NCBI GenBank assembly: GCA_965203325.1
Contig: OZ241875.1
Span: forward strand, 4,290,702-4,354,701
Reading direction: 5' to 3'
DNA length: 64,000 bases
Source of the DNA: a bacterium
GTDB lineage: Bacteria > UBA8248
In this document: positions 1 to 64,000 of the stretch, piece by piece
How positions within the stretch are numbered: the first letter of the stretch is position 1
Layout of the letters: each line of letters opens with the position of its first letter
Translations under genes and position numbers: made by a program
Notes under the pieces: model-generated
Database searches by the model: none
What the model was told of the DNA's origin: nothing
Seen by the model: only the letters and a program-made list of their open reading frames with translations

Positions 1-1438
1 GTGCGAAATCGCGGTTGCGGTAGACGATGGGCCTGCCGTTCACGCCTTCGAGCGGGGGGCCGAGTTCCAGGTCTTTTTCGTTTCGGATGTGGCAACCCAG
101 GCAACCGACCTCTTCGAAGATGGATTTCCCTTGCTTGATCTGCGCGGCGTCATCGAGATTCGGGAACGCGGCCGGTTCCACCTTGCGCGGACCCTGCCGC
201 CAGACGTATGTGGCGATGTCCAGCGCTTCCTGGTCCGACAGGCTGAAATAGGGCATGCGGGTGCGCGGGTTGTAGTCTTTCGGCCTCTTGACCCAGGAGA
301 CGAGCCAGTCGGGCGCCACCTTCTCCTGGATTCTCGAGAGGTCCGGCCCCACCTTGCGCAGGCCTTCCGTGCCCGGAAGGGTGTGGCAGCCGTTACAGCC
401 CAACTCCCGGGTGAGGGAGATGCCGCGCGAGATTTGCGGCGCCTCGGGGATGTTGAATATCTCGGTGTGGCAGCTTCTGCACTTGGTTTGCGTTTCGCTG
501 CCGTGCAGAAGAGGGTCTTCCCAGAATTGCACGTGGCCGTGGGCCGTATTGAGGCTGGTGACGGCCGTTCCCTGACCGCCGTGGCAAAGCGTGCAACCGA
601 CCTTGTTGAATTCGTGCTTCGAGAGATAAAGACGCCTGTTGGGGTGCGTGCGGAAAGGTTGGGGCGCATCCTCGAAGCCCGCCCTGTTGATGCCCAGGTG
701 ACAGGTCTGGCACCGCTCCACCTTCATCACGGGTTCGTTGAAGTTGTTGCGCTCATATTCGCGCAGGACGAGCTGGCTGATCTCATAGGGACGGGCGGAG
801 ATGCCTTTCAGCCGCCGCTCCTGGGAGGAAATGTCGCCCGCCACTTTTCGCCGCGTCGCCTGGAGCGTTTTCAGCTCTTTTTCCTTGGCCTCAATCTTTG
901 CCTTTATCGCGTCTCTGTCGGCTTCGGCCTTCTCCGCGACGGGCGTTATCTCATCGAGGAGGGCCTTGGCCTCGTCGACTTCGGTTTGCTCGGCTTCTTT
1001 GTCATGTCCTTGCCGGATGGCTTCCTGAAGATAGAAGTAGGACTGATCGAAAAGCGCTTTTCTGAAGCCAAGCTCCTGCACTTTCTCGAAAGCGTCGAGT
1101 TCGCTCTTCGTGAGTTCTGCTTTCAGTTGCTTGAGTTCTTCGTCGCCCGCGAGTTTTTGTTCTTGCGCGGCGATTTTCTTGTCGAGTTCGGCGACCGCGG
1201 AGCCGGTGGTTTTCTTGAGTCTGTCGAGTTCTTTCTCTACCTGGGCTTTTTCATAGGCGTTGAACTGTTTCTGGTATTGTTTCCAGGGTCTGCGCGTGAA
1301 CGCCTCGTCCCAGACGGTCCAGAACGTCACCGCGACCATGAAGAGGCCCAGGATGAAAAACGGAATCGGACTGGTTTTTTCTTCCGGAGGTTTGAAGTCT
1401 CGGCCTTGCATCTTGAAAAAACGCTCCCCCACCGGCAT
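1..1438 (-). CDS. Membrane-anchored multiheme c-type cytochrome (3'-partial, continues beyond window start)
   Basis: Minus-strand frame opens after an in-frame TAG with ATG candidates at 1438 and 1411. N-terminal TM helix (PIPFFILGLFMVAVTFW), ~130-aa E/K/L-rich coiled-coil stalk, then at least 5 CxxCH heme motifs (CQTCH, CTLCH, CRSCH, CNGCH, CLGCH). The last two sit in class-I cytochrome c-like contexts (GPDLSRI...MPYFSLS...YVW; GPPLEGV). The frame runs off the window edge. Confidence 0.8.
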   Translation of the reverse strand, partial: MPVGERFFKMQGRDFKPPEEKTSPIPFFILGLFMVAVTFWTVWDEAFTRRPWKQYQKQFNAYEKAQVEKELDRLKKTTGSAVAELDKKIAAQEQKLAGDEELKQLKAELTKSELDAFEKVQELGFRKALFDQSYFYLQEAIRQGHDKEAEQTEVDEAKALLDEITPVAEKAEADRDAIKAKIEAKEKELKTLQATRRKVAGDISSQERRLKGISARPYEISQLVLREYERNNFNEPVMKVERCQTCHLGINRAGFEDAPQPFRTHPNRRLYLSKHEFNKVGCTLCHGGQGTAVTSLNTAHGHVQFWEDPLLHGSETQTKCRSCHTEIFNIPEAPQISRGISLTRELGCNGCHTLPGTEGLRKVGPDLSRIQEKVAPDWLVSWVKRPKDYNPRTRMPYFSLSDQEALDIATYVWRQGPRKVEPAAFPNLDDAAQIKQGKSIFEEVGCLGCHIRNEKDLELGPPLEGVNGRPIVYRNRDFA

Positions 1439-1479
1439 TTTGAGCGGAAATTCCGGGTTTCTTGGCTAAAATCCGGCTG

Positions 1480-1508
1480 ATTATAGGTACGGGCATGACG
1501 GGCGTCAA
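1480..1508 (-). promoter_or_regulatory. Sigma70-like promoter for the cytochrome gene (TTGACG-N17-TATAAT on minus strand)
   Basis: Minus-strand reading of 1508->1480 gives TTGACG (1508-1503), a 17-nt spacer, then TATAAT (1485-1480), about 40 nt upstream of ATG 1438. Direct sequence match to consensus. Confidence 0.5.
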
Positions 1509-1633
1509 CCGCAGAGCGGGTAGTTTTGACTTAAGATAATTCCGCCTGCATACGGGGAGAATATGCTGAAAACGCGAATCGCCTCCCGAAAGAGACGGCG
1601 GGTGTTCATGCCCCGCATTCGCCTCGCCTGAAG

Positions 1634-4600
1634 TTATTCGTTTTGGCTTCTGATGATGCCGGCGAGTTGGCCGATGATGGCGATGGAGATGGTCGGGTGC
1701 TCGTGAATCAGTTCGAGAAGGGGCTCTTTCTCGATACCCAGCAATGAGGTGTCCCGGCTGGCTCGCGCGCCTGCGCTTCTGCCCTCATCGCCGAAAAGCG
1801 CGATTTCCCCGAACGAGGTCGGGGGACCGAGCGTGGCCAGAATCCTCGGCGCCCCGTTCGCCTGGTTGAGGATGATTTCTATTTCCCCGTCCACGATGAC
1901 GTAGAGATAATCACAAGGGTCTCCCTGTTCGAAGAGAACCGTTCCCTCCGGTATCTGGATTTCCCTGGAAATGTTGCTCAGTATTTTCAACTCGTCCGCG
2001 CTCAACGTCTCGAACATGTTGACGCCTTTCAAGAACAGGGCTTTTTCGATGGTCGAGAGCATGAATTTCTCCTGTCCGTGTAGAATTTCGCCGACCGCGC
2101 CGTCTCGGGGGCGGTCCCGGCGCGTCTGGATGCGCACCAGTCGGCTTTCGTCATTCTCCATGGTTCTCAAGAACGCCTCAAGTTCGTCTTCGTCTTTCCC
2201 GATGATTCTCGTTGCGACGACCGCCGCCTCGCGGACGTAGGGGTCGCCCTCGGAGGCCCGCGCCTTGAATTGCGCGCGCCATTCGGCGGTCGCCTCATCC
2301 GGTTCGCTTTCGAGGTGTTTGCCCGCCGCGTCGACGGCGATGGCCTGGAGCCACGCGTTTTCGGAATCCATATAAGTCGTCAGCACCTCGTCAATCGATC
2401 CTTCGGGTATCTCCCAAAGTTTCCTGCCCTCGGAGACCTTGTCGGCGGTCGACCTGCCGAGCAGCAAAGGTTCGAGAGCCAGAATCAGGACTCTCGTATT
2501 GCCGGCCGAAGAGAAGTTCGAGAGCGTTTCGATGGCGATGGCTCTCGACGAGGAGCCGCCCCGTGCGAGGGATTCCGACACGGTATCCACCGTCTTCTCG
2601 TCTCCAATCACCCCCAATAGTTCCAGCAAAACCAGTTGTCTTTCCGCGACGACGTCTTCAAGCGCTTTTCTCAGCATCGTGAAGGCGGGTGCGTTTTCCC
2701 GGCGTTCGATGACGTGGAGGTGATTGATGACGCCGTAGACTTCCCGCAGGTGCTCCACGGCGAACCCCGAGAGGGAGTCCACGATTTCCTGCGCGCTCAT
2801 TTCGCGGGAGCCGTTTTCGGCGCTTCTGGACAAAAGCGGAGCAAGAAACGAAAGTACCCCGGAACCTTCGAGCGAGAGGGTTCCTTTTCGCTTCATGTTC
2901 TTGAGCGATTCGACGGCCTCTCGCCTCACCAGAAAATCGACGTCCGAGAGAGCGGTCAGGGCGCGTTCGAAACTCTCCCGCGAGCCTTTGTTGCCCAGTT
3001 GCCGGACGCCTCTGCGCCTGATGGCCGCGCTCTCATCCGAGGTGGTCACCCGGATGACTTCTTCCATGCTCTCCTCATCGACTCCCTGGTTCATGGCCAG
3101 AACTTCTATCGCCTCCAAGGCGGCTTCGCGGACTTTCTCCTCGTCCTGATAGAGATAGGGAATCAATCGTCTGATGAAGCGCGGGTTCTGAAGCTCTCCC
3201 ATGCACCTGAGGGCGCAGACCCTGGCCGCCGCGTCTTCTTCGTTCAGCATCCGGTGCAGGGTTTGCAGGCCGTTGGCGAGCCAGAACAGATCGTCCGAGC
3301 GGACGAGCAGCTCGACGGCACGGGCCCGGACTTCGGGGGAGCCGCTTTCCAGATTCTCGTGGACCAGTTCCGCCGTCTCCTCCGTCAGTCCGATGCTTTC
3401 CGCCGCATCCATGGCGGCGCACTGGAGGAGCGGCTCCTCGCAGGTGAGGTATTCCTCCAGCAGGGGCCGCATTTTCTCGCCCTCATCGGCTCCGGGAGCC
3501 CTGGCGAGAATTTTCAGCAACTCGGCCGCGGCCCCTCCTTTTCGCCGGGGGATTTCTTCGAGGATGATCCCGAAAATTTCGCTTCTGCCGCTTTCCGCCA
3601 TCATCTGCGCCGTGAAGACGCAAAGATCATCGTCCCCCTCGCGGATGTTCTTCCTGAGTATCGCCATGCTCTCATCGTCAACCGGGCCGAACCCTTCCTG
3701 CGCGTAGCGGAACAGGCCCAAGTTTCTCTCCTCGAGCATCCGGCGCAGGGCGGCGCCGTATTCATGACGCACGAAGAAGCCGACGGCCAGATAGGCGAAG
3801 GCGATGAACAAGGAGATGAGCGCCAATTGGCCTGCGCTCAAGGGGAAGAGGGCGAGACCGGTGGGCTTGATGATGAGCAGGGCGACGCCGCTGACGATGC
3901 TGGCCACGGCGACCACCTGGCCCGCGACGAACGCGCCGACTCTCGCGCGGATCGAGGGGGAGACGGCGTTATAGAGCAGGGCGTTGATGGCGTTTCGAAT
4001 CGATTCCTGGAGGTTCTTGTTGTTGAAGCGCAAGAAGACGGCGGAATAGAAGCCGGGCGAAATCGCCATGCCGGCGAGGCCGATGATGGTCGTGAGCGGG
4101 TAGAGGAGGTTCGCCGTTCCCAGGCCGAGCCGCTTGATGATGCGCGGGGTGATGAACGTCTGAACGAGCAGGGAGAAGGCGCTCCCGATGGCGGTGAAAT
4201 ACCCTAAAAACGAGGCGAGTTGCGCGCGGTCGGGAAAGACTTCGCGGAATACGAGGCTGTATTGGAAATCCTGAAAACTCCTGAGAATCACCACGATGAA
4301 GCTGAACAGGGCGAACGCGCAGACGTATCTGTTCGTCCGCATGAGCGCGAGATTGCCGCCTTTTGAGGCCGTCTTGGTTGTTTTGCGCTTTTTGGGGCCC
4401 GCATCGTCGATCAGGTGGTCTCTCAGCCGCCGTTCGGTGTATTGCACCACACCGACGCTTACGACGATGGCGCCGATCCATACATAGAGCAGATTCGAGA
4501 CGCTCCCCAGGATGGGGATGAGCAGCGGAATGGCGAGGCCGCCGACAATGCCGCCGTAGCGTCCCCCGGTCAGGATGATCGGAACCAGCCGTTTGGATTG

Positions 4601-5041
4601 CAGGACGTCGAGATACTGCCCGTAAAGGGCGCGGAAATTGTTCGGCAGCATGTTCGTGAACATGACGAACAGCGTGTGGAGAAGCGGGAATGCGATCGGC
4701 ATCGCGTAGGCGCGGAAATCCGCGAAGATGAGCAGTTTGATGCCGAAAACGAGCACGATGAAAAAAACCAGGACGGTCTTGAACATCGCCGGAATCGAGA
4801 GTTTTTCGGTCAGCGAGGAGTAGAAGGTGCTGATGAAGATGATCATCAGGGCGTTGAATATGTACATATAGGGGAGAAAACCCGGGCCGACTTCCGAGAG
4901 GAACAGGGCTTCGGATACGGTGAGCCCGATGGAGAACTGAATCCCGATCAGGAAATAGAAGAAAAAGAACACCGAGAAGACGAGCAACTCTTCTTCCTGG
5001 ATGTTGAAGACTTTTTTGAGGAGTTTCTTCATGCCGGTCAC
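1634..5041 (-). CDS. 1135-aa fusion: 12-TM transporter domain (ATP:ADP antiporter/TLC-Npt-like or MFS-like) + HEAT (PBS-lyase-type) repeat region + C-terminal CAP-type cyclic-nucleotide-binding domain
   Basis: GTG start at 5041 (ATG alternative at 5032). About 480 aa with ~12 hydrophobic helices. A central ~450 aa region has repeated E..VR..A...L / DE.AA.R..A.R.LG HEAT-like units. C-terminus has the cNMP-binding signature (LSADELKILSNI...FGEIALF...RSAGARA). The specific transporter family is recalled from memory and needs an HMM check. Confidence 0.7.
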   Translation of the reverse strand: MTGMKKLLKKVFNIQEEELLVFSVFFFFYFLIGIQFSIGLTVSEALFLSEVGPGFLPYMYIFNALMIIFISTFYSSLTEKLSIPAMFKTVLVFFIVLVFGIKLLIFADFRAYAMPIAFPLLHTLFVMFTNMLPNNFRALYGQYLDVLQSKRLVPIILTGGRYGGIVGGLAIPLLIPILGSVSNLLYVWIGAIVVSVGVVQYTERRLRDHLIDDAGPKKRKTTKTASKGGNLALMRTNRYVCAFALFSFIVVILRSFQDFQYSLVFREVFPDRAQLASFLGYFTAIGSAFSLLVQTFITPRIIKRLGLGTANLLYPLTTIIGLAGMAISPGFYSAVFLRFNNKNLQESIRNAINALLYNAVSPSIRARVGAFVAGQVVAVASIVSGVALLIIKPTGLALFPLSAGQLALISLFIAFAYLAVGFFVRHEYGAALRRMLEERNLGLFRYAQEGFGPVDDESMAILRKNIREGDDDLCVFTAQMMAESGRSEIFGIILEEIPRRKGGAAAELLKILARAPGADEGEKMRPLLEEYLTCEEPLLQCAAMDAAESIGLTEETAELVHENLESGSPEVRARAVELLVRSDDLFWLANGLQTLHRMLNEEDAAARVCALRCMGELQNPRFIRRLIPYLYQDEEKVREAALEAIEVLAMNQGVDEESMEEVIRVTTSDESAAIRRRGVRQLGNKGSRESFERALTALSDVDFLVRREAVESLKNMKRKGTLSLEGSGVLSFLAPLLSRSAENGSREMSAQEIVDSLSGFAVEHLREVYGVINHLHVIERRENAPAFTMLRKALEDVVAERQLVLLELLGVIGDEKTVDTVSESLARGGSSSRAIAIETLSNFSSAGNTRVLILALEPLLLGRSTADKVSEGRKLWEIPEGSIDEVLTTYMDSENAWLQAIAVDAAGKHLESEPDEATAEWRAQFKARASEGDPYVREAAVVATRIIGKDEDELEAFLRTMENDESRLVRIQTRRDRPRDGAVGEILHGQEKFMLSTIEKALFLKGVNMFETLSADELKILSNISREIQIPEGTVLFEQGDPCDYLYVIVDGEIEIILNQANGAPRILATLGPPTSFGEIALFGDEGRSAGARASRDTSLLGIEKEPLLELIHEHPTISIAIIGQLAGIIRSQNE

Positions 5042-5128
5042 TTATCAAGCGGTGGAGAGGATACTTCGTGAGATTATCGCCTCCCGGAAGCTCCGGAGTG
5101 GAAGCGAACTTGCGCTGTTGATTCTAGC

Positions 5129-6775
5129 CTAGGCTTTTTGAGATTTCCATGAGTAGAACGACAAGGCGTCCTCCGTCCACTGCGCGCAGTTCCGGCTGAA
5201 TCTATCCCATCGGCTGTTGGCGCATTGGGCGCGAACGGGGTCGGCGTTGCCCTCGGCAATGAGGCCGTTGAGCGGCGAGAGGTCGAATTCGGCCCGAACG
5301 GGCACTCTGCCGCGCTCCTCGGGGCCGAGGAGAGACAAAAAGCGCGCGAACGCGTCGAATGCGCCTCGAATCTTCTCGCACAGGTGCTCCGCGCCTCCCG
5401 CGTATGCGACCAGGGGTGGAACCAAAGGGGCGTAGCGGTTCAGTTCCATGCCACCCTCCGTGCGGTTCGTGATGCTGTCCACGCCGACGACCCCGACCGA
5501 ATCCTCCGAGAATTCCACCGGAAAGAGTCTGGCGTAAATCGTTTCCACGACCGGCCCTTCGCGGCTGAGCCTCAGATGAACGCGGACGCTGAACAGGCCG
5601 AAATCGATCCAGTCGCATATCAGCGGAAGGTAGCGCGCGTCGAACACCTGCTCGTAGTTCTCGATGGCGCTCGCCAGGAGGCGAATCGAATCCTCACGCG
5701 TGCGGGACGCTTCGCGCAGTTCGGATTCGAGTCTGGGCGCGCAGTTTTTGAGCATCTGCCCCAAAACGTCCGGGGAAGCGCCGCCTCCCGCCCTTCGGGT
5801 CTTGACGTAGGCTTTCGCGGTCGCCGGGCTTTCCTGGAAGCGGTGAACGAGCCAGTCCATCGCCTGGAGGTGATCGTGGTTTTCCGCGTCGAGAGACAAG
5901 GGGAGGGGAATCGCGTGGTCCGCCGCGACGCCGAGTCTGCTCAAATCCGGAAATCCGAACCCGTTGGGGTAGACGTCCAGCCGAAAGCATCCGCGTCCCC
6001 CGCCGCCTTCCTGCGGTTTGACGAAGAAAGTCCCCGTCCCCCGTTTTTGAGACAGGGCGGAGGCCCTCTCCAGAATGGCGGCGGCGGTCTCCGCAGGTCT
6101 TCCTCCGTTCAGTTCCACCACTTCATAGGCGGCCGTCAGGCGACGCTCGGGACCGCCCGCTTCGGGGTTTTCCGTGTCCGTCCCGTTTCCGTTCAGGAGT
6201 TCGTACGTGGTTTTCTTGTTGGAGAGCGGCCCGCCGGGGGCGGTGAGAGACCCCGGCGCGACGACGATTCCGCGGGCTTCCAGGACCTTGGCGAGGGTGG
6301 CGTCGTAGAGGCTTCTCTGGGCGGTCTGGCTGATGACGAGCAACTCTTTCGGCGCTCTGGCGGCGCGGGCCAGCAGTTCCTCCCGCCGGTTCAGGACCCT
6401 GACGGGGATGGACAACCCGAGTTGTTTCAGGTGCGCCCTCATCACCCGCGCCGTTTCCATGGTGAGGGGGAGCCGGCTCGGGGAGCCGTCCAGCAAAAGG
6501 ATTTCTCCCGGACGCCGAATGGGCGGCGCGTCTTCCAGAATGCGCAAGTCTGCGAAACGGGGTTCGCGCGACGCCCAGAGGTTGAGGCTTTCGATCAGCG
6601 TTTCGTTCAGATCGCCGTCAGGCGAGTCGAACTCCCGGCTCACGCGGTACAGGTCCCAGACGCCGCCGCTCGCATCGGGCGTGAGATTGTAGAGAGCGGG
6701 TTCCCGCGCGATGCGGGGATGGTTTGATGGTTTGCGCGAGGTCAAGGTTTCGTTCTCGATGCCTAAAACACCCAC
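5129..6775 (-). CDS. Hypothetical protein, possible ATP-grasp-like carboxylate-amine ligase
   Basis: 548-aa ORF whose start overlaps the stop of the upstream gene by 13 nt. Contains FFVKPQEGGGGRGCF (Lys + Gly-rich loop reminiscent of the ATP-grasp phosphate loop) and a downstream AEFDL...N stretch. No strong family match from memory. Confidence 0.45.
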   Translation of the reverse strand: MGVLGIENETLTSRKPSNHPRIAREPALYNLTPDASGGVWDLYRVSREFDSPDGDLNETLIESLNLWASREPRFADLRILEDAPPIRRPGEILLLDGSPSRLPLTMETARVMRAHLKQLGLSIPVRVLNRREELLARAARAPKELLVISQTAQRSLYDATLAKVLEARGIVVAPGSLTAPGGPLSNKKTTYELLNGNGTDTENPEAGGPERRLTAAYEVVELNGGRPAETAAAILERASALSQKRGTGTFFVKPQEGGGGRGCFRLDVYPNGFGFPDLSRLGVAADHAIPLPLSLDAENHDHLQAMDWLVHRFQESPATAKAYVKTRRAGGGASPDVLGQMLKNCAPRLESELREASRTREDSIRLLASAIENYEQVFDARYLPLICDWIDFGLFSVRVHLRLSREGPVVETIYARLFPVEFSEDSVGVVGVDSITNRTEGGMELNRYAPLVPPLVAYAGGAEHLCEKIRGAFDAFARFLSLLGPEERGRVPVRAEFDLSPLNGLIAEGNADPVRAQCANSRWDRFSRNCAQWTEDALSFYSWKSQKA

Positions 6776-7932
6776 TTGCGCTGGCGCATGAAGTGTTTGA
6801 TCACCCAGTCCGCAATGGCGCCGCCCACGGCATTGTCGGTCGCAAGGGAAGAGGGGTTCGGGGCGATGCAGCTCAGGGCGCGTATCCCCGTCATACGATA
6901 CGCCTCCTCGCGCGCGTGCGCTTCGTTGGCGAGCCTTCCGGAAATGAGCATGTTTTCCTCCTCCACCCCCAGGTGGCTTCGGATCCAGTGGACGATGAGC
7001 GTTGATTCCAGCGTATCACATGCGCAGACGATCAACCCTCTGCGCGAGAGCCAGTCTTTGACCCAGGGGTCGCTCGCCACGTGAAGGCTGGCGTCCGAGG
7101 AGGGAGAATCCGCCAGTTCCGCGATGACGATTTCCGCCTTGGCGCATGCGTGGCGTAGCAGGTTTTGGGCGCATCGCCTGACCTTGTGCCTGGAGACGCC
7201 GCACGTGGAGGCAAGGCCCGCATCGACGAAATCCCAGCCGAGTCTCGCGGAATCGAAAAACCCGAGCGGTCTTCCGTAGTTCACTTGCATGAGGTCCCGC
7301 ATCCGGCCGGTTCCCGTGAGTTTCACGTATGAAACGTGAATGCCCGAGGAGTGCAGGGCGGAGGCGAGCGAAGACGCGCAGGTCGTTTTGCCCACGTCCA
7401 TATCGGAGCCGGTGACCAGGATGATGGGAGCGCAGGGAACTCCCTCTTCATCCACGGGGCAGCGGGTATCGGGAATGACGGGGAGATGAGAAAGCAGAGC
7501 GGGTTCGCCTCGATGCGCGACGCCCCCTTTCACCTCTATTCTCACGCACGGCGTTTCGGGGTTCGTGCGGATCCCGCAGACGCCGCCGACATTCAACAGG
7601 TCGAGCACGGTTCCGGGTGCTGCGGGAGAGTCCGGCTCACGGCCCGAAACGCTGCGATTCGCATATCGCCCGCCGATCACAACGACCACGTTCATCTTTT
7701 CGCGCAATTTTGCTTCGCTCGTCATCCAGGCATCTTGCGTCCCCTGGAGGACTTCGAGTGTTTCCAGGCGATCGACGGGAGCGTTCTTCGGCGCTGCGAC
7801 GACTTCACCCAGCGCGATTCCGTTCGAGGGAACGGCCCTGGGGTCGGGCGTGAAATCCGCATCGAACGCATACGGGATTTCAGGCGACAGGAACAATCCT
7901 CGGGCGGTGGATGCGAAAAAGTCCGGTTTCAA
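6763..7932 (-). CDS. DUF1611-like protein (N-terminal Rossmann-like domain + P-loop NTPase-like domain)
   Basis: 389 aa with TTG start. Begins with NVVVVIGGRYA (Rossmann-like strand), then ILVTGSDMDVGKTTCASSLASAL (Walker-A-like GKTT). Architecture resembles DUF1611/COG3367; family assignment is from memory. Confidence 0.55.
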   Translation of the reverse strand: MKPDFFASTARGLFLSPEIPYAFDADFTPDPRAVPSNGIALGEVVAAPKNAPVDRLETLEVLQGTQDAWMTSEAKLREKMNVVVVIGGRYANRSVSGREPDSPAAPGTVLDLLNVGGVCGIRTNPETPCVRIEVKGGVAHRGEPALLSHLPVIPDTRCPVDEEGVPCAPIILVTGSDMDVGKTTCASSLASALHSSGIHVSYVKLTGTGRMRDLMQVNYGRPLGFFDSARLGWDFVDAGLASTCGVSRHKVRRCAQNLLRHACAKAEIVIAELADSPSSDASLHVASDPWVKDWLSRRGLIVCACDTLESTLIVHWIRSHLGVEEENMLISGRLANEAHAREEAYRMTGIRALSCIAPNPSSLATDNAVGGAIADWVIKHFMRQRKWVF

Positions 7933-7945
7933 TTTTCACCATGTC

Positions 7946-9436
7946 CTAAGCGGGAGAAAGAGCGAGACGGCGCGTGAATGTATCTATCATTTCCCGGGCG
8001 GCGGGGGATATCTGCTCTTCTCCCTCTTCATAATAGATGGATGAGACGCCCTCGAGCTTACAGAATGCTCCCCTCGGCTCTACTATGGTGCCTTTCGCCG
8101 GGGGAGAGCAAGTGACGAGCACCTCATCCTGGTCTTGAACGTCGCTCAGGCGATAACCCCGCCGGATGAATTCGGGCCTCCCGTTTTGGACGGTGTAGAT
8201 TCCGGGTTCCAGCGAATAACCGATTCGCGCTCTCGAAGGGCTCGTGTTTCGAATCAAAAGCTGAAAACCGGATAAATCCGATCGGCCGAGTTCGGCGAGC
8301 GAATCCCGGTGTGCGTCGAGAGCGGCGCCCGGCTTCAGGAATTCGGCCAGATGCCAGTAGGTGGTGGTGGGTGCGTCGCCGTGTATTTCCTCGAGCTCGG
8401 TCATCAGTTGCGTGGTTCCCAGCACGCGCGGGTTGAGTTCGAGGGCATAGGGTTCGTCCCGATGGACGATGAAATCGACGCCGTATATCCCCCGGTAGCC
8501 CGCACGGGCTATCCACTCTCCGATTTTCAGGGTGAATTCCTCGATTTTTCGCCGGCTCCTTTCGGAAACCAGCCGATACGCCGCATAGTCGCTTCCGGCA
8601 TAGTCGAAGCGGTGCATGGAGCAGCCGGGAATTCCCGTGAACATCACCGAAGGGTGGGACATCCGGGGTTTCCCGTCATAAATCAACCCCGCCGTTCCCA
8701 GGGCGGGGCCGCTCAGAAACGCGCTCACGATCACCGGCGCATCGGGGCCCAGTTTTTCGGTGAGTTCATCCCGTTTGTTCGCGAGCGCCTCGGATGAGTC
8801 GATGAGGTGCGTCTGGTTGCCCGAGGAGCCGATTCGCTCCGAAATGATCATGACCGGCCCGAATTGATCAAGTTGTTTGGGTCCGAGTTCGCCCAGGGCC
8901 ACCACGTCCCCCGGGGGAACGGCGAACCCCGCTTCGACCGCTTGGCGCCGGAACGCTATCTTGTCATCGAATCTCGTCTTGATTTCCACCGGGTTCGCCA
9001 GGATGTGGAGCCTGCCGTCGGCTTCTTCTGCGAGTTTGCCGAGGAATTCCGTGGAGCGGTAGGGGATGACGTATCGGGGAGCGTCCCCTTGTGAGAGAAA
9101 TTCCCGGATTTGAGAGCCCAGGGCGCCTTCATAGGCTTCTACGAGTGATGAATGGGTCCATACGATTCGTCTGTTCCGCCCGCGCTCCACGGCGAAATAG
9201 CGCAGGCGCCTGTCCCATTCGGGCCCGTCGAGACCGTAGTCACAGGCGATGAGGAAATCGAGGGGGACGATGTTTTCCACCGTGATCGAATCGACCGCGC
9301 GCAGCCCCTGAAAGCCGAACGTCGAGCCGTCCGGAACGGCGGAGGTCAGCGCTTCTTTGAAACTGTCTTTTGCATGACGAGACAAGGAAAAGCATCCTTC
9401 ATGGAGAATCAATGATGAATGTCCAGACGGCGCCAA
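7946..9436 (-). CDS. ATP-grasp family ligase with ~200-aa N-terminal extension
   Basis: 496 aa. The C-terminal motif GIYGVDFIVHRDEPYALELNPRVLG is the classic ATP-grasp Mg/ATP-binding E-x-N motif. Lies 13 nt upstream of the DUF1611-like gene on the same strand. Confidence 0.7.
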   Translation of the reverse strand: MAPSGHSSLILHEGCFSLSRHAKDSFKEALTSAVPDGSTFGFQGLRAVDSITVENIVPLDFLIACDYGLDGPEWDRRLRYFAVERGRNRRIVWTHSSLVEAYEGALGSQIREFLSQGDAPRYVIPYRSTEFLGKLAEEADGRLHILANPVEIKTRFDDKIAFRRQAVEAGFAVPPGDVVALGELGPKQLDQFGPVMIISERIGSSGNQTHLIDSSEALANKRDELTEKLGPDAPVIVSAFLSGPALGTAGLIYDGKPRMSHPSVMFTGIPGCSMHRFDYAGSDYAAYRLVSERSRRKIEEFTLKIGEWIARAGYRGIYGVDFIVHRDEPYALELNPRVLGTTQLMTELEEIHGDAPTTTYWHLAEFLKPGAALDAHRDSLAELGRSDLSGFQLLIRNTSPSRARIGYSLEPGIYTVQNGRPEFIRRGYRLSDVQDQDEVLVTCSPPAKGTIVEPRGAFCKLEGVSSIYYEEGEEQISPAAREMIDTFTRRLALSPA

Positions 9437-9663
9437 AATGAAAACAGGCGATTCTAATTCGATAGCCTCGCGGATATCAACATAATAATACGGCGTTTCG
9501 GAAAACGATCGGTGTCACTCCCGGGAGCTTCTGCAACGCGCAGCGCGCTATGCTAGGATACGGGGCGTTTCAGCCGAAAAATGACACACTCATGCGTGAG
9601 AGTGGATGTATGTCCGTAGAGAGAAACATGCCCGAATCGGCGTTGGATACCGATGAATACCCG

Positions 9664-10542
9664 ATGATGTCGGAATCGGAGCTCAGGTGGGAGAAATTCC
9701 GCCGGAGTTTGGTGCGCGCCAAACCGGCGATGCTCGGAGGCGTTTTTCTCATCCTGCTGGTGGTCGTTTCTCTTTCCGCCCCCCTCATCGCGCCGCAAGA
9801 CCCGAGCCTGGTGGACGTCAACCTGCGCCTGAAGCCTCCCGTGTGGGAGGAGGGCGGGAGCGTGAGCTACCCCCTGGGAACCGACGCGCTGGGCCGGGAC
9901 ATTCTGAGCCGGCTCATGTACGGGGGCCGCGTCTCCATTCTGGTGGGCTTGAGTTCGGTGGTGATTTCGGGGGTCATCGGCATCGTCCTGGGCCTTGTCT
10001 CGGGTTTTTTCGGCGGGAAAATCGACGATCTCATCAGCGGGTTTTCCGAAATCCAACTGGCGTTTCCCTTCATTCTGCTGGCCCTCACGATCATGGCGGT
10101 CGTCGGGCCGGGCCTGCTCAACATCATCGTGGTGCTGGGGATCAGCCGGTGGGTGGCGTACGGCCGCGTGGTGAGAGGACAGGTCATCTCGATAAGGGAG
10201 CGCGAATTCGTGGAGGCCACGCGCGCCCTGGGTTACCCTTTGTACCGCATATTGTTCATGCAGATTCTGCCCAACACCTTATCTCCGCTGATCGTCATCG
10301 CCACCTTCGCCGTGGCGGGGAACATCATTTCCGAATCCTCGCTGAGTTTCCTCGGGCTCGGCGTACCGCCCTCGGTCGTCACCTGGGGGGGCATGTTGTC
10401 CGAGGGACGCGAATATCTGAGAGGCGCGTGGTGGATGGCGACTTTTCCGGGTCTCGCCATCATGGCGACGGTTCTGAGCATCAACCTTATCGGCGACTGG
10501 CTGCGGGACTACATGGACCCCCGCCTCGGCGATGATATGTAG
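9664..10542 (+). CDS. ABC peptide/opine transporter permease, DppC/OppC type
   Basis: ISRWVAYGRVVRGQVISIREREFVEATRALGYPLYRILFMQILPNTLSPL matches the DppC/OppC EAA-loop region. In-frame alternative starts at 9610 and 9550; 9664 gives the typical ~290-aa length. Confidence 0.8.
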   Translation: MMSESELRWEKFRRSLVRAKPAMLGGVFLILLVVVSLSAPLIAPQDPSLVDVNLRLKPPVWEEGGSVSYPLGTDALGRDILSRLMYGGRVSILVGLSSVVISGVIGIVLGLVSGFFGGKIDDLISGFSEIQLAFPFILLALTIMAVVGPGLLNIIVVLGISRWVAYGRVVRGQVISIREREFVEATRALGYPLYRILFMQILPNTLSPLIVIATFAVAGNIISESSLSFLGLGVPPSVVTWGGMLSEGREYLRGAWWMATFPGLAIMATVLSINLIGDWLRDYMDPRLGDDM

Positions 10543-10563
10543 GTTTCTGAAGGGAATTCGTGC

Positions 10564-12111
10564 ATGAAAAGGGCCTTGTTGTGCGGATGTTGTCTGCTGC
10601 TCGTGGCGCTCGCCGCCTGCGGCCGCGAAGCGAAAGAGGGTCCCTTCACGGTTCTCCTCTCGGTGGAGGCCAATACGCTCGACCCCCATTTCGCGACGGC
10701 CACCATCGAGTGGAGCATATTGATGAACATGTTCGACCCGCTCATCGAACGGCGCGGCGATATGACGCTGGGCCCCGCCCTGGCCGAACGCTGGGAGGTG
10801 GACGAGACGAAAAAAATCTGGACGTTTCATCTTCGCAAAGGGGTGAAGTTTCATAACGGCGAACCTTTCGATGCGGAATCCGTGCGCTACACGTTCGAGC
10901 GCATGCGCGATAAAAAGCTCAAGCCCCGCATCACGGTTTACCGGAGGATTTTCCTGGACAGGGTGGAAAAAGTGGACTCCCACACCGTGAAGATTCATAC
11001 GAAGCGCCCGGTCGCCACCCTGCCGGTGTGGATGGTGAACGCGTTCATGCTGCCGCCCAAGTATTATTCGTCGACCCCGCCCAAGGAATTGTTGAAGAAA
11101 CCCGTGGGCTCGGGACCCTACAAGCTGGTGAAATGGGTCAAGGACGACCGCATCGAGATGGCGGCCAACGAGGGCTGGTGGCGGGGTGAGCCTGCGATAA
11201 AAAAAGCGGTCTGGCGGCCGGTGGCCGAGGCTTCGGCCCGCATAGGGGAGCTTGAGACGGGCGGGGCCGACGTCATCATGAATATCTCGCCCGATCAGTC
11301 GAAAACCATTCTGTCGAGAGAAGAGGGTCTCCAGCTTAAAGGTGCTCGGGGGGGACGCAGGATTTATCTGGGAATTCGCACGGATCACGGGGTGCTCGGC
11401 GATGCGCGCGTCCGCCGGGCGCTGAACCACGCGATTGATTTCGAGGCCGTCGTCAGGAACGTTTTTCTGGGCCATGGCTCGCGGATGCGCAGCATCGTCA
11501 ATCCCCCGAACGCCGCCCCGAACATCAAGGCGTACGCCTACGATCCCCCAAAGGCGAAAGCGCTCCTCGCCGAGGCCGGTCTCAAGGATACGAATGGGGA
11601 CGGTGTCCTGGAAGCGAATGGAAAGCCATTTGAGGTGAAACTTGAAGTACCCGCTTCCAGATATTTGAAAGGAAAGGAGATGGCGGAATTTATAGCAGCT
11701 TATTTCCGCGACGTGGGCGTCCACGTGGAAGTGATTCCCCTGGAGTGGTCCGTTTTCCTCGCCAGAAGGAGAAAAAAGACGCTGGCGCCCTTGTATTTTC
11801 ACGGGTTCAGTTCCGCCTTCAACGAAGAACTCGACCTGGGTGTATTGAGGCCGAACCTTTTCGCGAACCTCACCGCCTGGAGGAACCGGAAGTTTATTCA
11901 AAATTACAAGAAGTTGGGCCAGACGTTCGACCCCGCCGAGCGCAAGCGGATCAGCTACCGGATGCAGCGCATCGTTCACGAGGAAAGTCCGTGGGTGTTT
12001 CTCTGGAACCAGTATGATTTTTTCGGCCTGAGCGCGAGGACGCAGTGGACGCCGAGGCCGGATGAGAGAATCTACCTGCCCACGATTCGCTTGAAAGAGG
12101 CGAAAGAATAG
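10564..12111 (+). CDS. ABC transporter substrate-binding lipoprotein, family 5 (peptide/nickel/opine type)
   Basis: 515 aa with a lipoprotein signal (LLLVALAACG). Length and motifs are typical of DppA/OppA-family binding proteins. Confidence 0.85.
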   Translation: MKRALLCGCCLLLVALAACGREAKEGPFTVLLSVEANTLDPHFATATIEWSILMNMFDPLIERRGDMTLGPALAERWEVDETKKIWTFHLRKGVKFHNGEPFDAESVRYTFERMRDKKLKPRITVYRRIFLDRVEKVDSHTVKIHTKRPVATLPVWMVNAFMLPPKYYSSTPPKELLKKPVGSGPYKLVKWVKDDRIEMAANEGWWRGEPAIKKAVWRPVAEASARIGELETGGADVIMNISPDQSKTILSREEGLQLKGARGGRRIYLGIRTDHGVLGDARVRRALNHAIDFEAVVRNVFLGHGSRMRSIVNPPNAAPNIKAYAYDPPKAKALLAEAGLKDTNGDGVLEANGKPFEVKLEVPASRYLKGKEMAEFIAAYFRDVGVHVEVIPLEWSVFLARRRKKTLAPLYFHGFSSAFNEELDLGVLRPNLFANLTAWRNRKFIQNYKKLGQTFDPAERKRISYRMQRIVHEESPWVFLWNQYDFFGLSARTQWTPRPDERIYLPTIRLKEAKE

Positions 12112-12114
12112 ACG

Positions 12115-13032
12115 ATGAGCGCCTATCTTTTCAGACGATTTCTTCGGGCCGTCGTGGTCGTGGTCGGCGTGAGCTTCATCTCGTTCGCCGTCTTGTTCCT
12201 ATCGGGCGACCCGACCGACACCATGGTGGGCGAGGACTGGACGGTCGAGGAGGTACAGAAACTCAAAAAAGACTTGGGTCTGGACAAGCCCTGGTTCGTT
12301 CAATACACGCTCTACGTGGGCAGGGCGGTGCAGGGTGATTTCGGAGAAAGCCTGCGCTACCGCCAGCCCGCGTTCGAACTCATCATGGAGCGTCTGCCGG
12401 CGACGCTGGAACTCGCTCTCGTGGCGCTGGTTCTCTCGATTATCCTGGCGTTTCCGGTAGGAGTCATCAGCGCGACGAAACGCGGCTCTCCGTATGATCA
12501 CGGGGGGATGCTATTCGCGCTCCTGGGGCAGTCCATGCCCGTTTTCTGGCTCGGCTTGATGCTCATCCTCATCTTCGGGGTGGGTCTGCGGTGGCTGCCC
12601 GTCAGCGGAAGAAGCGGCTGGGAGCATCTGGTGCTGCCCGCCATCGCGCTTTCCACCTACTCGATTGCGAGAAACGCGCGGGTGGTCCGAAGCTCCATGC
12701 TCGAGGTTCTGCGGCATGAATACGTGAAGACCGCCCGGGCGAAGGGACTCTCCGAGTGGGTCGTCGTCAACCTGCACGTGCTCAGGAATTCCATGATTCC
12801 GGTGATCACCATCATCGGCCTCGAATTCGGGCATCTGCTGGGGGGTGCTGTGATCGTCGAGACGATTTTCTCCTGGCCGGGGGTGGGAAGGCTCCTGATC
12901 CAGGCCGTCTACGCCAAGGATTTCCCCCTGGTGCAGGCCTCGGTGACCATCACCGCTCTGATTTTCGTGTCATTGAACCTCATCGTTGACCTGATGTATT
13001 CCGTCCTCGACCCAAGGGTGAGACTCCATTGA
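12115..13032 (+). CDS. ABC peptide transporter permease, DppB/OppB type
   Basis: 305 aa with 6 TM helices. The N-terminus (MSAYLFRRFLRAVVVVVGVSFISF) and conserved loop are typical of DppB/OppB. Lies 3 nt after the binding-protein gene. Confidence 0.85.
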   Translation: MSAYLFRRFLRAVVVVVGVSFISFAVLFLSGDPTDTMVGEDWTVEEVQKLKKDLGLDKPWFVQYTLYVGRAVQGDFGESLRYRQPAFELIMERLPATLELALVALVLSIILAFPVGVISATKRGSPYDHGGMLFALLGQSMPVFWLGLMLILIFGVGLRWLPVSGRSGWEHLVLPAIALSTYSIARNARVVRSSMLEVLRHEYVKTARAKGLSEWVVVNLHVLRNSMIPVITIIGLEFGHLLGGAVIVETIFSWPGVGRLLIQAVYAKDFPLVQASVTITALIFVSLNLIVDLMYSVLDPRVRLH

Positions 13033-13967
13033 GCCGGACCGCGTATTTCTGGACACCCGAATCTCTCATGCACGACAACGGCCGGCATGTGGAGAACGTC
13101 GAGCGCGCCAAACGCCTGGCGCCCGAGAGAATACTCCCCCAAGTCCCGTCGCTCCGACACATGGAGATTACACCGCACGACGCTAAGGAGTGGGTTCTGA
13201 GGGTGCATGAGGAATCGCACCACCGCTTCGTGCGCGAAGCGTGTGACGGCGGCAGGTGTATTCTCGATGGCGGAGATACGCTGGCGGGTCCGGGAAGCTA
13301 TGAGGCCGCCCTCGCCGCTGTCGATGCGGCCCTGAGCGCGGCGGATGCCGTCGTGGGTGGGGAGGCCGATAACGCCTTTTGCGCCGCGAGGCCTCCGGGA
13401 CACCACGCCTTGCCCCATCAGTCGATGGGTTTTTGCCTGTTCGCTACCGCTTCCATCCTGGTTCGGTATCTGCAGGAAAAACACGGCCTCCGGAGAATCG
13501 CCGTGGTGGATTGGGACGTGCATCACGGAAACGGCACGCAGGATACCTTCTGGCGAGATCCGGATGTTTTTTTCGTCTCCTTGCATCAGCATCCCCACTA
13601 TCCGGGCACGGGGCTCTCGGGCGAGACGGGGGAGGGAGCGGGCGAGGGTGCGACGCTCAACATTCCCGTCGCGGCGAGAACGCCCGAGGAGGAATACTTG
13701 GCGAAATTTCAGGAAAGCGTTATCCTCGCCATCGAGGCGCACGCGCCCGAAGCGATCATCGTATCGGCGGGTTTCGACGCGCACCGCGACGACCCGCTCG
13801 GAGGGCTGATGATCACCGAAGCCGGGTTCGCCCGCCTGACCGGATGGGTGAAGACGCTTGCCGAAAGCCTCTGCGGGGGGCGGCTTATCTGTCTTCTCGA
13901 AGGCGGATACAACCTCGACGCATTGGAGCGCTCCGTCGTCGCGCACTTGCGAGAACTTTCGGGGTAA
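13029..13967 (+). CDS. Histone-deacetylase-superfamily amidohydrolase (acetylpolyamine aminohydrolase / HDAH / AcuC-like)
   Basis: TTG start overlapping the dppB stop (TTGA). Contains the AYFWTPESLMHDNG and DWDVHHGNGTQD motifs characteristic of bacterial HDAC-like amidohydrolases. Confidence 0.85.
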   Translation: MSRTAYFWTPESLMHDNGRHVENVERAKRLAPERILPQVPSLRHMEITPHDAKEWVLRVHEESHHRFVREACDGGRCILDGGDTLAGPGSYEAALAAVDAALSAADAVVGGEADNAFCAARPPGHHALPHQSMGFCLFATASILVRYLQEKHGLRRIAVVDWDVHHGNGTQDTFWRDPDVFFVSLHQHPHYPGTGLSGETGEGAGEGATLNIPVAARTPEEEYLAKFQESVILAIEAHAPEAIIVSAGFDAHRDDPLGGLMITEAGFARLTGWVKTLAESLCGGRLICLLEGGYNLDALERSVVAHLRELSG

Positions 13968-14004
13968 CGGATTTGCACACCGGGCTTACAGACAGCCCAA
14001 AAAT

Positions 14005-14038
14005 TTAGTTGACTAACTAACTAAAAAAGATTTATATT
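14005..14038 (+). promoter_or_regulatory. Inverted repeat TTAGTT-gact-AACTAA overlapping a putative -35/-10 (TTGACT ... TATATT) upstream of the TetR gene
   Basis: Inverted repeat at 14005-14020 with TTGACT at 14009-14014 and TATATT at about 14033-14038, inside an AT-rich intergenic island. Sits 75 nt upstream of the TetR start, a typical autoregulatory operator arrangement. Confidence 0.35.
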
Positions 14039-14113
14039 CCATATAGCTTGTGGAACTGGCTTCGGCGTATTGGTTCGATGAACTGGATTTTCAACTTACC
14101 GGGGGGAGAGGGT

Positions 14114-14746
14114 ATGGCAGTGGCAACGGCGACGCCCAAAGGCCTCAAGGCGTCCGCTACGAAACAGAAAATCATCGAAGCGGCCGCGCGGCTCGTCTAT
14201 CACAGAGGGTTTCACGCCACGTCGCTCGATATGGTGGCGCAGGCCGCCGGGGTGAACCGGGGGAGTCTGTACTATTTTTTCCGCTCCAAGAAGAACCTGG
14301 GACTCGCCGTCATCGATCACTACGAATCGCTTCTTCATCAAAACTATCTTTCCCCCTCATTTGACACAAGGGCGAAGGGAAGCGAGAAAATAAGGCGGCT
14401 GGCGGAATCCTACGCCCGCATGCCGATTCAGGATTCCCCGTGCTGCGGATGCCCTGTCGGGAACCTTTCGCTCGAACTCAGCGCCATAGATGAGGAGTTG
14501 CGCGTTCGGCTGAAAGGGGTGTGGGACGGGGTTTTCGAGAGGATCGCCCACGTATTGGCGCAGTCCAAAGAGGAAGGCGACCTTCCGGGGGAGCTTGAGC
14601 CGCTCGCCCATGCGCGTTCTTTTTTCTCCCAGATTCAGGGCGCGCATATCATCGCGCGGTGTTCGCAGGATGAGGCGTCTTTGCGCGGAGACTGCGAGCG
14701 CGCTTTCATGAGCCTGCCCTGGACGCGGAAAGGGGAGTCGGAATGA
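14114..14746 (+). CDS. TetR/AcrR-family transcriptional regulator
   Basis: N-terminal HTH (KQKIIEAAARLVYHRGFHATSLDMVAQAAGVNRGSLYYFF) is the canonical TetR signature. RBS GGGGGAGAGGG precedes ATG 14114. Stop overlaps the next gene start (ATGA). Confidence 0.8.
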   Translation: MAVATATPKGLKASATKQKIIEAAARLVYHRGFHATSLDMVAQAAGVNRGSLYYFFRSKKNLGLAVIDHYESLLHQNYLSPSFDTRAKGSEKIRRLAESYARMPIQDSPCCGCPVGNLSLELSAIDEELRVRLKGVWDGVFERIAHVLAQSKEEGDLPGELEPLAHARSFFSQIQGAHIIARCSQDEASLRGDCERAFMSLPWTRKGESE

Positions 14747-15891
14747 ACGGGGGAGGTCGTGAATTCAGGCGCGGTGGTCCCGTCTTTTCCAGCGGATGGG
14801 GATGGCTCGTCTGGTGTGTTTTCTTGCTGGGCGTCGTCCTCGCATGGCTGTTCGCAAGGGGCTATTTTGACAACCTCCACGATCCGGACGCCGTGCCCCG
14901 CGTCGTCACCCCGCGCGGGGACCTCGCCGCCGAGGAGAAATCCAACATCGAGCTTTTCCGCCTCTCCTCCCCGTCGGTCGTCTACATTACGCGGCTGGCG
15001 ATGAGGCGCGACAGGTTCAGCCTCAATTTGTTCGAGATTCCCCAAGGCACGGGTTCGGGCTTCGTCTGGAACGACCAGGGCCACGTCATCACGAATTTTC
15101 ACGTCATTCAGGGGGCGAGCGCCCTGCGCGTCACCCTGACGGATAATTCCGAGTGGGATGCGCGCGTGGTGGGCAGGGCGCCGGATCAGGATTTGGCGGT
15201 TCTCTTCATCAACGCGCCGAGGGATCGGTTGAAGCCTATCGCCATCGGGCAGTCCGCCAATTTACAAGTGGGCCAGCGGGTGTTCGCCATCGGCAACCCC
15301 TTCGGGCTGGACCAGACGCTCACGACGGGGATCATCAGCGCCCTGGGGAGGGAGATCAACGCCGTGTCGGGCCGCAAGATCAGCGGCGTCATCCAGACCG
15401 ACGCCGCGATCAATCCGGGCAATTCCGGAGGGCCTCTTTTGGACAGCGCAGGGCGCCTCATAGGCGTGAACACCGCCATTTTCAGCCCCTCGGGCTCCAA
15501 CGCAGGCATCGGCTTCGCGGTTCCCGTGGATACGGTGAACAGGGTCGTTCCCCAGTTGCTCCGCCATGGGCGCGTCATCCGGCCGGGTCTCGGCATCCAC
15601 GTGGCGGACAGGGGTACGGCGGAGCGCTTCGGAATACGGGGCGTTCTGATCATCCGTGTGCAGAAGGGCAGCGCGGCGGAAGGCGCTGGGTTGCGCGGCA
15701 CCGGGAGGAACCGGGAAGGCCGCCTCGTGCTCGGCGACGTGATTGTCGGCGTGGGAGAGCGCTCCATCACTTCGCTCAATGACTTGTTGGACGCCCTCGA
15801 TGCCCACAAAGTGGGCGACGTCGTGGAAGTGCGCCTGATGCGCGAGGGTAGCGAGATGAACGTAAGCGTAAAACTTCAGGCCCTGGGCTAG
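14743..15891 (+). CDS. HtrA/DegP-family periplasmic serine protease (S1C) with PDZ domain
   Basis: N-terminal TM/signal anchor, catalytic motifs GSGFVWNDQGHVITNFHV (His), D, and GNSGGPL (Ser), plus a C-terminal PDZ-like region. Confidence 0.85.
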   Translation: MNGGGREFRRGGPVFSSGWGWLVWCVFLLGVVLAWLFARGYFDNLHDPDAVPRVVTPRGDLAAEEKSNIELFRLSSPSVVYITRLAMRRDRFSLNLFEIPQGTGSGFVWNDQGHVITNFHVIQGASALRVTLTDNSEWDARVVGRAPDQDLAVLFINAPRDRLKPIAIGQSANLQVGQRVFAIGNPFGLDQTLTTGIISALGREINAVSGRKISGVIQTDAAINPGNSGGPLLDSAGRLIGVNTAIFSPSGSNAGIGFAVPVDTVNRVVPQLLRHGRVIRPGLGIHVADRGTAERFGIRGVLIIRVQKGSAAEGAGLRGTGRNREGRLVLGDVIVGVGERSITSLNDLLDALDAHKVGDVVEVRLMREGSEMNVSVKLQALG

Positions 15892-15900
15892 GAGTGTGGC

Positions 15901-18312
15901 ATGTCGATAAATTCCATTCCTGAAACATTGGAAATTCCGGTCGAGGGCATGTCGTGCGCGGCATGTTCCGCGCGGCTGGAAAAACGGCTTGGCGCGCTCG
16001 ACGGCGTATTGCGCGCGAACGTGAATCTGGCGCTCGCGCGCGCGCAGGTCGAGTTCGTTCCCGCCCAGGTCACGCCCGCCGACATCACCAAAAGAGTAGA
16101 GAAGACCGGGTTCCGCGTTCCGCATTCTCACGTCGAGTTCACGATAGAAGGGGTGGCGAGCGCGGCGGATGCCGTTGGCCTGGAGGAGCAATTAAGCGTG
16201 CTCGATGGCGTCGTCTCCGCTGGCGTGGACCTCTCGAAGGCCCAAGGCCGTGTCGAGTTCCAGCCGGCCATCACTCACGCCGATGAGATTTTGAATTATG
16301 TGGCCAGGGCGGGATATTCGACCCGCCCGGTGATGGATGAGGAACAGGATACGGAGAAACTGAAACGAGAGCGCGAATTCAGGAAAAGCGTACGTCTGCT
16401 CGTGCTCTCAGCGGTTTTGTCCGCACCGCTGCTCTTCCAGATGGCCGGGATGATACCGGGCGCCGGGGGCTGGGAGTTGCCCAGGTGGTGGCAGTTCGCG
16501 CTCGCCACGCCCGTGCAGTTCATCGTGGGCTGGCGGTTCTACCGGGGCGCGTATCATTCGCTCATGGGCGGCGGCGCGAACATGGACGTTCTCGTTGCTC
16601 TGGGTACGAGCGCGGCCTGGCTGCACAGCAGCGTGGTGACGCTAATGGGTTTGAGCGGGCATCATGTGTATTTCGAGGCGTCCGCGGTTCTGATCACGCT
16701 CATCGTGCTCGGAAAGGTGCTCGAAGAGCGTGCCATGGGACGAACTTCAGAGGCTATCAAGAAACTCATGGGCCTTCAGGCGAAGACGGCGCGGGTGCTC
16801 CGCGACGGAGAAGAGCGCGAGGTTCCCGTGGGCGAGGTTCGCGTGAACGACGTCGTGATGGTGCGCCCGGGTGAGAAATACCCCGTGGACGGTATCATCC
16901 TTGAGGGCATGACTTCCGCCGATGAATCCATGCTGACGGGCGAGAGCGTGCCCGTGGCGAAAGGTGTGGACGACGCGGTCACCGGGGCCACGCTCAACAT
17001 CGACGGGGCGGTGACGTTCCGGGCCACCAAGGTGGGAAAAGATACGGTGCTCGCGCAGATCATTCGCATGGTGGAGCAGGCGCAGGGCTCCAAGGCGCCG
17101 ATTCAGCGCACCGCGGACAGGGTTTCGGGCATATTCGTGCCCATCGTGCTGGGAATCGCCCTCGTCACATACATTCTTTGGGACTTTATGGGGCCGTTCA
17201 CGCCCGCGCTCATCAACGCCGTCGCCGTTTTGGTCATCGCCTGTCCGTGCGCCCTGGGATTAGCGACGCCGACAGCCATCATGGTGGGCACCGGGAAAGG
17301 AGCTGAGGCCGGGGTTTTGATCAAGGGCGGCGAATCTCTGGAGACGGCGCACAGGCTCGACGCCGTCATTTTGGATAAAACGGGCACGCTGACCAAGGGG
17401 TCGCCCGTGGTGACAGATATTTTGCCGCTGAGCGGACTCTCCCAAGAGGAGTTGCTCAGGCTCGCGGCGAGCGCGGAGCGGGGTTCTGAGCATCCGCTGG
17501 GCAAATCGATAGTCGATGAGGCGGGGGCGCGAGGCGTTGAATTGCTCGAGATGCGGGATTTTCGCGCTTTTCCGGGGCATGGCCTGGAAGCGGAGGTGGG
17601 AGGGCGGAAAATTTATCTGGGCAACGAGAAGTTCATGGCGGAGCGTGGTGTGGACGCGCCCGGGTCTGTCGATGAGATTCGCCGCTTCGAATCGGAGGGG
17701 AAAACAGTGGTCCTCGTCGCCGATGACGGGGGCCTGCTGGGCGTCATCGGCGTTGCCGATTCCTTGAGGGAAAACTCGGCGGAAGCGGTTGCGGCTCTTC
17801 AGGGCATGGGAATCGAGGTCTACATGTTGACGGGCGACAACGAGCGCACGGCGCAAACCATAGCGGCCGAAGCGGGCATTTCCCACGTGATGGCGGACGT
17901 GATGCCGGATGAAAAGGCGGCGATGGTGCAACAGCTTAAACGAGAAGGCAAAAAGGTGGGCATGGTGGGTGACGGCATCAACGACGCCCCGGCGTTGGCC
18001 GCCGCTGACGTGGGCTTCGCGATCGGCTCGGGCACGGATATCGCGATGGAGGCGTCGGACATCACGCTGATGCAGGGCGATCTGATGGGCGTCGTGGCGG
18101 GAATTCACCTCTCAAAGACCGTGTTGAGGAAAATTCGCCAGAACCTTTTCTGGGCGTTTTTCTACAACATTCTCGGCATTCCTCTCGCGGCGTTCGGATT
18201 CTTGAGCCCCATCGTCGCGGGGGCGGCCATGGCGTTCAGTTCCGTATCCGTCGTCTCGAACACCTTGTTGCTCAGAAACTGGAAGCCCGCTCGTTCGAGG
18301 AGTGCGGGCTAG
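15901..18312 (+). CDS. copA: Copper-translocating P1B-type ATPase
   Basis: 803 aa. N-terminal HMA domain with [14 protein letters not shown] second HMA-like domain lacks CxxC ([18 protein letters not shown]). TM CPC motif ([12 protein letters not shown]), [19 protein letters not shown]. Confidence 0.9.
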
Positions 18313-18368
18313 ATTCGGGGTGCAGGCTTAAGCCCTCAGTGACTCGATTTTTCTTGGAGAAACATGAA

Positions 18369-18575
18369 ATGGCCAAAATGGAGATAATCGTAGGTGGGAT
18401 GAGTTGCGGGATGTGCCAATCGGCAGTCCAGGAGGCGTTAAGTGGTGTGGAAGGTGTGGCCGAAGCCGCCGTCGATCTGGAAGGGGGCAGGGCGACTGTC
18501 GTTTTCGATGAGGGGAAGACAAACCTCGACGCAATGCGCGCCGCCGTTGAAGACGCCGGATTTGATGCAGAATAA
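18369..18575 (+). CDS. copZ: Copper chaperone, HMA domain
   Basis: MAKMEIIVGGMSCGMCQSAV... ferredoxin-like HMA fold with MxCxxC. RBS GGAGA lies 10 nt upstream of ATG 18369; the track ORF starts earlier at GTG 18339. Confidence 0.8.
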   Translation: MAKMEIIVGGMSCGMCQSAVQEALSGVEGVAEAAVDLEGGRATVVFDEGKTNLDAMRAAVEDAGFDAE

Positions 18576-18646
18576 GACGCTAATTAACAGTTAGTTATGT
18601 GCTGTATATCAAGTAGATTCTCGATTCATCTGCTTCACTCTCGGCC

Positions 18647-19282
18647 CTATCTAGGCTGTCCGTCCTGAAAACTTCTCTCCAGAAATTCCCCGAGCGTGCA
18701 CTGCCAAAAGCCGTTTAAGCGGCCGATGGGACCTAGTTTCTTCATGTCGATGTAGCCGCCCGTCATGATGTCCGGGTTGACGTGGAAATAAACGACTTCT
18801 CCAATCAGGAGGGGGTGCTTGTTCGGCCCGAGTTCGAAGACGTTGTGGGTCTTGCACTCGAAGTGAATGGGCGCGTCCTTGATGCGCGGCGCCTTTACCT
18901 TCCTGGCGGGTATCGGTTCGAGGCCGGTGGCGTCGAATTCGCTCTCCTCCGCCGGGATGCCGTTCGCCGTGTCCACCATCTGCTCCCAATGGCGGTGAGT
19001 GACGACGTTGAAGCAGAATTCCCCGGTTTCCTGCGCGTTGATGAGGGTGTGCTTCTTGGTGCCGTCGGGGTTTCTCGCCACAGTGAGCGATATCATCGGC
19101 GGCGCCACGCACACGCAGGTGAAGAAGCTGAAGGGCGCGATGTTGTGGACTCCCTCCTGGCTGATGGACGACGCCCAGCCGATAGGGCGCGGGACGATGG
19201 AGCCCGTGAGCAGGCGGTAAATCTCGCGTCTTTCTATCTCGTCGGGGTCGAATTCCAGGTATTCGCTCATCTGATTCCTCAA
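18647..19282 (-). CDS. Flavin reductase-like FMN-binding domain protein
   Basis: IVPRPIGWASSISQEGVHNIAPFSFFTCVCVAPPMISL matches the Flavin_Reduct split-barrel signature (PRP..w..t...dG..N.aPfS.f......PP). Confidence 0.65.
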   Translation of the reverse strand: MRNQMSEYLEFDPDEIERREIYRLLTGSIVPRPIGWASSISQEGVHNIAPFSFFTCVCVAPPMISLTVARNPDGTKKHTLINAQETGEFCFNVVTHRHWEQMVDTANGIPAEESEFDATGLEPIPARKVKAPRIKDAPIHFECKTHNVFELGPNKHPLLIGEVVYFHVNPDIMTGGYIDMKKLGPIGRLNGFWQCTLGEFLERSFQDGQPR

Positions 19283-19313
19283 AATGGCTTGAAGCGCGCA
19301 AGAATCACGTCAT

Positions 19314-20081
19314 TTACGACATGTAGCGTCCCGCGTTCACGGCGATGGTCTGGCCCGTGAGGTAGGCGGATTCGGGCGAGGCCAGCATGAGCACCCAGCC
19401 CACCATGTCGTCCACATCGGCGATGCGGCCCAGGAGCGTGCCTTTGCCGATCATCTCGCGCTGCTCTTCGGAACGCACCGCAATGACGCGCTCTGTCGCC
19501 GTCGTTCCGGGTGCGATGGCGTTCACGCGCACGTTGTATTGCCCAAGCTCGTAGGCGAGGACGCGGGTTAAGGCGTGGACGCCCGCCTTGGCCGCCGCGT
19601 AGGGCGGGGAAGACGGCTGGAGCGTGGTGATTCCCGACATGGAGCCCAGGTTGATCACGCAGCCGCCCTTTTGCTTCTCGAAAACGGGCGTGAGGTATTT
19701 AGAGGTCAGAAACACGCTTTTCAGGTTCCTGTCCACCACGGCGTCCCACTCGTCTTCCGACGTATCGCCCGTGGATAGCTGCTGGTGAAAGCCGCCGGCG
19801 GAGTTGACGAAAATATCGATAGCGCCCGCCTCGTTCACGATACGCTCTATCATCTGTTTCACGGCCACCGAGTCCGTGAGGTCGCAGTCGATGAAGGTGG
19901 CGTCACCCCCGTTCTCGCGGATGCCGGCGGCGGCCGCCTCGCCTGGTTCGACGTCGATATCGACGAGATAGGCCTTGGCGCCCGCCTCGGCGAACCGCTC
20001 CGCCGACCCCTTGCCGATGCCGCGCGACGCGCCCGTGACGACGGCGACCTGTCCGGAAAAATCAAAGTTCGTTTTGCCCAT
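19314..20081 (-). CDS. Short-chain dehydrogenase/reductase (SDR), FabG-like
   Basis: VAVVTGASRGIGKG (TGxxxGIG), NAG motif (VNSAGG), catalytic YxxxK (YAAAKAG). Confidence 0.85.
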   Translation of the reverse strand: MGKTNFDFSGQVAVVTGASRGIGKGSAERFAEAGAKAYLVDIDVEPGEAAAAGIRENGGDATFIDCDLTDSVAVKQMIERIVNEAGAIDIFVNSAGGFHQQLSTGDTSEDEWDAVVDRNLKSVFLTSKYLTPVFEKQKGGCVINLGSMSGITTLQPSSPPYAAAKAGVHALTRVLAYELGQYNVRVNAIAPGTTATERVIAVRSEEQREMIGKGTLLGRIADVDDMVGWVLMLASPESAYLTGQTIAVNAGRYMS

Positions 20082-20110
20082 GAAACACTCTCCTTAACGA
20101 TAATAAACCT

Positions 20111-20959
20111 TTACGCTCTCAGGAATTTCAGCACACGCTCGTTGAAAATACCGGGTTGCTCCCACTGTGCCATGTGTCCGGCGTCCAGAATAATCCCTAG
20201 TTCTGCATGGGGGGCGGCTTTTTGGCAAGCGCGCTGCCGTTCCTCCGGCGTGGGGAAGGCGATTACGTCGGCGTCTCCCCACAAGATGAGCAACGGCATG
20301 GAACACGCCGAAAGCAGGTCGGGCAGGTAGGGTTCCCGGTTCATGGCGTAGATGTTCATCCTCGAATTCTTGAGGTTCGTCCATGCTTGGGAGAGGTACG
20401 CCTCATCCGCACAGGCCGGATTTTTGAACATCAGCGCCTTTTGGTTGTGGACGAACACTTCGTATTTCTCTTGGGGGCTCATCTCCCTGGTGGCGCGGCG
20501 CTCGTCGCCGAGCCTGACGTCGCCCGTTATCCCTAGCCCTCCGGGCCCCAGCAAAACGAGTTTTTTGAACTTGGAGGCGTTTTCCCGGCAATACGTCACG
20601 CTCATGGTCGCACCGAACGAAAATGCCACGCAGGGGCACTCTTCGATTCCCAGCCCGTCGAGCAGGCGCCCGATGCCCTGCGTTACGGAGGCTGCCGTAT
20701 GCGGCTTGGGCGGCCGATAGCTTTCTCCGAAGGCGGGGAGATCCATCGCCAGGGTGCGGTAATGCTCGGCGAAGAAAGCCTGGTTCTTGAGCCAGTGGTT
20801 CGCCGCCCCGAAGCCGCCGTGCACGAGGAGCAGGGGTTCTTTATCGCCGTCCCCCGCCTCGGTATAGGCGAGCGGGCCGTCCGGGGTTCGCAGTGTTTTG
20901 GATTTGAGCCGGGCCACTGAGCATCCTTTGCCGTGTGACGATTTTGGGGAGGCTATCAC
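20111..20959 (-). CDS. Alpha/beta-fold hydrolase
   Basis: LLLVHGGFGAANHW (HGGxG oxyanion region), nucleophile-elbow-like VAFSFGAT, C-terminal His region; 282 aa. Confidence 0.75.
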   Translation of the reverse strand: MIASPKSSHGKGCSVARLKSKTLRTPDGPLAYTEAGDGDKEPLLLVHGGFGAANHWLKNQAFFAEHYRTLAMDLPAFGESYRPPKPHTAASVTQGIGRLLDGLGIEECPCVAFSFGATMSVTYCRENASKFKKLVLLGPGGLGITGDVRLGDERRATREMSPQEKYEVFVHNQKALMFKNPACADEAYLSQAWTNLKNSRMNIYAMNREPYLPDLLSACSMPLLILWGDADVIAFPTPEERQRACQKAAPHAELGIILDAGHMAQWEQPGIFNERVLKFLRA

Positions 20960-21125
20960 TTTTCGCCCGAAGCTGTGTAGCCGGCTCCGGGTTTTCTCTC
21001 ACTGGATGTTGTTTGTTCCGAATCCGTGATATGGAGATTTGCTCGGTTGCATTTGATACGTCGAATTTTTAAGGGAGATGCGGACTTCAGAAGATAGGAA
21101 GCACGACTCTCGGGCGCATGGCGTC

Positions 21126-21287
21126 TCAGCGGCCCCCATTGATGAGTTCGATGAAGGTGTCGATAATTCCGTTGTCATAGAGCGTCCACGCCGTTACCAC
21201 GACGACGAGCACGAGAACGCTCAGGAGCAGATATTCGAGAAGCCCGTGTTTGACGGCGGCGGGTTTTCTGGGATTTCTTTTCGCCAT
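21126..21287 (-). CDS. Possible small membrane protein (53 aa), hypothetical
   Basis: Minus-strand ORF MAKRNPRKPAAVKHGLLEYLLLSVLVLVVVVTAWTLYDNGIIDTFIELINGGR with one TM helix and GC3-rich codons. Shorter than the track threshold; no strong RBS. Confidence 0.25.
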   Translation of the reverse strand: MAKRNPRKPAAVKHGLLEYLLLSVLVLVVVVTAWTLYDNGIIDTFIELINGGR

Positions 21288-21474
21288 ACGTTGGTTTCTC
21301 GGCGCCTGGATGGAATGCGGGGCGAGTTTGTTGCTGAATTATAAACGCAATTCCCCGCTGGTGAAAGCCGAAATAAACGCGATGGAAGTTTGAATAGACA
21401 AGGGTGGGACATCCGTTTATGGTATACCGATCACGAGCCGTCTCATCATCGCATTGCGGAGTTTTACATCTCAC

Positions 21475-22053
21475 ATGGATTCTGCCAGACATAATTTCGG
21501 CGAAGTCGAAAAAATAAGAACCGAAGCGATAGGTGTCGCAGGAAAGAGGATTTTCCGCATTCTGATCGATTGCCCGACGAAGTCGGCCGCCACGCTTTGG
21601 CTGGAGAAGGAACAGGTCTATGGTCTTTCGATGGCGATGAAGAAGATGGTGGAGGCGAAAGGGCAGGAGGAACGTTCGAGCGAGGAGCCGGATTTTCCCG
21701 ATATCGCCGAGGTCGGCTCTGCTCCCGTGAGTTCCGGAGGGTTACTCGAATTCAAAGTGAGCCGATTGGGGCTGGCGTATGGTCCGGGCAAGAGCCGCGT
21801 TACGGTCTTTTTTTACGATGAACGAGATGAGGTCGCCTCCGAGGGGGAATCTTCCGAAGAAGAGGAATACGAAGAAGAAGCCGTCGGCCCCGCCGCTTTG
21901 CAGGTGAGTCTCGCGCATGCGCAGTTGGATGAATTCATCAACCAAAGCCTCAATGAATGTTCCTCCGGGCGGGGGACGGATGCACTCTCTCATCACGCCA
22001 TGGTGGCTACCGGCAAGGTCGACCCCAATACGAACGGGCATTTTCGTCATTAA
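21475..22053 (+). CDS. DUF3090-family protein
   Basis: HNFGEVEKIRTEAIGVAGKRIFRILIDCPT... followed by an acidic stretch (SEGESSEEEEYEEE). Resembles the conserved DUF3090 family that pairs with SCO1664-family genes; from memory. ATG 21475 is in frame with track ORF 21454. Confidence 0.6.
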   Translation: MDSARHNFGEVEKIRTEAIGVAGKRIFRILIDCPTKSAATLWLEKEQVYGLSMAMKKMVEAKGQEERSSEEPDFPDIAEVGSAPVSSGGLLEFKVSRLGLAYGPGKSRVTVFFYDERDEVASEGESSEEEEYEEEAVGPAALQVSLAHAQLDEFINQSLNECSSGRGTDALSHHAMVATGKVDPNTNGHFRH

Positions 22054-22085
22054 ATCGCCCTTTTTCTATTCGGCAGGAATATCTC

Positions 22086-22871
22086 GTGGCCCGGAAATTC
22101 TCTCCTCTTGAAGGCCCCGAAACGGTGGATGCGGCCGAATCGCAAGCCTATCGCTTCGAACCGGCGGAAATCGAAAATCTTTTGCTCAACTCGGAAATTC
22201 TGGGCGGTGAGTTGGTGCCGCAAGGCTCGAACTACACGTTCGCCGTGAGGATGAGTGCGGAGGATTTCCAGTTCTGGGGGATATACAAGCCTGCGAGCGG
22301 GGAGAGGCCATTATGGGATTTTCCTTACGGAACGCTCCATTTTCGTGAGAGGTGCTCTTTTCTGGTGAGTCATCATCTGGGATGGCACCTCGTTCCTCCG
22401 ACGGTGATCCGTGAAGGCCCGCACGGGGAGGGTTCCATGCAGTTGTGCGTGCCCTATGACGGAAAATCGAACTATTTCACGCTCCGCGCAGAGGAGCGTC
22501 CGGAACTGGTGCTGATCGCGGCCTTCGACATTATGGTGAACAATACGGATCGCAAGGGCGGCCATTGCTTCAAATCCGAAGACGGCCGCGTTTGGGGAAT
22601 CGATCACGGCCTCACGTTTCATGCGGAACCCAAGCTGCGAACCGTCATCTGGGACTATGCGGGCGTTTCCCTGCCCGAAGCGCAGTTGAACGACGTAAAA
22701 AGGCTGGAGGACAGCCTGCGCGATAGCGATAGCTCTTTAAGGCGTGAGATGGACGAACTTCTGGAGCCCGAGGAAGTGGAAATTTTTCTGGAAAGGGTGA
22801 TTCGCTTTCGAAAAAATCCGTGCCTGCCGACGCCCGAAGAGTACCGGCGTCTGCACTGGCATTTCGAATAG
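22086..22871 (+). CDS. SCO1664-family protein (PI3/PI4-kinase-like catalytic fold)
   Basis: GTG start with AGGAA RBS, 32 nt after the DUF3090 stop. Motifs DIMVNNTDRKGGHCF and GIDHGLTF resemble the catalytic/activation loops of PI3/4-kinase-like proteins. Confidence 0.6.
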   Translation: MARKFSPLEGPETVDAAESQAYRFEPAEIENLLLNSEILGGELVPQGSNYTFAVRMSAEDFQFWGIYKPASGERPLWDFPYGTLHFRERCSFLVSHHLGWHLVPPTVIREGPHGEGSMQLCVPYDGKSNYFTLRAEERPELVLIAAFDIMVNNTDRKGGHCFKSEDGRVWGIDHGLTFHAEPKLRTVIWDYAGVSLPEAQLNDVKRLEDSLRDSDSSLRREMDELLEPEEVEIFLERVIRFRKNPCLPTPEEYRRLHWHFE

Positions 22872-22916
22872 TTTTGAAAACGCCCGGGGAAATGGTGAGA
22901 CGCTGAGGTGTAGGCG

Positions 22917-24233
22917 ATGAGGACCCATACGAACCTGGCCGGGAATCGGTTGTTTTTCTTTCTTCTCTGCTTCATTCTCGGCTCGACGCTCGTCGGGTGC
23001 CCGGAGACTTCGCGCGTGCGCAGGAGGGCGCCGCGCGATGTGATGAACGAAAAACGCTGGTTTGTTCACGACAACCCCGATCATCCACAATCGAAGGTAT
23101 TTCTGGCGGAACTCGATGAGTTTGATTTTGAGCGGGCTACACGAAGGCACACGGCCCTCGCTTACAAAAAGTATCTCGAATATCATTTTACCGGCAAATA
23201 CTTTCGCCGGGCGCGCTATTGGCGGGAGCGGTTGCTGTATCAGGAAGCGCTCGAATCGAAAGAACCCGGCGCCCTCGAAGAGTTCCTGAAGCGCTTTCCT
23301 GAAGGCTGGTTCGAGACACCCTCCGGCGCAGATATCCAAAAGAGTGAGTATGAAGTACTGAGAGAAAAAGACGAGGTCGCATCCTACAGGGCGTTTATTG
23401 AAAAATACGAAAAGGCGCGGAGTGAGTGGACCGAAGCGGCGACCCAGCGCCTCGAAAGACTCCTGCTCGACGCGGCGAAAGCCTCAGGAAGTGTTCTCGG
23501 CCTCGAAAGGTTCGCTTTCGACAATCCCACCAGCCCGTATCTCGAAGAGGCGAAGGGCGCTTTGCGCGCGGTGAGGTTCGAGAGGGCGATGCGATCCGGG
23601 AAGGAGGTGGACTGGAAAGCCTTTGTTCGCAGATTCGAAGGCTCGAAAGAGGCCGCCCTCATGCGGCAGCACATGGAGACGCGGGCGCTCGAAGGGGCCG
23701 AGCGCTCGGGCCGCGTCGCTGCGCTCGAGCAATTTATCGTGCGCTATCCCGATTCGGTTCACAAAGAGCGAATCCTCTCCTCCATCAACAAGATGGCGCA
23801 GGAGAGGAATCAACAAGTCCATCGGTGGGTGCGCGTCGAGAGCGCCGAAGTCGAAGTGTTAAGGAAGCCCAGATGCAAATCGTGCAGGTCCTATCTGCGC
23901 GCCCAAGGCGTGTTGCTCAACACAGACCCCGATTTTTCCTTCGATGTGGGGCTGCAGGTCGAACTCATCCGAAACGGGAAAAAATGCTGCCGCACCAGGC
24001 ACTGGCTCAGAGGGTTGCGGCCCGGGGAGAGCCGCCCGTTTTCATTCCCGCTACGCGGAAAATCACCCAAAAGAGGCAGCCCCGCTCCCCGGTATGAATT
24101 CGAAGTGATATCCGGCTCTGCATATCGGAACCCGCAGGAGGAGCGGGTGATGGAAATCGAAGGTTTGGGTGGAAGAGGCAAGGGCCCCCAAAGCGATCGG
24201 TTCGCGCCCGTCCGGGTTCCCGATCTGAATTAG
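22917..24233 (+). CDS. Hypothetical lipoprotein
   Basis: Signal peptide with lipobox (ILGSTLVGC), 438 aa, charged helical regions and a C-terminal Cys-rich segment (CKSCRS...KKCCRTRHW). No family recognised. Confidence 0.55.
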   Translation: MRTHTNLAGNRLFFFLLCFILGSTLVGCPETSRVRRRAPRDVMNEKRWFVHDNPDHPQSKVFLAELDEFDFERATRRHTALAYKKYLEYHFTGKYFRRARYWRERLLYQEALESKEPGALEEFLKRFPEGWFETPSGADIQKSEYEVLREKDEVASYRAFIEKYEKARSEWTEAATQRLERLLLDAAKASGSVLGLERFAFDNPTSPYLEEAKGALRAVRFERAMRSGKEVDWKAFVRRFEGSKEAALMRQHMETRALEGAERSGRVAALEQFIVRYPDSVHKERILSSINKMAQERNQQVHRWVRVESAEVEVLRKPRCKSCRSYLRAQGVLLNTDPDFSFDVGLQVELIRNGKKCCRTRHWLRGLRPGESRPFSFPLRGKSPKRGSPAPRYEFEVISGSAYRNPQEERVMEIEGLGGRGKGPQSDRFAPVRVPDLN

Positions 24234-24309
24234 AATATCATATATATCAGTATGTTATAAATTTATCTTAAAGTAAAATAGAGATAATGGTCTCTGTTCC
24301 CAGAGGACG

Positions 24310-25212
24310 CTAGCGATTCTTGCGCCCGAGTCTGCGCCGGTTCACTTTCTTGATGTGTTTCGCGATGTAATTCACGAGGGCGGGGTTGCCGATAAGCAGT
24401 GATTGCCGCCATTTGCGCGCGGCGTCCAGGTCTTTGGGCGTGTTCTTCCCGGAGAAGAAGGTATCCAGCTCACGCCACTTGTTCGTGCGGTCGCGCCGGG
24501 CGAGCGTGATGCCCCCCGCTTCTTTCACGATGACGGCGCCCGCCGCCACGTCCCAGATGCTGGGAACGCCGAAGAGCGTATAGTGCAGGCCTCCGCGCGC
24601 TACGAGGGCCTGTTCGTAACACATGGAACCCGTGGCGCGCACTTCGCCCAGGTTCTTCTTGAGGGGTCCCGTGGGGCGGAATTGCGTCCAGTAGGAACCG
24701 GGAAGCGCGACGATGCGCTTTCCCGTGGGTTTCTCCTCTCCCGCCACCTCGATTCGGTGCTTGTTGCGATACGCGCCGCCCCCCTCGTAAGCGTGGTAGA
24801 TGGTGCCTTTGCCCTCCGGCGTGAATATGGCGCCCGCAATCGAACGGCCGCGCCTCAAGACTCCCACCGAACAGCCCCATACGTGCAGTCCGTTCAGGAA
24901 ATTTTTCGTGCCGTCCAGAGGGTCCAGGACCCACAGGTACTCGGGCACCTCGCGCGCGCCCTGTTCTTTGGCCTCTTCTTCGTCTTCGGGCTTCTCTTCG
25001 CCCAGGACGCCGTGCGCCGGAAATTTTTCGTTTATCGCTTTCGTGAGAAACTCCTGGCTCGCGCGGTCGGCTTCGCTCACCGGGTCGGTTTCGGCCTTGT
25101 TCTTGTAGTCCACCTCCACCTGCTTGCCGAAAAGCCCCATCAGGATCTCTCCCGCCTCGCGGGCGAATCTGGAAGCGGCTTCGGCCAATTCGTGAGGAGT
25201 AGGGTCGCTCAT
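24310..25212 (-). CDS. Inositol-monophosphatase-family phosphatase (SuhB/CysQ-like)
   Basis: EEKPEDEE...WVLDPLDGTKNF (DPxDGT metal-binding motif) and WDVAAG C-terminal motif. Overlaps the upstream gene by 4 nt. Confidence 0.8.
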   Translation of the reverse strand: MSDPTPHELAEAASRFAREAGEILMGLFGKQVEVDYKNKAETDPVSEADRASQEFLTKAINEKFPAHGVLGEEKPEDEEEAKEQGAREVPEYLWVLDPLDGTKNFLNGLHVWGCSVGVLRRGRSIAGAIFTPEGKGTIYHAYEGGGAYRNKHRIEVAGEEKPTGKRIVALPGSYWTQFRPTGPLKKNLGEVRATGSMCYEQALVARGGLHYTLFGVPSIWDVAAGAVIVKEAGGITLARRDRTNKWRELDTFFSGKNTPKDLDAARKWRQSLLIGNPALVNYIAKHIKKVNRRRLGRKNR

Positions 25213-26258
25213 TCTCCACGCTCCAGCGGAGGGAGGTCGAGCCTTTGGGCGATCTCATCGAGTTCCGCGAGCCGCTCGCTCGACAGCTCGAACCCGCTTT
25301 CCCGGCGTTCCATCTCGTTTTGATGCTCGATCTCTCCGGGCATGAAAATCGTCTCCACACCCGCCGCTTTCGGTGTGGTTTTGATGATGGAGATGAAGGC
25401 GCCGGCGGCGGCCTGGAATTGCGATACCGGAAGCAGCGCCTCGACGTTGATGGCGACGAAAACGCTTGTGACACGGCTTTTCCCGTGAAATTCGTTGATG
25501 CCCACGATCTCGTGGCTGTGGCCTCCGCCCGCGAGGGAACCCAGAATGGCGTCGATCGCGATGGAAAGCCCGCTGCCCTTGTAGCCCGCAATCGGGGAGA
25601 GGAGGGAGCTTTCGAGAACCTCGTGGGGGTCGGTGGTGGGTCTTCCCTCCTTGTCCAGCCCCCAGCCCTCGGGGATGAGTTCGCCCGCGCGCGCCGCCTC
25701 GATGATGTAGCCCCGGGCCACAACGGAGAGCGCCATGTCCAGCACCATGGGCGGGTCGCTCGGCAGGGCGATAGAGACGGGATTGTTGCCGATCCTGGGT
25801 TCCTTGCCTCCTGCAGGAGGCAGGACGCGCAGCGTGTTCGTCGTAACGAGGCCGACCATGCCGGCTTCGGGGGCCATGGCCGCGTACGTTGCGGCGGCGC
25901 CGAAATGGTTGCTCTCCTTGAGCAGGACGACGCCCACGTTATGGAGCCGCGCGCGGTCGATGGCCTCTTCCATCGCGAGCCTGGAGACCACCTGGCCCAT
26001 GCCGTTGTCGCCGTCTGCGAGCGCGAGTGCGCCTGCGTCTTTGACGACTTTGAAATTGGGAGCCGGATTCGCCAGATTGATTTCCAGGCGCCTGGCGTAG
26101 TGCGGCATGCGGATCACGCCGTGGCTGGTGACGCCGCGCAACTCGGCCGTCACGAGCGTATCCGCCGTCCATGCGGCGTCCTCATCCGGCATGCCCAGCT
26201 TGCTGAAGACTCGCTCTAAAAACACGTGGAGTTTATCGCCCGTCGTGTGTCCGCTCAT
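25209..26258 (-). CDS. Ldh2-family (malate/L-lactate/sulfolactate dehydrogenase type 2) oxidoreductase, paralog A
   Basis: 349 aa. TAELRGVTSHGVIRMPHY and SNHFGAAATYA match the Ldh_2 (Mdh/AllD/ComC) family. Confidence 0.8.
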   Translation of the reverse strand: MSGHTTGDKLHVFLERVFSKLGMPDEDAAWTADTLVTAELRGVTSHGVIRMPHYARRLEINLANPAPNFKVVKDAGALALADGDNGMGQVVSRLAMEEAIDRARLHNVGVVLLKESNHFGAAATYAAMAPEAGMVGLVTTNTLRVLPPAGGKEPRIGNNPVSIALPSDPPMVLDMALSVVARGYIIEAARAGELIPEGWGLDKEGRPTTDPHEVLESSLLSPIAGYKGSGLSIAIDAILGSLAGGGHSHEIVGINEFHGKSRVTSVFVAINVEALLPVSQFQAAAGAFISIIKTTPKAAGVETIFMPGEIEHQNEMERRESGFELSSERLAELDEIAQRLDLPPLERGE

Positions 26259-26873
26259 TCACTCCTCACGCGTGAACAGATAGGCCATCCCGTGCCGGAC
26301 GTGCGCACCCGAATCGACCTCGCTCAGAAAATCGACTCGCGAAACCGACCAGCGGTTCACTTCGCTCAACTCTCGCATGCTCCAACCGGGGGCGTCCCAC
26401 AGCGCTTCGCTCCCGGCATAGCCCGGCCCTTGCTGCACCACCGCCAGGTACCAGCGGATGCTCATCGCCTCCAATATCTGTCGTTCGGCGCCCGAATCGA
26501 ACGGCAGCCAGCAGGAGAACACGAAATCAGGCGCATGGGCGAGGAGCGCCTCCTGCGCGTCCAGGGCTTCGGTACCCTCGCCTCCGGCCGGGTCCGTGAG
26601 TCTCAGGTTCACGCCGCGCGCCTGAAGCGCTTTTCCGATCGTGCCGTCGCCGGCCCCCGCTTCCAGAGGCGCTTCGGGAGCTAACCCTAAGATTTCCTCT
26701 GCCAGTGCGTCCAGCCATTCGACCACGGGAAGCTGGTAGAGGTTTTTCCTCTCGCAGAATACGAGCCAGCCGTCCCCCCGTTCTTCTTCGGCGAGCTTAG
26801 CGATGGCCTCGGCGTAGGGGAGGGGTTTCACCGCCGAAAATCCCGGGCGAGAAACCGGGTCGCCTGCAAGCAA
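26259..26873 (-). CDS. Hypothetical protein, possible class-I SAM-dependent methyltransferase
   Basis: 204 aa with a Gly-rich LEAGAGDGTIGKAL motif (motif-I-like). Weak assignment. Confidence 0.4.
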   Translation of the reverse strand: MLAGDPVSRPGFSAVKPLPYAEAIAKLAEEERGDGWLVFCERKNLYQLPVVEWLDALAEEILGLAPEAPLEAGAGDGTIGKALQARGVNLRLTDPAGGEGTEALDAQEALLAHAPDFVFSCWLPFDSGAERQILEAMSIRWYLAVVQQGPGYAGSEALWDAPGWSMRELSEVNRWSVSRVDFLSEVDSGAHVRHGMAYLFTREE

Positions 26874-26942
26874 GAATTCACCCGCAACCCTGTAAGAAAC
26901 AAACCCCCGGAAATCATCTTCCGGGGGCTGGTGATGAATCTC

Positions 26943-28151
26943 CTAGACGCTGGGCCCATTCCTGTTGATGGCGAAGGCGTTGTCCTCATACAGGATTTCG
27001 GCTTTCGTCATCTTCCCGCTCGCGACTTCGAGCACCTCGTCGTAGACGCGACGTCCGGCCACCTCGATGGGCGCGCCCTCGAAGATGTCCGTCACATCCA
27101 CGTCGGTGGTGTCGGCCTGAAGCCTCGCTGAAAGCGGGTTGCCCGTGATGCGGATGGTGCTCATCAGGGGGTGGTTGATGGTATGGCCGCCGCCCGTGGA
27201 GAAGATGAGCACCTGAGAGCCGCCCGCCGCGATGCCGGTGATGGACTCGCCCCCGTGGCCGGGGGTGTCCATCACGTGGAGGCCGCTCCTGCGGTTCGCG
27301 CGCTTCGCCCAGGGGATCACGTCCACGATGGGGGCCGAGCCCGCCTTCTGGATGGCGCCCAGGGATTTCTCTTCGATCGTGGTCAGGCCGCCCTCCATGT
27401 TGTCGCCCGTGGGCTGGCTGCCCCTGAGATCCACGCCGCAGGCGAGGATGCGCTCTTCCATCTCCTCCACCATCCTCCAGATGCGCTTGCCCAGGGCCGG
27501 CCTCACGCATTTGGCGGCCAGTACGTCCTCGCCGCCCATCATCTCCGTGGTCTCGGCCAAAAGCACGCGTCCGCCCTGATTGACCACCTGGTCCGTCACC
27601 CAGCCGGTGGCCTTGTTGTGCGAGAGGCCCGAGGTAGTGTCCGACGTTCCGCAGTTGACCCCCAACAGGAGCTTGCTCACGGAAACTTCCTGGCGGCGTT
27701 CGTTCGTGAGTTCTCTCAGCATCTCCATGCCGATGCGCGTGGCCTTGGCGGTGGCGTCTATCGCGCCGCCGTCTTCGCGGATGTTGATCGCTTCCACGCG
27801 TTTCCCTGTTTTGGCGATTTCATGGGCGATCTCGTCCGCCGTGCAGCCTTCCTCGCGGTGGTGGTCGATGACAATGACGGCGCCTGCGTTGGCGTTCTGC
27901 CCGTGTCCGACGAGGGTTTCGAACGTGCGCTGAATGTCGGGGCCGATCTGACAGCGTCCCAGCGGGTGGGTGAGGGCGACGCTATGCCGAAGGGTTCTGG
28001 CTACACGCTCGCATGTGGAGTTCGCATAAAGCGTTCCGCTCAACAAGAGCAGGTAGTTTCTCGCGCCCACGTCGCCGTTCTCTCTGGGATATCCCCACCA
28101 GGTTTTTCTCAGACGTTTCGATCTTGCGCCGCTTCCGTTTCTTCTGGCCAT
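26943..28151 (-). CDS. UxaA/GarD-family dehydratase large subunit; SuyB-like ((2R)-sulfolactate sulfo-lyase large subunit candidate)
   Basis: 402 aa. YPRENGDVGARNYLLLLSGT at the N-terminus plus the C-terminal altronate/galactarate dehydratase-like domain. Size matches SuyB (~42 kDa). Confidence 0.7.
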   Translation of the reverse strand: MARRNGSGARSKRLRKTWWGYPRENGDVGARNYLLLLSGTLYANSTCERVARTLRHSVALTHPLGRCQIGPDIQRTFETLVGHGQNANAGAVIVIDHHREEGCTADEIAHEIAKTGKRVEAINIREDGGAIDATAKATRIGMEMLRELTNERRQEVSVSKLLLGVNCGTSDTTSGLSHNKATGWVTDQVVNQGGRVLLAETTEMMGGEDVLAAKCVRPALGKRIWRMVEEMEERILACGVDLRGSQPTGDNMEGGLTTIEEKSLGAIQKAGSAPIVDVIPWAKRANRRSGLHVMDTPGHGGESITGIAAGGSQVLIFSTGGGHTINHPLMSTIRITGNPLSARLQADTTDVDVTDIFEGAPIEVAGRRVYDEVLEVASGKMTKAEILYEDNAFAINRNGPSV

Positions 28152-28166
28152 GGTCGACCTCCTGTC

Positions 28167-28460
28167 TTAAGCGAGGTCGCCGCGGCCGCGGGCGCTCTCT
28201 ATGTTATGCACGTGAATGTAATCGCCCACCTCGATGTCCTTGCTCGCCACACCGATGGACAGGCCGTATTTCATGCAGTGCTCGCCCTTTTTCAGGGGCT
28301 TGATGCAGATTTTGTGGATGTAGGGGATCGCCTGATTCGCCTTGAGCGTCTTGCCCATCTTTCCGTTGAGCATGAGGCGAACGGAGCCCCCCTTCGCCAC
28401 CTTTTCGAGACAGGTGGCGACGTTGTCTCCCTTTTCGATGATCATGGCTGTTACCGGCAT
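28167..28460 (-). CDS. SAF-domain small subunit of split UxaA-family enzyme; SuyA-like
   Basis: 97 aa: MPVTAMIIEKGDNVATCLEKVAKGGSVRL... (SAF/AFP-like beta-clip). Strong RBS (AAGGAG). Lies 15 nt upstream of the large subunit. Confidence 0.65.
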   Translation of the reverse strand: MPVTAMIIEKGDNVATCLEKVAKGGSVRLMLNGKMGKTLKANQAIPYIHKICIKPLKKGEHCMKYGLSIGVASKDIEVGDYIHVHNIESARGRGDLA

Positions 28461-28595
28461 GTTTTCTCCTTCAAAAATTCAGGGCGCGAAAACGCCTCGC
28501 ACCCAGTCATGTGACGGATATATGAGGAACGTCCAATCAACAGCGCCATAAACCTAGCGCATGGGGGCCGACACTTCAACAAGGAGAGGCTTTTC

Positions 28596-29645
28596 TCAAC
28601 TCCCGTGCAACGGCGCCACGCCCACTTCTTCGGCTATCCGGTCCAAATCTTGTGCGAGGGCTTCTTTGATTGTGATGCCCTCGGTCAGGGCGGCCTGATA
28701 CCTGCGGTGCGCCCCTTCGCCGGGGATGCGGATTTCATCGAAGCCGGGCGCCAGGCCCGAGGCCTTGATGCGCGTCACGGCTTCATCCACCGCCGCCTCA
28801 TAGTCGCCGCCCAGGCATCTCTCCGGGTCAATCGCCATGGCGAACATCGGCAGGCCGAAGGGCTTGTCCGTCTCCAGCCAGTCGGGCTGGGCGGCGTCGA
28901 AGCCGTTGCCGGTAAGCGCTCCCGTCAGGAAGGTGAACATGAGCGCCAGGCCGTATCCCTTGTAATCGCCAAGTGGCAGCATGGTTCCCCTGGCGGCGAG
29001 CGTGGCGTCCGTGGTCGGGTTGCCCGAAGGGTCGAGCGCCCAGCCCTCGGGGATCGGCTCGCCCGTCCGGGCGGCCAGCAGCACGTAGCCTCTCGCCACC
29101 TTGGAGGTGGCGATGTCGAAGAGGATGGGATATTCCTGGTTCGAGGGAACCGCGAAAGCGACCGGGTTGTTCCCGATCATTCGCTCGTAACCGCCCCACG
29201 GGGCGAGGTTTCCCACCGCGCCGCTGATGACCACCCCGATCATCCCGTGTTCGAGCGCCATCGCGGCGAAATAGCCGATGTGGCCCGTGTGGGAGGACTT
29301 GCGGATAGCGGACGCCCCGATGCCGCCGACCTTCGCCTTCTCGATAGCGGCCTCCATGGCGCGACGCGCGACTACGGCGCTCATGCCGTAGTCCCCGTCC
29401 AGGAGCGTAAAAGCGGGCAGATCGGTGATGGTTCGCACACTGGGCTTCGGGTTCGCCGTCCCGTTTCTCAGGCGCTCCACGAAGACCCCGAAGCGAACGC
29501 ACCCGTGCGAACTCACGCCCCTCAGTTCGGCGTCCACAATCTGGGCCGCGCACGCATTGGCGTCCGCCTCGGGCAGGCCCAGTGCCTGGTAGACGCGCGC
29601 GAGATAGGCGTGAAGGTCTTTCGCGTGAACTTTGATGTCCGGCAT
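28596..29645 (-). CDS. Ldh2-family oxidoreductase, paralog B
   Basis: MPDIKVHAKDLHAYL..., DAELRGVSSHGCVRF, HTGHIGYFA. Start ATG 29645 with GGGAGA RBS; the track ORF extends to 29681. Confidence 0.8.
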   Translation of the reverse strand: MPDIKVHAKDLHAYLARVYQALGLPEADANACAAQIVDAELRGVSSHGCVRFGVFVERLRNGTANPKPSVRTITDLPAFTLLDGDYGMSAVVARRAMEAAIEKAKVGGIGASAIRKSSHTGHIGYFAAMALEHGMIGVVISGAVGNLAPWGGYERMIGNNPVAFAVPSNQEYPILFDIATSKVARGYVLLAARTGEPIPEGWALDPSGNPTTDATLAARGTMLPLGDYKGYGLALMFTFLTGALTGNGFDAAQPDWLETDKPFGLPMFAMAIDPERCLGGDYEAAVDEAVTRIKASGLAPGFDEIRIPGEGAHRRYQAALTEGITIKEALAQDLDRIAEEVGVAPLHGS

Positions 29646-29772
29646 GTTTTCTCCCGGCGCGGGCTTGAGGGCCGCGCGCAAACAAACCCACCGCCTTGTC
29701 TTGGCGGATGGGGAAAAGAGTGCTAAGAGCTATTGCGGTGAGTTTGCCTTTACACATGGAGGATTCGCAAGC

Positions 29773-30861
29773 ATGAAAGCGTGGCGTTTTTACGCCTTTG
29801 GCGATATGCGGTTGGATGAGGTGCCGGACCCCGAGGTGAAGCCGGGCTGGGCCGTGTGCAAGGTGCGGCGGGTGCAGCCGAGCATCACGGACGTGCAGAG
29901 GTCCTTGGGAATCGGAACCATCAATTCGGCGCTTTTGAGGGAAATGCTCGAAAAATATGCGCCCGTGCAGTTGCTGGGGCACGAGATGAGCGCGGAAGTC
30001 GTCGAGGTGGGCGATGGCGTCGAGCACTTAACTCCGGGCGACAGGGTATGCACCTCGGGCCACGTGCCGTGCCTCAATTGCAGTTTCTGCCGCGAGGGCC
30101 GGGAGATGTACTGCATCGACAAGCTGCACGTGGGCATCAACACGCCGGGCGCATTCGCCGAATACATCTCGCTTCCGGCGCACGGACTCGTCAGGCCGCC
30201 CCAGACGCTGGACGATTCATCCATCGCCTGTCTGCAGCCGCTTTCCTCCACGGTCGCCGCCATGCGCGATGCGAAGGTTCAGCCGGGCGAGACGGTGGCC
30301 ATCACCGGTCAGGGGGTCATGGGCCTCTATGCCTTACAGGCTGCGCGCACCTGCGGGGCGGGCGCCGTCTACGTGAGCGACGTGAAGGATGAAGCCCTTG
30401 CCTTGAGCCGCAAGTTCGGGGCGGATGAAGTGATCGACGCGCGGGTTGATGATCCCGTCGAGAGGGTGATGGAGATTACGGAGGGCAGGGGCGTCGACCT
30501 CGTCTTCGAGTGCGCGGGCGGGAACGCGGATCAGGGGCTTTCGGGCCACACCACCCTGCACCAGGCGACGCGCATGGTGCGCATCGGCGGGCGCGTCATC
30601 CAGGTCGCGGGTCTCATCGGAGATGTGAAATTCGACCCGGTCTTCATGCGCGCCCAGGGGGTTCAGTGGATTTACCCGGAAGGCCATGGCGCGGATACCG
30701 TGGCTCTGGGCGGAAAATGGGTGGCCAGTGGAAGGATCGACGTGAACTCTCTCATCACGCACGAGGAGCACGGCATCGAAAACCTGCCCCGCGTGATGGA
30801 GATCACCGACAAGAAGGCAGAGTACCGGGCCACGAACCCTTGCCAACTCGTTCTGGCTTAA
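29773..30861 (+). CDS. Zinc-dependent alcohol dehydrogenase (MDR superfamily)
   Basis: GHEMSAEVVEVG (catalytic Zn motif), structural Zn Cys4 (CTSGHVPCLNCSFCREGREMYC), GxGxxG (ITGQGVMG). RBS GGAGGA precedes ATG 29773. Confidence 0.85.
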   Translation: MKAWRFYAFGDMRLDEVPDPEVKPGWAVCKVRRVQPSITDVQRSLGIGTINSALLREMLEKYAPVQLLGHEMSAEVVEVGDGVEHLTPGDRVCTSGHVPCLNCSFCREGREMYCIDKLHVGINTPGAFAEYISLPAHGLVRPPQTLDDSSIACLQPLSSTVAAMRDAKVQPGETVAITGQGVMGLYALQAARTCGAGAVYVSDVKDEALALSRKFGADEVIDARVDDPVERVMEITEGRGVDLVFECAGGNADQGLSGHTTLHQATRMVRIGGRVIQVAGLIGDVKFDPVFMRAQGVQWIYPEGHGADTVALGGKWVASGRIDVNSLITHEEHGIENLPRVMEITDKKAEYRATNPCQLVLA

Positions 30862-30906
30862 GCAGCAGTATTTCTTCAGTTTTCATAATTTTCTAAGGAG
30901 AGAAAA

Positions 30907-31695
30907 ATGGACCTTGGGTTGAAGGGAAAGATCGCTATCGTGACGGGCGCGAGCCGGGGCATCGGACGTGAATGCGCGATCGCGCTGGCGAGAGAGGGCG
31001 CTCGCGTGTGCGTTACGGCGCGCGATGAGGCGCTTTTGGCTACGGCAGTGGAAGATGTGAACGCCGCAGGGGGCGAGGGAATGTCCGTCTCCTCCGATCT
31101 GAACTCTCTCGATGGCTGCAAGAAGGTGGTCGATGCGTGCGTCGCGAATTTCGGCGGCGTGGACATCCTCGTCAACAGCGCGGGCGCGGCGCGTGGCGGA
31201 GACATTCTTGAGCTCGACGCGGAGTTTATTACCGAGGCGCTCACGCTCAAGACATATGGGTATCTGCGCATGTCCCAGTTGGTGATCCCCCACATGAAGA
31301 AAAACGCCTGGGGCCGCATCGTGAACATCGCAGGCGGCGCGGGCACGAGCCCGGCGCGGGGGAACATCCCCACGAGTGCGGCGAACATCACGGTGCTCAA
31401 CAACACGAGGGCGCTCTCGGACGCCGTGGCGGGAGATGGGATTCAGGTGAATACCGTATGTCCGGGCATGACGAACACGCAGCGCGCGCGCGACCTCATG
31501 CAGGGACCCGCGGACAAGGCCGGCAAGGACGTGGAGGAGTTCTTGAAAGAAGTCGGCGCGAGGACGCCCGCCGGCAGAATCGCCGAGCCCGAGGAGGTGG
31601 CGAACGTCGCCGCGTTCCTGGCCTCCGCCGCGTGTTCTTACGTGAACGGCACTTCCCTCTACATGGACGGCGGCGGCCGCCGGGCGACGCCGTAG
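30907..31695 (+). CDS. SDR-family oxidoreductase
   Basis: KIAIVTGASRGIGRE, NSAG, YxxxK. RBS AAGGAGA. Confidence 0.85.
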   Translation: MDLGLKGKIAIVTGASRGIGRECAIALAREGARVCVTARDEALLATAVEDVNAAGGEGMSVSSDLNSLDGCKKVVDACVANFGGVDILVNSAGAARGGDILELDAEFITEALTLKTYGYLRMSQLVIPHMKKNAWGRIVNIAGGAGTSPARGNIPTSAANITVLNNTRALSDAVAGDGIQVNTVCPGMTNTQRARDLMQGPADKAGKDVEEFLKEVGARTPAGRIAEPEEVANVAAFLASAACSYVNGTSLYMDGGGRRATP

Positions 31696-31783
31696 GTAGG
31701 AACGGACTCGTTTTCTCCTCCGGGCGTGATTCTCAAGCGCCGCCCGGAGGATTTTTCTTGATATTTCGAGGGATTAGACAGAG

Positions 31784-32857
31784 ATGGCGAAACTTTTCGA
31801 TGAATTTTCTTTGCGGGGCGTGACGCTCAGGAACCGGATTTGCGTGTCCCCCATGTGCCAGTACAGCGCTGAGGACGGCAAGCTTACCGACTGGCATCTC
31901 GTGCACCTTGGCGCCCGCGCGGCAGGCGGCGCGGGCCTGGTGATGGTCGAGATGACGAACGTGGAGGCGCGGGGACGCATTACGCACGGTTGCTCCGGCA
32001 TTTGGTCGGATGAGCATGTTGAACCGCTGGCGCGGGTCGCGCGCTTCGTCGCCGGCCAGGGGGCCGTCGCCGGGATTCAGATAGGCCACGCAGGACGCAA
32101 GGGCAGCTGCGCGCCCACCTGGGAGGGCGGGGGCTATCTCTCCGATGAGGAGGGCGGATGGGAGATCGTGGCGCCGAGCGCGATCCCGTTTCACGAGAAG
32201 GCGCGCGTACCCAGGGCGTTGAACGTCGAGGAGATCGCCGTGATTCAGGAGGCGTTTCGCCAGGGCGCGAGACGAGCAGACGAAGCGGGTTTCGGGTGGC
32301 TCGAGATTCACGGCGCGCACGGGTATCTGTTCCACAGCTTCCATTCTCCGGTTTCGAATCACAGAGATGATAACTACGGCGGCAGCTTCGAGAACCGCAT
32401 CCGTTTCACGGTGGAGACGGTCCGGATTGTGAGGGAACAATGGCCGGAGGATAAACCGCTCGCCATACGCCTCTCGTGCACCGATTATTACGAGGGCGGC
32501 TGGACGCTCGATGAAACGGTTGAGTTGGCGAAAATCCTCAAAACCGAAGGAGTCGACCTCATCGATTGCAGTGGGGGCGGGGGAACGCCGCTGGCGAAGA
32601 TTCCTGTGGGTCCGGGCTATCAGGTGCCGCTATCGCAAGCCGTGCGTTCGGGAGCCGACATACCCACCGCCACCGTGGGCATGATCACCCAGGCGTGGCA
32701 GGCGGATCAGATTGTCCGAAACGGTGAGGCCGACCTCGTTTTCATGGCGCGCGAGATGCTGCGCGAGCCTTATTGGCCGCAAAAGGCGGCCGCCGCACTC
32801 GGCGTGATGGATGAGGCCTATGTCGCCGACCAATACCACCGCGCCCACGGCAGATGA
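31784..32857 (+). CDS. Old-Yellow-Enzyme-family NAD(P)H:flavin oxidoreductase (YqjM/NemA-like)
   Basis: ICVSPMCQYSA, HAGRKG, HGAHGYLFHSFHSPVSNHRDDNYGGSFENR are classic OYE motifs. Confidence 0.85.
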   Translation: MAKLFDEFSLRGVTLRNRICVSPMCQYSAEDGKLTDWHLVHLGARAAGGAGLVMVEMTNVEARGRITHGCSGIWSDEHVEPLARVARFVAGQGAVAGIQIGHAGRKGSCAPTWEGGGYLSDEEGGWEIVAPSAIPFHEKARVPRALNVEEIAVIQEAFRQGARRADEAGFGWLEIHGAHGYLFHSFHSPVSNHRDDNYGGSFENRIRFTVETVRIVREQWPEDKPLAIRLSCTDYYEGGWTLDETVELAKILKTEGVDLIDCSGGGGTPLAKIPVGPGYQVPLSQAVRSGADIPTATVGMITQAWQADQIVRNGEADLVFMAREMLREPYWPQKAAAALGVMDEAYVADQYHRAHGR

Positions 32858-33005
32858 CGCTCAAATCACCGCTCATCGTGATTTCTGCCGCGTCCTGTGG
32901 CCAGCTACCGCGCAAACATTGACAGGGCTCAAGGGGCCGTGTTGTAATTTCTGCACTCGCAAACAGTTGAATTTCTGAGTCCTTTTCCACACGGGAGAAA
33001 AGTCG

Positions 33006-34190
33006 ATGAACCACATTTTTTCGCGCGTCTTGAAACGCGCTACTTTCTGGGTTGCGTTCGTCGTAGCGATTGGTTTGTTGGGCGGCCCGCTCGTTGGTGA
33101 CGTGCCGGCGGCCAAGAAGAAACCGCTTCGCTTCGGGGTCGCCGACCCCCTGACGGGGCCTGCCGCGATTTTCGGCAAAGATCAGATGCAGGCGGTGCGC
33201 TGGGCGGTCGAGGACATCAACGCCAAGGGCGGCGTCAACGGCCATCCGCTCGAGGCCATCATTCTGGATCATCAGGCGAAGCCCGAGGTCGGCATCGCGG
33301 TGGTCAACCGCTTCGTCCACGTGGAGAAGGTCCCCGTGTACATCACCGCGTTCAGCAACGTGGTCAAGGCGGTCGCGCCCATCGCGAACCGCGAGAAGGT
33401 GCTGATGCTCAGCGTGGGCGCGAACGCGCCGGCCATCGCACGGCTGGGCGATTACGTCTATACGACTTTCCCGCTGGCCGACGTGGATATGAACGCCTTG
33501 GGCAAATACGCTTATCAGAAGATGGGCAAACGCCGCGCCGCCGTCTTGCACGTGAACCACGAGACGGGCCGGGACGGCGCCAAGGTTTTCAGCAACAGCT
33601 TCAAGAAGGCCGGCGGCAAAATCGTCGTCTATGAGTCCTATGAGCAGGAGCGGTCGGACTTCACCGGCCTGGTGCTCAAGGTGAAAGCGGCGAATCCCGA
33701 CATCATCCACATCCACAGCGTGATCCGCGATTTCACGGCCGTCGTCGCGCAGATGCGTCAGCTCGGTGTGAAGACCCAGATCACCAGCTACCAGACAGCC
33801 TTCAACCCAAAGATGATCCAGCAGTTGGGCAAGGGGGCCGAGGGCATCATCGTGACCGCGCTGGCTCCCAGCGTGGAGGACAACAAGAACCTGCCCGCCT
33901 ATATCGAGCGCTGGAAAAAGGCGTACAAGCGCATGCCCATCGGGCTGCCCTATACGCAGTATTTCTACGATGCGCCCTATATCGTTGCGGCGCTCTACAA
34001 ATGGGTGCTGGACAAGAAGCTGCCGATCACGGGCGAGAACATGCGCAAGGCGCTGGTGGCAATCAAGACGTTCGAGCAGCCCTTGACCAATACGGTGACG
34101 ATCAACGACGACCACACGGTCAAGAAACCGGTCTATTTCTGGCAGGTGAAGGGTGGTAAATTCACGTTAATCGGTTCCCAGAAGGACTGA
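33006..34190 (+). CDS. ABC branched-chain amino acid (LivK/LivJ-type) substrate-binding protein
   Basis: Signal peptide. LRFGVADPLTGPAAIFGKDQMQAVRWAVEDINAKGGVNGHPLE is typical of Peripla_BP_6 Leu/Ile/Val-binding proteins. Confidence 0.8.
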   Translation: MNHIFSRVLKRATFWVAFVVAIGLLGGPLVGDVPAAKKKPLRFGVADPLTGPAAIFGKDQMQAVRWAVEDINAKGGVNGHPLEAIILDHQAKPEVGIAVVNRFVHVEKVPVYITAFSNVVKAVAPIANREKVLMLSVGANAPAIARLGDYVYTTFPLADVDMNALGKYAYQKMGKRRAAVLHVNHETGRDGAKVFSNSFKKAGGKIVVYESYEQERSDFTGLVLKVKAANPDIIHIHSVIRDFTAVVAQMRQLGVKTQITSYQTAFNPKMIQQLGKGAEGIIVTALAPSVEDNKNLPAYIERWKKAYKRMPIGLPYTQYFYDAPYIVAALYKWVLDKKLPITGENMRKALVAIKTFEQPLTNTVTINDDHTVKKPVYFWQVKGGKFTLIGSQKD

Positions 34191-34209
34191 TCCCGAATGT
34201 TTCCTCTGC

Positions 34210-34245
34210 GTGGGCGCGCCGACGGGCGCGCCCACCGGGATTTTA
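34210..34245 (+). promoter_or_regulatory. Perfect 11-bp stem-loop (GTGGGCGCGCC-gacg-GGCGCGCCCAC) + TTTT between binding-protein and permease genes
   Basis: Seen directly: stem 34210-34220 / 34225-34235, TTTT at 34241-34244. Located 20 nt after the livK-like stop and 20 nt before livH. Candidate intra-operon attenuator. Confidence 0.4.
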
Positions 34246-34264
34246 CCGTGTGTGACGTCAAGCC

Positions 34265-35212
34265 ATGCTGACCTGGGGGATTTTGGGGCAGCTCCTGTGG
34301 ACGGGCTTCGCCGCCGCGACCTATTACTGCCTGTTCGCGGTCGCCTTCTCACTCGTCCTCAAAGTCAACAAGATATGGAACTTCGCCCAGGCGGGGGTGA
34401 TGGTGTTCGCCTACTACTCCCTGCTCGTGGCGTTCCGGCACTGGGGTTTACCGCTGGTTCCCGCCCTGGTTTTCGGGCTCCTGGTAACGCTTGGCGTATC
34501 GCTCGCCCTCGAGCGCTATGCCTTCATGGTTTTCCGCGACCGCAACTCCTCGATCCTGACCCTGTTCATCTTCACGATCGTGTTTTCTGAGTTCTCGGTC
34601 TACCTCATGGAACTGGTCTTCGGAACCGAACCGCAGACGCTTTACCCGAGCCTGTTGTGGCCCGTCGACTTATACGCCGGCATTGCGATCAGCCACTGGG
34701 ACTTGATGGCGATTGCGGTGACGGCGGTGCTGATGCTGCTCCTCTACCTGTTCATCCACCGCACGCGCTACGGCCGGTATCTGATTGCCGTCGCCGATAA
34801 CGAGAATCTGGCCGAAATATACGGTATCAGCCGAAAGCGCGCCTACGGCGTTTCGATCTCCATCGCTGCGGTGCTCATCACCGCCGGCATGTATCTCTTC
34901 GGGACCAAGGCGGCGCTGTTTCCCTCCACGCCGCTCCAGCATCTGTTGATCTTCGCCGTCATCGCGACGATTCTGGCCGGGATCGGCAACATCTTTCGCG
35001 CCGGAATCGCGGCGGTCGCGCTGAGCCTCATACAGGCTTTCAGCATTCTCGTCATCGCCTCCAAATGGCAGGCGTTGCTGGCCTATATTCTGATATTCGT
35101 CGTCATCATCTTCTTCCCGCGCGGTTTCGCCTTGCCGCGCAAGCTGAGCGGGCTGGTGAGACCATCGGGACGTTCCGCCGCCGTGGCGGTGGCCGACCCT
35201 GCGGGAGACTGA
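34265..35212 (+). CDS. Branched-chain amino acid ABC permease (LivH-like)
   Basis: 315 aa, ~8 TM; sequence and size match the LivH/BraD family. Confidence 0.8.
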   Translation: MLTWGILGQLLWTGFAAATYYCLFAVAFSLVLKVNKIWNFAQAGVMVFAYYSLLVAFRHWGLPLVPALVFGLLVTLGVSLALERYAFMVFRDRNSSILTLFIFTIVFSEFSVYLMELVFGTEPQTLYPSLLWPVDLYAGIAISHWDLMAIAVTAVLMLLLYLFIHRTRYGRYLIAVADNENLAEIYGISRKRAYGVSISIAAVLITAGMYLFGTKAALFPSTPLQHLLIFAVIATILAGIGNIFRAGIAAVALSLIQAFSILVIASKWQALLAYILIFVVIIFFPRGFALPRKLSGLVRPSGRSAAVAVADPAGD

Positions 35213-35219
35213 ACCGAAA

Positions 35220-36134
35220 ATGGAATATATCCTCACCGTCATGGTGCTCATCGGGATCAACGTGATCCTCGCTACGAGCTTCAACCTCATTCTGGGGTAC
35301 GGCGGGCTGATGAGCGTCGCCCATCCCATCTTCTATGCCATCGGGGCTTATTGCTCAGGACTTCTGGCGATTCACCTGCAGATTCCGGTTCCGCTCTCTA
35401 TCCTGATAGGAGCAGCAATCGCGATGGTGCTTTCGTTCGGCGTGTCTTTGCCCTCGCTTCGCGTGTCGGGCGATTACCTCGTCATCGCCAGCATCGGGTT
35501 TCAGTTGGGTATACTGCACGTTATCAACAACCTCGAATTCACCGGCGCGGCCGGCGGGCTGACCAACATTCCGGTGCTGAACGAAGGCCCCTCGAGAAGT
35601 CTCGTCTTCGTCCTGCTCATCGCGGTCGTCGCAGCCTGCGCGGTTATGCTTGTGGGCTGGATCGTCGAAGGCGATTACGGGCGGGCCATCACCGCCATGC
35701 GCAACGACGAGGAGGCCTTCAGCGCCCTGGGCCGTAACGCGATGAACATCAAGATCGTCTTGTTCGCCATCGGCTCGGGCATGGCCGGCCTGGCGGGCGC
35801 GCTCTATGCCCATTATTTCGCCTACGTCACGCCCGAGCAGTTTGGCATATTCACTTCCGCGGCCCTGTTGACGATGGTGGTCGTGGGCGGCGCCGCCACG
35901 ACGTGGGGACCCCTGGTGGGCGCGGTGCTCCTGACGACCCTTCCGCAAGCCATCACGTTTCTTGGTCTGCCCGTCTCCATCATGGCGCCGCTTCAGGGCG
36001 TCATCTACACGACGCTCGTTATTTCCTTCCTCTTCACGCGGCCCCAGGGCCTGACGGGAGGCACCAGGGGCGGTGGAGGGCTCGAGGCCTGGAGCGCGAG
36101 CGCGGCCTTCAGGGCGAGGAGGGATGCGGAGTGA
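35220..36134 (+). CDS. Branched-chain amino acid ABC permease (LivM-like)
   Basis: 304 aa, multi-TM. Sits between LivH and the ATPase genes. Confidence 0.8.
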   Translation: MEYILTVMVLIGINVILATSFNLILGYGGLMSVAHPIFYAIGAYCSGLLAIHLQIPVPLSILIGAAIAMVLSFGVSLPSLRVSGDYLVIASIGFQLGILHVINNLEFTGAAGGLTNIPVLNEGPSRSLVFVLLIAVVAACAVMLVGWIVEGDYGRAITAMRNDEEAFSALGRNAMNIKIVLFAIGSGMAGLAGALYAHYFAYVTPEQFGIFTSAALLTMVVVGGAATTWGPLVGAVLLTTLPQAITFLGLPVSIMAPLQGVIYTTLVISFLFTRPQGLTGGTRGGGGLEAWSASAAFRARRDAE

Positions 36135-36901
36135 GCGCAATCGTCAGGGTCGAGGATCTGCACAAGAGTTTCGGCGGAATCGTGGTGGCGGACGACGTCA
36201 ACCTGAGCTTCGAAGCGGGCGAGATCGTCGGCCTCATCGGTCCCAACGGCGCGGGCAAGACGTCTTTGTTCAACCTGATCTCGGGCGTCATTCCCCCCGA
36301 TGCGGGATCGATATTCGTGGAAAGCCATCGCGTGGATCAACTGCCCATGCACCACCGTGCGCGGATCGGCCTGGCCCGAACCTGGCAGAACACGCGCATG
36401 TTTCACTCCATGTCGGTGATAGACAACCTGCTGATAGCAACGCGGCGCTACCCCGGAGAATCGCTGGCGCGCATTCTGTTTCGTCGCCGCTCGGTCGACG
36501 CCTTCCGCCAGGAGGCGACGGAAAAAGCCATGGTGCTTCTCGAGCGGGTAGGGCTCGCGGACAAGATGCACGAGATGGCGATCGAGCTCTCCTACGGCCA
36601 GCAGAAGCGGATCGGCCTGGCCCGGGCGCTGATGAGCGACGCGGCGTGCCTGTTGCTGGACGAACCCATGGCGGGGGTCGAAGGGCAGGCGTATGAAACG
36701 ATCATCCGTGTGATCCGAGAAGAGGCCCAGGCCGGTCGCGCGGTCTGCGTGGTGGAGCACAACATCTCGTTTATCCGCGACATCAGCGATCGCACGGTTT
36801 TCATGTTCAACGGATGTGTTCTGGCCAGCGGATCCGTCGACGAACTGACGCGCGATTCGCAACTCACGGACCTGTACTTCGGCGGCGAACACCCGCAGTA
36901 A
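36131..36901 (+). CDS. Branched-chain amino acid ABC ATPase (LivG-like)
   Basis: GTG start overlapping the livM stop (GTGA). Walker A GPNGAGKTS, signature LSYGQQKR, Walker B LLLDEP. Confidence 0.85.
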   Translation: MSAIVRVEDLHKSFGGIVVADDVNLSFEAGEIVGLIGPNGAGKTSLFNLISGVIPPDAGSIFVESHRVDQLPMHHRARIGLARTWQNTRMFHSMSVIDNLLIATRRYPGESLARILFRRRSVDAFRQEATEKAMVLLERVGLADKMHEMAIELSYGQQKRIGLARALMSDAACLLLDEPMAGVEGQAYETIIRVIREEAQAGRAVCVVEHNISFIRDISDRTVFMFNGCVLASGSVDELTRDSQLTDLYFGGEHPQ

Positions 36902-36914
36902 TCGAGAGAGAGCG

Positions 36915-37598
36915 ATGTTCGAAATCCAAAACCTCACGGCCCGCTACGGGCCGCTTGTCGCCGTGAACGATGTGTCGCTGTCTTTCGATACCGGTGTGCG
37001 GATGGGAATTTTCGGTCACAACGGTTCGGGCAAGTCGACGCTCCTCAAATGCCTGGTCGGCGGTGTCAGGGATGTTTCCGGCGCCGTGGCTTTTGGTGGT
37101 TCGACTATCGTTCCCGATCAGGTTCACCGCAACGTCATGCTGGGAATCGGCTTCGTGCCGCAGGTCCAGAACGTTTTCCCGAATCTCACGGTCGAGCAGA
37201 ATCTCCACATTGCGGGTTCGAAATCAGACTCCTCGTTTCTCGATGAAGCCTATGCCCTTTTTCCGCTGCTGCGGGAACGCCAGGACCAGCTTGCAGGCGA
37301 CATGAGCGGTGGAGAGCAGCAGATGCTCGCCGTCGCGCTGGCCTTGATGACGAGGCCGCAAGTCCTCCTGCTCGACGAACCGACGGCAGGCCTCGCGCCC
37401 GCAATCGTGAAGAACGTGCTGGGCTCGCTCTCGCGCATCAACACGGAACTCGGTACCGGGCTGATCCTCGTCGAGCAGAACGTGCTTGCCGCCCTGGATG
37501 TCGTCGAGCGCGCCATCGTGCTCAAGGGCGGGCGCGTGGTATTCGACGGCGCGAGCGAAGAACTGCGCGCAAAGGAAGATTTGTGGGCCTGGTTCTGA
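36915..37598 (+). CDS. Branched-chain amino acid ABC ATPase (LivF-like)
   Basis: Walker A GHNGSGKST, signature MSGGEQQM, Walker B LLLDEP. Confidence 0.85.
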   Translation: MFEIQNLTARYGPLVAVNDVSLSFDTGVRMGIFGHNGSGKSTLLKCLVGGVRDVSGAVAFGGSTIVPDQVHRNVMLGIGFVPQVQNVFPNLTVEQNLHIAGSKSDSSFLDEAYALFPLLRERQDQLAGDMSGGEQQMLAVALALMTRPQVLLLDEPTAGLAPAIVKNVLGSLSRINTELGTGLILVEQNVLAALDVVERAIVLKGGRVVFDGASEELRAKEDLWAWF

Positions 37599-37605
37599 CT
37601 CCGTA

Positions 37606-37629
37606 AATCGTCGGTGCGATTGCTTTTTT
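37606..37629 (+). terminator. Weak intrinsic terminator after liv operon (AATCG-tcggtg-CGATT + GCTTTTTTATTTT)
   Basis: 5-bp stem followed by a T-tract, 8 nt after the livF stop. It overlaps the convergent gene's stop. Confidence 0.35.
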
Positions 37630-38998
37630 ATTTTACCCCGATGGCGTCAATCTGGACCAGCGCTTCCGCGACCGGGCCGGGGCCGTGCACTATCACGCAC
37701 TCGAACGCGGGCAGATCCTCGTCGATGAAAGTTTCGCGAACCGCCTCGTAGACCGCCAGGTCCGCCGGATCGGAGAGATACACCCGGGTCATGGCGATGT
37801 CTTCCAGTTCCATGCCCGCACCTGAAGCGCTTGCGCGCAACTGCTCCCACGCCATCCAGCATTGCGCGGCGAGACCTGGCCGCCGCTCTATATCTTCCAT
37901 AGGCAACACGGCGCGCCGACCCGCCTCGGGAAGGGTGTCCGTGCTCCGGACGATCTCTCCCGCCTCGTCGACGCCCACCATGCCCGAGAAGTAAACAACC
38001 GGCCCCGCCTGCGTGACGGCGGGAGCCGCGAAGGGCGCCTCCCCCGGCCAGGGGAACGATTGGCGGGCGAGTCCGCTTTTCCGATCCATGGCGGTGATTT
38101 CAATCTCGATGCGCGTGCCGCGGTGGCCCACCTCGTCAAATCCCACGACGCAAAGCGATGGCTGGACCTCCGGGAAGAAGTGGGTGTGCACCCGGTGGAA
38201 CGTGGAGAAATCGCGCAGGTCGCCCAGGAAAATCGACACGTTCACGACATCTTCCATATCCATGCCGTTGCCTGTCAGCGTACGGCGCAATTCGTTGTAA
38301 ACGTACCAGGTCTGGGATGCGATCGGACCGTGGCGGCTATCGGGATGGCTGCGCCCCGTCGAGAGGAAACGACCTTCCTCCGGCACGTCGTCATAAGAGT
38401 TGACCAGCGGCTTTCCGGGTTCTGCCGTCTTGATCGGGATGTGCCCGGCGAAGAAGGCGAACGGGCCCGAGCGTATTGCCTGACAGTAATGTGAGGCCGC
38501 GGGCAGGTCGGCGTCGTAGACGTCGGTCATCACCTGACGCTCGCCGAACACGCCGCCGGCTTCCGTGCAGGCGGCGATGGCGTCGACCCCGATCCAGTGT
38601 CTGCCGCGTCCGATCACGTCCGCAACTCCCAGTCCGCTGCTGGGAGCGGGCGTCGGCTGCCAATGCACCCGGACGTGTTCGTAGCTGGGGAAATAACGCT
38701 TGTCGCGCTGCCAGATGTGCTGGCGCAGCACCTGATCGGAGGGCGTTCCCGCCGCATGGAGAACTTTTTCGAGGCTGTCGTGTACCGCCCAGGAGTCGGC
38801 GACAACCCTGCCCTCGGTGAGGTCTGCGAGCGGATAGCCCTGCATTTGCTCGCGTCCCGCCTCGGGCAGGTCCGCGAACCCCGCCGGAACGTCGGGCCTT
38901 AAGCCTGAGACGAACAAAAGTTCGCCGGCCTTGACCGCCACCGGGTAGGGCGGGAAAGCGGGGCTGACATCCTCACAAACGATAGGAGTCTTCTTCAT
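37628..38998 (-). CDS. Triple tandem RidA/YjgF/TdcF-like domain protein (456 aa)
   Basis: Three ~150-aa repeats, each with the RidA-like core (AVKAGELLFVSG; AIRSGPFAFFAGHIP; VTQAGPVVYFSGMVG) and the C-terminal ...IEI.A motif. Confidence 0.7.
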   Translation of the reverse strand: MKKTPIVCEDVSPAFPPYPVAVKAGELLFVSGLRPDVPAGFADLPEAGREQMQGYPLADLTEGRVVADSWAVHDSLEKVLHAAGTPSDQVLRQHIWQRDKRYFPSYEHVRVHWQPTPAPSSGLGVADVIGRGRHWIGVDAIAACTEAGGVFGERQVMTDVYDADLPAASHYCQAIRSGPFAFFAGHIPIKTAEPGKPLVNSYDDVPEEGRFLSTGRSHPDSRHGPIASQTWYVYNELRRTLTGNGMDMEDVVNVSIFLGDLRDFSTFHRVHTHFFPEVQPSLCVVGFDEVGHRGTRIEIEITAMDRKSGLARQSFPWPGEAPFAAPAVTQAGPVVYFSGMVGVDEAGEIVRSTDTLPEAGRRAVLPMEDIERRPGLAAQCWMAWEQLRASASGAGMELEDIAMTRVYLSDPADLAVYEAVRETFIDEDLPAFECVIVHGPGPVAEALVQIDAIGVK

Positions 38999-39083
38999 CG
39001 CTCAATACACCTCCGTGGGTCGGCAAATCGTGCCGCCATGGTTCGAGGCAAGGTTTTCTCCATTGCCCGATGATTTGAATCGC

Positions 39084-39845
39084 CTACATCGCCAAAGTGC
39101 CGCCGTCACACGATATGAAGGCGCCGTTCATGAAATCATTCTCGTCCGAGGCCATGAAGAGCGAGACCTCCGCCATCTCCTCGGGAGTCGCAAAGCGGTT
39201 CACGGGTATCCGGGGCAGTTTCGCCCTGGCGCGCTCCGGGTCGTTGATGTGAATCTCTTTCACGCGTTCGCTCTCGGTGGTGCCCGGCATGAGGCAATTG
39301 ACGCGCAGCCCCAGAGGGCCGAGTTCCACGGCGAGGGCGCGCGTCAGGTTGTGCATGGAGGTCTTCGTGGCGCAGTAGAGGGCGTTGCCGGGCACCCCGC
39401 GCTCGCCGTCGATGGAGCCGATCATCAGTATCTTGCCCTTGCCCTGGGGCGCCATAAGCCTGGCCGCCTCGCGCGTGGCGATGAAAACGGATTTCGCATT
39501 CACCTCATACAACTCGTCGATCTGCTCGTCTGTGAACTCCAAAAAACTCTTGTGTGCCCGCATGGCGGCGCAGTTCACCATGATGTCGAGACCGCCGAGG
39601 AACTGCGCGCCGTCACTCATCACGTCGTTCGCTTTGCGCGCATCCCTCAGGTCGTAGCATCGTCCATCGATTTTAACGCCTCCCGCGCTGCAATCGGCGA
39701 TGATTCCGTCGAGGCGCGCCTGGTTGAAACCGCCCGCCGCCCAGATGGATGCGCCCTCCGCGCTGAATCTGCGTGTGATGGCCGCGCCGATGCCCGATGA
39801 GGCGCCCGTGACGATGACTCTTTTTCCTTCCAGCTTGCCCGGCAT
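39084..39845 (-). CDS. SDR-family oxidoreductase
   Basis: KRVIVTGASSGIGAA, NCAA, YCATKTS (YxxxK). Confidence 0.85.
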   Translation of the reverse strand: MPGKLEGKRVIVTGASSGIGAAITRRFSAEGASIWAAGGFNQARLDGIIADCSAGGVKIDGRCYDLRDARKANDVMSDGAQFLGGLDIMVNCAAMRAHKSFLEFTDEQIDELYEVNAKSVFIATREAARLMAPQGKGKILMIGSIDGERGVPGNALYCATKTSMHNLTRALAVELGPLGLRVNCLMPGTTESERVKEIHINDPERARAKLPRIPVNRFATPEEMAEVSLFMASDENDFMNGAFISCDGGTLAM

Positions 39846-39869
39846 ATCTCGCTCCTTGACGTGAAAAAA

Positions 39870-40754
39870 CTATTCCTCATCCGGCAGAAGCGCGGATTCT
39901 CCCATCGAAAGCGGGTCGCGCATCGGCCAGCGCCCGGCGTCCACCTCGGTGATGAACTCGAGAACGACCCGGTTGAACATGGCGGGTTCTTCGAGGTTGA
40001 TGAGGTGGCCGGCGTTGGGGAAGGTGACGAGGGCAGCCGTCTGAATGTTGCGCTTCATGAACAGCCCTGGTTCCAGGCAGGGGAAATCTTCATCCCCCGT
40101 GAGGACGAGCGTGGGCACGGAGCAGTTCTTCATCTGCTCTCCGAGTTCGTAGACCGAGGGTCTTACGCTTTGCACCCCGCGCATCGTGTTGGCGCAGCCC
40201 AGGGGGGAATGGCTCATGAAGTGATCGATGAATTTCTGATAGCCGATGGCGTCTTTTCGTTTGAGCTGCATTCTTGTGGGACCGGCGGTGTAGACCGGGC
40301 CGAACTTCTCCATGCCCTCGTTCAGGAACCGGTCGGCCACGGCTTCAGCGTCTTTTTGGAATCGTTCACGCTGATCCATGTCGGAGCCGTAACCGCAGCC
40401 TGCCACAACGATGGAGCGGGTAAGTTCCGGGTGGCGGAGGCCTAAATGGAGGGTCGCATAGCCGCCCATCGAAAGTCCCACGACATGGGCGGGTGCGAGG
40501 TCCAGATCCCTGATGAGGCCGGCCAGATCGTTTGCGGCGATGTCCTGGCTGTATTGTGATGCGTCTTCGGGCACCTCGGAGGGCGGGAATCCTCTCGCGT
40601 TGTAGGTGATGACCCTGTATCTGCGGTTGAAATAGCGGACCTGATCCTCCCAACTGCGGCAGTCGCCCGCGAATTCATGAACGAAGACGATGGGCGCGCC
40701 CTCGCCGCTGGTTTCGTAATACAGACTGACGCCGTTTGTTCTCACTTCGGGCAT
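39870..40754 (-). CDS. Alpha/beta-fold hydrolase
   Basis: IVFVHEFAGD, nucleophile elbow VVGLSMGGY (GxSxG), 294 aa. Confidence 0.8.
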   Translation of the reverse strand: MPEVRTNGVSLYYETSGEGAPIVFVHEFAGDCRSWEDQVRYFNRRYRVITYNARGFPPSEVPEDASQYSQDIAANDLAGLIRDLDLAPAHVVGLSMGGYATLHLGLRHPELTRSIVVAGCGYGSDMDQRERFQKDAEAVADRFLNEGMEKFGPVYTAGPTRMQLKRKDAIGYQKFIDHFMSHSPLGCANTMRGVQSVRPSVYELGEQMKNCSVPTLVLTGDEDFPCLEPGLFMKRNIQTAALVTFPNAGHLINLEEPAMFNRVVLEFITEVDAGRWPMRDPLSMGESALLPDEE

Positions 40755-41060
40755 GGTGTTCTCCTCGCAGGATGACGTGTGGTTATGAAATTCGTTTCTT
40801 ACGGGAGAATCGGCGAAATGACAACGTGGAAGAGCGAATTCTCACTTATTTTCAGGCGTCGCGTCCCTATGGTCGGCGTTGCTGAAGATTTGGTAAAGGT
40901 TCGTCGTCAGTGAGGTTGATTTCTTTTTGGAGGGCTTGATTTCTGCGGCGGTCTGGCTCATGATAACCACGATTCACCACAGTGTTCGAGGTTGACAAGA
41001 AATTGACTTGGCACATCGCCCAATCACATCAAAATTGAAACTTCGGGATTCCCTGAAAGA

Positions 41061-42497
41061 TTGTTCAAGAATGGGAGAAAGAACTTGTCTACGGCGCCGG
41101 AGAAGCCAAGGCTCGCGATTCACAGAAAATCTGAAAGGAAGTTGCAGTGGGAGACAATCTTCGTCATCGGGATGATTCATCTTCTCGCCCTCATGGCATT
41201 TGACCTGGATTATTTCAGCGTTTCCGGCCTCGTGGTGGGAATCGTGATGTATTTCGTCGCCGGAATGGTGGGCGTGACGATGTCCTACCACAGACTCCTG
41301 ACGCACAGGAGTTTCCAGACGTATAAGCCGGTGGAGTATTTCCTGACTTTCTGCGCTTGCCAGGCGCTTCAGAGCGGCCCAATCGAGTGGGTAGCGATGC
41401 ACCGCATTCACCACAAGGAATCGGACGAGGAGCCGGATCCGCATTCCCCGCTCGTGAATTTCCTGTGGGCGCACGCCGGGTGGCTTTTCGTCAGCCTGCC
41501 GGACGCGCACACCTACAATGAGTATTCTCGCTTCGCGAAGGATTTGCACCGCGACAAGTGGCAGCGCTTTTTCGACATGTTCTTTTTCCCCATCTATGTC
41601 TTGACCGCGGTGGCCATTTACTTCGCCGGGGAGGTGTACGGCGGCCTGGGCATGTCCTGGCTCGTCTGGGGCGTGTTCGTGCGCACGGTCGTTTTGTGGC
41701 ACTGCACCTGGGCAGTGAATTCGGTAACGCACACCTTCGGCTACCGCAATTACAATACGGATGAGGAGAGCACCAACAACTGGCTCGTCGCAATTTTCTC
41801 CTTCGGCGAGGGTTGGCACAACAACCATCATGCGGACCAGCGCTCGGCCGCTCACGGCCAGCGGTGGTTCGAGGTGGACATCACCTACCGGCTTATCAAG
41901 ATCATGGAACTCTTCGGGCTTGTCTGGGGGGTGAGAGAGCCGAGCCAGCGGGTCGTGGCGAAAAGACTCGACATCATGGTGGATGAAGAGGGCTTGCGCG
42001 CCTCCGAGGCGAGAAGGTTGGATACAGAGGACGCCCGCTCCGAAGTGCTCCACACGATGACCGACCCCACGATGCCGCTGGAAGTCCCCCGTATGCCCTC
42101 ACTGACCGAAGCGAGCGAGGCGGCGATGAAATCGGCCCGAAAGGCCATGGAATCGGTCAACACGGCGCTCGCGCACGCTTCTCACGCGCTTCGACACAAA
42201 GAGAAAGAGGATAATGCCGACCAAGCCGTTCGCCAGGTGCTGGAAAAGGGCAAGGATACGGCGATGGCGGCCATCGAGCAGGCAAAATACGCCGCGGCGG
42301 AAGCCGCGGAGTTCTCCGCACAGGCGAGCGCATTTCTGGCGGATGCGAAAGACAAGGCGACGGAATCCGCCCATCAGGCGGCTGAAAGAGCGAAGTCGCT
42401 CGCACAGGAAGCAAGCGATGCGGCTTCGAAAGCCGCCGATGAAATTGCAGTCGCGTTCAAGGGAATCGACAGGCCGGTCATCACCTCCGCGATATAA
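41061..42497 (+). CDS. Acyl-CoA/acyl-lipid delta-9 desaturase with ~170-aa C-terminal Ala/Glu/Lys-rich helical extension
   Basis: Histidine boxes HRLLTHRSF, HRIHHKESD, and NNHHADQRSAAHG. The C-terminal tail is low-complexity and amphipathic (AAIEQAKYAAAEAAEFSAQASAFLADAKDKATESAHQAAERAKSLAQEASDAASKAADE). TTG start as in the track; true start uncertain. Confidence 0.8.
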   Translation: MFKNGRKNLSTAPEKPRLAIHRKSERKLQWETIFVIGMIHLLALMAFDLDYFSVSGLVVGIVMYFVAGMVGVTMSYHRLLTHRSFQTYKPVEYFLTFCACQALQSGPIEWVAMHRIHHKESDEEPDPHSPLVNFLWAHAGWLFVSLPDAHTYNEYSRFAKDLHRDKWQRFFDMFFFPIYVLTAVAIYFAGEVYGGLGMSWLVWGVFVRTVVLWHCTWAVNSVTHTFGYRNYNTDEESTNNWLVAIFSFGEGWHNNHHADQRSAAHGQRWFEVDITYRLIKIMELFGLVWGVREPSQRVVAKRLDIMVDEEGLRASEARRLDTEDARSEVLHTMTDPTMPLEVPRMPSLTEASEAAMKSARKAMESVNTALAHASHALRHKEKEDNADQAVRQVLEKGKDTAMAAIEQAKYAAAEAAEFSAQASAFLADAKDKATESAHQAAERAKSLAQEASDAASKAADEIAVAFKGIDRPVITSAI

Positions 42498-42513
42498 TAA
42501 CGAATTCTAACAA

Positions 42514-42541
42514 AGCCGGGGCGAATTGCTCCGGCTGTTTT
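42514..42541 (+). terminator. Rho-independent terminator after desaturase (AGCCGG-loop-CCGGCT + GTTTT)
   Basis: 6-bp GC stem at 42514-42519 / 42531-42536 and T-run at 42537-42541, 17 nt after the stop codon. Confidence 0.6.
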
Positions 42542-42666
42542 GCGCTTTGGTGAGGAGAAGAACGCTCCCGCCGGAGTTCGGACGCTGTTCTCGCGGGATT
42601 TTCGAGGGGTCGGGCGAGAGAGGAATCGGGTGCCCTTGGAATTTGCGGCCCGATGCCCGGAGCGCC

Positions 42667-42695
42667 TTGACGCTCCCGCTTCCGGCTCCTAGATT
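42667..42695 (+). promoter_or_regulatory. Sigma70-like promoter TTGACG-N17-TAGATT upstream of ilvC
   Basis: -35 at 42667-42672, 17-nt spacer, -10 at 42690-42695. This leaves a ~115-nt leader before the ilvC ATG. Confidence 0.5.
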
Positions 42696-42814
42696 ATGGT
42701 CTCTTTTTCGGCGGGGTTTCCTTCGAGTAGCCGAATTTTTTCGACAGGTGGTTTTTCGACCGATGTGAATCGTTTTTGGGTGGCGCGGCGAGGGCTGCGA
42801 ATCTTGGAGGGCCA

Positions 42815-43858
42815 ATGGCCATGAGTGAAGTGAATGAAGAACAATTATTAAAAGACCTGAAAATTTACTATGACGCCGATGCGGACCTGAATCTGCTGCA
42901 GAACAGAAAAATCGCCGTCATCGGCTACGGAAGCCAGGGGCGCGCTCATGCGCTGAATGCGCAGGACAGCGGCGCGGACGTCGTCGTGGGTCTCAGGAAA
43001 TCCTCCCCGCGCTGGAAACAGGCGGAAGACGACGGCCTCGAGGTGATGGAGACGGCCGAGGCGGCCCAGGCGGGCGACATGGTGGTCATCCTGACGCAGG
43101 ATCATCTTCAGCCCGCCATCTGGAATGCGGATATCGAACCCAACATGAAAGACGGCGACGCCTTGGTGGTTGCGCATGGCTTCAACCTGAATTACGGACA
43201 AATCATTCCTCCGGACAACATCGACGTCGTGATGATAGCGCCCAAAAGCCCGGGCCATACCATGCGGTTCCAATACGAGGACGGACGCGGCGTGCCGGGT
43301 CTGGTGGCCGTTTTCCAGGACGCTACGGGCAAGGCGAAGGAGTACGCCCTGGCGTACGGCAAGGCGGTGGGCTGCGCCCGCGCCGGCATCATCGAGACGA
43401 CCATCGAGGAGGAGACCGAGACGGACCTCTTCGGCGAGCAGGCGGTGCTGTGCGGCGGCATCACCGAGTTGATTCGCGTCGCGTTCGAGACGCTCGTGGA
43501 GGCCGGCTATCAGCCCGCACTGGCGTATTTCGAGTGTTTGCACGAGGTGAAGCTGATCACCGACCTGATCTACCAGGGCGGCATCACCATGATGCGCTAT
43601 TCGGTTTCCGATACGGCCGAATACGGAGACATCACGCGGGGTAAGGTCGTGATCGACGATGCGACGCGCGAGCGGATGCGCGGAATCCTGCGTGACATCC
43701 AGACCGGCAAATTCGCCAGCGAGTGGATCAACGAGAACATGGTGAACCGGCCGACGTTCAACACCGTGGTGCGCAAGGAGAAAGAGCACGACATCGAGGT
43801 GGTCGGCCGGCGTCTGCGCGCGATGATGCCCTGGATTGAGGAGCGCGAGGTGAAATAA
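42815..43858 (+). CDS. ilvC: Ketol-acid reductoisomerase (class I KARI)
   Basis: [22 protein letters not shown] (NADPH-binding GxGxxG), with length and motifs typical of bacterial class I IlvC. RBS GGAGGG. Confidence 0.9.
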
Positions 43859-43881
43859 GGGGGAATTGGGAGACATCCCGA

Positions 43882-43917
43882 CCGGCGGAGTTCGTGCGGC
43901 TCCGCCGGTTTTTCTTT
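43882..43917 (+). terminator. Rho-independent terminator after ilvC (CCGGCGGAG-loop-CTCCGCCGG + TTTTTCTTT)
   Basis: Perfect 9-bp GC-rich stem at 43882-43890 / 43900-43908, T-tract at 43909-43917, 24 nt after the stop. Confidence 0.7.
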
Positions 43918-44020
43918 GAAAAATGTTGAATTATTTAGGGGTTATGTACTCCCCGCTTGAAAGAAAAGAGAGAGCGTCGTATTCTTGAAAGACGCTGTTT
44001 TCGGCCGCCGAGAGGTAGTG

Positions 44021-44497
44021 ATGAGCGTTCAGAAAATAAAATTTCTCATCGCGGGCATGGTCATCGTGAGCGCTTTCGCCTATCTGGCCATTTCAGGGTT
44101 CCAGAGCGAGAACCTGGTGTATTTTCTGACCGTGGATGAGGTGTCCCAAAAGGCGCCGACTCTGGGCGGCCGGGGCATCAGGGTGCAGGGCAAGATCGTG
44201 CCCCGGACGCTTCAGAAAAATCCCGACGCCATGTTGCTCGCCTTCCATATTCAGGGCGAGAAGGGGACTTTGCCCGTCAGCTACAAGGGGGTTCCCCCCG
44301 ATTTGCTCGAAAACGGGTTTCCGGTCATCGCCGAGGGAAAGCTCAACGGCAAGGGGGTCTTGGTAGCGAAGAACCTGATGGTGGCATGTCCCTCGAAATT
44401 CGAGGAAATGAAAGAAGCGGGTGAGAGCATACCGACGGATCACGAAGCCTTGATGAAAGAAGCCGTGAAGCGCAGGCAAATCTCGGAAGCTAAGTAA
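44021..44497 (+). CDS. ccmE: Cytochrome c maturation heme chaperone CcmE, cysteine-type variant
   Basis: N-terminal membrane anchor, OB-fold core (LVYFLTVDEV...GIRVQGKIVP...FHIQG...LPVSYKGVPPDLLENGFPVIAEGKL). Heme-attachment region reads LMVACPSKFEE where canonical CcmE has LAKHDENY, so Cys replaces His. Confidence 0.85.
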   Translation: MSVQKIKFLIAGMVIVSAFAYLAISGFQSENLVYFLTVDEVSQKAPTLGGRGIRVQGKIVPRTLQKNPDAMLLAFHIQGEKGTLPVSYKGVPPDLLENGFPVIAEGKLNGKGVLVAKNLMVACPSKFEEMKEAGESIPTDHEALMKEAVKRRQISEAK

Positions 44498-44569
44498 CCG
44501 CTCGCCCGCAGTAATGGCCCTTGTCTCTCGTATTGTCTTAAAAATCCGCTCCATCCCGGGAGTTTTCAG

Positions 44570-46534
44570 TTGATCGCCATTCAGTTCGGACACTACAGCT
44601 TGCTGGCATCTCTCGTCCTGGCGGTGTTCGGAATAGGGGCCTGCATCCTCGGCGCGATAAAGCGCAGGGCCGACCTCATCGCGGCAGGTAGAAACGCCGC
44701 CGTCGGTGTTTTCTGGCTGGTGAGCGGCGCGAGCGCGTGTCTCGTCTATTTGCTCATGGTGCGCGACTACCGCGTGGAGTACGTGGCCGGGCACGTGAAC
44801 AACACGCTGAACGGGTTTTACCGCTTCAGCGCGTTCTGGGGGGGGCAGGAGGGGAGCCTGCTGATGTGGCTCCTGCTCTTGTGCGTGTATGCGTTCGTCG
44901 TCATCCTGCAAAACCGCGACAGAAATCTGGAGCTGATGCCCTACGTGACGGCCACGCTGATGGCCACGGCGCTGTTCTTTCTCGTAATTCTCAATTTCGT
45001 CACCCCGCCCTTCGATACGCTCCCCGCCCCGCCTGCGGACGGACGCGGCCTGAACCCGCTCCTTCAGGACTGGGGGATGGTGATCCACCCGCCCAACCTG
45101 TACCTGGGCTATGTGGGTTTCGCCGTTCCATTCGCCTTTTGCATCGGTGCTCTGGCGAGCGGAAAGCTCGACACCGACTGGATCACCTCGACGCGGCGCT
45201 GGACGCTGTTCGCATGGTTCTTCAACGGGGTCGGCATTCTGCTCGGCGGCGCATGGGCCTACAAGGAGCTGGGTTGGGGCGGATACTGGGCGTGGGATCC
45301 GGTGGAGAACGCGAGCCTCATGCCCTGGCTCGTGGGAACCGCTTTTCTTCACTCGGTGATGATCCAGGAAAAACGCGGGATGCTCAAGGTCTGGAACGTC
45401 TCGCTCATCATCATCACATACGCCCTCACGATATTCGGCACTTTCCTCACGAGAAGCGGCATCATCTCGAGCGTACACGCCTTTGCGAACTCATCGTTCG
45501 GCTGGGCGTTTCTGGTCTACTTGCTGGTGGCGCTCGTCATATCCTTTAGCCTGATGATCTGGCGTCTGCCCCAGCTTCAAAGCGAGCACGAGATGGAGAG
45601 CTTCTTCTCGCGCGAGGCGAGCTTTCTGCTCAACAACGTCGTGCTCGTCGGCATCACGTTCGCCGTCTTCTGGGGGACGATTTTCCCGGTCGTCTCGGAA
45701 GCCGTGAAAGGGGTGAAGGTCACCGTGGGGCCGCCGTTCTTCAATCAGGTGAACGTGCCGATAGGGCTTTTGCTCATTTTGCTTTGCGGCGCGGGGCCTC
45801 TTTTCGCTTGGCGGAGGACATCGCGAAAACAGATGAACAGGAGTTTCGTCTATCCCTCCGTGGTGGCGTTGGGCGCCCTGCTCGTCCTGGTGCTCTTCGG
45901 CGTTCACCACGTCTACGCGGCGCTCGCGTTCGGGCTCAGCGCGTTCGTGGTGGGGACGATCGTTTTGGAGTATTGGCGGGGAATTTCTTCGCGCGTGCGT
46001 CACCAGGGAGAGCGCATCGTCCAGGCGGCGTGGGAGCTCACCATGCGCAACAAGAGGCGCTTCGGTGGCTATATCGTCCACCTGGGGATGGCGATCTTGT
46101 TCGTGGGCGTGGCAGCGTCCTCGGCCTATCAGGAGGTAGGCGAGGTGCGCCTTCGCCTGGGCGAGAGTTTTGCGCTAAACGGCGTGCGGATGCGCTATGA
46201 AGGGATTCGCGAGAGCGCGACGCCGCAATACCGCTCCGCCTTCGCGCGCCTGGGGGTCTACCGGGCGGGATACCGCATCGGGGAGGTGGAACCGGAAAAA
46301 AGGCTCTATTTCACGCCGCCGCAACCGACGACGGAGCCCGGCATCCGCCGGGGCGCGCGTTCGGATATCTACGCCGTCTTCGCCGAGGCGGACCCGGACG
46401 GCACGGCCACGTTCAAGTTCATGGTCAACCCGCTGGTGAACTGGGTATGGGCGGGCGGTATCGTCTTTACGCTCGGCTCGGTCGTTTGCTTCTTGCCGGA
46501 GCGTTGGGGCAGGCGAAGAAAAAAGCAGGCTTAA
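44570..46534 (+). CDS. ccmF: Cytochrome c-type biogenesis heme lyase component CcmF
   Basis: 654 aa, ~13 TM, WGGxxGxxxMWxL WWD-domain motif (FWGGQEGSLLMWLLL). TTG start 44570 with GGGAG RBS. Confidence 0.9.
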   Translation: MIAIQFGHYSLLASLVLAVFGIGACILGAIKRRADLIAAGRNAAVGVFWLVSGASACLVYLLMVRDYRVEYVAGHVNNTLNGFYRFSAFWGGQEGSLLMWLLLLCVYAFVVILQNRDRNLELMPYVTATLMATALFFLVILNFVTPPFDTLPAPPADGRGLNPLLQDWGMVIHPPNLYLGYVGFAVPFAFCIGALASGKLDTDWITSTRRWTLFAWFFNGVGILLGGAWAYKELGWGGYWAWDPVENASLMPWLVGTAFLHSVMIQEKRGMLKVWNVSLIIITYALTIFGTFLTRSGIISSVHAFANSSFGWAFLVYLLVALVISFSLMIWRLPQLQSEHEMESFFSREASFLLNNVVLVGITFAVFWGTIFPVVSEAVKGVKVTVGPPFFNQVNVPIGLLLILLCGAGPLFAWRRTSRKQMNRSFVYPSVVALGALLVLVLFGVHHVYAALAFGLSAFVVGTIVLEYWRGISSRVRHQGERIVQAAWELTMRNKRRFGGYIVHLGMAILFVGVAASSAYQEVGEVRLRLGESFALNGVRMRYEGIRESATPQYRSAFARLGVYRAGYRIGEVEPEKRLYFTPPQPTTEPGIRRGARSDIYAVFAEADPDGTATFKFMVNPLVNWVWAGGIVFTLGSVVCFLPERWGRRRKKQA

Positions 46535-46537
46535 AGC

Positions 46538-47146
46538 ATGGAGATTCTCGGCGTCATCATCGCTTGCGGGGCGGTCGGCGCGGCTTTTTTCTACACCCTT
46601 TGGCCCATCATGCGCCCTCAGACGGCCCAGGGCGTCTTGCCGGATGAGGATAGCGCGCAGCCGCTTTCGAACCGCGAGTTGACACGGCTGTTGATGGAAC
46701 GCGAGCAGGCCTACAAGAACATCATGGATATCGAGTTCGACAAGGAAATGGGCAAGCTCTCTGATGAAGACTACGCCCAGATGATGGCGCCCGCCCGAGC
46801 ACAGGCGGTGGAGGTGCTGAGGCGCCTCGACGCCCGGGGGGTGAAGGAGGGGATGACGCCCCTGCAGATGAACGAGCGCGAGGCGGCGCAGGCGGCGGCC
46901 CGGCTCGAAACAAAACGCCCACCTTCCGAGAAAATCGCAGTCGAGAAACCCCCCTCGCTGGATGAGCGTCTGGAAGCGGAAATCCTGCGCTACAGGAAAA
47001 GTGCGAGCGAATCGCAAGATGAATCTGCCGATTCTTCATCGGATGAGCAAGAGAAAAGTATGAAACCCCGGTTTTGCGCTTCTTGCGGAAACGCCGTGGA
47101 TGAAGCGGATAACTTCTGCGCCGCCTGTGGGCGCCGGCTAACTTGA
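46538..47146 (+). CDS. Hypothetical membrane-anchored protein with C-terminal zinc-ribbon (CxxC...CxxC)
   Basis: N-terminal TM (ILGVIIACGAVGAAFFYTLW), charged helical middle, C-terminal FCASCGNAVDEADNFCAACGRRL. Sits inside the ccm cluster between ccmF and ccmA. Confidence 0.5.
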   Translation: MEILGVIIACGAVGAAFFYTLWPIMRPQTAQGVLPDEDSAQPLSNRELTRLLMEREQAYKNIMDIEFDKEMGKLSDEDYAQMMAPARAQAVEVLRRLDARGVKEGMTPLQMNEREAAQAAARLETKRPPSEKIAVEKPPSLDERLEAEILRYRKSASESQDESADSSSDEQEKSMKPRFCASCGNAVDEADNFCAACGRRLT

Positions 47147-48045
47147 AACGCATCGGGCCCGCTCGACCCCTTGTATTTCTATGCCTGTTTCTTGTCTGCT
47201 CCTCACCCGTCCTTTCATACGCAGGGCCGGCGAAGCTCCAGGCTGCGCCGCCCAAGGCGAAGGTTCAAACCTCCGGTCCCACGACGACGGACCTCTCCCG
47301 GCTCAGGCTCAAGCGCAACATCCTCACCATCCGGCTCGAAAAGGGTTTTTTCGAGTTCGTGGAGATGATGGATTTCGAGAACGAGGGCAGCGCCACCATC
47401 GTCTCGAAAGGCGGCGCTCCCACGCTGCGCTTCGTTCTGCCGAAGAGCAGCAACATCAGAAACCCCCGCGCGCGCTGGGGCGCAGCGCCCGCAGGACTCG
47501 ACCCCAAGTTCCTCACTACGGTGGAGGATGAGATCCGGACGACCGAGCCTTTCCCGCCGGGGCGGAAGTTCGTCGTCCTGCTCTATCGCCTGGAGGATGA
47601 GTTCGGCGGGATCAGGGTGGAGAAGCCCATCATTTACGACACGCCGAGTTTGGCCGTCCTGCCCGAGAAAGACCGCGTGCAGGCGCAGGCTCTTGGCCTT
47701 TCCGCACAGCCCGCCGTCAAGTTTCAGAACAGGGAATACAACCGTTTCGTGGGGACAGCCAGAGCGGGTACGCTGGTGCGCATCGACGTGCAGGCGCCCG
47801 ATTCGATGGGTGGCCTCGGGGTATTCTACGTCGTGGGAGGCGTCGTGGTCGTCTTGAGTCTGGGGCTTGGGCTTTACATCCGCAAAAGAAGGAACACGGC
47901 CTACTCCGCTCAGGTGGAGCGCGAGGAGATATTGCGCGCCATCGCTATACTCGATGACAGGCTCGCGACGGGGGAGATATCCGCCGATGAGCACGCCCGC
48001 GAACGCACCCCGCGCTTCGAGCGCCTGAAAGAACTCTCGGACTAA
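47143..48045 (+). CDS. Hypothetical exported protein with C-terminal TM and SHOCT-like tail
   Basis: Signal peptide (VFLCLFLVCSSPVLSYA), ~200-aa periplasmic domain, TM (GGLGVFYVVGGVVVVLSLGLGLYI), cytoplasmic tail LATGEISADEHARER. Embedded in the ccm cluster. Confidence 0.5.
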   Translation: MKRIGPARPLVFLCLFLVCSSPVLSYAGPAKLQAAPPKAKVQTSGPTTTDLSRLRLKRNILTIRLEKGFFEFVEMMDFENEGSATIVSKGGAPTLRFVLPKSSNIRNPRARWGAAPAGLDPKFLTTVEDEIRTTEPFPPGRKFVVLLYRLEDEFGGIRVEKPIIYDTPSLAVLPEKDRVQAQALGLSAQPAVKFQNREYNRFVGTARAGTLVRIDVQAPDSMGGLGVFYVVGGVVVVLSLGLGLYIRKRRNTAYSAQVEREEILRAIAILDDRLATGEISADEHARERTPRFERLKELSD

Positions 48046-48058
48046 GAGGGCGGATGCC

Positions 48059-48763
48059 ATGCTGGAGGCTTTTGGGGTATCCAGACGCTACGGATGGAGA
48101 TGGGCGCTCAGGAATTTGTCCATTGCCGTCTCCCCCGGCGAGGCGCTCGCTCTTCTCGGCAAGAACGGATCGGGCAAGACCACGCTTCTCAAATCTTTTG
48201 CAGGTCTGCTCAGGCCGACCGAAGGGGTGGTTCAACTAAGCGGCGAGCCGCTCTCCCGCGAGGCGAAGGGCAGAATCGGCCTGCTCTCGCACGAGCCCAT
48301 GCTTTATGCGGGTTTGACGATACGTGACAACCTCGGTTATTTCGCCAGGCTCTTTGGCATGGAAAGCGGAGATATACCGGTACGGGTGAGTCTTCTGGCG
48401 GAGATGCTCGACATACGGGAGCGTCTCGACGAACCCGTGCGCGTCTTGAGCCAGGGTCTCAGGCAGCGCGCAGCACTTGCGCGCGCGCTTATACACGACC
48501 CCGAGGTCGTATTGCTCGATGAGCCTTTCTCCGGCCTCGACCCGGATGCCGCCGAACGCCTGGAAAACGTCGTGCGCGCCCTTTGCGAGGGCCGAGAACG
48601 AATCGTGGTGTTCACGACGCACGACCTGTCAAAAGCCTTCGATATGGCGGGCAAAATCGCCGTTCTGGCCGGGGGCGGGCTTGTCTATGAGGGGAGTGCT
48701 GAAAATTCAAGCGAAGAAGAAGTGCTGGCCGCGTTCGATGAATCCCCTGGAGGCGCGGCATGA
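48059..48763 (+). CDS. ccmA: Heme exporter ABC ATPase CcmA
   Basis: Walker A GKNGSGKTT, signature SQGLRQRAA, Walker B VLLDEP; small (~234 aa) as typical for CcmA. RBS AGAGGG. Confidence 0.8.
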   Translation: MLEAFGVSRRYGWRWALRNLSIAVSPGEALALLGKNGSGKTTLLKSFAGLLRPTEGVVQLSGEPLSREAKGRIGLLSHEPMLYAGLTIRDNLGYFARLFGMESGDIPVRVSLLAEMLDIRERLDEPVRVLSQGLRQRAALARALIHDPEVVLLDEPFSGLDPDAAERLENVVRALCEGRERIVVFTTHDLSKAFDMAGKIAVLAGGGLVYEGSAENSSEEEVLAAFDESPGGAA

Positions 48764-49449
48764 GGCGCTTTTTCTCCGTGCTCTCAGCGGTGGTCGAAAA
48801 AGATTTGCGCCTCGAATGGCGGACGAAGGAAAGCCTCCTCGTCATGGTGGTTTTCGCACTGCTTGTGCTCACGCTGTTCAGCTTCGCCTTCGGCCCCGGA
48901 GGCGGAAGCGGGGAGAACGCCCGCGCCGTGCAGGCGGGCATCTTGTGGATATCGTTTTTATTCGCCTGTGTCATCGGGCTGTCCCGCACCATGGGCGTGG
49001 AGCGTGAGAGCGCGGGTTTTTCTGCCATGCACGCGAGTCCGGCGGACCCTTCCGCTTTGTATCTGGGCAAAGTGGTGTCCGCGGCCGTTTTGATGGGAAT
49101 CATGGAGTTGGTGGGCTTCGCCGTTTTGACGGTTCTCTATCAGGTGGATGTGTGGAAATCGGCCGGTGCGCTGGCGCTCATCGCCATCTCCGCCACGCTT
49201 GGAATCGCGGCCGCCGGTGCCCTGTTCGCCGCCATGAGCGCGCGTACGCGAACGCGAGAGGTCTTGCTGCCCGTATTGATGTTTCCCGTTCTTGTGCCTG
49301 TTCTGATCGCCGCCGTCAAGGCGACCGAAGCCCATCTCGGCGGCGGCGGATGGGCGGATTCGAAGGATTGGATTCGCTTGATGTTGGTGTATGATGTGAT
49401 ATTCTTGGTAGCCGCCTCTTTGCTCTTTGAATATATATTAGAGGAATAA
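48760..49449 (+). CDS. ccmB: Heme exporter permease CcmB
   Basis: 229 aa, 6 TM, N-terminus FSVLSAVVEKDLRLEWRTKESL is typical of CcmB. Overlaps the ccmA stop. Confidence 0.8.
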   Translation: MRRFFSVLSAVVEKDLRLEWRTKESLLVMVVFALLVLTLFSFAFGPGGGSGENARAVQAGILWISFLFACVIGLSRTMGVERESAGFSAMHASPADPSALYLGKVVSAAVLMGIMELVGFAVLTVLYQVDVWKSAGALALIAISATLGIAAAGALFAAMSARTRTREVLLPVLMFPVLVPVLIAAVKATEAHLGGGGWADSKDWIRLMLVYDVIFLVAASLLFEYILEE

Positions 49450-49527
49450 TATCAATGGGTTATATTCATATATCTATGAAATACTTTATGCTCTGCCGCC
49501 GCTCCGAATCGCCGGGGAGGTTGCCTG

Positions 49528-50223
49528 ATGGGCCATGACGAGCGGAGAGCGTTCGGGTGGTTGCCGGTTGTAGCCTTGTGCGTCCTTGCCTTCGCTATTT
49601 TTGCGGATTTCTTCATCGCGGGAACCGACAGGCTCCAGGGGCCGCCGCAGCGGATTTTCTACATACACGTGCCATCGGCCTGGGTGGCGTTTTTCGCCTT
49701 TTTCCTGGTGTTCATCTTCTCGATCAAATATCTGGCGAAAAGGAATCCGGACGACGACATCCGAGCGCACGCCTGCGCGGAGGCGGGAGTCGTTTTCTGC
49801 ACGCTGGTGCTCATCACCGGGCCCATCTGGGCGCGTCCGGTCTGGGGCGTATGGTGGACGTGGGACGCGCGGCTCACCACCACGCTCATCCTGTGGATGA
49901 TTTACGTGGGCTATCTCATGCTGCGCGCCTACATGACGGAACCCGGGCAAAGGGCGCGATTCGCCGCCGTGATGGGGATCATCGGCTTCCTGAACGTACC
50001 CATCGTGCATATGTCGGTGGAATGGTGGCGTACGCTCCATCCCAAACCCGTAGTGATGCGCTCGGGCGGGTTAAGGGAGCTGCCCGATTCCATGCACGTG
50101 GCCTTATGGAGTTCCCTGCTGGCCTTTATGCTCCTGTTCGCCTGTTTCGCCAGAAAGCGCGCGCAAATCGAGCGTCTGAGCGCGCGGGTGGAAGAGGCGC
50201 GCGCCGCGCGGGAGGGAGGGTGA
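49528..50223 (+). CDS. ccmC: Heme exporter / heme-handling protein CcmC
   Basis: WWD domain WGVWWTWDARLTT, conserved His residues, 231 aa. Confidence 0.85.
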   Translation: MGHDERRAFGWLPVVALCVLAFAIFADFFIAGTDRLQGPPQRIFYIHVPSAWVAFFAFFLVFIFSIKYLAKRNPDDDIRAHACAEAGVVFCTLVLITGPIWARPVWGVWWTWDARLTTTLILWMIYVGYLMLRAYMTEPGQRARFAAVMGIIGFLNVPIVHMSVEWWRTLHPKPVVMRSGGLRELPDSMHVALWSSLLAFMLLFACFARKRAQIERLSARVEEARAAREGG

Positions 50224-50354
50224 TGGGCTACGTGGCGGCGGCGTACATCGTCGTTCTGGGTGGATTTGCGCTTTATTGGTGGACTCTCAAGGCGCGGATG
50301 GATATTTTGGTGGAGGAGGAGAAAAAACTGAACCCCAGGAGAGATCCTCCATGA
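50223..50354 (+). CDS. ccmD: CcmD-like small membrane protein (43 aa)
   Basis: MGYVAAAYIVVLGGFALYWWTLKARMDILVEEEKKL: single TM + charged tail. Start overlaps the ccmC stop (TGATG) and its stop overlaps the next gene's ATG. Not in the supplied ORF list because it is too short. Confidence 0.5.
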   Translation: MGYVAAAYIVVLGGFALYWWTLKARMDILVEEEKKLNPRRDPP

Positions 50355-50839
50355 TGCGTTTTGGGCTCGCCTTGTGCCTGCTGGTCGCCTTGTGTCTCTA
50401 TTCAGTAGCTCAGGCCGCGTCGCCGGGAGCCAAGACCACATTCTCAGAAGTGGCGGGCGCCCTCATGAGTCCGGTGTGTCCCGGGAAACTGCTGCACGAT
50501 TGCCCCAGCAGCGAGGGCGCTCAACTCCGCGAACTCGTGCGCCGCAAGATATTCGCCGGGGAGTCGAAAGAGCAGATTGTCCGGTATTTCGTCGAGGTAT
50601 ACGGCAGAGACGTTTTGCCCAAGCCTCCGGCGGAGGGCTTTTATCTCACCGCCTGGCTTCTTCCTTTCGGGGGGGTGTTGGCGGGTTTCGGCGTGGTCTT
50701 CGTTCTGGTGAGGTCGTGGACGAGGCGCCCCGAAGATGCCGGACATGGTGAAGGGCAACGTGAAGTCTCGCAAAAGGCCGCCTCGGACGACCCGCTGGAA
50801 AATCGCTTACAGCGCGAGCTTGGTGATTTCGAGGGTTGA
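50351..50839 (+). CDS. ccmH: CcmH/NrfF-family protein with atypical C-x6-C motif
   Basis: Signal peptide, then VCPGKLLHDC (canonical is LRCxxC). Followed by the conserved CcmH helix region (QLRELVRRKIFAGESKEQIVRYFVEVYGRDVL) and a C-terminal TM. Confidence 0.6.
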   Translation: MMRFGLALCLLVALCLYSVAQAASPGAKTTFSEVAGALMSPVCPGKLLHDCPSSEGAQLRELVRRKIFAGESKEQIVRYFVEVYGRDVLPKPPAEGFYLTAWLLPFGGVLAGFGVVFVLVRSWTRRPEDAGHGEGQREVSQKAASDDPLENRLQRELGDFEG

Positions 50840-50870
50840 GCCGCCATACTCCGCAAGTCGAGAGTTTTCA

Positions 50871-51554
50871 ATGAACTATGATCCCAAGAGTGAACTTGCC
50901 AGAAATCTCGATGGCTTCTCCCCGCACCGCCGGAGCATCAAGTGGCGGTTGATTGGGATGGTCATCAGCCTGATCCTGGTTGTCTGGATGATCGTGTATT
51001 TCGGCAATCAGGCAGAGCAGCCGGCGCAGGAGGCGGAGAGAAAGCAGGCGCAGCTGGCGCCGAAGGAGAGTGAAGGGGATGACGCCGGCTTGTACCGCGA
51101 CATGATTTTTCTCAAACAGGTCAAGCGCACCGATGCCCCGGGTGTATTGCTCAAGACCCTGGACGGGCAGAATCACTCTCTCGCGCAGCATGCGGGAAAG
51201 CTCGTCCTGGTGAATTTCTGGGCGACGTGGTGCCAGCCGTGCATCCGGGAAATGCCCTCGATGGAGCGGCTTTATGCGAAATACAAGCCGAGTGGTCTCG
51301 AGATCGTGGCGATATCGCTGGATCAGGGGAATGAAGATGATGTGCGCGAGTTCGTCGCGAAGCTGAAACTGACTTTCCCCATCGTCCTCGACCCTGAGCA
51401 CAAGGCGAAGGCGCTCTACAAGGTGCGGGGGCTGCCGACGACGTATCTCCTGGACAGGCAAGGCCAGGTAGCCGGCTACGGCGTGGGACCCCGCGAATGG
51501 GACAGCGAGGCCGCCTTCGCTCTTGTAGGTCATTTGCTTGATGAGAAAAGCTGA
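50871..51554 (+). CDS. ccmG: Thiol:disulfide oxidoreductase CcmG/DsbE/TlpA-like (thioredoxin fold)
   Basis: N-terminal TM anchor, WATWCQPC active site, TlpA/ResA-like fold. ATG 50871 is in frame with the longer track ORF 50736. Confidence 0.75.
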   Translation: MNYDPKSELARNLDGFSPHRRSIKWRLIGMVISLILVVWMIVYFGNQAEQPAQEAERKQAQLAPKESEGDDAGLYRDMIFLKQVKRTDAPGVLLKTLDGQNHSLAQHAGKLVLVNFWATWCQPCIREMPSMERLYAKYKPSGLEIVAISLDQGNEDDVREFVAKLKLTFPIVLDPEHKAKALYKVRGLPTTYLLDRQGQVAGYGVGPREWDSEAAFALVGHLLDEKS

Positions 51555-52146
51555 AGGTATGGAAGCGTCAAAAAGCTCGAGTCCCGACCAGCGAAAGGCC
51601 AAGCGGCTGGCCCTTTCGTTCATCCTGGCCCCGGTGCTGCTGACGCTGCTCTGGGCGGTGGGCGAGCGCCTGACGACAGAACGTGCCGAAGAAGCGCCCG
51701 TGACCAGTCTGGAGATCGGTGCTCAGGTTCCCCCTTTTGAATACCCGCTTCTGGGCGGTGGGAGCGCCTCTCTTGTAAGCCGGAAGAACAAGGTAGTGCT
51801 CATCAACGTGTGGGCCACGTGGTGCGTTCCGTGCCTGGATGAGATGCCGGATTTGCAGCGCCTCTACGCCCGGATGAAAAAAGACGGCGCGCCATTCGAG
51901 ATACTGGCGGTGAGCATCGACGCCCTGGGAGCGGACGCCGTCCGGAGATTCGTCGATCGCTTCGGCCTCACGTTCCCGATTCTGCTCGACCCGCGCGGGA
52001 GCATCAAGAAGCTCTACCGCACGACCGGCGTGCCGGAGACGTTCATCGTGGATCGCCAGGGCCGTCTCCTGCAGAAGATCATCGGCGCCCGCAAATGGGA
52101 TGCGCCTGCGATTGTCCAATACCTAAAACAAGCCGCCGGCTCCTAG
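51541..52146 (+). CDS. Second TlpA/DsbE-family thioredoxin-like protein
   Basis: TM anchor, WATWCVPC, same fold as the preceding gene; a paralog. Start overlaps the ccmG stop. Confidence 0.75.
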   Translation: MRKAEGMEASKSSSPDQRKAKRLALSFILAPVLLTLLWAVGERLTTERAEEAPVTSLEIGAQVPPFEYPLLGGGSASLVSRKNKVVLINVWATWCVPCLDEMPDLQRLYARMKKDGAPFEILAVSIDALGADAVRRFVDRFGLTFPILLDPRGSIKKLYRTTGVPETFIVDRQGRLLQKIIGARKWDAPAIVQYLKQAAGS

Positions 52147-52227
52147 GTGGATATCCTGAAGCGTCCAATCTTCGACATCCGGATTTCGCATTCAAGCATG
52201 GCAATATGACGATCAACAACGAACTAC

Positions 52228-52298
52228 GGGCGGACACACGGGTCCGCCCCTACGGGGTACGCGAATGGTTTCGTAGGGGAGAACCTGTGTGTTCTCCC
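52228..52298. repeat. Three contiguous palindromic stem-loops in convergent intergenic region
   Basis: GGGCGGAC-acacg-GTCCGCCC (52228-52249), CCCCTACG-loop-CGTAGGGG (52247-52279), GGGAGAAC-ctgtgt-GTTCTCCC (52277-52298). No T-tracts follow, so they are not classical terminators. Confidence 0.4.
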
Positions 52299-52320
52299 GC
52301 ATTCGCTTCCATGAAGCGCT

Positions 52321-53424
52321 TCAAAGCTCGAAACCGAGTTCGAGTTCCTCGTTCAGCCTTTGCATCTGCTCCAGAACGGCAGGGGTGATGGGCACGCCGA
52401 TGCGCCTGTTCTCCTCTTCGGCGATCGCCTCCGGTTCGCCGTGAATGTAGATGCGGTCGTGTCCCGGCGCCTTCTTCGCGCCCCGGATGGTCTCGAAGAG
52501 TTTTCCCATGTCGCCGAACATGGCGGATAAGTCCCTGAATCCCGACATCTTGATCGCGCCCATGAAGTGGCCCGTGGCGGATTTCGCCGTACCCGCAGCA
52601 CCCGCCATGCGGCTCTCCAGGCCCGCGCCCGAGAGCACGCCGCACAGAAGCTCGATCATGAGCTGGAGGCCATAGCCCTTGTGGCCGCCGTTCTCGTCAC
52701 CTTCGCCGCCCAGGGGCGCGAGCGGCACCTCGTAGTTCAGGATGCTCTTCTCGTTGAGCGTCGGCGTTCCCATCGAGGAGAGCACCCAGCCTTTGGGGAC
52801 TTCACGGCCTTCGCGCAGGGCCGTCTCGATTTTGCCCACGGCCGTCACGGCGGTGGCCATGTCGAGGTGAAAGTCCGTGCCGCCCGGTCCGCCGGGTATC
52901 GCCACGCTCATCGGGTTGGTGCCGAAAAGCGCCTCCCCCCCGAATGTGGGGGCGGTGCGGCGTCCGCCGTTCGTCATGCTGATGCCGATGAAGCCCGCCT
53001 CCATCGCCTTTTGGGCCCAATAGCCCGCGTAGCCGAAGTGGCTGCTGTTGCGCACGGTCACGAAGCCGGAACCGTGCCTTTCCGCCATGGCGAGAGCCTC
53101 GTCCATCGCGCGGTTTGAGGCGACGATGCCGATGGCGTCGTCCGCGTCGAGAAGGCCGGTGGTGTCGCTTCCTTTGTGGAACTTCATGTCGGGCCTATTG
53201 TTGAGCACGCCGTTTTCGAGGCGGACCATGAAAAACGTCAGCCGTGCGGCCCCGTGGCTGCGGATGCCTCTCAAATCGGCACTGACCAATACTTTCGCCA
53301 CGAGGCGGGCGTCGTCCTCGGGCACGTCCTTGCTGCGGAATATGGTGTAGACGAACTCTTCGATGACTTCTGCGGGAAAGCGCACCGTGCCTTCGGGCAG
53401 GGGACCGGACTCGACCATGAGCAT
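52321..53424 (-). CDS. Ldh2-family oxidoreductase, paralog C
   Basis: SADLRGIRSHGAARL and SSHFGYAGYWA match the Ldh_2 family; 367 aa. Confidence 0.8.
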   Translation of the reverse strand: MLMVESGPLPEGTVRFPAEVIEEFVYTIFRSKDVPEDDARLVAKVLVSADLRGIRSHGAARLTFFMVRLENGVLNNRPDMKFHKGSDTTGLLDADDAIGIVASNRAMDEALAMAERHGSGFVTVRNSSHFGYAGYWAQKAMEAGFIGISMTNGGRRTAPTFGGEALFGTNPMSVAIPGGPGGTDFHLDMATAVTAVGKIETALREGREVPKGWVLSSMGTPTLNEKSILNYEVPLAPLGGEGDENGGHKGYGLQLMIELLCGVLSGAGLESRMAGAAGTAKSATGHFMGAIKMSGFRDLSAMFGDMGKLFETIRGAKKAPGHDRIYIHGEPEAIAEEENRRIGVPITPAVLEQMQRLNEELELGFEL

Positions 53425-53589
53425 CTCCTAAGAAAATGTTGATTTGGCACTGCGAGAAAGTTGCGCCATCTTAGCCCGTCTTTGCGCTTTTCGGGAAGTC
53501 GCGCCGGGGTGCGGTTCGCCTTGCGGGTTGCGCTTTTGTTTTGTCAAAATGCGCTTCTTTTCGGGAATGCTGTCTGGAACAGGGGAGAG

Positions 53590-54645
53590 ATGAACGTGGC
53601 TCGCATAGCGGTGGTGCGCGGAGACGGAATAGCGAACGAGGTCATGCCCGAGGCGGAGGAGACGCTGCGGGCGGCGGCCGGGGCGGCCTCGTTTCCGGTG
53701 GAGTTCGAGTACTTCGACTGGGGGAGCGATCGGTATCTGGAACAGGGCAGGGGGATGCCCGAAGACGGCTGCGATACCCTTCGCGCAAGTTTCGACGCCG
53801 TGTTTCAAGGGGCCATCGGCGACCCGAGGGTTCCCGGTTCGATCGTGCAGGAGGAGGTGATTCTGGGGGTGCGCTTCGGGCTGGACTTATACGCCAACAT
53901 CCGGCCTTGCAGGCTCTACCATGAGGATTTGACGCCGCTCAAGAATAAAGGGGCGGGCGACATCGACCACGTCGTGGTGCGCGAGAACACCGAGGGCCTG
54001 TTCGTGAACGTGGGCGGGTTTTTCAAGCAGGGGACGAAAGACGAGGTTGCCCTGCAGGAAGAGGTTCATACCTACAAGGGGGTGGAGCGCGTCATCCGGG
54101 CGTCGTTCGAGTTCGCGAGGCGCCACAAGCGCAAAAAAGTCACCATGGCGGACAAGGCGAGCGGGCTTCGCTACGCAGGCGGAATATGGCGGCGCGTGTT
54201 CGACGAGGTGCGGGCGGATTTCGGGGATATCGAGTCCGAAGCCAAGCACATCGACGCGGTGGCGATGGAGGTGATTCAGCACCCGGCGGAATTCGACGTC
54301 ATCGTCACCAACAACATGTTCGGCGACATTATGAGCGATATCACCTCGGGTCTCGTGGGCGGGCTGGGCCTGGCGCCTTCCGCGAACGTGAATCTCGAGG
54401 GGGTCTCGATGTTCGAGCCGGTGCACGGCACAGCGCCCGACATCTACGGGCGCGGTATTGCCAACCCGATGGCGGCCATTTTGACGGGCGCTTTGTTGCT
54501 GGATCATCTGGGCTGCGGGGCGGGTGGAGCCTCTATCCGGCGCGCCGTGGAAGAGGCCATCGCGCACGGGGAGCGCACGGCGGACATCGGAGGGAGTTTG
54601 AGCACGAAAGAATGCGGTGATGCCGTGAGGAATAGATTGAGATAG
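53590..54645 (+). CDS. Isocitrate/isopropylmalate-dehydrogenase-family enzyme, tartrate/D-malate dehydrogenase-like
   Basis: IAVVRGDGIANEV..., RENTEGLF, NMFGDIMSD are signature motifs of the Iso_dh family. RBS AGGGGAGAGA before ATG 53590. Confidence 0.8.
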   Translation: MNVARIAVVRGDGIANEVMPEAEETLRAAAGAASFPVEFEYFDWGSDRYLEQGRGMPEDGCDTLRASFDAVFQGAIGDPRVPGSIVQEEVILGVRFGLDLYANIRPCRLYHEDLTPLKNKGAGDIDHVVVRENTEGLFVNVGGFFKQGTKDEVALQEEVHTYKGVERVIRASFEFARRHKRKKVTMADKASGLRYAGGIWRRVFDEVRADFGDIESEAKHIDAVAMEVIQHPAEFDVIVTNNMFGDIMSDITSGLVGGLGLAPSANVNLEGVSMFEPVHGTAPDIYGRGIANPMAAILTGALLLDHLGCGAGGASIRRAVEEAIAHGERTADIGGSLSTKECGDAVRNRLR

Positions 54646-54689
54646 AAATACTTACATGGAATTATTCAAGTAGAATATAGGAGATGAAA

Positions 54690-55049
54690 ATGCCGGAGAA
54701 ATCAGTAGTGGACGTTCAGAAAGCGGCCTTCAAACCCGTGGATTGGGGGCAGACGAAAATTCTGGTCAGCCCGACCGTGAACGGCTCCGAACACGTGCGC
54801 GTGGGGCTCACCGAGTACGACCCGGCGACTCCGCATGAGCCGCACGCGCACCCCGGGCAGGAGGAAGTCATCTGGGTGCTGAGCGGGCGAGGCTATACGG
54901 AGACGCACGGCGAGAAAATCGACCTCTACCCGGGGGCGGTGGCGTTTATCCCCGCGGGGATGGAGCACAAGACGGCAGCCGTGGGTGAGAAGATGCAGGC
55001 CATCATCATCAAGGGACCGGTTCGCGACGCTGACGGGGTGTTGAGTTAG
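54690..55049 (+). CDS. Cupin-domain protein
   Basis: HAHPGQEEVIWVLSGRG...AFIPAGMEH gives the two-His cupin motifs. AGGAG RBS lies 7 nt before ATG 54690. Confidence 0.65.
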   Translation: MPEKSVVDVQKAAFKPVDWGQTKILVSPTVNGSEHVRVGLTEYDPATPHEPHAHPGQEEVIWVLSGRGYTETHGEKIDLYPGAVAFIPAGMEHKTAAVGEKMQAIIIKGPVRDADGVLS

Positions 55050-55131
55050 GAGAATCCCGGAAAACCGGGTTTCGTGTGGGTCGGTCGATTTGGAGCAGGT
55101 GAGAGTGGTGTGTCCTTGAAGTAATGGCGTT

Positions 55132-56178
55132 TTATGGCGCGGATATCAAAACCCGCTCGCCTTGAACTTCCAGTTTCGTTCCGAAGGGCTCGTTAAGAGC
55201 TTCCATGACGCCCGTGATTCGGCGGCCCTCGCCCCGATTTGAGGAATGGAGCCTGGGCTTGGAGAATACACCGGCCGTCACGGGGATCAGGTAGGGTTCT
55301 CTCACTCCATTTTTGGTCAGCGCGCACCCGAAAAGGAAGGTGTCGTGCGTTTCGTCGGTGAAGAAGGGGATATCGAAGTCGAAAATCAGGTTCCCCATGC
55401 TGTAGACGATGGGCGCGCCCTTGTGGAATTCGATAGCCTGGAGAACGTGCGGGTGGCCGCCCAAGACGAGATCGGCGCCCGCGTCGACGCTCGCGTGGGC
55501 GATTTCGCGCTCAAAGTCCATTACCTCGTGCGTCATGCTGGTGCCCCAGTGGTGGTTTACAACTACACAATCTGCTTTTTTCTTCAAATTCCTGATGTCG
55601 CGCTTCATGCGCGCGAGATGGGCGGGTTCCGCCCAGGTGTCGATCCGGGGCGGGGTGCCCGGATATTCGGAGAGGTCACGCCAGGGGCGATAGGCCGTGT
55701 GGGCGCGTATGGGGTTCACGCCGGGATCACCCGCTGTGGCCTCGAAACCCCTCGGAATGACGGAGCAATACGCAAGAAAACCTATCGTCAGATTTCCGCG
55801 TTCGATGAGAACCGGCTTTCTGGCCTGCGCGAGATTCATGCCGCCGCCCACGAGCGCAACGCCCAGAGAATCCATGAGCGACATGGTTTCCGCAAAGGCG
55901 TCTTCCCCGTAATCGAGCACGTGGTTGTTCGCAAAGGCCATGACGTCGAAGCCCGCCTCGGTGAGGGCGCCTGCCATTTCCGGCGCGCCGCGCAGAAGGA
56001 TTTTCTCGGGCGCGGGTTTTCCGTCGTGAGAAAGGGGTAGTTCCAGGTTGGCGAAAGAGACGTCCGCTTCCCTGAGCAGGGGAATCAGCCTTCCGAAAGC
56101 GCCTTTCGCCTCCGGGCGGTTGATGGCGATGTCTCCTCCCGCCAGTAGTCTGGGGCTATCTTTAGCGCGGGGAGGCAT
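55132..56178 (-). CDS. CapA-family metallophosphoesterase (poly-gamma-glutamate CapA-like)
   Basis: FANLELPLS, ANNHVLDYG, GGHPHV motifs match the PGA_cap/CapA family. Confidence 0.75.
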   Translation of the reverse strand: MPPRAKDSPRLLAGGDIAINRPEAKGAFGRLIPLLREADVSFANLELPLSHDGKPAPEKILLRGAPEMAGALTEAGFDVMAFANNHVLDYGEDAFAETMSLMDSLGVALVGGGMNLAQARKPVLIERGNLTIGFLAYCSVIPRGFEATAGDPGVNPIRAHTAYRPWRDLSEYPGTPPRIDTWAEPAHLARMKRDIRNLKKKADCVVVNHHWGTSMTHEVMDFEREIAHASVDAGADLVLGGHPHVLQAIEFHKGAPIVYSMGNLIFDFDIPFFTDETHDTFLFGCALTKNGVREPYLIPVTAGVFSKPRLHSSNRGEGRRITGVMEALNEPFGTKLEVQGERVLISAP

Positions 56179-56182
56179 GGGG

Positions 56183-57280
56183 CTATTCGGTGAGACAAAG
56201 ACCGTGGTCGGGCGTGAAGGAGAGATACACCTTCTGGCCGGTGTCCAGTTCCTCGAAGTGGTCGATTTGCACGCCCACCTCGTGCGGGCCGACCTGGACC
56301 TGGCAGTCGAGGAAGTTGCCCAGATACACGGTGTCGATCACTTCGCCTTCGATGAGGTTCATCGTCTCGGCCGGTTTCTCGAGGTGCAGCAGGATGTCCT
56401 CCGGACGGATGCTCAGGATGATTTTCGCCCCTACGGGCGCTCCCTCCGCGCCGGTGGCCCTGAGGCGGATGGGGGCGCTGCCGTCGCCCAGGGGGATTTC
56501 CAGGTCCGTCAGTTCCCCGTCGTGGCCGAGCAGCTTGCCTTCCATAAGGTTGGCCACGCCGATGAAATTCGCCACGAACGCGTTCGTGGGTTCGGCGTAG
56601 ATGCTTTCGGGATCGCCGATTTGCTGAATCACGCCCTTGTCCATCACCACGACCCTGTCGCTCATGACGAGCGCTTCGGTCTGATCGTGCGTGACGTAGA
56701 TCGAGGTGATGCCCACGTCGTGCTGCAGGCGGGTGAGTTCGATGCGCATCTGCTCGCGCAGCTTGGCGTCGAGGTTGCTCAGGGGTTCGTCGAAGAGCAC
56801 GACCTTGGGGTTGTAGACGATGGCGCGGGCGAGGGCGACGCGCTGGCGCTGCCCGCCGGAGAGCTTGGTGGCGTATCGCTCGGCGAGATGGCCCAGACCC
56901 ACGAGGTCGAGCGCCTTCGTCGTTTTCTCCTTGATAGCGGCCCTGGTTTCGCGCCGGATCCTCAGGCCATAGGCCACGTTGTCGAAGACCGTCATGTGCG
57001 GCCAGACGGCGTAGCTCTGGAACACCATGCCCAGGTTTCTCTCTTCGGGCGTCAGAAAGACCTCGTTCGCCACGGAGGTGACGTAGTCGCCCTCGATTTG
57101 GATGTCGCCGCTGTCGGGATGTTCGAGGCCGGCGATGCACCTGAGCGTCGTGGTTTTGCCGCAGCCCGAAGGCCCCAGCAGGGTGACGAACTCACCCTGT
57201 TCGACGGAGAGGTCGACTCCCGCCACGGCCACTTCGGGCCCGAATGATTTAACCAGTTTTGAGATTTCGACGAATGACAC
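56183..57280 (-). CDS. ABC importer ATPase (PotA/FbpC/MalK type with C-terminal TOBE-like domain), copy 1
   Basis: GPSGCGKTT, LSGGQRQRVALARA, VLFDEPLSNLD, HDQTEA; 365 aa. Confidence 0.9.
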   Translation of the reverse strand: MSFVEISKLVKSFGPEVAVAGVDLSVEQGEFVTLLGPSGCGKTTTLRCIAGLEHPDSGDIQIEGDYVTSVANEVFLTPEERNLGMVFQSYAVWPHMTVFDNVAYGLRIRRETRAAIKEKTTKALDLVGLGHLAERYATKLSGGQRQRVALARAIVYNPKVVLFDEPLSNLDAKLREQMRIELTRLQHDVGITSIYVTHDQTEALVMSDRVVVMDKGVIQQIGDPESIYAEPTNAFVANFIGVANLMEGKLLGHDGELTDLEIPLGDGSAPIRLRATGAEGAPVGAKIILSIRPEDILLHLEKPAETMNLIEGEVIDTVYLGNFLDCQVQVGPHEVGVQIDHFEELDTGQKVYLSFTPDHGLCLTE

Positions 57281-57292
57281 TCTGTTTATCCT

Positions 57293-58390
57293 CTAGGGTC
57301 TGACGGCCAGCGTATGGTCGGGGTCGAGGCGCACGTACACCTTTTCGCCCACGCGCAGGCGCTCTCTCGAATGCGCCAACACCTTCCACTCGAATTCTCC
57401 CCACTTCACGCGGCAGTCGAGGCAGTTGCCCAGAAAGACGGACTGAATCACCTCGCCCTCGATCCTGGGGCCGTCCATGGGCTCGCGCGATGCGTCCACG
57501 TTCTCGGGGCGAACGGAGAGATAGGCCTCGTCGCCCTCCGAGAGGCCGTCGGCGAGCAGGCAGGGGAGTTGCACGTTGTCATCGCCCTGGGAGATTTCGA
57601 TGGTACCGGCGCCCCCGCCGCCGTTTCCGACGATGCGGCCTTCGGTCAGGTTCGCCACGCCGATGAAATTGCTCACGAACTTGTTGACGGGCCGCGCGTA
57701 GATGTTATGGGGGCCGCCGGTTTGTTCGATGTGTCCCTTGCTCATCACAATAATCTCATCGCTCATCACGAGGGCTTCCGCCTGGTCGTGCGTCACGTAG
57801 ATCGAGGTGATGCCGATTTCGTGCTGGATACGCTTGAGTTCGACGCGCATCTGCTCCCTGAGTTTCAGGTCCAGGTTGCTGAGCGGCTCGTCGAAGAGCA
57901 GAAGGCGCGGCCGGAAGACCATCGCGCGCGCGAGGGCCGCCCTTTGCTGCTGGCCGCCCGAGAGCTGCGTGGCGTTTTTGTCCGCCATGTCGGTGAGGCC
58001 GACGATCTTGAGCGCCTCGGCGACGCGATCGTCGATCTCGGATTGCGCCATGTTGCGTATCTCGAGCGGGTAGGCCACGTTCTGGGTCACGTCCATGTGC
58101 GGCCAGATGGCGTAGCTTTGGAACACCATGCCGATGTTGCGCTTCTCCGGCGCGGTGTTGACGCGTTTTTCTATCGAGGTGACCGGTTCCGAACCGATGC
58201 GAATCTCGCCCGCATCCGGTTTGTGGAGGCCGGCGATGCACATGAGCGTCGTGGTCTTCCCGCAGCCCGAGGGACCGAGCAGGGTGAGGAATTTCCCCTC
58301 CGGAATGCCGAAGGAAATGCCGTCCACGGCGCGGTCGTCGCCGAAGTATTTGACGAGATGGTCGACCTGGAGATAGTTGTTTTCGCTCAT
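57293..58390 (-). CDS. ABC importer ATPase (PotA/FbpC type), copy 2 (close paralog of copy 1)
   Basis: Same motifs. Long identical blocks with copy 1 (LTLLGPSGCGKTTTL.CIAGL, GMVFQSYA.WPHM, REQMR.EL.R.QH..GITSIYVTHDQ.EALVMSD). Confidence 0.9.
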   Translation of the reverse strand: MSENNYLQVDHLVKYFGDDRAVDGISFGIPEGKFLTLLGPSGCGKTTTLMCIAGLHKPDAGEIRIGSEPVTSIEKRVNTAPEKRNIGMVFQSYAIWPHMDVTQNVAYPLEIRNMAQSEIDDRVAEALKIVGLTDMADKNATQLSGGQQQRAALARAMVFRPRLLLFDEPLSNLDLKLREQMRVELKRIQHEIGITSIYVTHDQAEALVMSDEIIVMSKGHIEQTGGPHNIYARPVNKFVSNFIGVANLTEGRIVGNGGGGAGTIEISQGDDNVQLPCLLADGLSEGDEAYLSVRPENVDASREPMDGPRIEGEVIQSVFLGNCLDCRVKWGEFEWKVLAHSRERLRVGEKVYVRLDPDHTLAVRP

Positions 58391-58394
58391 CGTC

Positions 58395-60143
58395 TTATGC
58401 TGTCAGCGCCTCTTTGCCGGCGACTTTCCTGAAGAGCACGACGCAGATCAGCAGCGCGACCGTCTGCGCGATGGAAAGGGCCGACGTCATGGGTTCGTTC
58501 TCGAAGTTCGAGAGATAATACACACCGACGGAGAGCGTCTCCGTTCCGGCGGAATACAGTATGATGGAGATGGAGAGTTCCCTTAAGAAAATGACGAACA
58601 GCAGAATCCACCCGGCGAAGATGCCCGGTTTGAGCAGCGGGATGGTGATTCTCCTGAGCGTTGTGAGCCACGTAGCCCCAGCCATGCGAGAACTCTGGTC
58701 GAGTTCCTCGGATACGGCCATCATGATGGAGGAGATGTTCCGCTGCCCGTAGGGGAAAAAGCGCGTGATGTAGCCGAGCAGCAGAATCCACAGCGTGGCG
58801 TAGATGGGTGTCCTGATGTAGGTGACGAGAACGCCCATCGCCAGCACGATGCCGGGGAAGCCGATGGGAATCACGCTCAGGAAATCGAGCACCCGCGCGC
58901 CGTAGCCCTTGGTGCGGTGGATCATGTAGCTCACGATGATGGCCACCACCATGGCGATGGAGGCGCCGCCGAACGCGAGGATGAAGCTGTTGATGATGCC
59001 GTTGGTGGCCGCCTGGATGCTCTCGGGCCACCAGAAGAAGAGCACCTTCTGGTAGTTCCAGAACGTGAGTTCCGACCAGATGATCCTCCCCGACCATATC
59101 TTGTGCAGGCTCACGAAGAAAAGGCAGATGGTGGGGAAAACCACGGCGACGCACACGTATAATACGTTGTATCCGAATGCGAGCCACCGCCATCCGCCCA
59201 GGTCGATGAGATTCGGCCGGAAGCCCTTGCCGGTCACCGTCGTATAGGAACGCGGCGCGATGATTCTGTGCTGAACCCAGATGAAAAACGCCGTCACCAC
59301 GCCCACCACCATGCTCATCGCGGCGCCGAGGTAGTGGTTCGCGTCGTCTCCCACCGCTTTCGTGAATATCTGCGTCGTCAGCGTCTCCCAGCCGAAGGGT
59401 GCGGAGAGTTTGAAGGGGACGCCGAACTCCCCTGCCGTCGTCACGAACACGATGATGGCGCCCGAGAGAATCGCGGGCGTCACTAGGGGCAGTGTGATGG
59501 TAAATGTGGTTCGCAAGAGGCCCGCTCCCGTCGTGCGCGCGCTGTCTTCCAGCGATGGGTCCATGCGCCTGAGCGAGCCCACCACGAACAGGTAGACGAG
59601 GGGGGCGAAGAAAATGCCCGTCACCCAGATGACGCCCCACAGGTTGTTGACGTTGAACAGCGGGAAAGAAATGCCAAATACGGATTTCGCCATGTTGTTC
59701 AGCAGGCCGACTTTCGGGGAGGCCAGATTGTGCCAGGCGATGGCGCCCACGAAAGGACTCAGGAAGAAGGGGATGAGGTTGAAGGGTTCGAGTTGCTCCC
59801 GGAACGGGCAGTTGGTTCTTGCGTTGATCCACGCGAGCGAAACGCCGAGCAACGTAGCCAGAATGGTGCAGCCCGTGCTGATGATGGCGGTATTGATGAG
59901 GGCTTTTCTGATGACGCGGCCCTGGAATACCTCCCTGTAGTTCTGAAGCCCCCACTCGGTGTCGAACCCCAGGTCGTCGAGCACCAGAAAGCTGTTGATG
60001 ACGAGCGCGACCAGCGGCACGATGACCGCCACCGCCACGATGAGGCCGACGATGGTCGTGATGATGTTTTCCTGCGTGAACCAGGTGCGCCAGCCGCGCG
60101 GTGGAGCGACGTCGATTTGGGGTGCTGCGGTATCCGTAGCCAT
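58395..60143 (-). CDS. Fused double-domain ABC permease (FbpB/ThiP-like, two MetI-type domains)
   Basis: 582 aa, ~12 TM, two EAA-like loop regions. The size is typical of iron(III)/thiamine-type fused permeases. Confidence 0.85.
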   Translation of the reverse strand: MATDTAAPQIDVAPPRGWRTWFTQENIITTIVGLIVAVAVIVPLVALVINSFLVLDDLGFDTEWGLQNYREVFQGRVIRKALINTAIISTGCTILATLLGVSLAWINARTNCPFREQLEPFNLIPFFLSPFVGAIAWHNLASPKVGLLNNMAKSVFGISFPLFNVNNLWGVIWVTGIFFAPLVYLFVVGSLRRMDPSLEDSARTTGAGLLRTTFTITLPLVTPAILSGAIIVFVTTAGEFGVPFKLSAPFGWETLTTQIFTKAVGDDANHYLGAAMSMVVGVVTAFFIWVQHRIIAPRSYTTVTGKGFRPNLIDLGGWRWLAFGYNVLYVCVAVVFPTICLFFVSLHKIWSGRIIWSELTFWNYQKVLFFWWPESIQAATNGIINSFILAFGGASIAMVVAIIVSYMIHRTKGYGARVLDFLSVIPIGFPGIVLAMGVLVTYIRTPIYATLWILLLGYITRFFPYGQRNISSIMMAVSEELDQSSRMAGATWLTTLRRITIPLLKPGIFAGWILLFVIFLRELSISIILYSAGTETLSVGVYYLSNFENEPMTSALSIAQTVALLICVVLFRKVAGKEALTA

Positions 60144-60404
60144 AATGTTATTGATGCAACCTTTCCTGCGAACGCAAGTCTTTTCGGGAATACGAACAAA
60201 AGAATATAAAGAAGGTCGTTTTCAAAAGCAACACGCCCCGCGATCCGTCACGTAGATTCGCAGGGGAGTTCGTCTTCTGAAAAATGCTCACTGCGCGTTA
60301 CATCGCGAAGGCTCTGCCACGCCGGCGACGGCATAGCGATTCCGGCCAAGCTCTCGCGGCGTAACGCGCCGCTGATGTTCTTGGTTCGTTGCTTCATGCA
60401 AGAA

Positions 60405-60433
60405 GGGTGGGAGTCCAAAAAGGACTCCCACCC
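60405..60433 (-). promoter_or_regulatory. Perfect 12-bp stem-loop GGGTGGGAGTCC-aaaaa-GGACTCCCACCC between binding-protein and permease genes
   Basis: Seen directly. On the minus strand it lies 27 nt after the binding-protein stop and is followed by TTCTTGC. Candidate partial terminator/attenuator. Confidence 0.45.
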
Positions 60434-60459
60434 TATCGAGCAACAATTAATAAAGCGTC

Positions 60460-61581
60460 CTACTTGAAGCGCTTGATGAATTCGGCGCGTGTCGCCTTGA
60501 ACTTCTTCTGCGCTGCCACCCAGTCCTTGAGACCCAGCAGCTTGTGCTTGCTCAGGTCGAGAAGATAGGGAGCCACAGCCTTGGGCGGCTTGTAGCCGGC
60601 GCGGAAGCTGTAGACGGCCTCGCCTTCCACGTATACGTCGGTGCCCTCTTTGGTGAGGAGGAATTCAACCAGCAGTTTGGCCGCGTTGGGATTCGGCGCG
60701 CCTTTAAGAGCGACCGCCTGGTTGCCCAGCATGACCTGGCCTTCTTTGTAGTAGCCGGTCCTGAGGACTTTGGCGAGGTCGGGTTTCTTGAGGACGTTCT
60801 GATACACACGGCCCGTAATGTTCCAGGGGTCGAGGCCGCGCTCGCAGTTGATGAGCACCTGCATCTTGGGCTCTGTGCGGAACATGACGACGGGCTTCGT
60901 GGCTTTCAGGGCGTCCCAGTACTTGTTCATGTCCATGCCGTTTTCGATGAGCGAGATGACGGTGTTGGTGTAGGTGAAGCTCTTGGTGATGTCGCCGGCG
61001 ATGGTCTGACCCATCACCTTTTTGGAGATCGTGTCGGCGTAGGACGTGACGTTGAGGTCCTTCATGCCCTTGCAGGCGGTGTTCCACACCGGCTGGAAGG
61101 TGTAGGCCAGAGGGGTCACGACGTAGGGGTAGTTCGCGTACTGGCCGGCTTTCTTGATCACATCCGCGAAGTTTTTGTTCCACTCGGCGCTGTCGAGCTT
61201 CTGGAATGCGCCGCGCTTATGGGCCGCTGCGAAGAAGCCGGGCGCGCTCACTACGTGGACGTCGACGGTGAATTTGTTGGCCTTGATCTCCTGGGTCACC
61301 TGGGCGACGGTGGAGCCGGTGCCCTTGCGCAGGTTGCGGAACTTGAAGCCGTCGCCCAAGCCGTAATACTTGGCGAAGGCCGGGCCCATGCGCTTGGCCG
61401 TGCGGTCGCTGAACAGCGGGTTGATGATGGTGACGGCGCCCTCTTTTTTGGCCGCGCGTACGAGTTCTTTCTGGTTTTTCATCATCGCTTCGGATACGAG
61501 CACGCCCGATGCGAAGACGGCCAGAGCCGCGACGGCGGCAACGAAGTAACGGATACGGGATTTCATCGAAAATCTCCTCAT
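60460..61581 (-). CDS. ABC transporter periplasmic substrate-binding protein (family 1; iron(III)/thiamine/polyamine type)
   Basis: Signal peptide (VAAVAALAVFASG), 373 aa. First gene of a binding protein-permease-ATPase-ATPase operon. Confidence 0.8.
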   Translation of the reverse strand: MRRFSMKSRIRYFVAAVAALAVFASGVLVSEAMMKNQKELVRAAKKEGAVTIINPLFSDRTAKRMGPAFAKYYGLGDGFKFRNLRKGTGSTVAQVTQEIKANKFTVDVHVVSAPGFFAAAHKRGAFQKLDSAEWNKNFADVIKKAGQYANYPYVVTPLAYTFQPVWNTACKGMKDLNVTSYADTISKKVMGQTIAGDITKSFTYTNTVISLIENGMDMNKYWDALKATKPVVMFRTEPKMQVLINCERGLDPWNITGRVYQNVLKKPDLAKVLRTGYYKEGQVMLGNQAVALKGAPNPNAAKLLVEFLLTKEGTDVYVEGEAVYSFRAGYKPPKAVAPYLLDLSKHKLLGLKDWVAAQKKFKATRAEFIKRFK

Positions 61582-61939
61582 GCTGGGATAGAGTGGAGGC
61601 CAAGCCCCCGGTTAATTTAAAAAGATTCGCTTAATTCGCATTCACCAGCAAACTCTCAGAAAGTAAAGAAAACGACGCAATAACCGCTTGCTTTGTTTAC
61701 TGTCTGCGAATTTTTGTGTTAGGGAAGATAGCAGATTCACAATGTCTGTCAAATGCCGTTTTTTGTTCCGGCAGGCGAAAACCCGTGTCGATTATTCGCA
61801 CATCCCGGTCAAGAGGCGAGGGAAGGGAAGCGCCTTACCCGCAACTGGCGCGGGCAAGAGTACTCCGGCGCTTCATCGAGCCGCGTCCCCGTATGGTTTT
61901 CCATCGCAGGTTGGGATTTCGAGAGAGGATTTTTTGAAC

Positions 61940-62764
61940 GTGAAATCGACCGCATCACATCTTATTCAGAGCCACAGGCTGGTAGCCCCTCAGGGTTCGT
62001 TCATGGAACATGTGGAGGTGATCCTCATCGGGGATGGACCTTACGTTCTCTTCGATGCGGGCTACCGCGAGTGTATTCCCGAGTTGCTCTCCTGGGTGGA
62101 AGCGCGCGCCGGGGATGCGCTGGAGAAACTCGTCCTGACGCACCACCACTTCGACCATTCCGGCGGCGCCGAGGCGGTTTGCGAGCGATTCAATGTTCCG
62201 GCCTACGCCCATCCCCTGGAGATGCGATTGCTCGAAGAGGAACAGCCGGGTCTATCGGTTTCTCCGATCAGGGAAGGGGAATTCGTCGAGTTGGGAGGCA
62301 TGCGCCTGGAAGCCGTTCTCACGCCGGGCCATTCTCCCGGACACCTTTCTTTCTGGTGGGAGGAGGAAAGGATTCTTTTGGGAGGCGACAATGTTTTGCT
62401 ACCCTCCACGACGGCGGTGACCGCGCCCAAGGGGAATCTGGGGGATTACCTCGAATCTCTGGAGAAGGTAAAGAAACTCGCGCCTCGCCTCATCTACCCC
62501 GGCCACGGCCCGGTGATCGAAGACCCGATTGGCCGCATCGACGAACTCATCGAACACCGCAAGATGCGCGATGAGCAGTATCTCGAAGCCTTGGAAGAGG
62601 GCCACGACACGCCGGCCAAGATAGCGGAACTGATATATAAGGACTTGCCGGAGCCCCAGAGAGACCTGGGCGCCCGCGTAATAGAACTGCATCTCGAAAG
62701 ATTCGTAAAATCCGGAGAAGTCGCTTGCGCCGACGGGCGCTATTCATTGACGGGTTCGATTTAG
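61940..62764 (+). CDS. MBL-fold metallo-hydrolase
   Basis: THHHFDHSGG (HxHxDH), downstream His/Asp ligands (TPGHSPGH, HGP). GTG 61940 is preceded by GAGAGAGGA; alternative ATG at 62003. Confidence 0.75.
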   Translation: MKSTASHLIQSHRLVAPQGSFMEHVEVILIGDGPYVLFDAGYRECIPELLSWVEARAGDALEKLVLTHHHFDHSGGAEAVCERFNVPAYAHPLEMRLLEEEQPGLSVSPIREGEFVELGGMRLEAVLTPGHSPGHLSFWWEEERILLGGDNVLLPSTTAVTAPKGNLGDYLESLEKVKKLAPRLIYPGHGPVIEDPIGRIDELIEHRKMRDEQYLEALEEGHDTPAKIAELIYKDLPEPQRDLGARVIELHLERFVKSGEVACADGRYSLTGSI

Positions 62765-62776
62765 GGGAGAGGGCTT

Positions 62777-63586
62777 TTGCTCACCAACTGTCACACGCTG
62801 GTTCTGCGGGCGCTGCTGGAGCGCCACCCCGAGATGCCTCATCCCGGGGATGACGCCTACGTCTACAACGTGGCGCCCGACTCCCTGCCCCTCTCGGGGG
62901 AATTCAAGCCCCGGGACACCCACCGCTTCGCCCCGCCTGAGGGCGTGATGGAGCGATTCCCGAAACTCTTGTGGGTGAAATGCCATCTGGTGGTCGACAA
63001 CCTGTGTCACTACGGGAGCGTCGCCAAGAAAAAGAGCGGATTGTCTCCCTCTCAAAAACAGGGTTACACCTACCGCAAGGGGGTTGAACTCATCCCATTG
63101 ATGCGCGAATTCACGCAAGAATTGGGCGTTGCGCCCGATGAGGCGAGTCTCCACTATCTTGCGCACGTTTTGGTCGAAATCGCAGTCGACTACGCCATCC
63201 ATCTCGACGACGGGACCGTGGGAGAGCAGCTTCGCGATGCGCAGGACGCGATGACGGAAGCGCAAAAACGCGACTACGCCGAGGGTCTCGGCGCCTTGTA
63301 TGGCTGTAAGCCTGAGAAAGTCGCGCGCGCGCGCGGCGCTCCCCGTAAGTTCTATGGAGATTGGCACGACGTGGAGCATCTCTTCGTGAATGGACGGACG
63401 AAAATCGTCCTGAGGAAGCTCGGGTTGCCCTTCAGCGAGGAGAACACGGAGCGGACGTGCCGCCTCATCGAAGAGGGGGCGCGGTTGACGAGCGATTACA
63501 TGGATTTCATCGATGAGTCCGTGGATGCGCTCTCGGATTGGGCGGCCTGGGAAGGAGAGGTCGCCATAGAGGGCGCGGGTTTTTGA
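62777..63586 (+). CDS. Hypothetical protein
   Basis: 269-aa ORF with TTG start preceded by GGGGAGAGGG. GC3-rich, no recognised family. Confidence 0.45.
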   Translation: MLTNCHTLVLRALLERHPEMPHPGDDAYVYNVAPDSLPLSGEFKPRDTHRFAPPEGVMERFPKLLWVKCHLVVDNLCHYGSVAKKKSGLSPSQKQGYTYRKGVELIPLMREFTQELGVAPDEASLHYLAHVLVEIAVDYAIHLDDGTVGEQLRDAQDAMTEAQKRDYAEGLGALYGCKPEKVARARGAPRKFYGDWHDVEHLFVNGRTKIVLRKLGLPFSEENTERTCRLIEEGARLTSDYMDFIDESVDALSDWAAWEGEVAIEGAGF

Positions 63587-63749
63587 CTTCGCGCACATCG
63601 CCGGTTAAACATTATGGAAATTATCCGTCCGTCTGCATGAGGACTTTGCCGGGCATTAGCCGGGCATTAGAAAAGGGGCATCCGGGCGAGGTAGACTGCC
63701 CCTGCGTTCGAGTGAGTATTTTTTCCGAGGGAAGCGGGGTGACGGGTGG

Positions 63750-63917
63750 TCAATCCTGGGCTGGCGGGCGTGGCGACAGCCAGCCTTCCATCACGCCTTC
63801 GATGTGTGATATCCGCGCATCGAGTCCGCTTATTTTTCGCCACAGGGAAAACCAGCCCAGTCCGAACAGGATGATCATCGGGAAGTTGGATTGATCCAGT
63901 AATGTGACCCAGTTCAT
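63750..63917 (-). CDS. Possible small membrane protein (55 aa), hypothetical
   Basis: MNWVTLLDQSNFPMIILFGLGWFSLWRKISGLDARISHIEGVMEGWLSPRPPAQD: one TM, AAGGA RBS 9 nt upstream. Below the track length cutoff. Confidence 0.25.
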   Translation of the reverse strand: MNWVTLLDQSNFPMIILFGLGWFSLWRKISGLDARISHIEGVMEGWLSPRPPAQD

Positions 63918-64000
63918 TGTATTCTATCCTTATAAAAGAAATGTAACTGGGTCCCCAGATACAATTAAGTCCTAGCACATATGTTCAAGGACATCAATTC

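Follow-up and report, generated by a model that had tools for sequence, protein, structure and literature searches.

A System I* cytochrome c maturation operon of a Nitrospinota bacterium with a candidate two-gene equivalent of CcmI

Introduction

In a 64,000-nucleotide stretch of bacterial DNA (the window), the genes for cytochrome c maturation (ccm) enclose two adjacent genes without curated family assignments, here called X1 and X2, which raises the question of what this pair contributes to the system that surrounds it. The variant of the maturation machinery known as System I* (Allen et al. 2006; Goddard et al. 2010) has been summarised in a review (PMC3601427) that lists four cases of a rare Phe version of the CcmE motif, CPSKF, states that CcmH is retained by about a third of the System I* bacteria, and mentions for Desulfovibrio a "CcmI" that enhances maturation. 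Here, we describe the operon in the window, the kinship and conservation of X1 and X2, and the function that these genes most likely serve.

Results

Layout of the operon

Positions 44021–52146 on the plus strand form one tightly packed operon with the order ccmE-ccmF-X1-X2-ccmA-ccmB-ccmC-ccmD-ccmH-tlpA-tlpA, with all 11 of its 11 genes on that strand at the coordinates below. Proteins were assigned to families with Pfam and NCBIfam models.

44021–44497, plus: ccmE, haem chaperone of the System I* type (PF03100, 82 bits; motif CPSKF)
44570–46534, plus: ccmF, haem lyase subunit (PF16327, E=2e-70; PF01578, E=3e-40; TIGR00353, 492 bits)
46538–47146, plus: X1, 202 aa, CcmI-N-like membrane protein with a C-terminal Zn ribbon (family profile, HMM, model)
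46541–46834, plus: N-terminal module of X1, first transmembrane (TM) helix and predicted cytoplasmic helical hairpin (TIGR03142, hhalign)
47069–47140, plus: Zn ribbon of X1, CxxC-x10-CxxC (invariant Cys; PF13240, 23.4 bits)
47143–48045, plus: X2, 300 aa, predicted exported single-pass membrane protein (model and remote homologues)
47806–48039, plus: C-terminal TM helix and helical tail of X2 (likeness to the X1 N-terminal module and to SHOCT)
48059–48763, plus: ccmA, ABC ATPase (PF00005; TIGR01189, 123 bits, just below the cutoff of 131.6)
48760–49449, plus: ccmB (PF03379, 113 bits)
49528–50223, plus: ccmC (PF01578; TIGR01191, 163 bits)
50220–50354, plus: ccmD-like ORF, 44 aa, single TM helix (conserved position; no family match)
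50348–50839, plus: ccmH-like gene, C-x7-C motif (PF03918, 77 bits)
50868–51554, plus: membrane-anchored TlpA/ResA-type thioredoxin 1, WATWCQPC (PF00578, PF08534)
51556–52146, plus: membrane-anchored TlpA/ResA-type thioredoxin 2, WATWCVPC (PF00578, PF08534)

A gap of 3 nt separates the ccmF stop codon (TAA) from X1, the X1 stop overlaps the TTG start of X2 by 4 nt (TTGA), and another 13 nt lie between X2 and ccmA. The first two distances are the same as those given in the first-pass annotation of this DNA and suggest translational coupling. A cytochrome gene with five CXXCH motifs (2–1465, minus strand) is cut by the start of the window; it had been proposed as a client of the operon, and although the gene exists, it is located 42 kb away and adds nothing specific.

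A System I* locus

Judged by its sequence, the locus is a System I* cytochrome c maturation operon of a Nitrospinota bacterium. As in the System I* clusters of Desulfovibrio, archaea, Chloroflexi and Firmicutes, ccmE and ccmF head the cluster and the haem-binding His of CcmE is replaced by Cys (translation ...VACPSKFEE), with CPSKF kept in 29 of 29 Nitrospinota CcmE orthologues. The first-pass annotation had described the gene order as non-canonical; the order itself was confirmed, but starting with ccmE and ccmF is not peculiar to this locus and is the common layout of the System I* (Cys-CcmE) clusters already described. From System I* as reviewed, the locus differs in its X1/X2 pair, in having two thioredoxins of the TlpA type, and in a CcmH-like gene with C-x7-C. 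The CcmH-like protein carries a C-x7-C motif (SPVCPGKLLHDC) in place of LRCxxC, as do all 28 of 28 Nitrospinota orthologues. The ccmD-like ORF, for which the Pfam/NCBIfam search returned no family match, occupies the same position in most Nitrospinota loci, and in Bacillaceae the equivalent position holds a gene annotated as "CcmD family protein". The two consecutive TlpA/DsbE-type thioredoxins of the first-pass annotation were confirmed as tandem paralogues of the TlpA/ResA type (48% identical). These share with ResA, TlpA and CcmG (DsbE) a membrane-anchored thioredoxin fold, a WCxPC active site and a place in a cytochrome maturation cluster, and differ from them in the tandem duplication and in scores below the DsbE, ResA and TlpA equivalog cutoffs (for thioredoxin 1, 125 bits to NF002854 (ResA), under the cutoff, and 48 bits to TIGR00385 (DsbE) against a cutoff of 123).

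X1 contains a CcmI-like N-terminal module

X1 consists of a TM helix (aa 2–25), a conserved helical hairpin (aa 43–99), a further helix (aa 141–160, LDERLEAEILRYRK) and a Cys4 ribbon (aa 178–201), which bears out its initial description as a TM protein with a zinc ribbon. The mean pLDDT of its AlphaFold model is 71, with the hairpin at about 90. The ribbon falls just short of the PF13240 cutoff (23.4 against 25 bits); none of its four Cys varies among 22 Nitrospinota and 74 wider X1 homologues, whereas about a third of the remote X1-like ORFs (31 of 86) are devoid of the domain. A profile search returned 1043 representatives of the X1 family at E<1e-10.

The only NCBIfam family recurrently matched by this family is TIGR03142, the CcmI N-terminal domain, which was found with 24 of 34 N-terminal modules and 49 of 74 full-length members, at scores that stay under the curated cutoff (best match E=5e-7, 28.2 against 29.3 bits). 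The match is colinear over the first TM helix and the loop (model positions 3–70 of 84 against residues 5–80), and an hhalign comparison with the N-termini of annotated CcmI proteins from P. aeruginosa and Methylophaga gave a probability of 89% (E=2e-6). The link to CcmI applies at the level of the family, as a single-sequence search with the X1 of the window gave no match to TIGR03142. The part of X1 that is conserved universally in the family is the CcmI-like hairpin. By these sequence comparisons, X1 is not wholly novel, as its N-terminal module shares a distant ancestry with the N-domain of CcmI.

X2 encodes a predicted periplasmic beta-sandwich

X2 is composed of a signal peptide (aa 1–27), a beta-sandwich (aa 45–217), a TM helix (aa 222–245) and a SHOCT-like helical hairpin (aa 255–299). 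Of its earlier description as an exported, SHOCT-tailed protein, export agrees with the predicted signal peptide, but the SHOCT assignment is sub-threshold (PF09851, E=0.01; score 16 bits, cutoff 27). The protein had no match at E<0.01 in Pfam and NCBIfam, and no TPR was matched. Its AlphaFold model (mean pLDDT 82, periplasmic domain above 90) resembles PDB folds only weakly and generically, at a TM-score of about 0.3. The conserved residues of the periplasmic domain are N80, P100, P139 and G140; because conserved Cys, His or Met are absent from this domain, a binding or scaffold role would fit better than a redox or haem-ligand role.

X1 and X2 show some likeness to each other. While hhalign relates X2 to the X1 family only weakly among the Nitrospinota proteins (E=6e-4, probability 28%), an HMM of the X1 N-terminal module matches the C-terminal TM and tail region of remote X2-like proteins at E=1e-9 to 1e-6. 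Outside Nitrospinota, genes without Pfam match that follow X1-like genes (loci L040–L042) align with X2 in hhalign over 254 columns (probability 99.5%, E=2e-22).

Conservation and genomic context of the pair

The order E-F-X1-X2-A-B-C-D-H-Tlp-Tlp is kept together with the flanking genes across Nitrospinota MAGs down to 43–50% identity, and a check for related genomes devoid of X1 and X2 found both retained there in all Nitrospinota loci with enough sequence. Compared with four orthologues, dN/dS is 0.15–0.24 for X1 and 0.13–0.22 for X2, with 0.17–0.32 for CcmA in the same comparisons. Purifying selection, synteny and structural models identify X1 and X2 as real genes and not chance ORFs.

Remote X1-like genes are surrounded by a ccm cluster in seven of seven looked-up contigs. 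Among 80 metagenome loci, ccmF or ccmH lies immediately 5' of the X1-like gene in 52 of the 60 with upstream sequence; the slot after ccmH or ccmF is the position of ccmI in canonical clusters. The CcmE adjoining X1-like genes is of the Cys type in every case (59/59). An X2-like gene follows in 14 of 46 loci with enough downstream DNA, and since about 70% of the remote X1-containing clusters thus lack X2, the pairing is not obligatory. In just one metagenome ORF (L089, 2849–4375) the two are fused, and TM1 is followed by the CcmI-N motif, the Zn ribbon, TM2, the periplasmic domains and, last, TM3 with the tail. A fusion of CcmH to X1 (P0263) has an awkward topology and is possibly an artefact of read-through.

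The building blocks of the window also occur on plasmids of cultured Bacillaceae (Metabacillus sp. B2-18 pB218, NZ_CP088246.1; Cytobacillus firmus M7 p1, NZ_CP107028.1) in the order ccmE(CPSKY)-F-H-hyp116-hyp310-A-B-C-D-tlpA, where the 116-aa hyp116 is X1-like (E=9e-14) and the 310-aa hyp310 is X2-like (E=1e-15), both annotated as "hypothetical protein". Unlike in the window, the X1-like protein has no Zn ribbon, ccmH precedes the pair instead of lying near the operon end, there is one thioredoxin rather than two, and a 51-aa SHOCT-domain gene is located 5' of ccmE.

Discussion

We consider X1 and X2 of this System I* operon to be, most likely, a two-gene equivalent of CcmI with a non-TPR periplasmic arm, in line with the first-pass suggestion of accessory factors such as CcmI-like substitutes, which gains comparative support from the CcmI-N matches, the ccmI slot and the X2 homologues that follow X1-like genes. 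In canonical systems, the N-terminal anchor and hairpin part of CcmI works with CcmF and CcmH. The closest known relatives are CcmI/CycH of Rhodobacter capsulatus and Pseudomonas aeruginosa, along with the C-terminal half of CcmH in E. coli and the paralogue NrfG. Like CcmI, X1 starts with a TM helix, after which come ...PLLR and a helical motif in the cytoplasm (D-x3-G-x-L-[ST]-x-E-[DE]), X1-like genes sit directly after ccmH or ccmF, and the X1::X2 fusion repeats the CcmI layout, in which a cytoplasmic loop links TM1 to TM2 and a periplasmic domain comes last. In contrast to CcmI, the module is divided over two genes; a Zn ribbon takes the place of TM2 in X1, which has neither TM2 nor the TPR domain, while X2 has a beta-sandwich arm instead of TPRs and an additional C-terminal TM helix with a SHOCT-like tail. 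X1-like genes further differ from ccmI in being found only with Cys-type CcmE.

By homology, CcmABCD would load haem onto the Cys-type CcmE, CcmF and the variant CcmH would pass it to apocytochromes, and the two membrane-anchored thioredoxins would hold the CXXCH thiols reduced. X1 would provide the CcmI-type membrane anchor and cytoplasmic hairpin, plus a cytoplasmic Zn ribbon, and X2 the periplasmic arm, with a beta-sandwich in place of TPR repeats. The X2 TM helix would anchor this arm, and its SHOCT-like hairpin in the cytoplasm is similar to the X1 hairpin, with which it probably pairs. At the haem lyase, the arm may bind apocytochromes or bring them into position. We infer the association with CcmF/H, the pairing of X1 with X2, their membrane topology and the chaperone role from these comparisons.

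Among other explanations, a rather unlikely one casts X1 and X2 as small scaffolds for the assembly or stability of the membrane complexes, which would link CcmF(H) with CcmABCD/E or the Sec translocon but would not bind substrate directly. Their location, with the ccmEF(H) block on one side and the ccmABC(D) block on the other, the TM-plus-hairpin module common to both proteins and suited to oligomerisation, the sub-threshold SHOCT-like matches and the lack of conserved cofactor-type residues would all agree with such a role, but it can hardly be told apart from a CcmI-like one, as the CcmI N-domain itself is thought to act via CcmF/H, and X2 has a large and well-folded domain in the periplasm, which suggests a ligand or protein partner there. 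It is unlikely that the pair is Ccm-associated but serves haem handling or redox chemistry instead of being an apocytochrome chaperone; the cytoplasmic Cys4 domain of X1 might, for instance, bind Fe in a rubredoxin-like manner or act as a sensor of haem or redox state in the cytoplasm, coupling the signal or the electrons to CcmF or CcmABC. Such coupling could aid the release of haem from the System I* CcmE, whose Cys-haem thioether is unusually stable and the breakage of which is chemically puzzling (PMC3601427). The occurrence of X1-like genes only beside Cys-type CcmE among the loci compared, the invariance of the four Cys wherever the domain is present, and the rubrerythrin-like and rubredoxin-like names and models among weak X1 matches favour this possibility. 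However, the Cys4 domain cannot be the core function because it is missing from the remote X1-like ORFs counted above and from the Bacillaceae orthologues; in addition, no electron path is obvious in a protein with one TM helix that has neither polar residues nor Cys conserved, and it is the CcmI-like hairpin that is universally conserved.

Least probable, in our judgement, is that X1 and X2 are unrelated passengers without a role in cytochrome c maturation, such as a membrane stress or signalling pair inserted into the operon. Such an origin would fit the lack of curated family assignments and the absence of X2 from many clusters, but is at odds with the conservation of these genes within ccm clusters of Nitrospinota and Bacillota and of many metagenome lineages that have no assignment, with the recurrent position after ccmF or ccmH, and with the CcmI N-domain homology, tight translational coupling and purifying selection.

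The two-gene CcmI equivalent that we favour is, by sequence homology, not specific to one lineage, as the pair occurs in at least Nitrospinota and Bacillota, and X1-like proteins are named also from Chloroflexota and Methylomirabilis. X1 and X2 thus represent a widespread gene pair that has so far been left unannotated.

Gene content of the ccm operon and its assignment to System I*

Eleven co-directional, closely packed genes on the + strand occupy positions 44021–52146 of the window, and searches against Pfam and NCBIfam confirmed, with coordinates, the ccm gene set that the first-pass annotation had read there:

44021–44497, +, CcmE (Pfam/NCBIfam)
44570–46534, +, CcmF (Pfam/NCBIfam)
46538–47146, +, X1, 202 aa, family unassigned, between ccmF and ccmA
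47143–48045, +, X2, 300 aa, family unassigned, between ccmF and ccmA
48059–48763, +, CcmA (Pfam/NCBIfam)
48760–49449, +, CcmB (Pfam/NCBIfam)
49528–50223, +, CcmC (Pfam/NCBIfam)
50220–50354, +, CcmD-like ORF of 44 aa, placed by its position 3' of ccmC
50348–50839, +, CcmH-domain protein (PF03918, 77 bits)
50868–51554, +, TlpA/ResA-type thioredoxin with WCQPC (Pfam/NCBIfam)
51556–52146, +, TlpA/ResA-type thioredoxin with WCVPC (Pfam/NCBIfam)

The junctions are also as first read, with 3 nt between the ccmF stop codon and the ATG of X1, and a 4-nt overlap (TTGA) between the TGA of X1 and the TTG start of X2.

In the window CcmE, the motif ...VACPSKFEE near residues 126–130 has Cys where the haem-binding His is expected and Phe where Tyr is usual. 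In canonical CcmE, the Tyr at the position of this Phe ligates the haem iron. Because Cys (here in the form C-x3-Y/F) replaces the haem-binding His, the locus is, judged from its sequence, of the System I* type, and CcmA, CcmB, CcmC and CcmF were recovered by Pfam and NCBIfam, beside the CcmD-like ORF. The original description of System I* also had CcmH and CcmG absent, whereas this operon contains a CcmH-like gene and two thioredoxins; that absence was later shown to be non-defining, with about one third of System I* bacteria keeping CcmH (PMC3601427). The system, marked by the Cys-type CcmE, has been reported in archaea, Desulfovibrio, Chloroflexi and Firmicutes, with CPSKY as the commonest CcmE motif and four Tyr-to-Phe cases known by 2011 (PMC3601427). 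CPSKF was present in all 29 Nitrospinota CcmE orthologues; among the remote System I* CcmE proteins, C-x3-Y/F was found in 30 of 30, CPSKY in 21 of 30 and CPSKF in 1 of 30.

The CcmH-like protein has the PF03918 domain but lacks the first Cys of the LRCxxC redox motif, and SPVC-x7-C stands in its place in 28 of 28 Nitrospinota sequences. Most remote System I* clusters (compared loci L037–L123) encode a CcmH-like protein with the five-Cys pattern CxCxC-x6-C-x4/5-C, and the Bacillaceae versions have C-x8-C. The tandem thioredoxins are paralogues (48% identical), neither of which reaches the NCBIfam equivalog cutoffs for DsbE, ResA or TlpA: the CcmG/DsbE equivalog TIGR00385 gave 48.5 bits against a cutoff of 123, and the best match, the ResA-like NF002854, 125 bits against 170. 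They read as thioredoxins of a generic TlpA/ResA type with WCxPC.

The placement of ccmE and ccmF at the head of the operon had been singled out as a peculiarity; it is not an oddity of this window, since the same order is common in related System I* clusters, which in this sample usually run ccmE-F-(H)-X1-(X2)-A-B-C. A multihaem cytochrome at the window start had further been offered as a client. A five-CXXCH, membrane-anchored protein with cytochrome c/c7/c3-like matches is indeed encoded there (2–1465, − strand, cut by the window start), but a specific link does not follow, as any c-type cytochrome qualifies. It is adjoined by a 1135-aa protein (1634–5041, − strand) that combines HEAT repeats with a cyclic-nucleotide-binding domain at its C-terminus.

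Conservation of X1 and X2 in Nitrospinota

The source organism is a member of the Nitrospinota. The close homologues of X1 and X2 all came from Nitrospinota/Nitrospinae metagenome-assembled genomes (MAGs) or from MAGs labelled Tectomicrobia, with 98% identity over X2 in the MAG chromosome OZ241996.1. When the insertion of the two genes was checked in related genomes, the order E-F-X1-X2-A-B-C-D-H-Tlp-Tlp was found in every sufficiently covered Nitrospinota locus. The wider Nitrospinota order is fatty-acid desaturase, ilvC, ccmE-F-X1-X2-A-B-C-D-H-tlpA-tlpA, Ldh_2 and isocitrate/isopropylmalate dehydrogenase, and this synteny persists down to 43–50% X1/X2 identity. The flanking genes (41061–54645 in the window; Nitrospinota loci L001–L003), which comprise the fatty-acid desaturase, ilvC, the Ldh_2-family dehydrogenase, the Iso_dh-family dehydrogenase and a cupin, show an unusually stable gene order across Nitrospinota/“Tectomicrobia” MAGs. 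Against four orthologues, dN/dS was 0.15–0.24 for X1 and 0.13–0.22 for X2, within the range of CcmA. X1 and X2 are real, conserved genes.

X1-like genes in ccm clusters of other lineages

A profile of the Nitrospinota X1 proteins searched against 1.84 billion representatives returned an X1 family of 1043 proteins at E<1e-10; by source names, X1-like proteins occur in Chloroflexota, Candidatus Methylomirabilis and Nitrospinota. Many family members are 90–250 aa long and share one architecture, in which the N-terminal transmembrane (TM) helix ends in ...YPL(L/F)R and precedes the motif LL-x-ER(D/E)-x2-Y-x-AIK(D/E)LEFD-x3-GKLS-x-EDY, after which come zero to three Zn ribbons. Seven of seven distant X1-like genes that were looked up lie inside ccm clusters, directly 3' of ccmF or ccmH. 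The broad X1 alignment held no stretch conserved enough for a locus scan; a metagenome scan with a narrower alignment of the N-module (TM1 plus the helical hairpin, predicted to be cytoplasmic) yielded 80 loci, which were scored with HMMs and phmmer searches built from the window genes, many of the contigs being just 1–2 kb long. At least one unambiguous ccm gene was present in the available DNA of 61 of 79 metagenome loci, and ccmF or ccmH stood immediately upstream of the X1-like gene in 52 of the 60 with at least 300 bp of upstream sequence; most of the others have ccmA-B-C immediately downstream. Every one of the 59 CcmE genes found beside X1-like genes encodes a Cys-type CcmE. In canonical clusters (...E-F-G-H-I), ccmI lies 3' of ccmH, the same slot as that of the X1-like genes. 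Two clusters (L038 8621–8857, L043 8475–8711) contain a conserved, Pfam-negative ORF of 78 aa, coiled-coil-like, 3' of ccmC and ccmD; both are of the ccmE-F-X1-ccmC type, with ccmAB not nearby.

Probable relationship of the X1 N-module with the CcmI N-terminal domain

The AlphaFold model of X1 (mean pLDDT 71) has a TM helix at residues 2–25, a helical hairpin at residues 43–99 with values near 90, two further helices and then a Zn-ribbon knuckle. Foldseek comparison of the model with the PDB returned nothing below E=0.2, and the N-module profile gave nothing meaningful against PDB sequences and no recurrent family in Pfam. In NCBIfam, TIGR03142, the CcmI N-terminal domain, matched 49 of 74 full-length X1-family members and 24 of 34 isolated N-modules, and was the only family matched repeatedly, any other reaching at most three N-module members; its best E-value was 5e-7, and its best score, 28.2 bits, fell short of the curated cutoff of 29.3. 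The alignment is colinear, X1-family residues ~5–80 corresponding to model positions 3–70/84 of 118, i.e., TM1 and the cytoplasmic loop. Alignment of the X1 family with RefSeq-annotated CcmI N-termini from P. aeruginosa and Methylophaga by hhalign (probability 89%, E=2e-6) covers the PLLR and D-x3-G-x-L-T-x-E motifs as well as the TM helix. The window X1 alone, in a single-sequence search, had no TIGR03142 match, and it is at the level of the family that we infer a relationship between the X1 N-module and the CcmI N-terminal domain.

In CcmI, a cytoplasmic loop connects the two TM helices of the membrane domain, the periplasmic TPR domain is thought to bind apocytochromes, and the need for CcmI differs among organisms (PMC3884852, PMC3601427). 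X1 shares with CcmI a place next to ccmH or ccmF, directly 3' of ccmF in the window, and departs from it in other features. It has one TM helix, soluble helices and a predicted Zn ribbon in place of a polypeptide with a second TM helix (TIGR03142 positions past ~84 of 118 are unmatched, and an equivalent of TM2 occurs only in the X1::X2 fusion of metagenome locus L089), and both X1 and X2 are without a match to TPR families.

The C-terminal CxxC...CxxC of X1, a putative Zn ribbon, has four invariant Cys and scores 23.4 bits with PF13240 against a cutoff of 25, a family precomputed for many X1 homologues. A second conserved amphipathic helix at residues 141–154 (window 46958–46999) reads LDERLEAEILRYRK, and some remote X1-family members (P0136, P0139, P0164) carry it twice in tandem, as LDEEIEAEVQRLRRR ... 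LEAEIEAEVRRLRAR. An anti-sigma-factor-like role for X1 was rejected because of its reversed domain order and the lack of a sigma factor in the vicinity. A CcdA/DsbD-like thiol shuttle was rejected too, since X1 spans the membrane once, carries no Cys there, and the Cys4 domain is often missing.

X2, a frequent partner of X1 with a predicted periplasmic domain

The AlphaFold model of X2 (mean pLDDT 82) comprises a beta-sandwich at residues 45–217 with values above 90, a TM helix from residue 222 and a cytoplasmic helical hairpin, so that the periplasmic domain is predicted to be all-beta. Foldseek matches in the PDB were generic beta-sandwiches, the M1 aminopeptidase N-domain and ribophorin I (TM-score ~0.3, rmsd ~10), a fold similarity too weak and generic to be used for assigning a function.

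By simple sequence search X2 appeared to be specific to Nitrospinota. In three remote loci (L040–L042), a Pfam-negative protein of 381–389 aa directly 3' of the X1-like gene shares the build of X2, with a signal peptide, a beta-rich periplasmic region and a TM helix, and its tail reads ...LLREIA-x-LDD-x4-GEI-x-E-x-Y; compared with these three proteins by hhalign, the X2 alignment from Nitrospinota gave a probability of 99.5% (E=2e-22, 254 columns). Left unrestricted, iteration of the X2 HMM spilled over into X1-like proteins in round four, by way of the fusion ORF and the TM-plus-hairpin module common to X1 and X2, and was repeated with the X1-like ORFs and the fusion taken out. With the iterated HMM, an X2-like gene was found directly 3' of the X1-like gene in 14 of the 46 remote loci whose downstream sequence reaches at least 1.2 kb, the remainder having ccmA or ccmC at that position or the end of the cluster; X1 is thus the core gene, frequently accompanied by X2. 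One further locus (L037 3846–4793) encodes, between ccmE and ccmF, a 315-aa protein in which a signal peptide and a beta-rich periplasmic region precede a TM helix; its cytoplasmic tail closes with a Zn ribbon where X2 has the SHOCT-like hairpin. In build this protein resembles X2 with its domains shuffled, but it was not matched by the X2 HMM.

Conserved residues across the X2 superfamily are N80, P100, P139/G140, Y148, Y165 and T167. The lack of any conserved Cys, His or Met across the superfamily argues for a binding or scaffold domain and against a haem-ligand or thiol-redox role. The description of X2 as SHOCT-tailed holds as a resemblance, but the Pfam gathering score of 27 bits is not reached (PF09851, 16–21 bits, E=0.01 to 3e-4). 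Compared by hhalign among the Nitrospinota proteins, the X2 tail and the X1 hairpin gave E=6e-4 with just 28% probability; an HMM of the X1 N-module matched the C-terminal TM-plus-tail of several remote and Bacillaceae X2-like proteins over its full length, with E=1e-9 to 1e-6.

Fusion proteins and orthologues in cultured Bacillaceae

An ORF of 508 aa in L089 (2849–4375, metagenome contig Ga0209317_1004533), seen once, joins an X1-like and an X2-like protein. The X1-like part has the TM helix, the CcmI-N motif and the Zn ribbon, and runs straight into a hydrophobic segment without a Met/Lys/Arg n-region, after which the X2-like part begins. The predicted topology runs from TM1 through a cytoplasmic domain, TM2, a periplasmic domain and TM3 to a cytoplasmic tail, which would be the CcmI plan with one extra anchor; coming from one metagenome contig, it is supportive, not decisive. 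In an apparent CcmH::X1-like fusion of 339 aa (P0263, named CcmH by JGI), from a single 4-kb contig, two TM helices separate the CcmH domain, which is periplasmic, from the X1 domain, which is supposed to be cytoplasmic; given this awkward topology, the ORF may stem from read-through or a sequencing artefact and was given little weight.

A tblastn search of plasmids with a remote, non-Nitrospinota X1-like N-module found nothing. Bacillaceae orthologues of X1 and X2 surfaced only via ccmE synteny and HMMs, so BLAST-level searches miss the X1 family. Among plasmids, the window CcmE matched best to pB218 of Metabacillus sp. B2-18 and p1 of Cytobacillus firmus M7, where RefSeq lists, in order, a SHOCT-domain protein (51 aa), CcmE (CPSKY), CcmF, CcmH, hypothetical proteins of 116 and 310 aa, an ABC ATPase, CcmB, CcmC, CcmD and TlpA. 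The 116-aa protein, which is without a Zn ribbon, matched the X1 N-module HMM (E=9e-14), and the 310-aa protein the X2 HMM (E=1e-15); on pB218 they are WP_098796865.1 (X1-like) and WP_098796863.1 (X2-like). By these matches, the pair spans at least Nitrospinota and Bacillota. The gene for the 51-aa “SHOCT domain-containing protein” lies directly 5' of ccmE on both plasmids (L124 8688–8843, L125 8597–8752), and its product begins with MSCCGSS... and has a G-x-IS-x-EEY type motif, as in the X1 hairpin and the X2 tail.

Proposed role of X1 and X2

The two embedded genes had been put forward as accessory factors, for example CcmI-like substitutes, and the homology evidence leads us to infer that X1 and X2 form a split, non-TPR equivalent of CcmI. 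By the positive-inside rule the hairpins of both proteins are predicted to be cytoplasmic, because Arg/Lys directly follow the TM helix of X1 and RKRRN that of X2; the L089 fusion agrees with this topology. X1 would supply a CcmI-type TM1 and loop and dock to CcmF(H), X2 would supply the periplasmic arm, and the similar juxtamembrane hairpins may hold the two together, with the Zn ribbon of X1 as an optional cytoplasmic add-on. We know of no mechanism for the release of haem from the Cys thioether of CcmE, and the pair could instead be a device that couples the two sides of the membrane and serves Cys-type CcmE maturation specifically, in which the Cys4 domain and hairpins sense or deliver a cytoplasmic input (candidates being reductant, haem status or a ribosome/Sec-bound nascent apocytochrome) and the beta-sandwich at CcmF allows haem release; we regard this as improbable and favour the split CcmI equivalent.

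The accessory subunits of System I* are poorly defined, and CcmH and CcmI are variably present according to the review literature. Neither System I* nor its CPSKF variant nor the gene order is new. The X1/X2 pair appears to be undescribed: Pfam and NCBIfam hold no model for it, RefSeq names are generic (“hypothetical protein” or “zinc ribbon domain-containing protein”), and a full-text search for ccmF together with “zinc ribbon” returned no papers in the library searched. A “CcmI” reported to enhance System I* maturation in Desulfovibrio without being required for it (PMC3601427) may or may not belong to the same family.

System I* matures c-type cytochromes in many lineages of environmental importance, including nitrite-oxidising Nitrospinota, Chloroflexota, NC10, some Bacillota, sulfate reducers and archaea. 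The pair is widespread and tied to Cys-type CcmE, with X1 as a putative homologue of the CcmI membrane domain and X2 as a probable non-TPR periplasmic arm, and its presence on plasmids of cultured Bacillaceae offers a directly testable handle. The known scheme is not overturned; the relevance lies in cytochrome c biogenesis and in the annotation of nitrite oxidisers, Chloroflexota and NC10. If confirmed, X1 and X2 would account for the “missing CcmI” in much of System I* and improve genome annotation, and could reveal how apocytochromes are presented to CcmF without a TPR chaperone.
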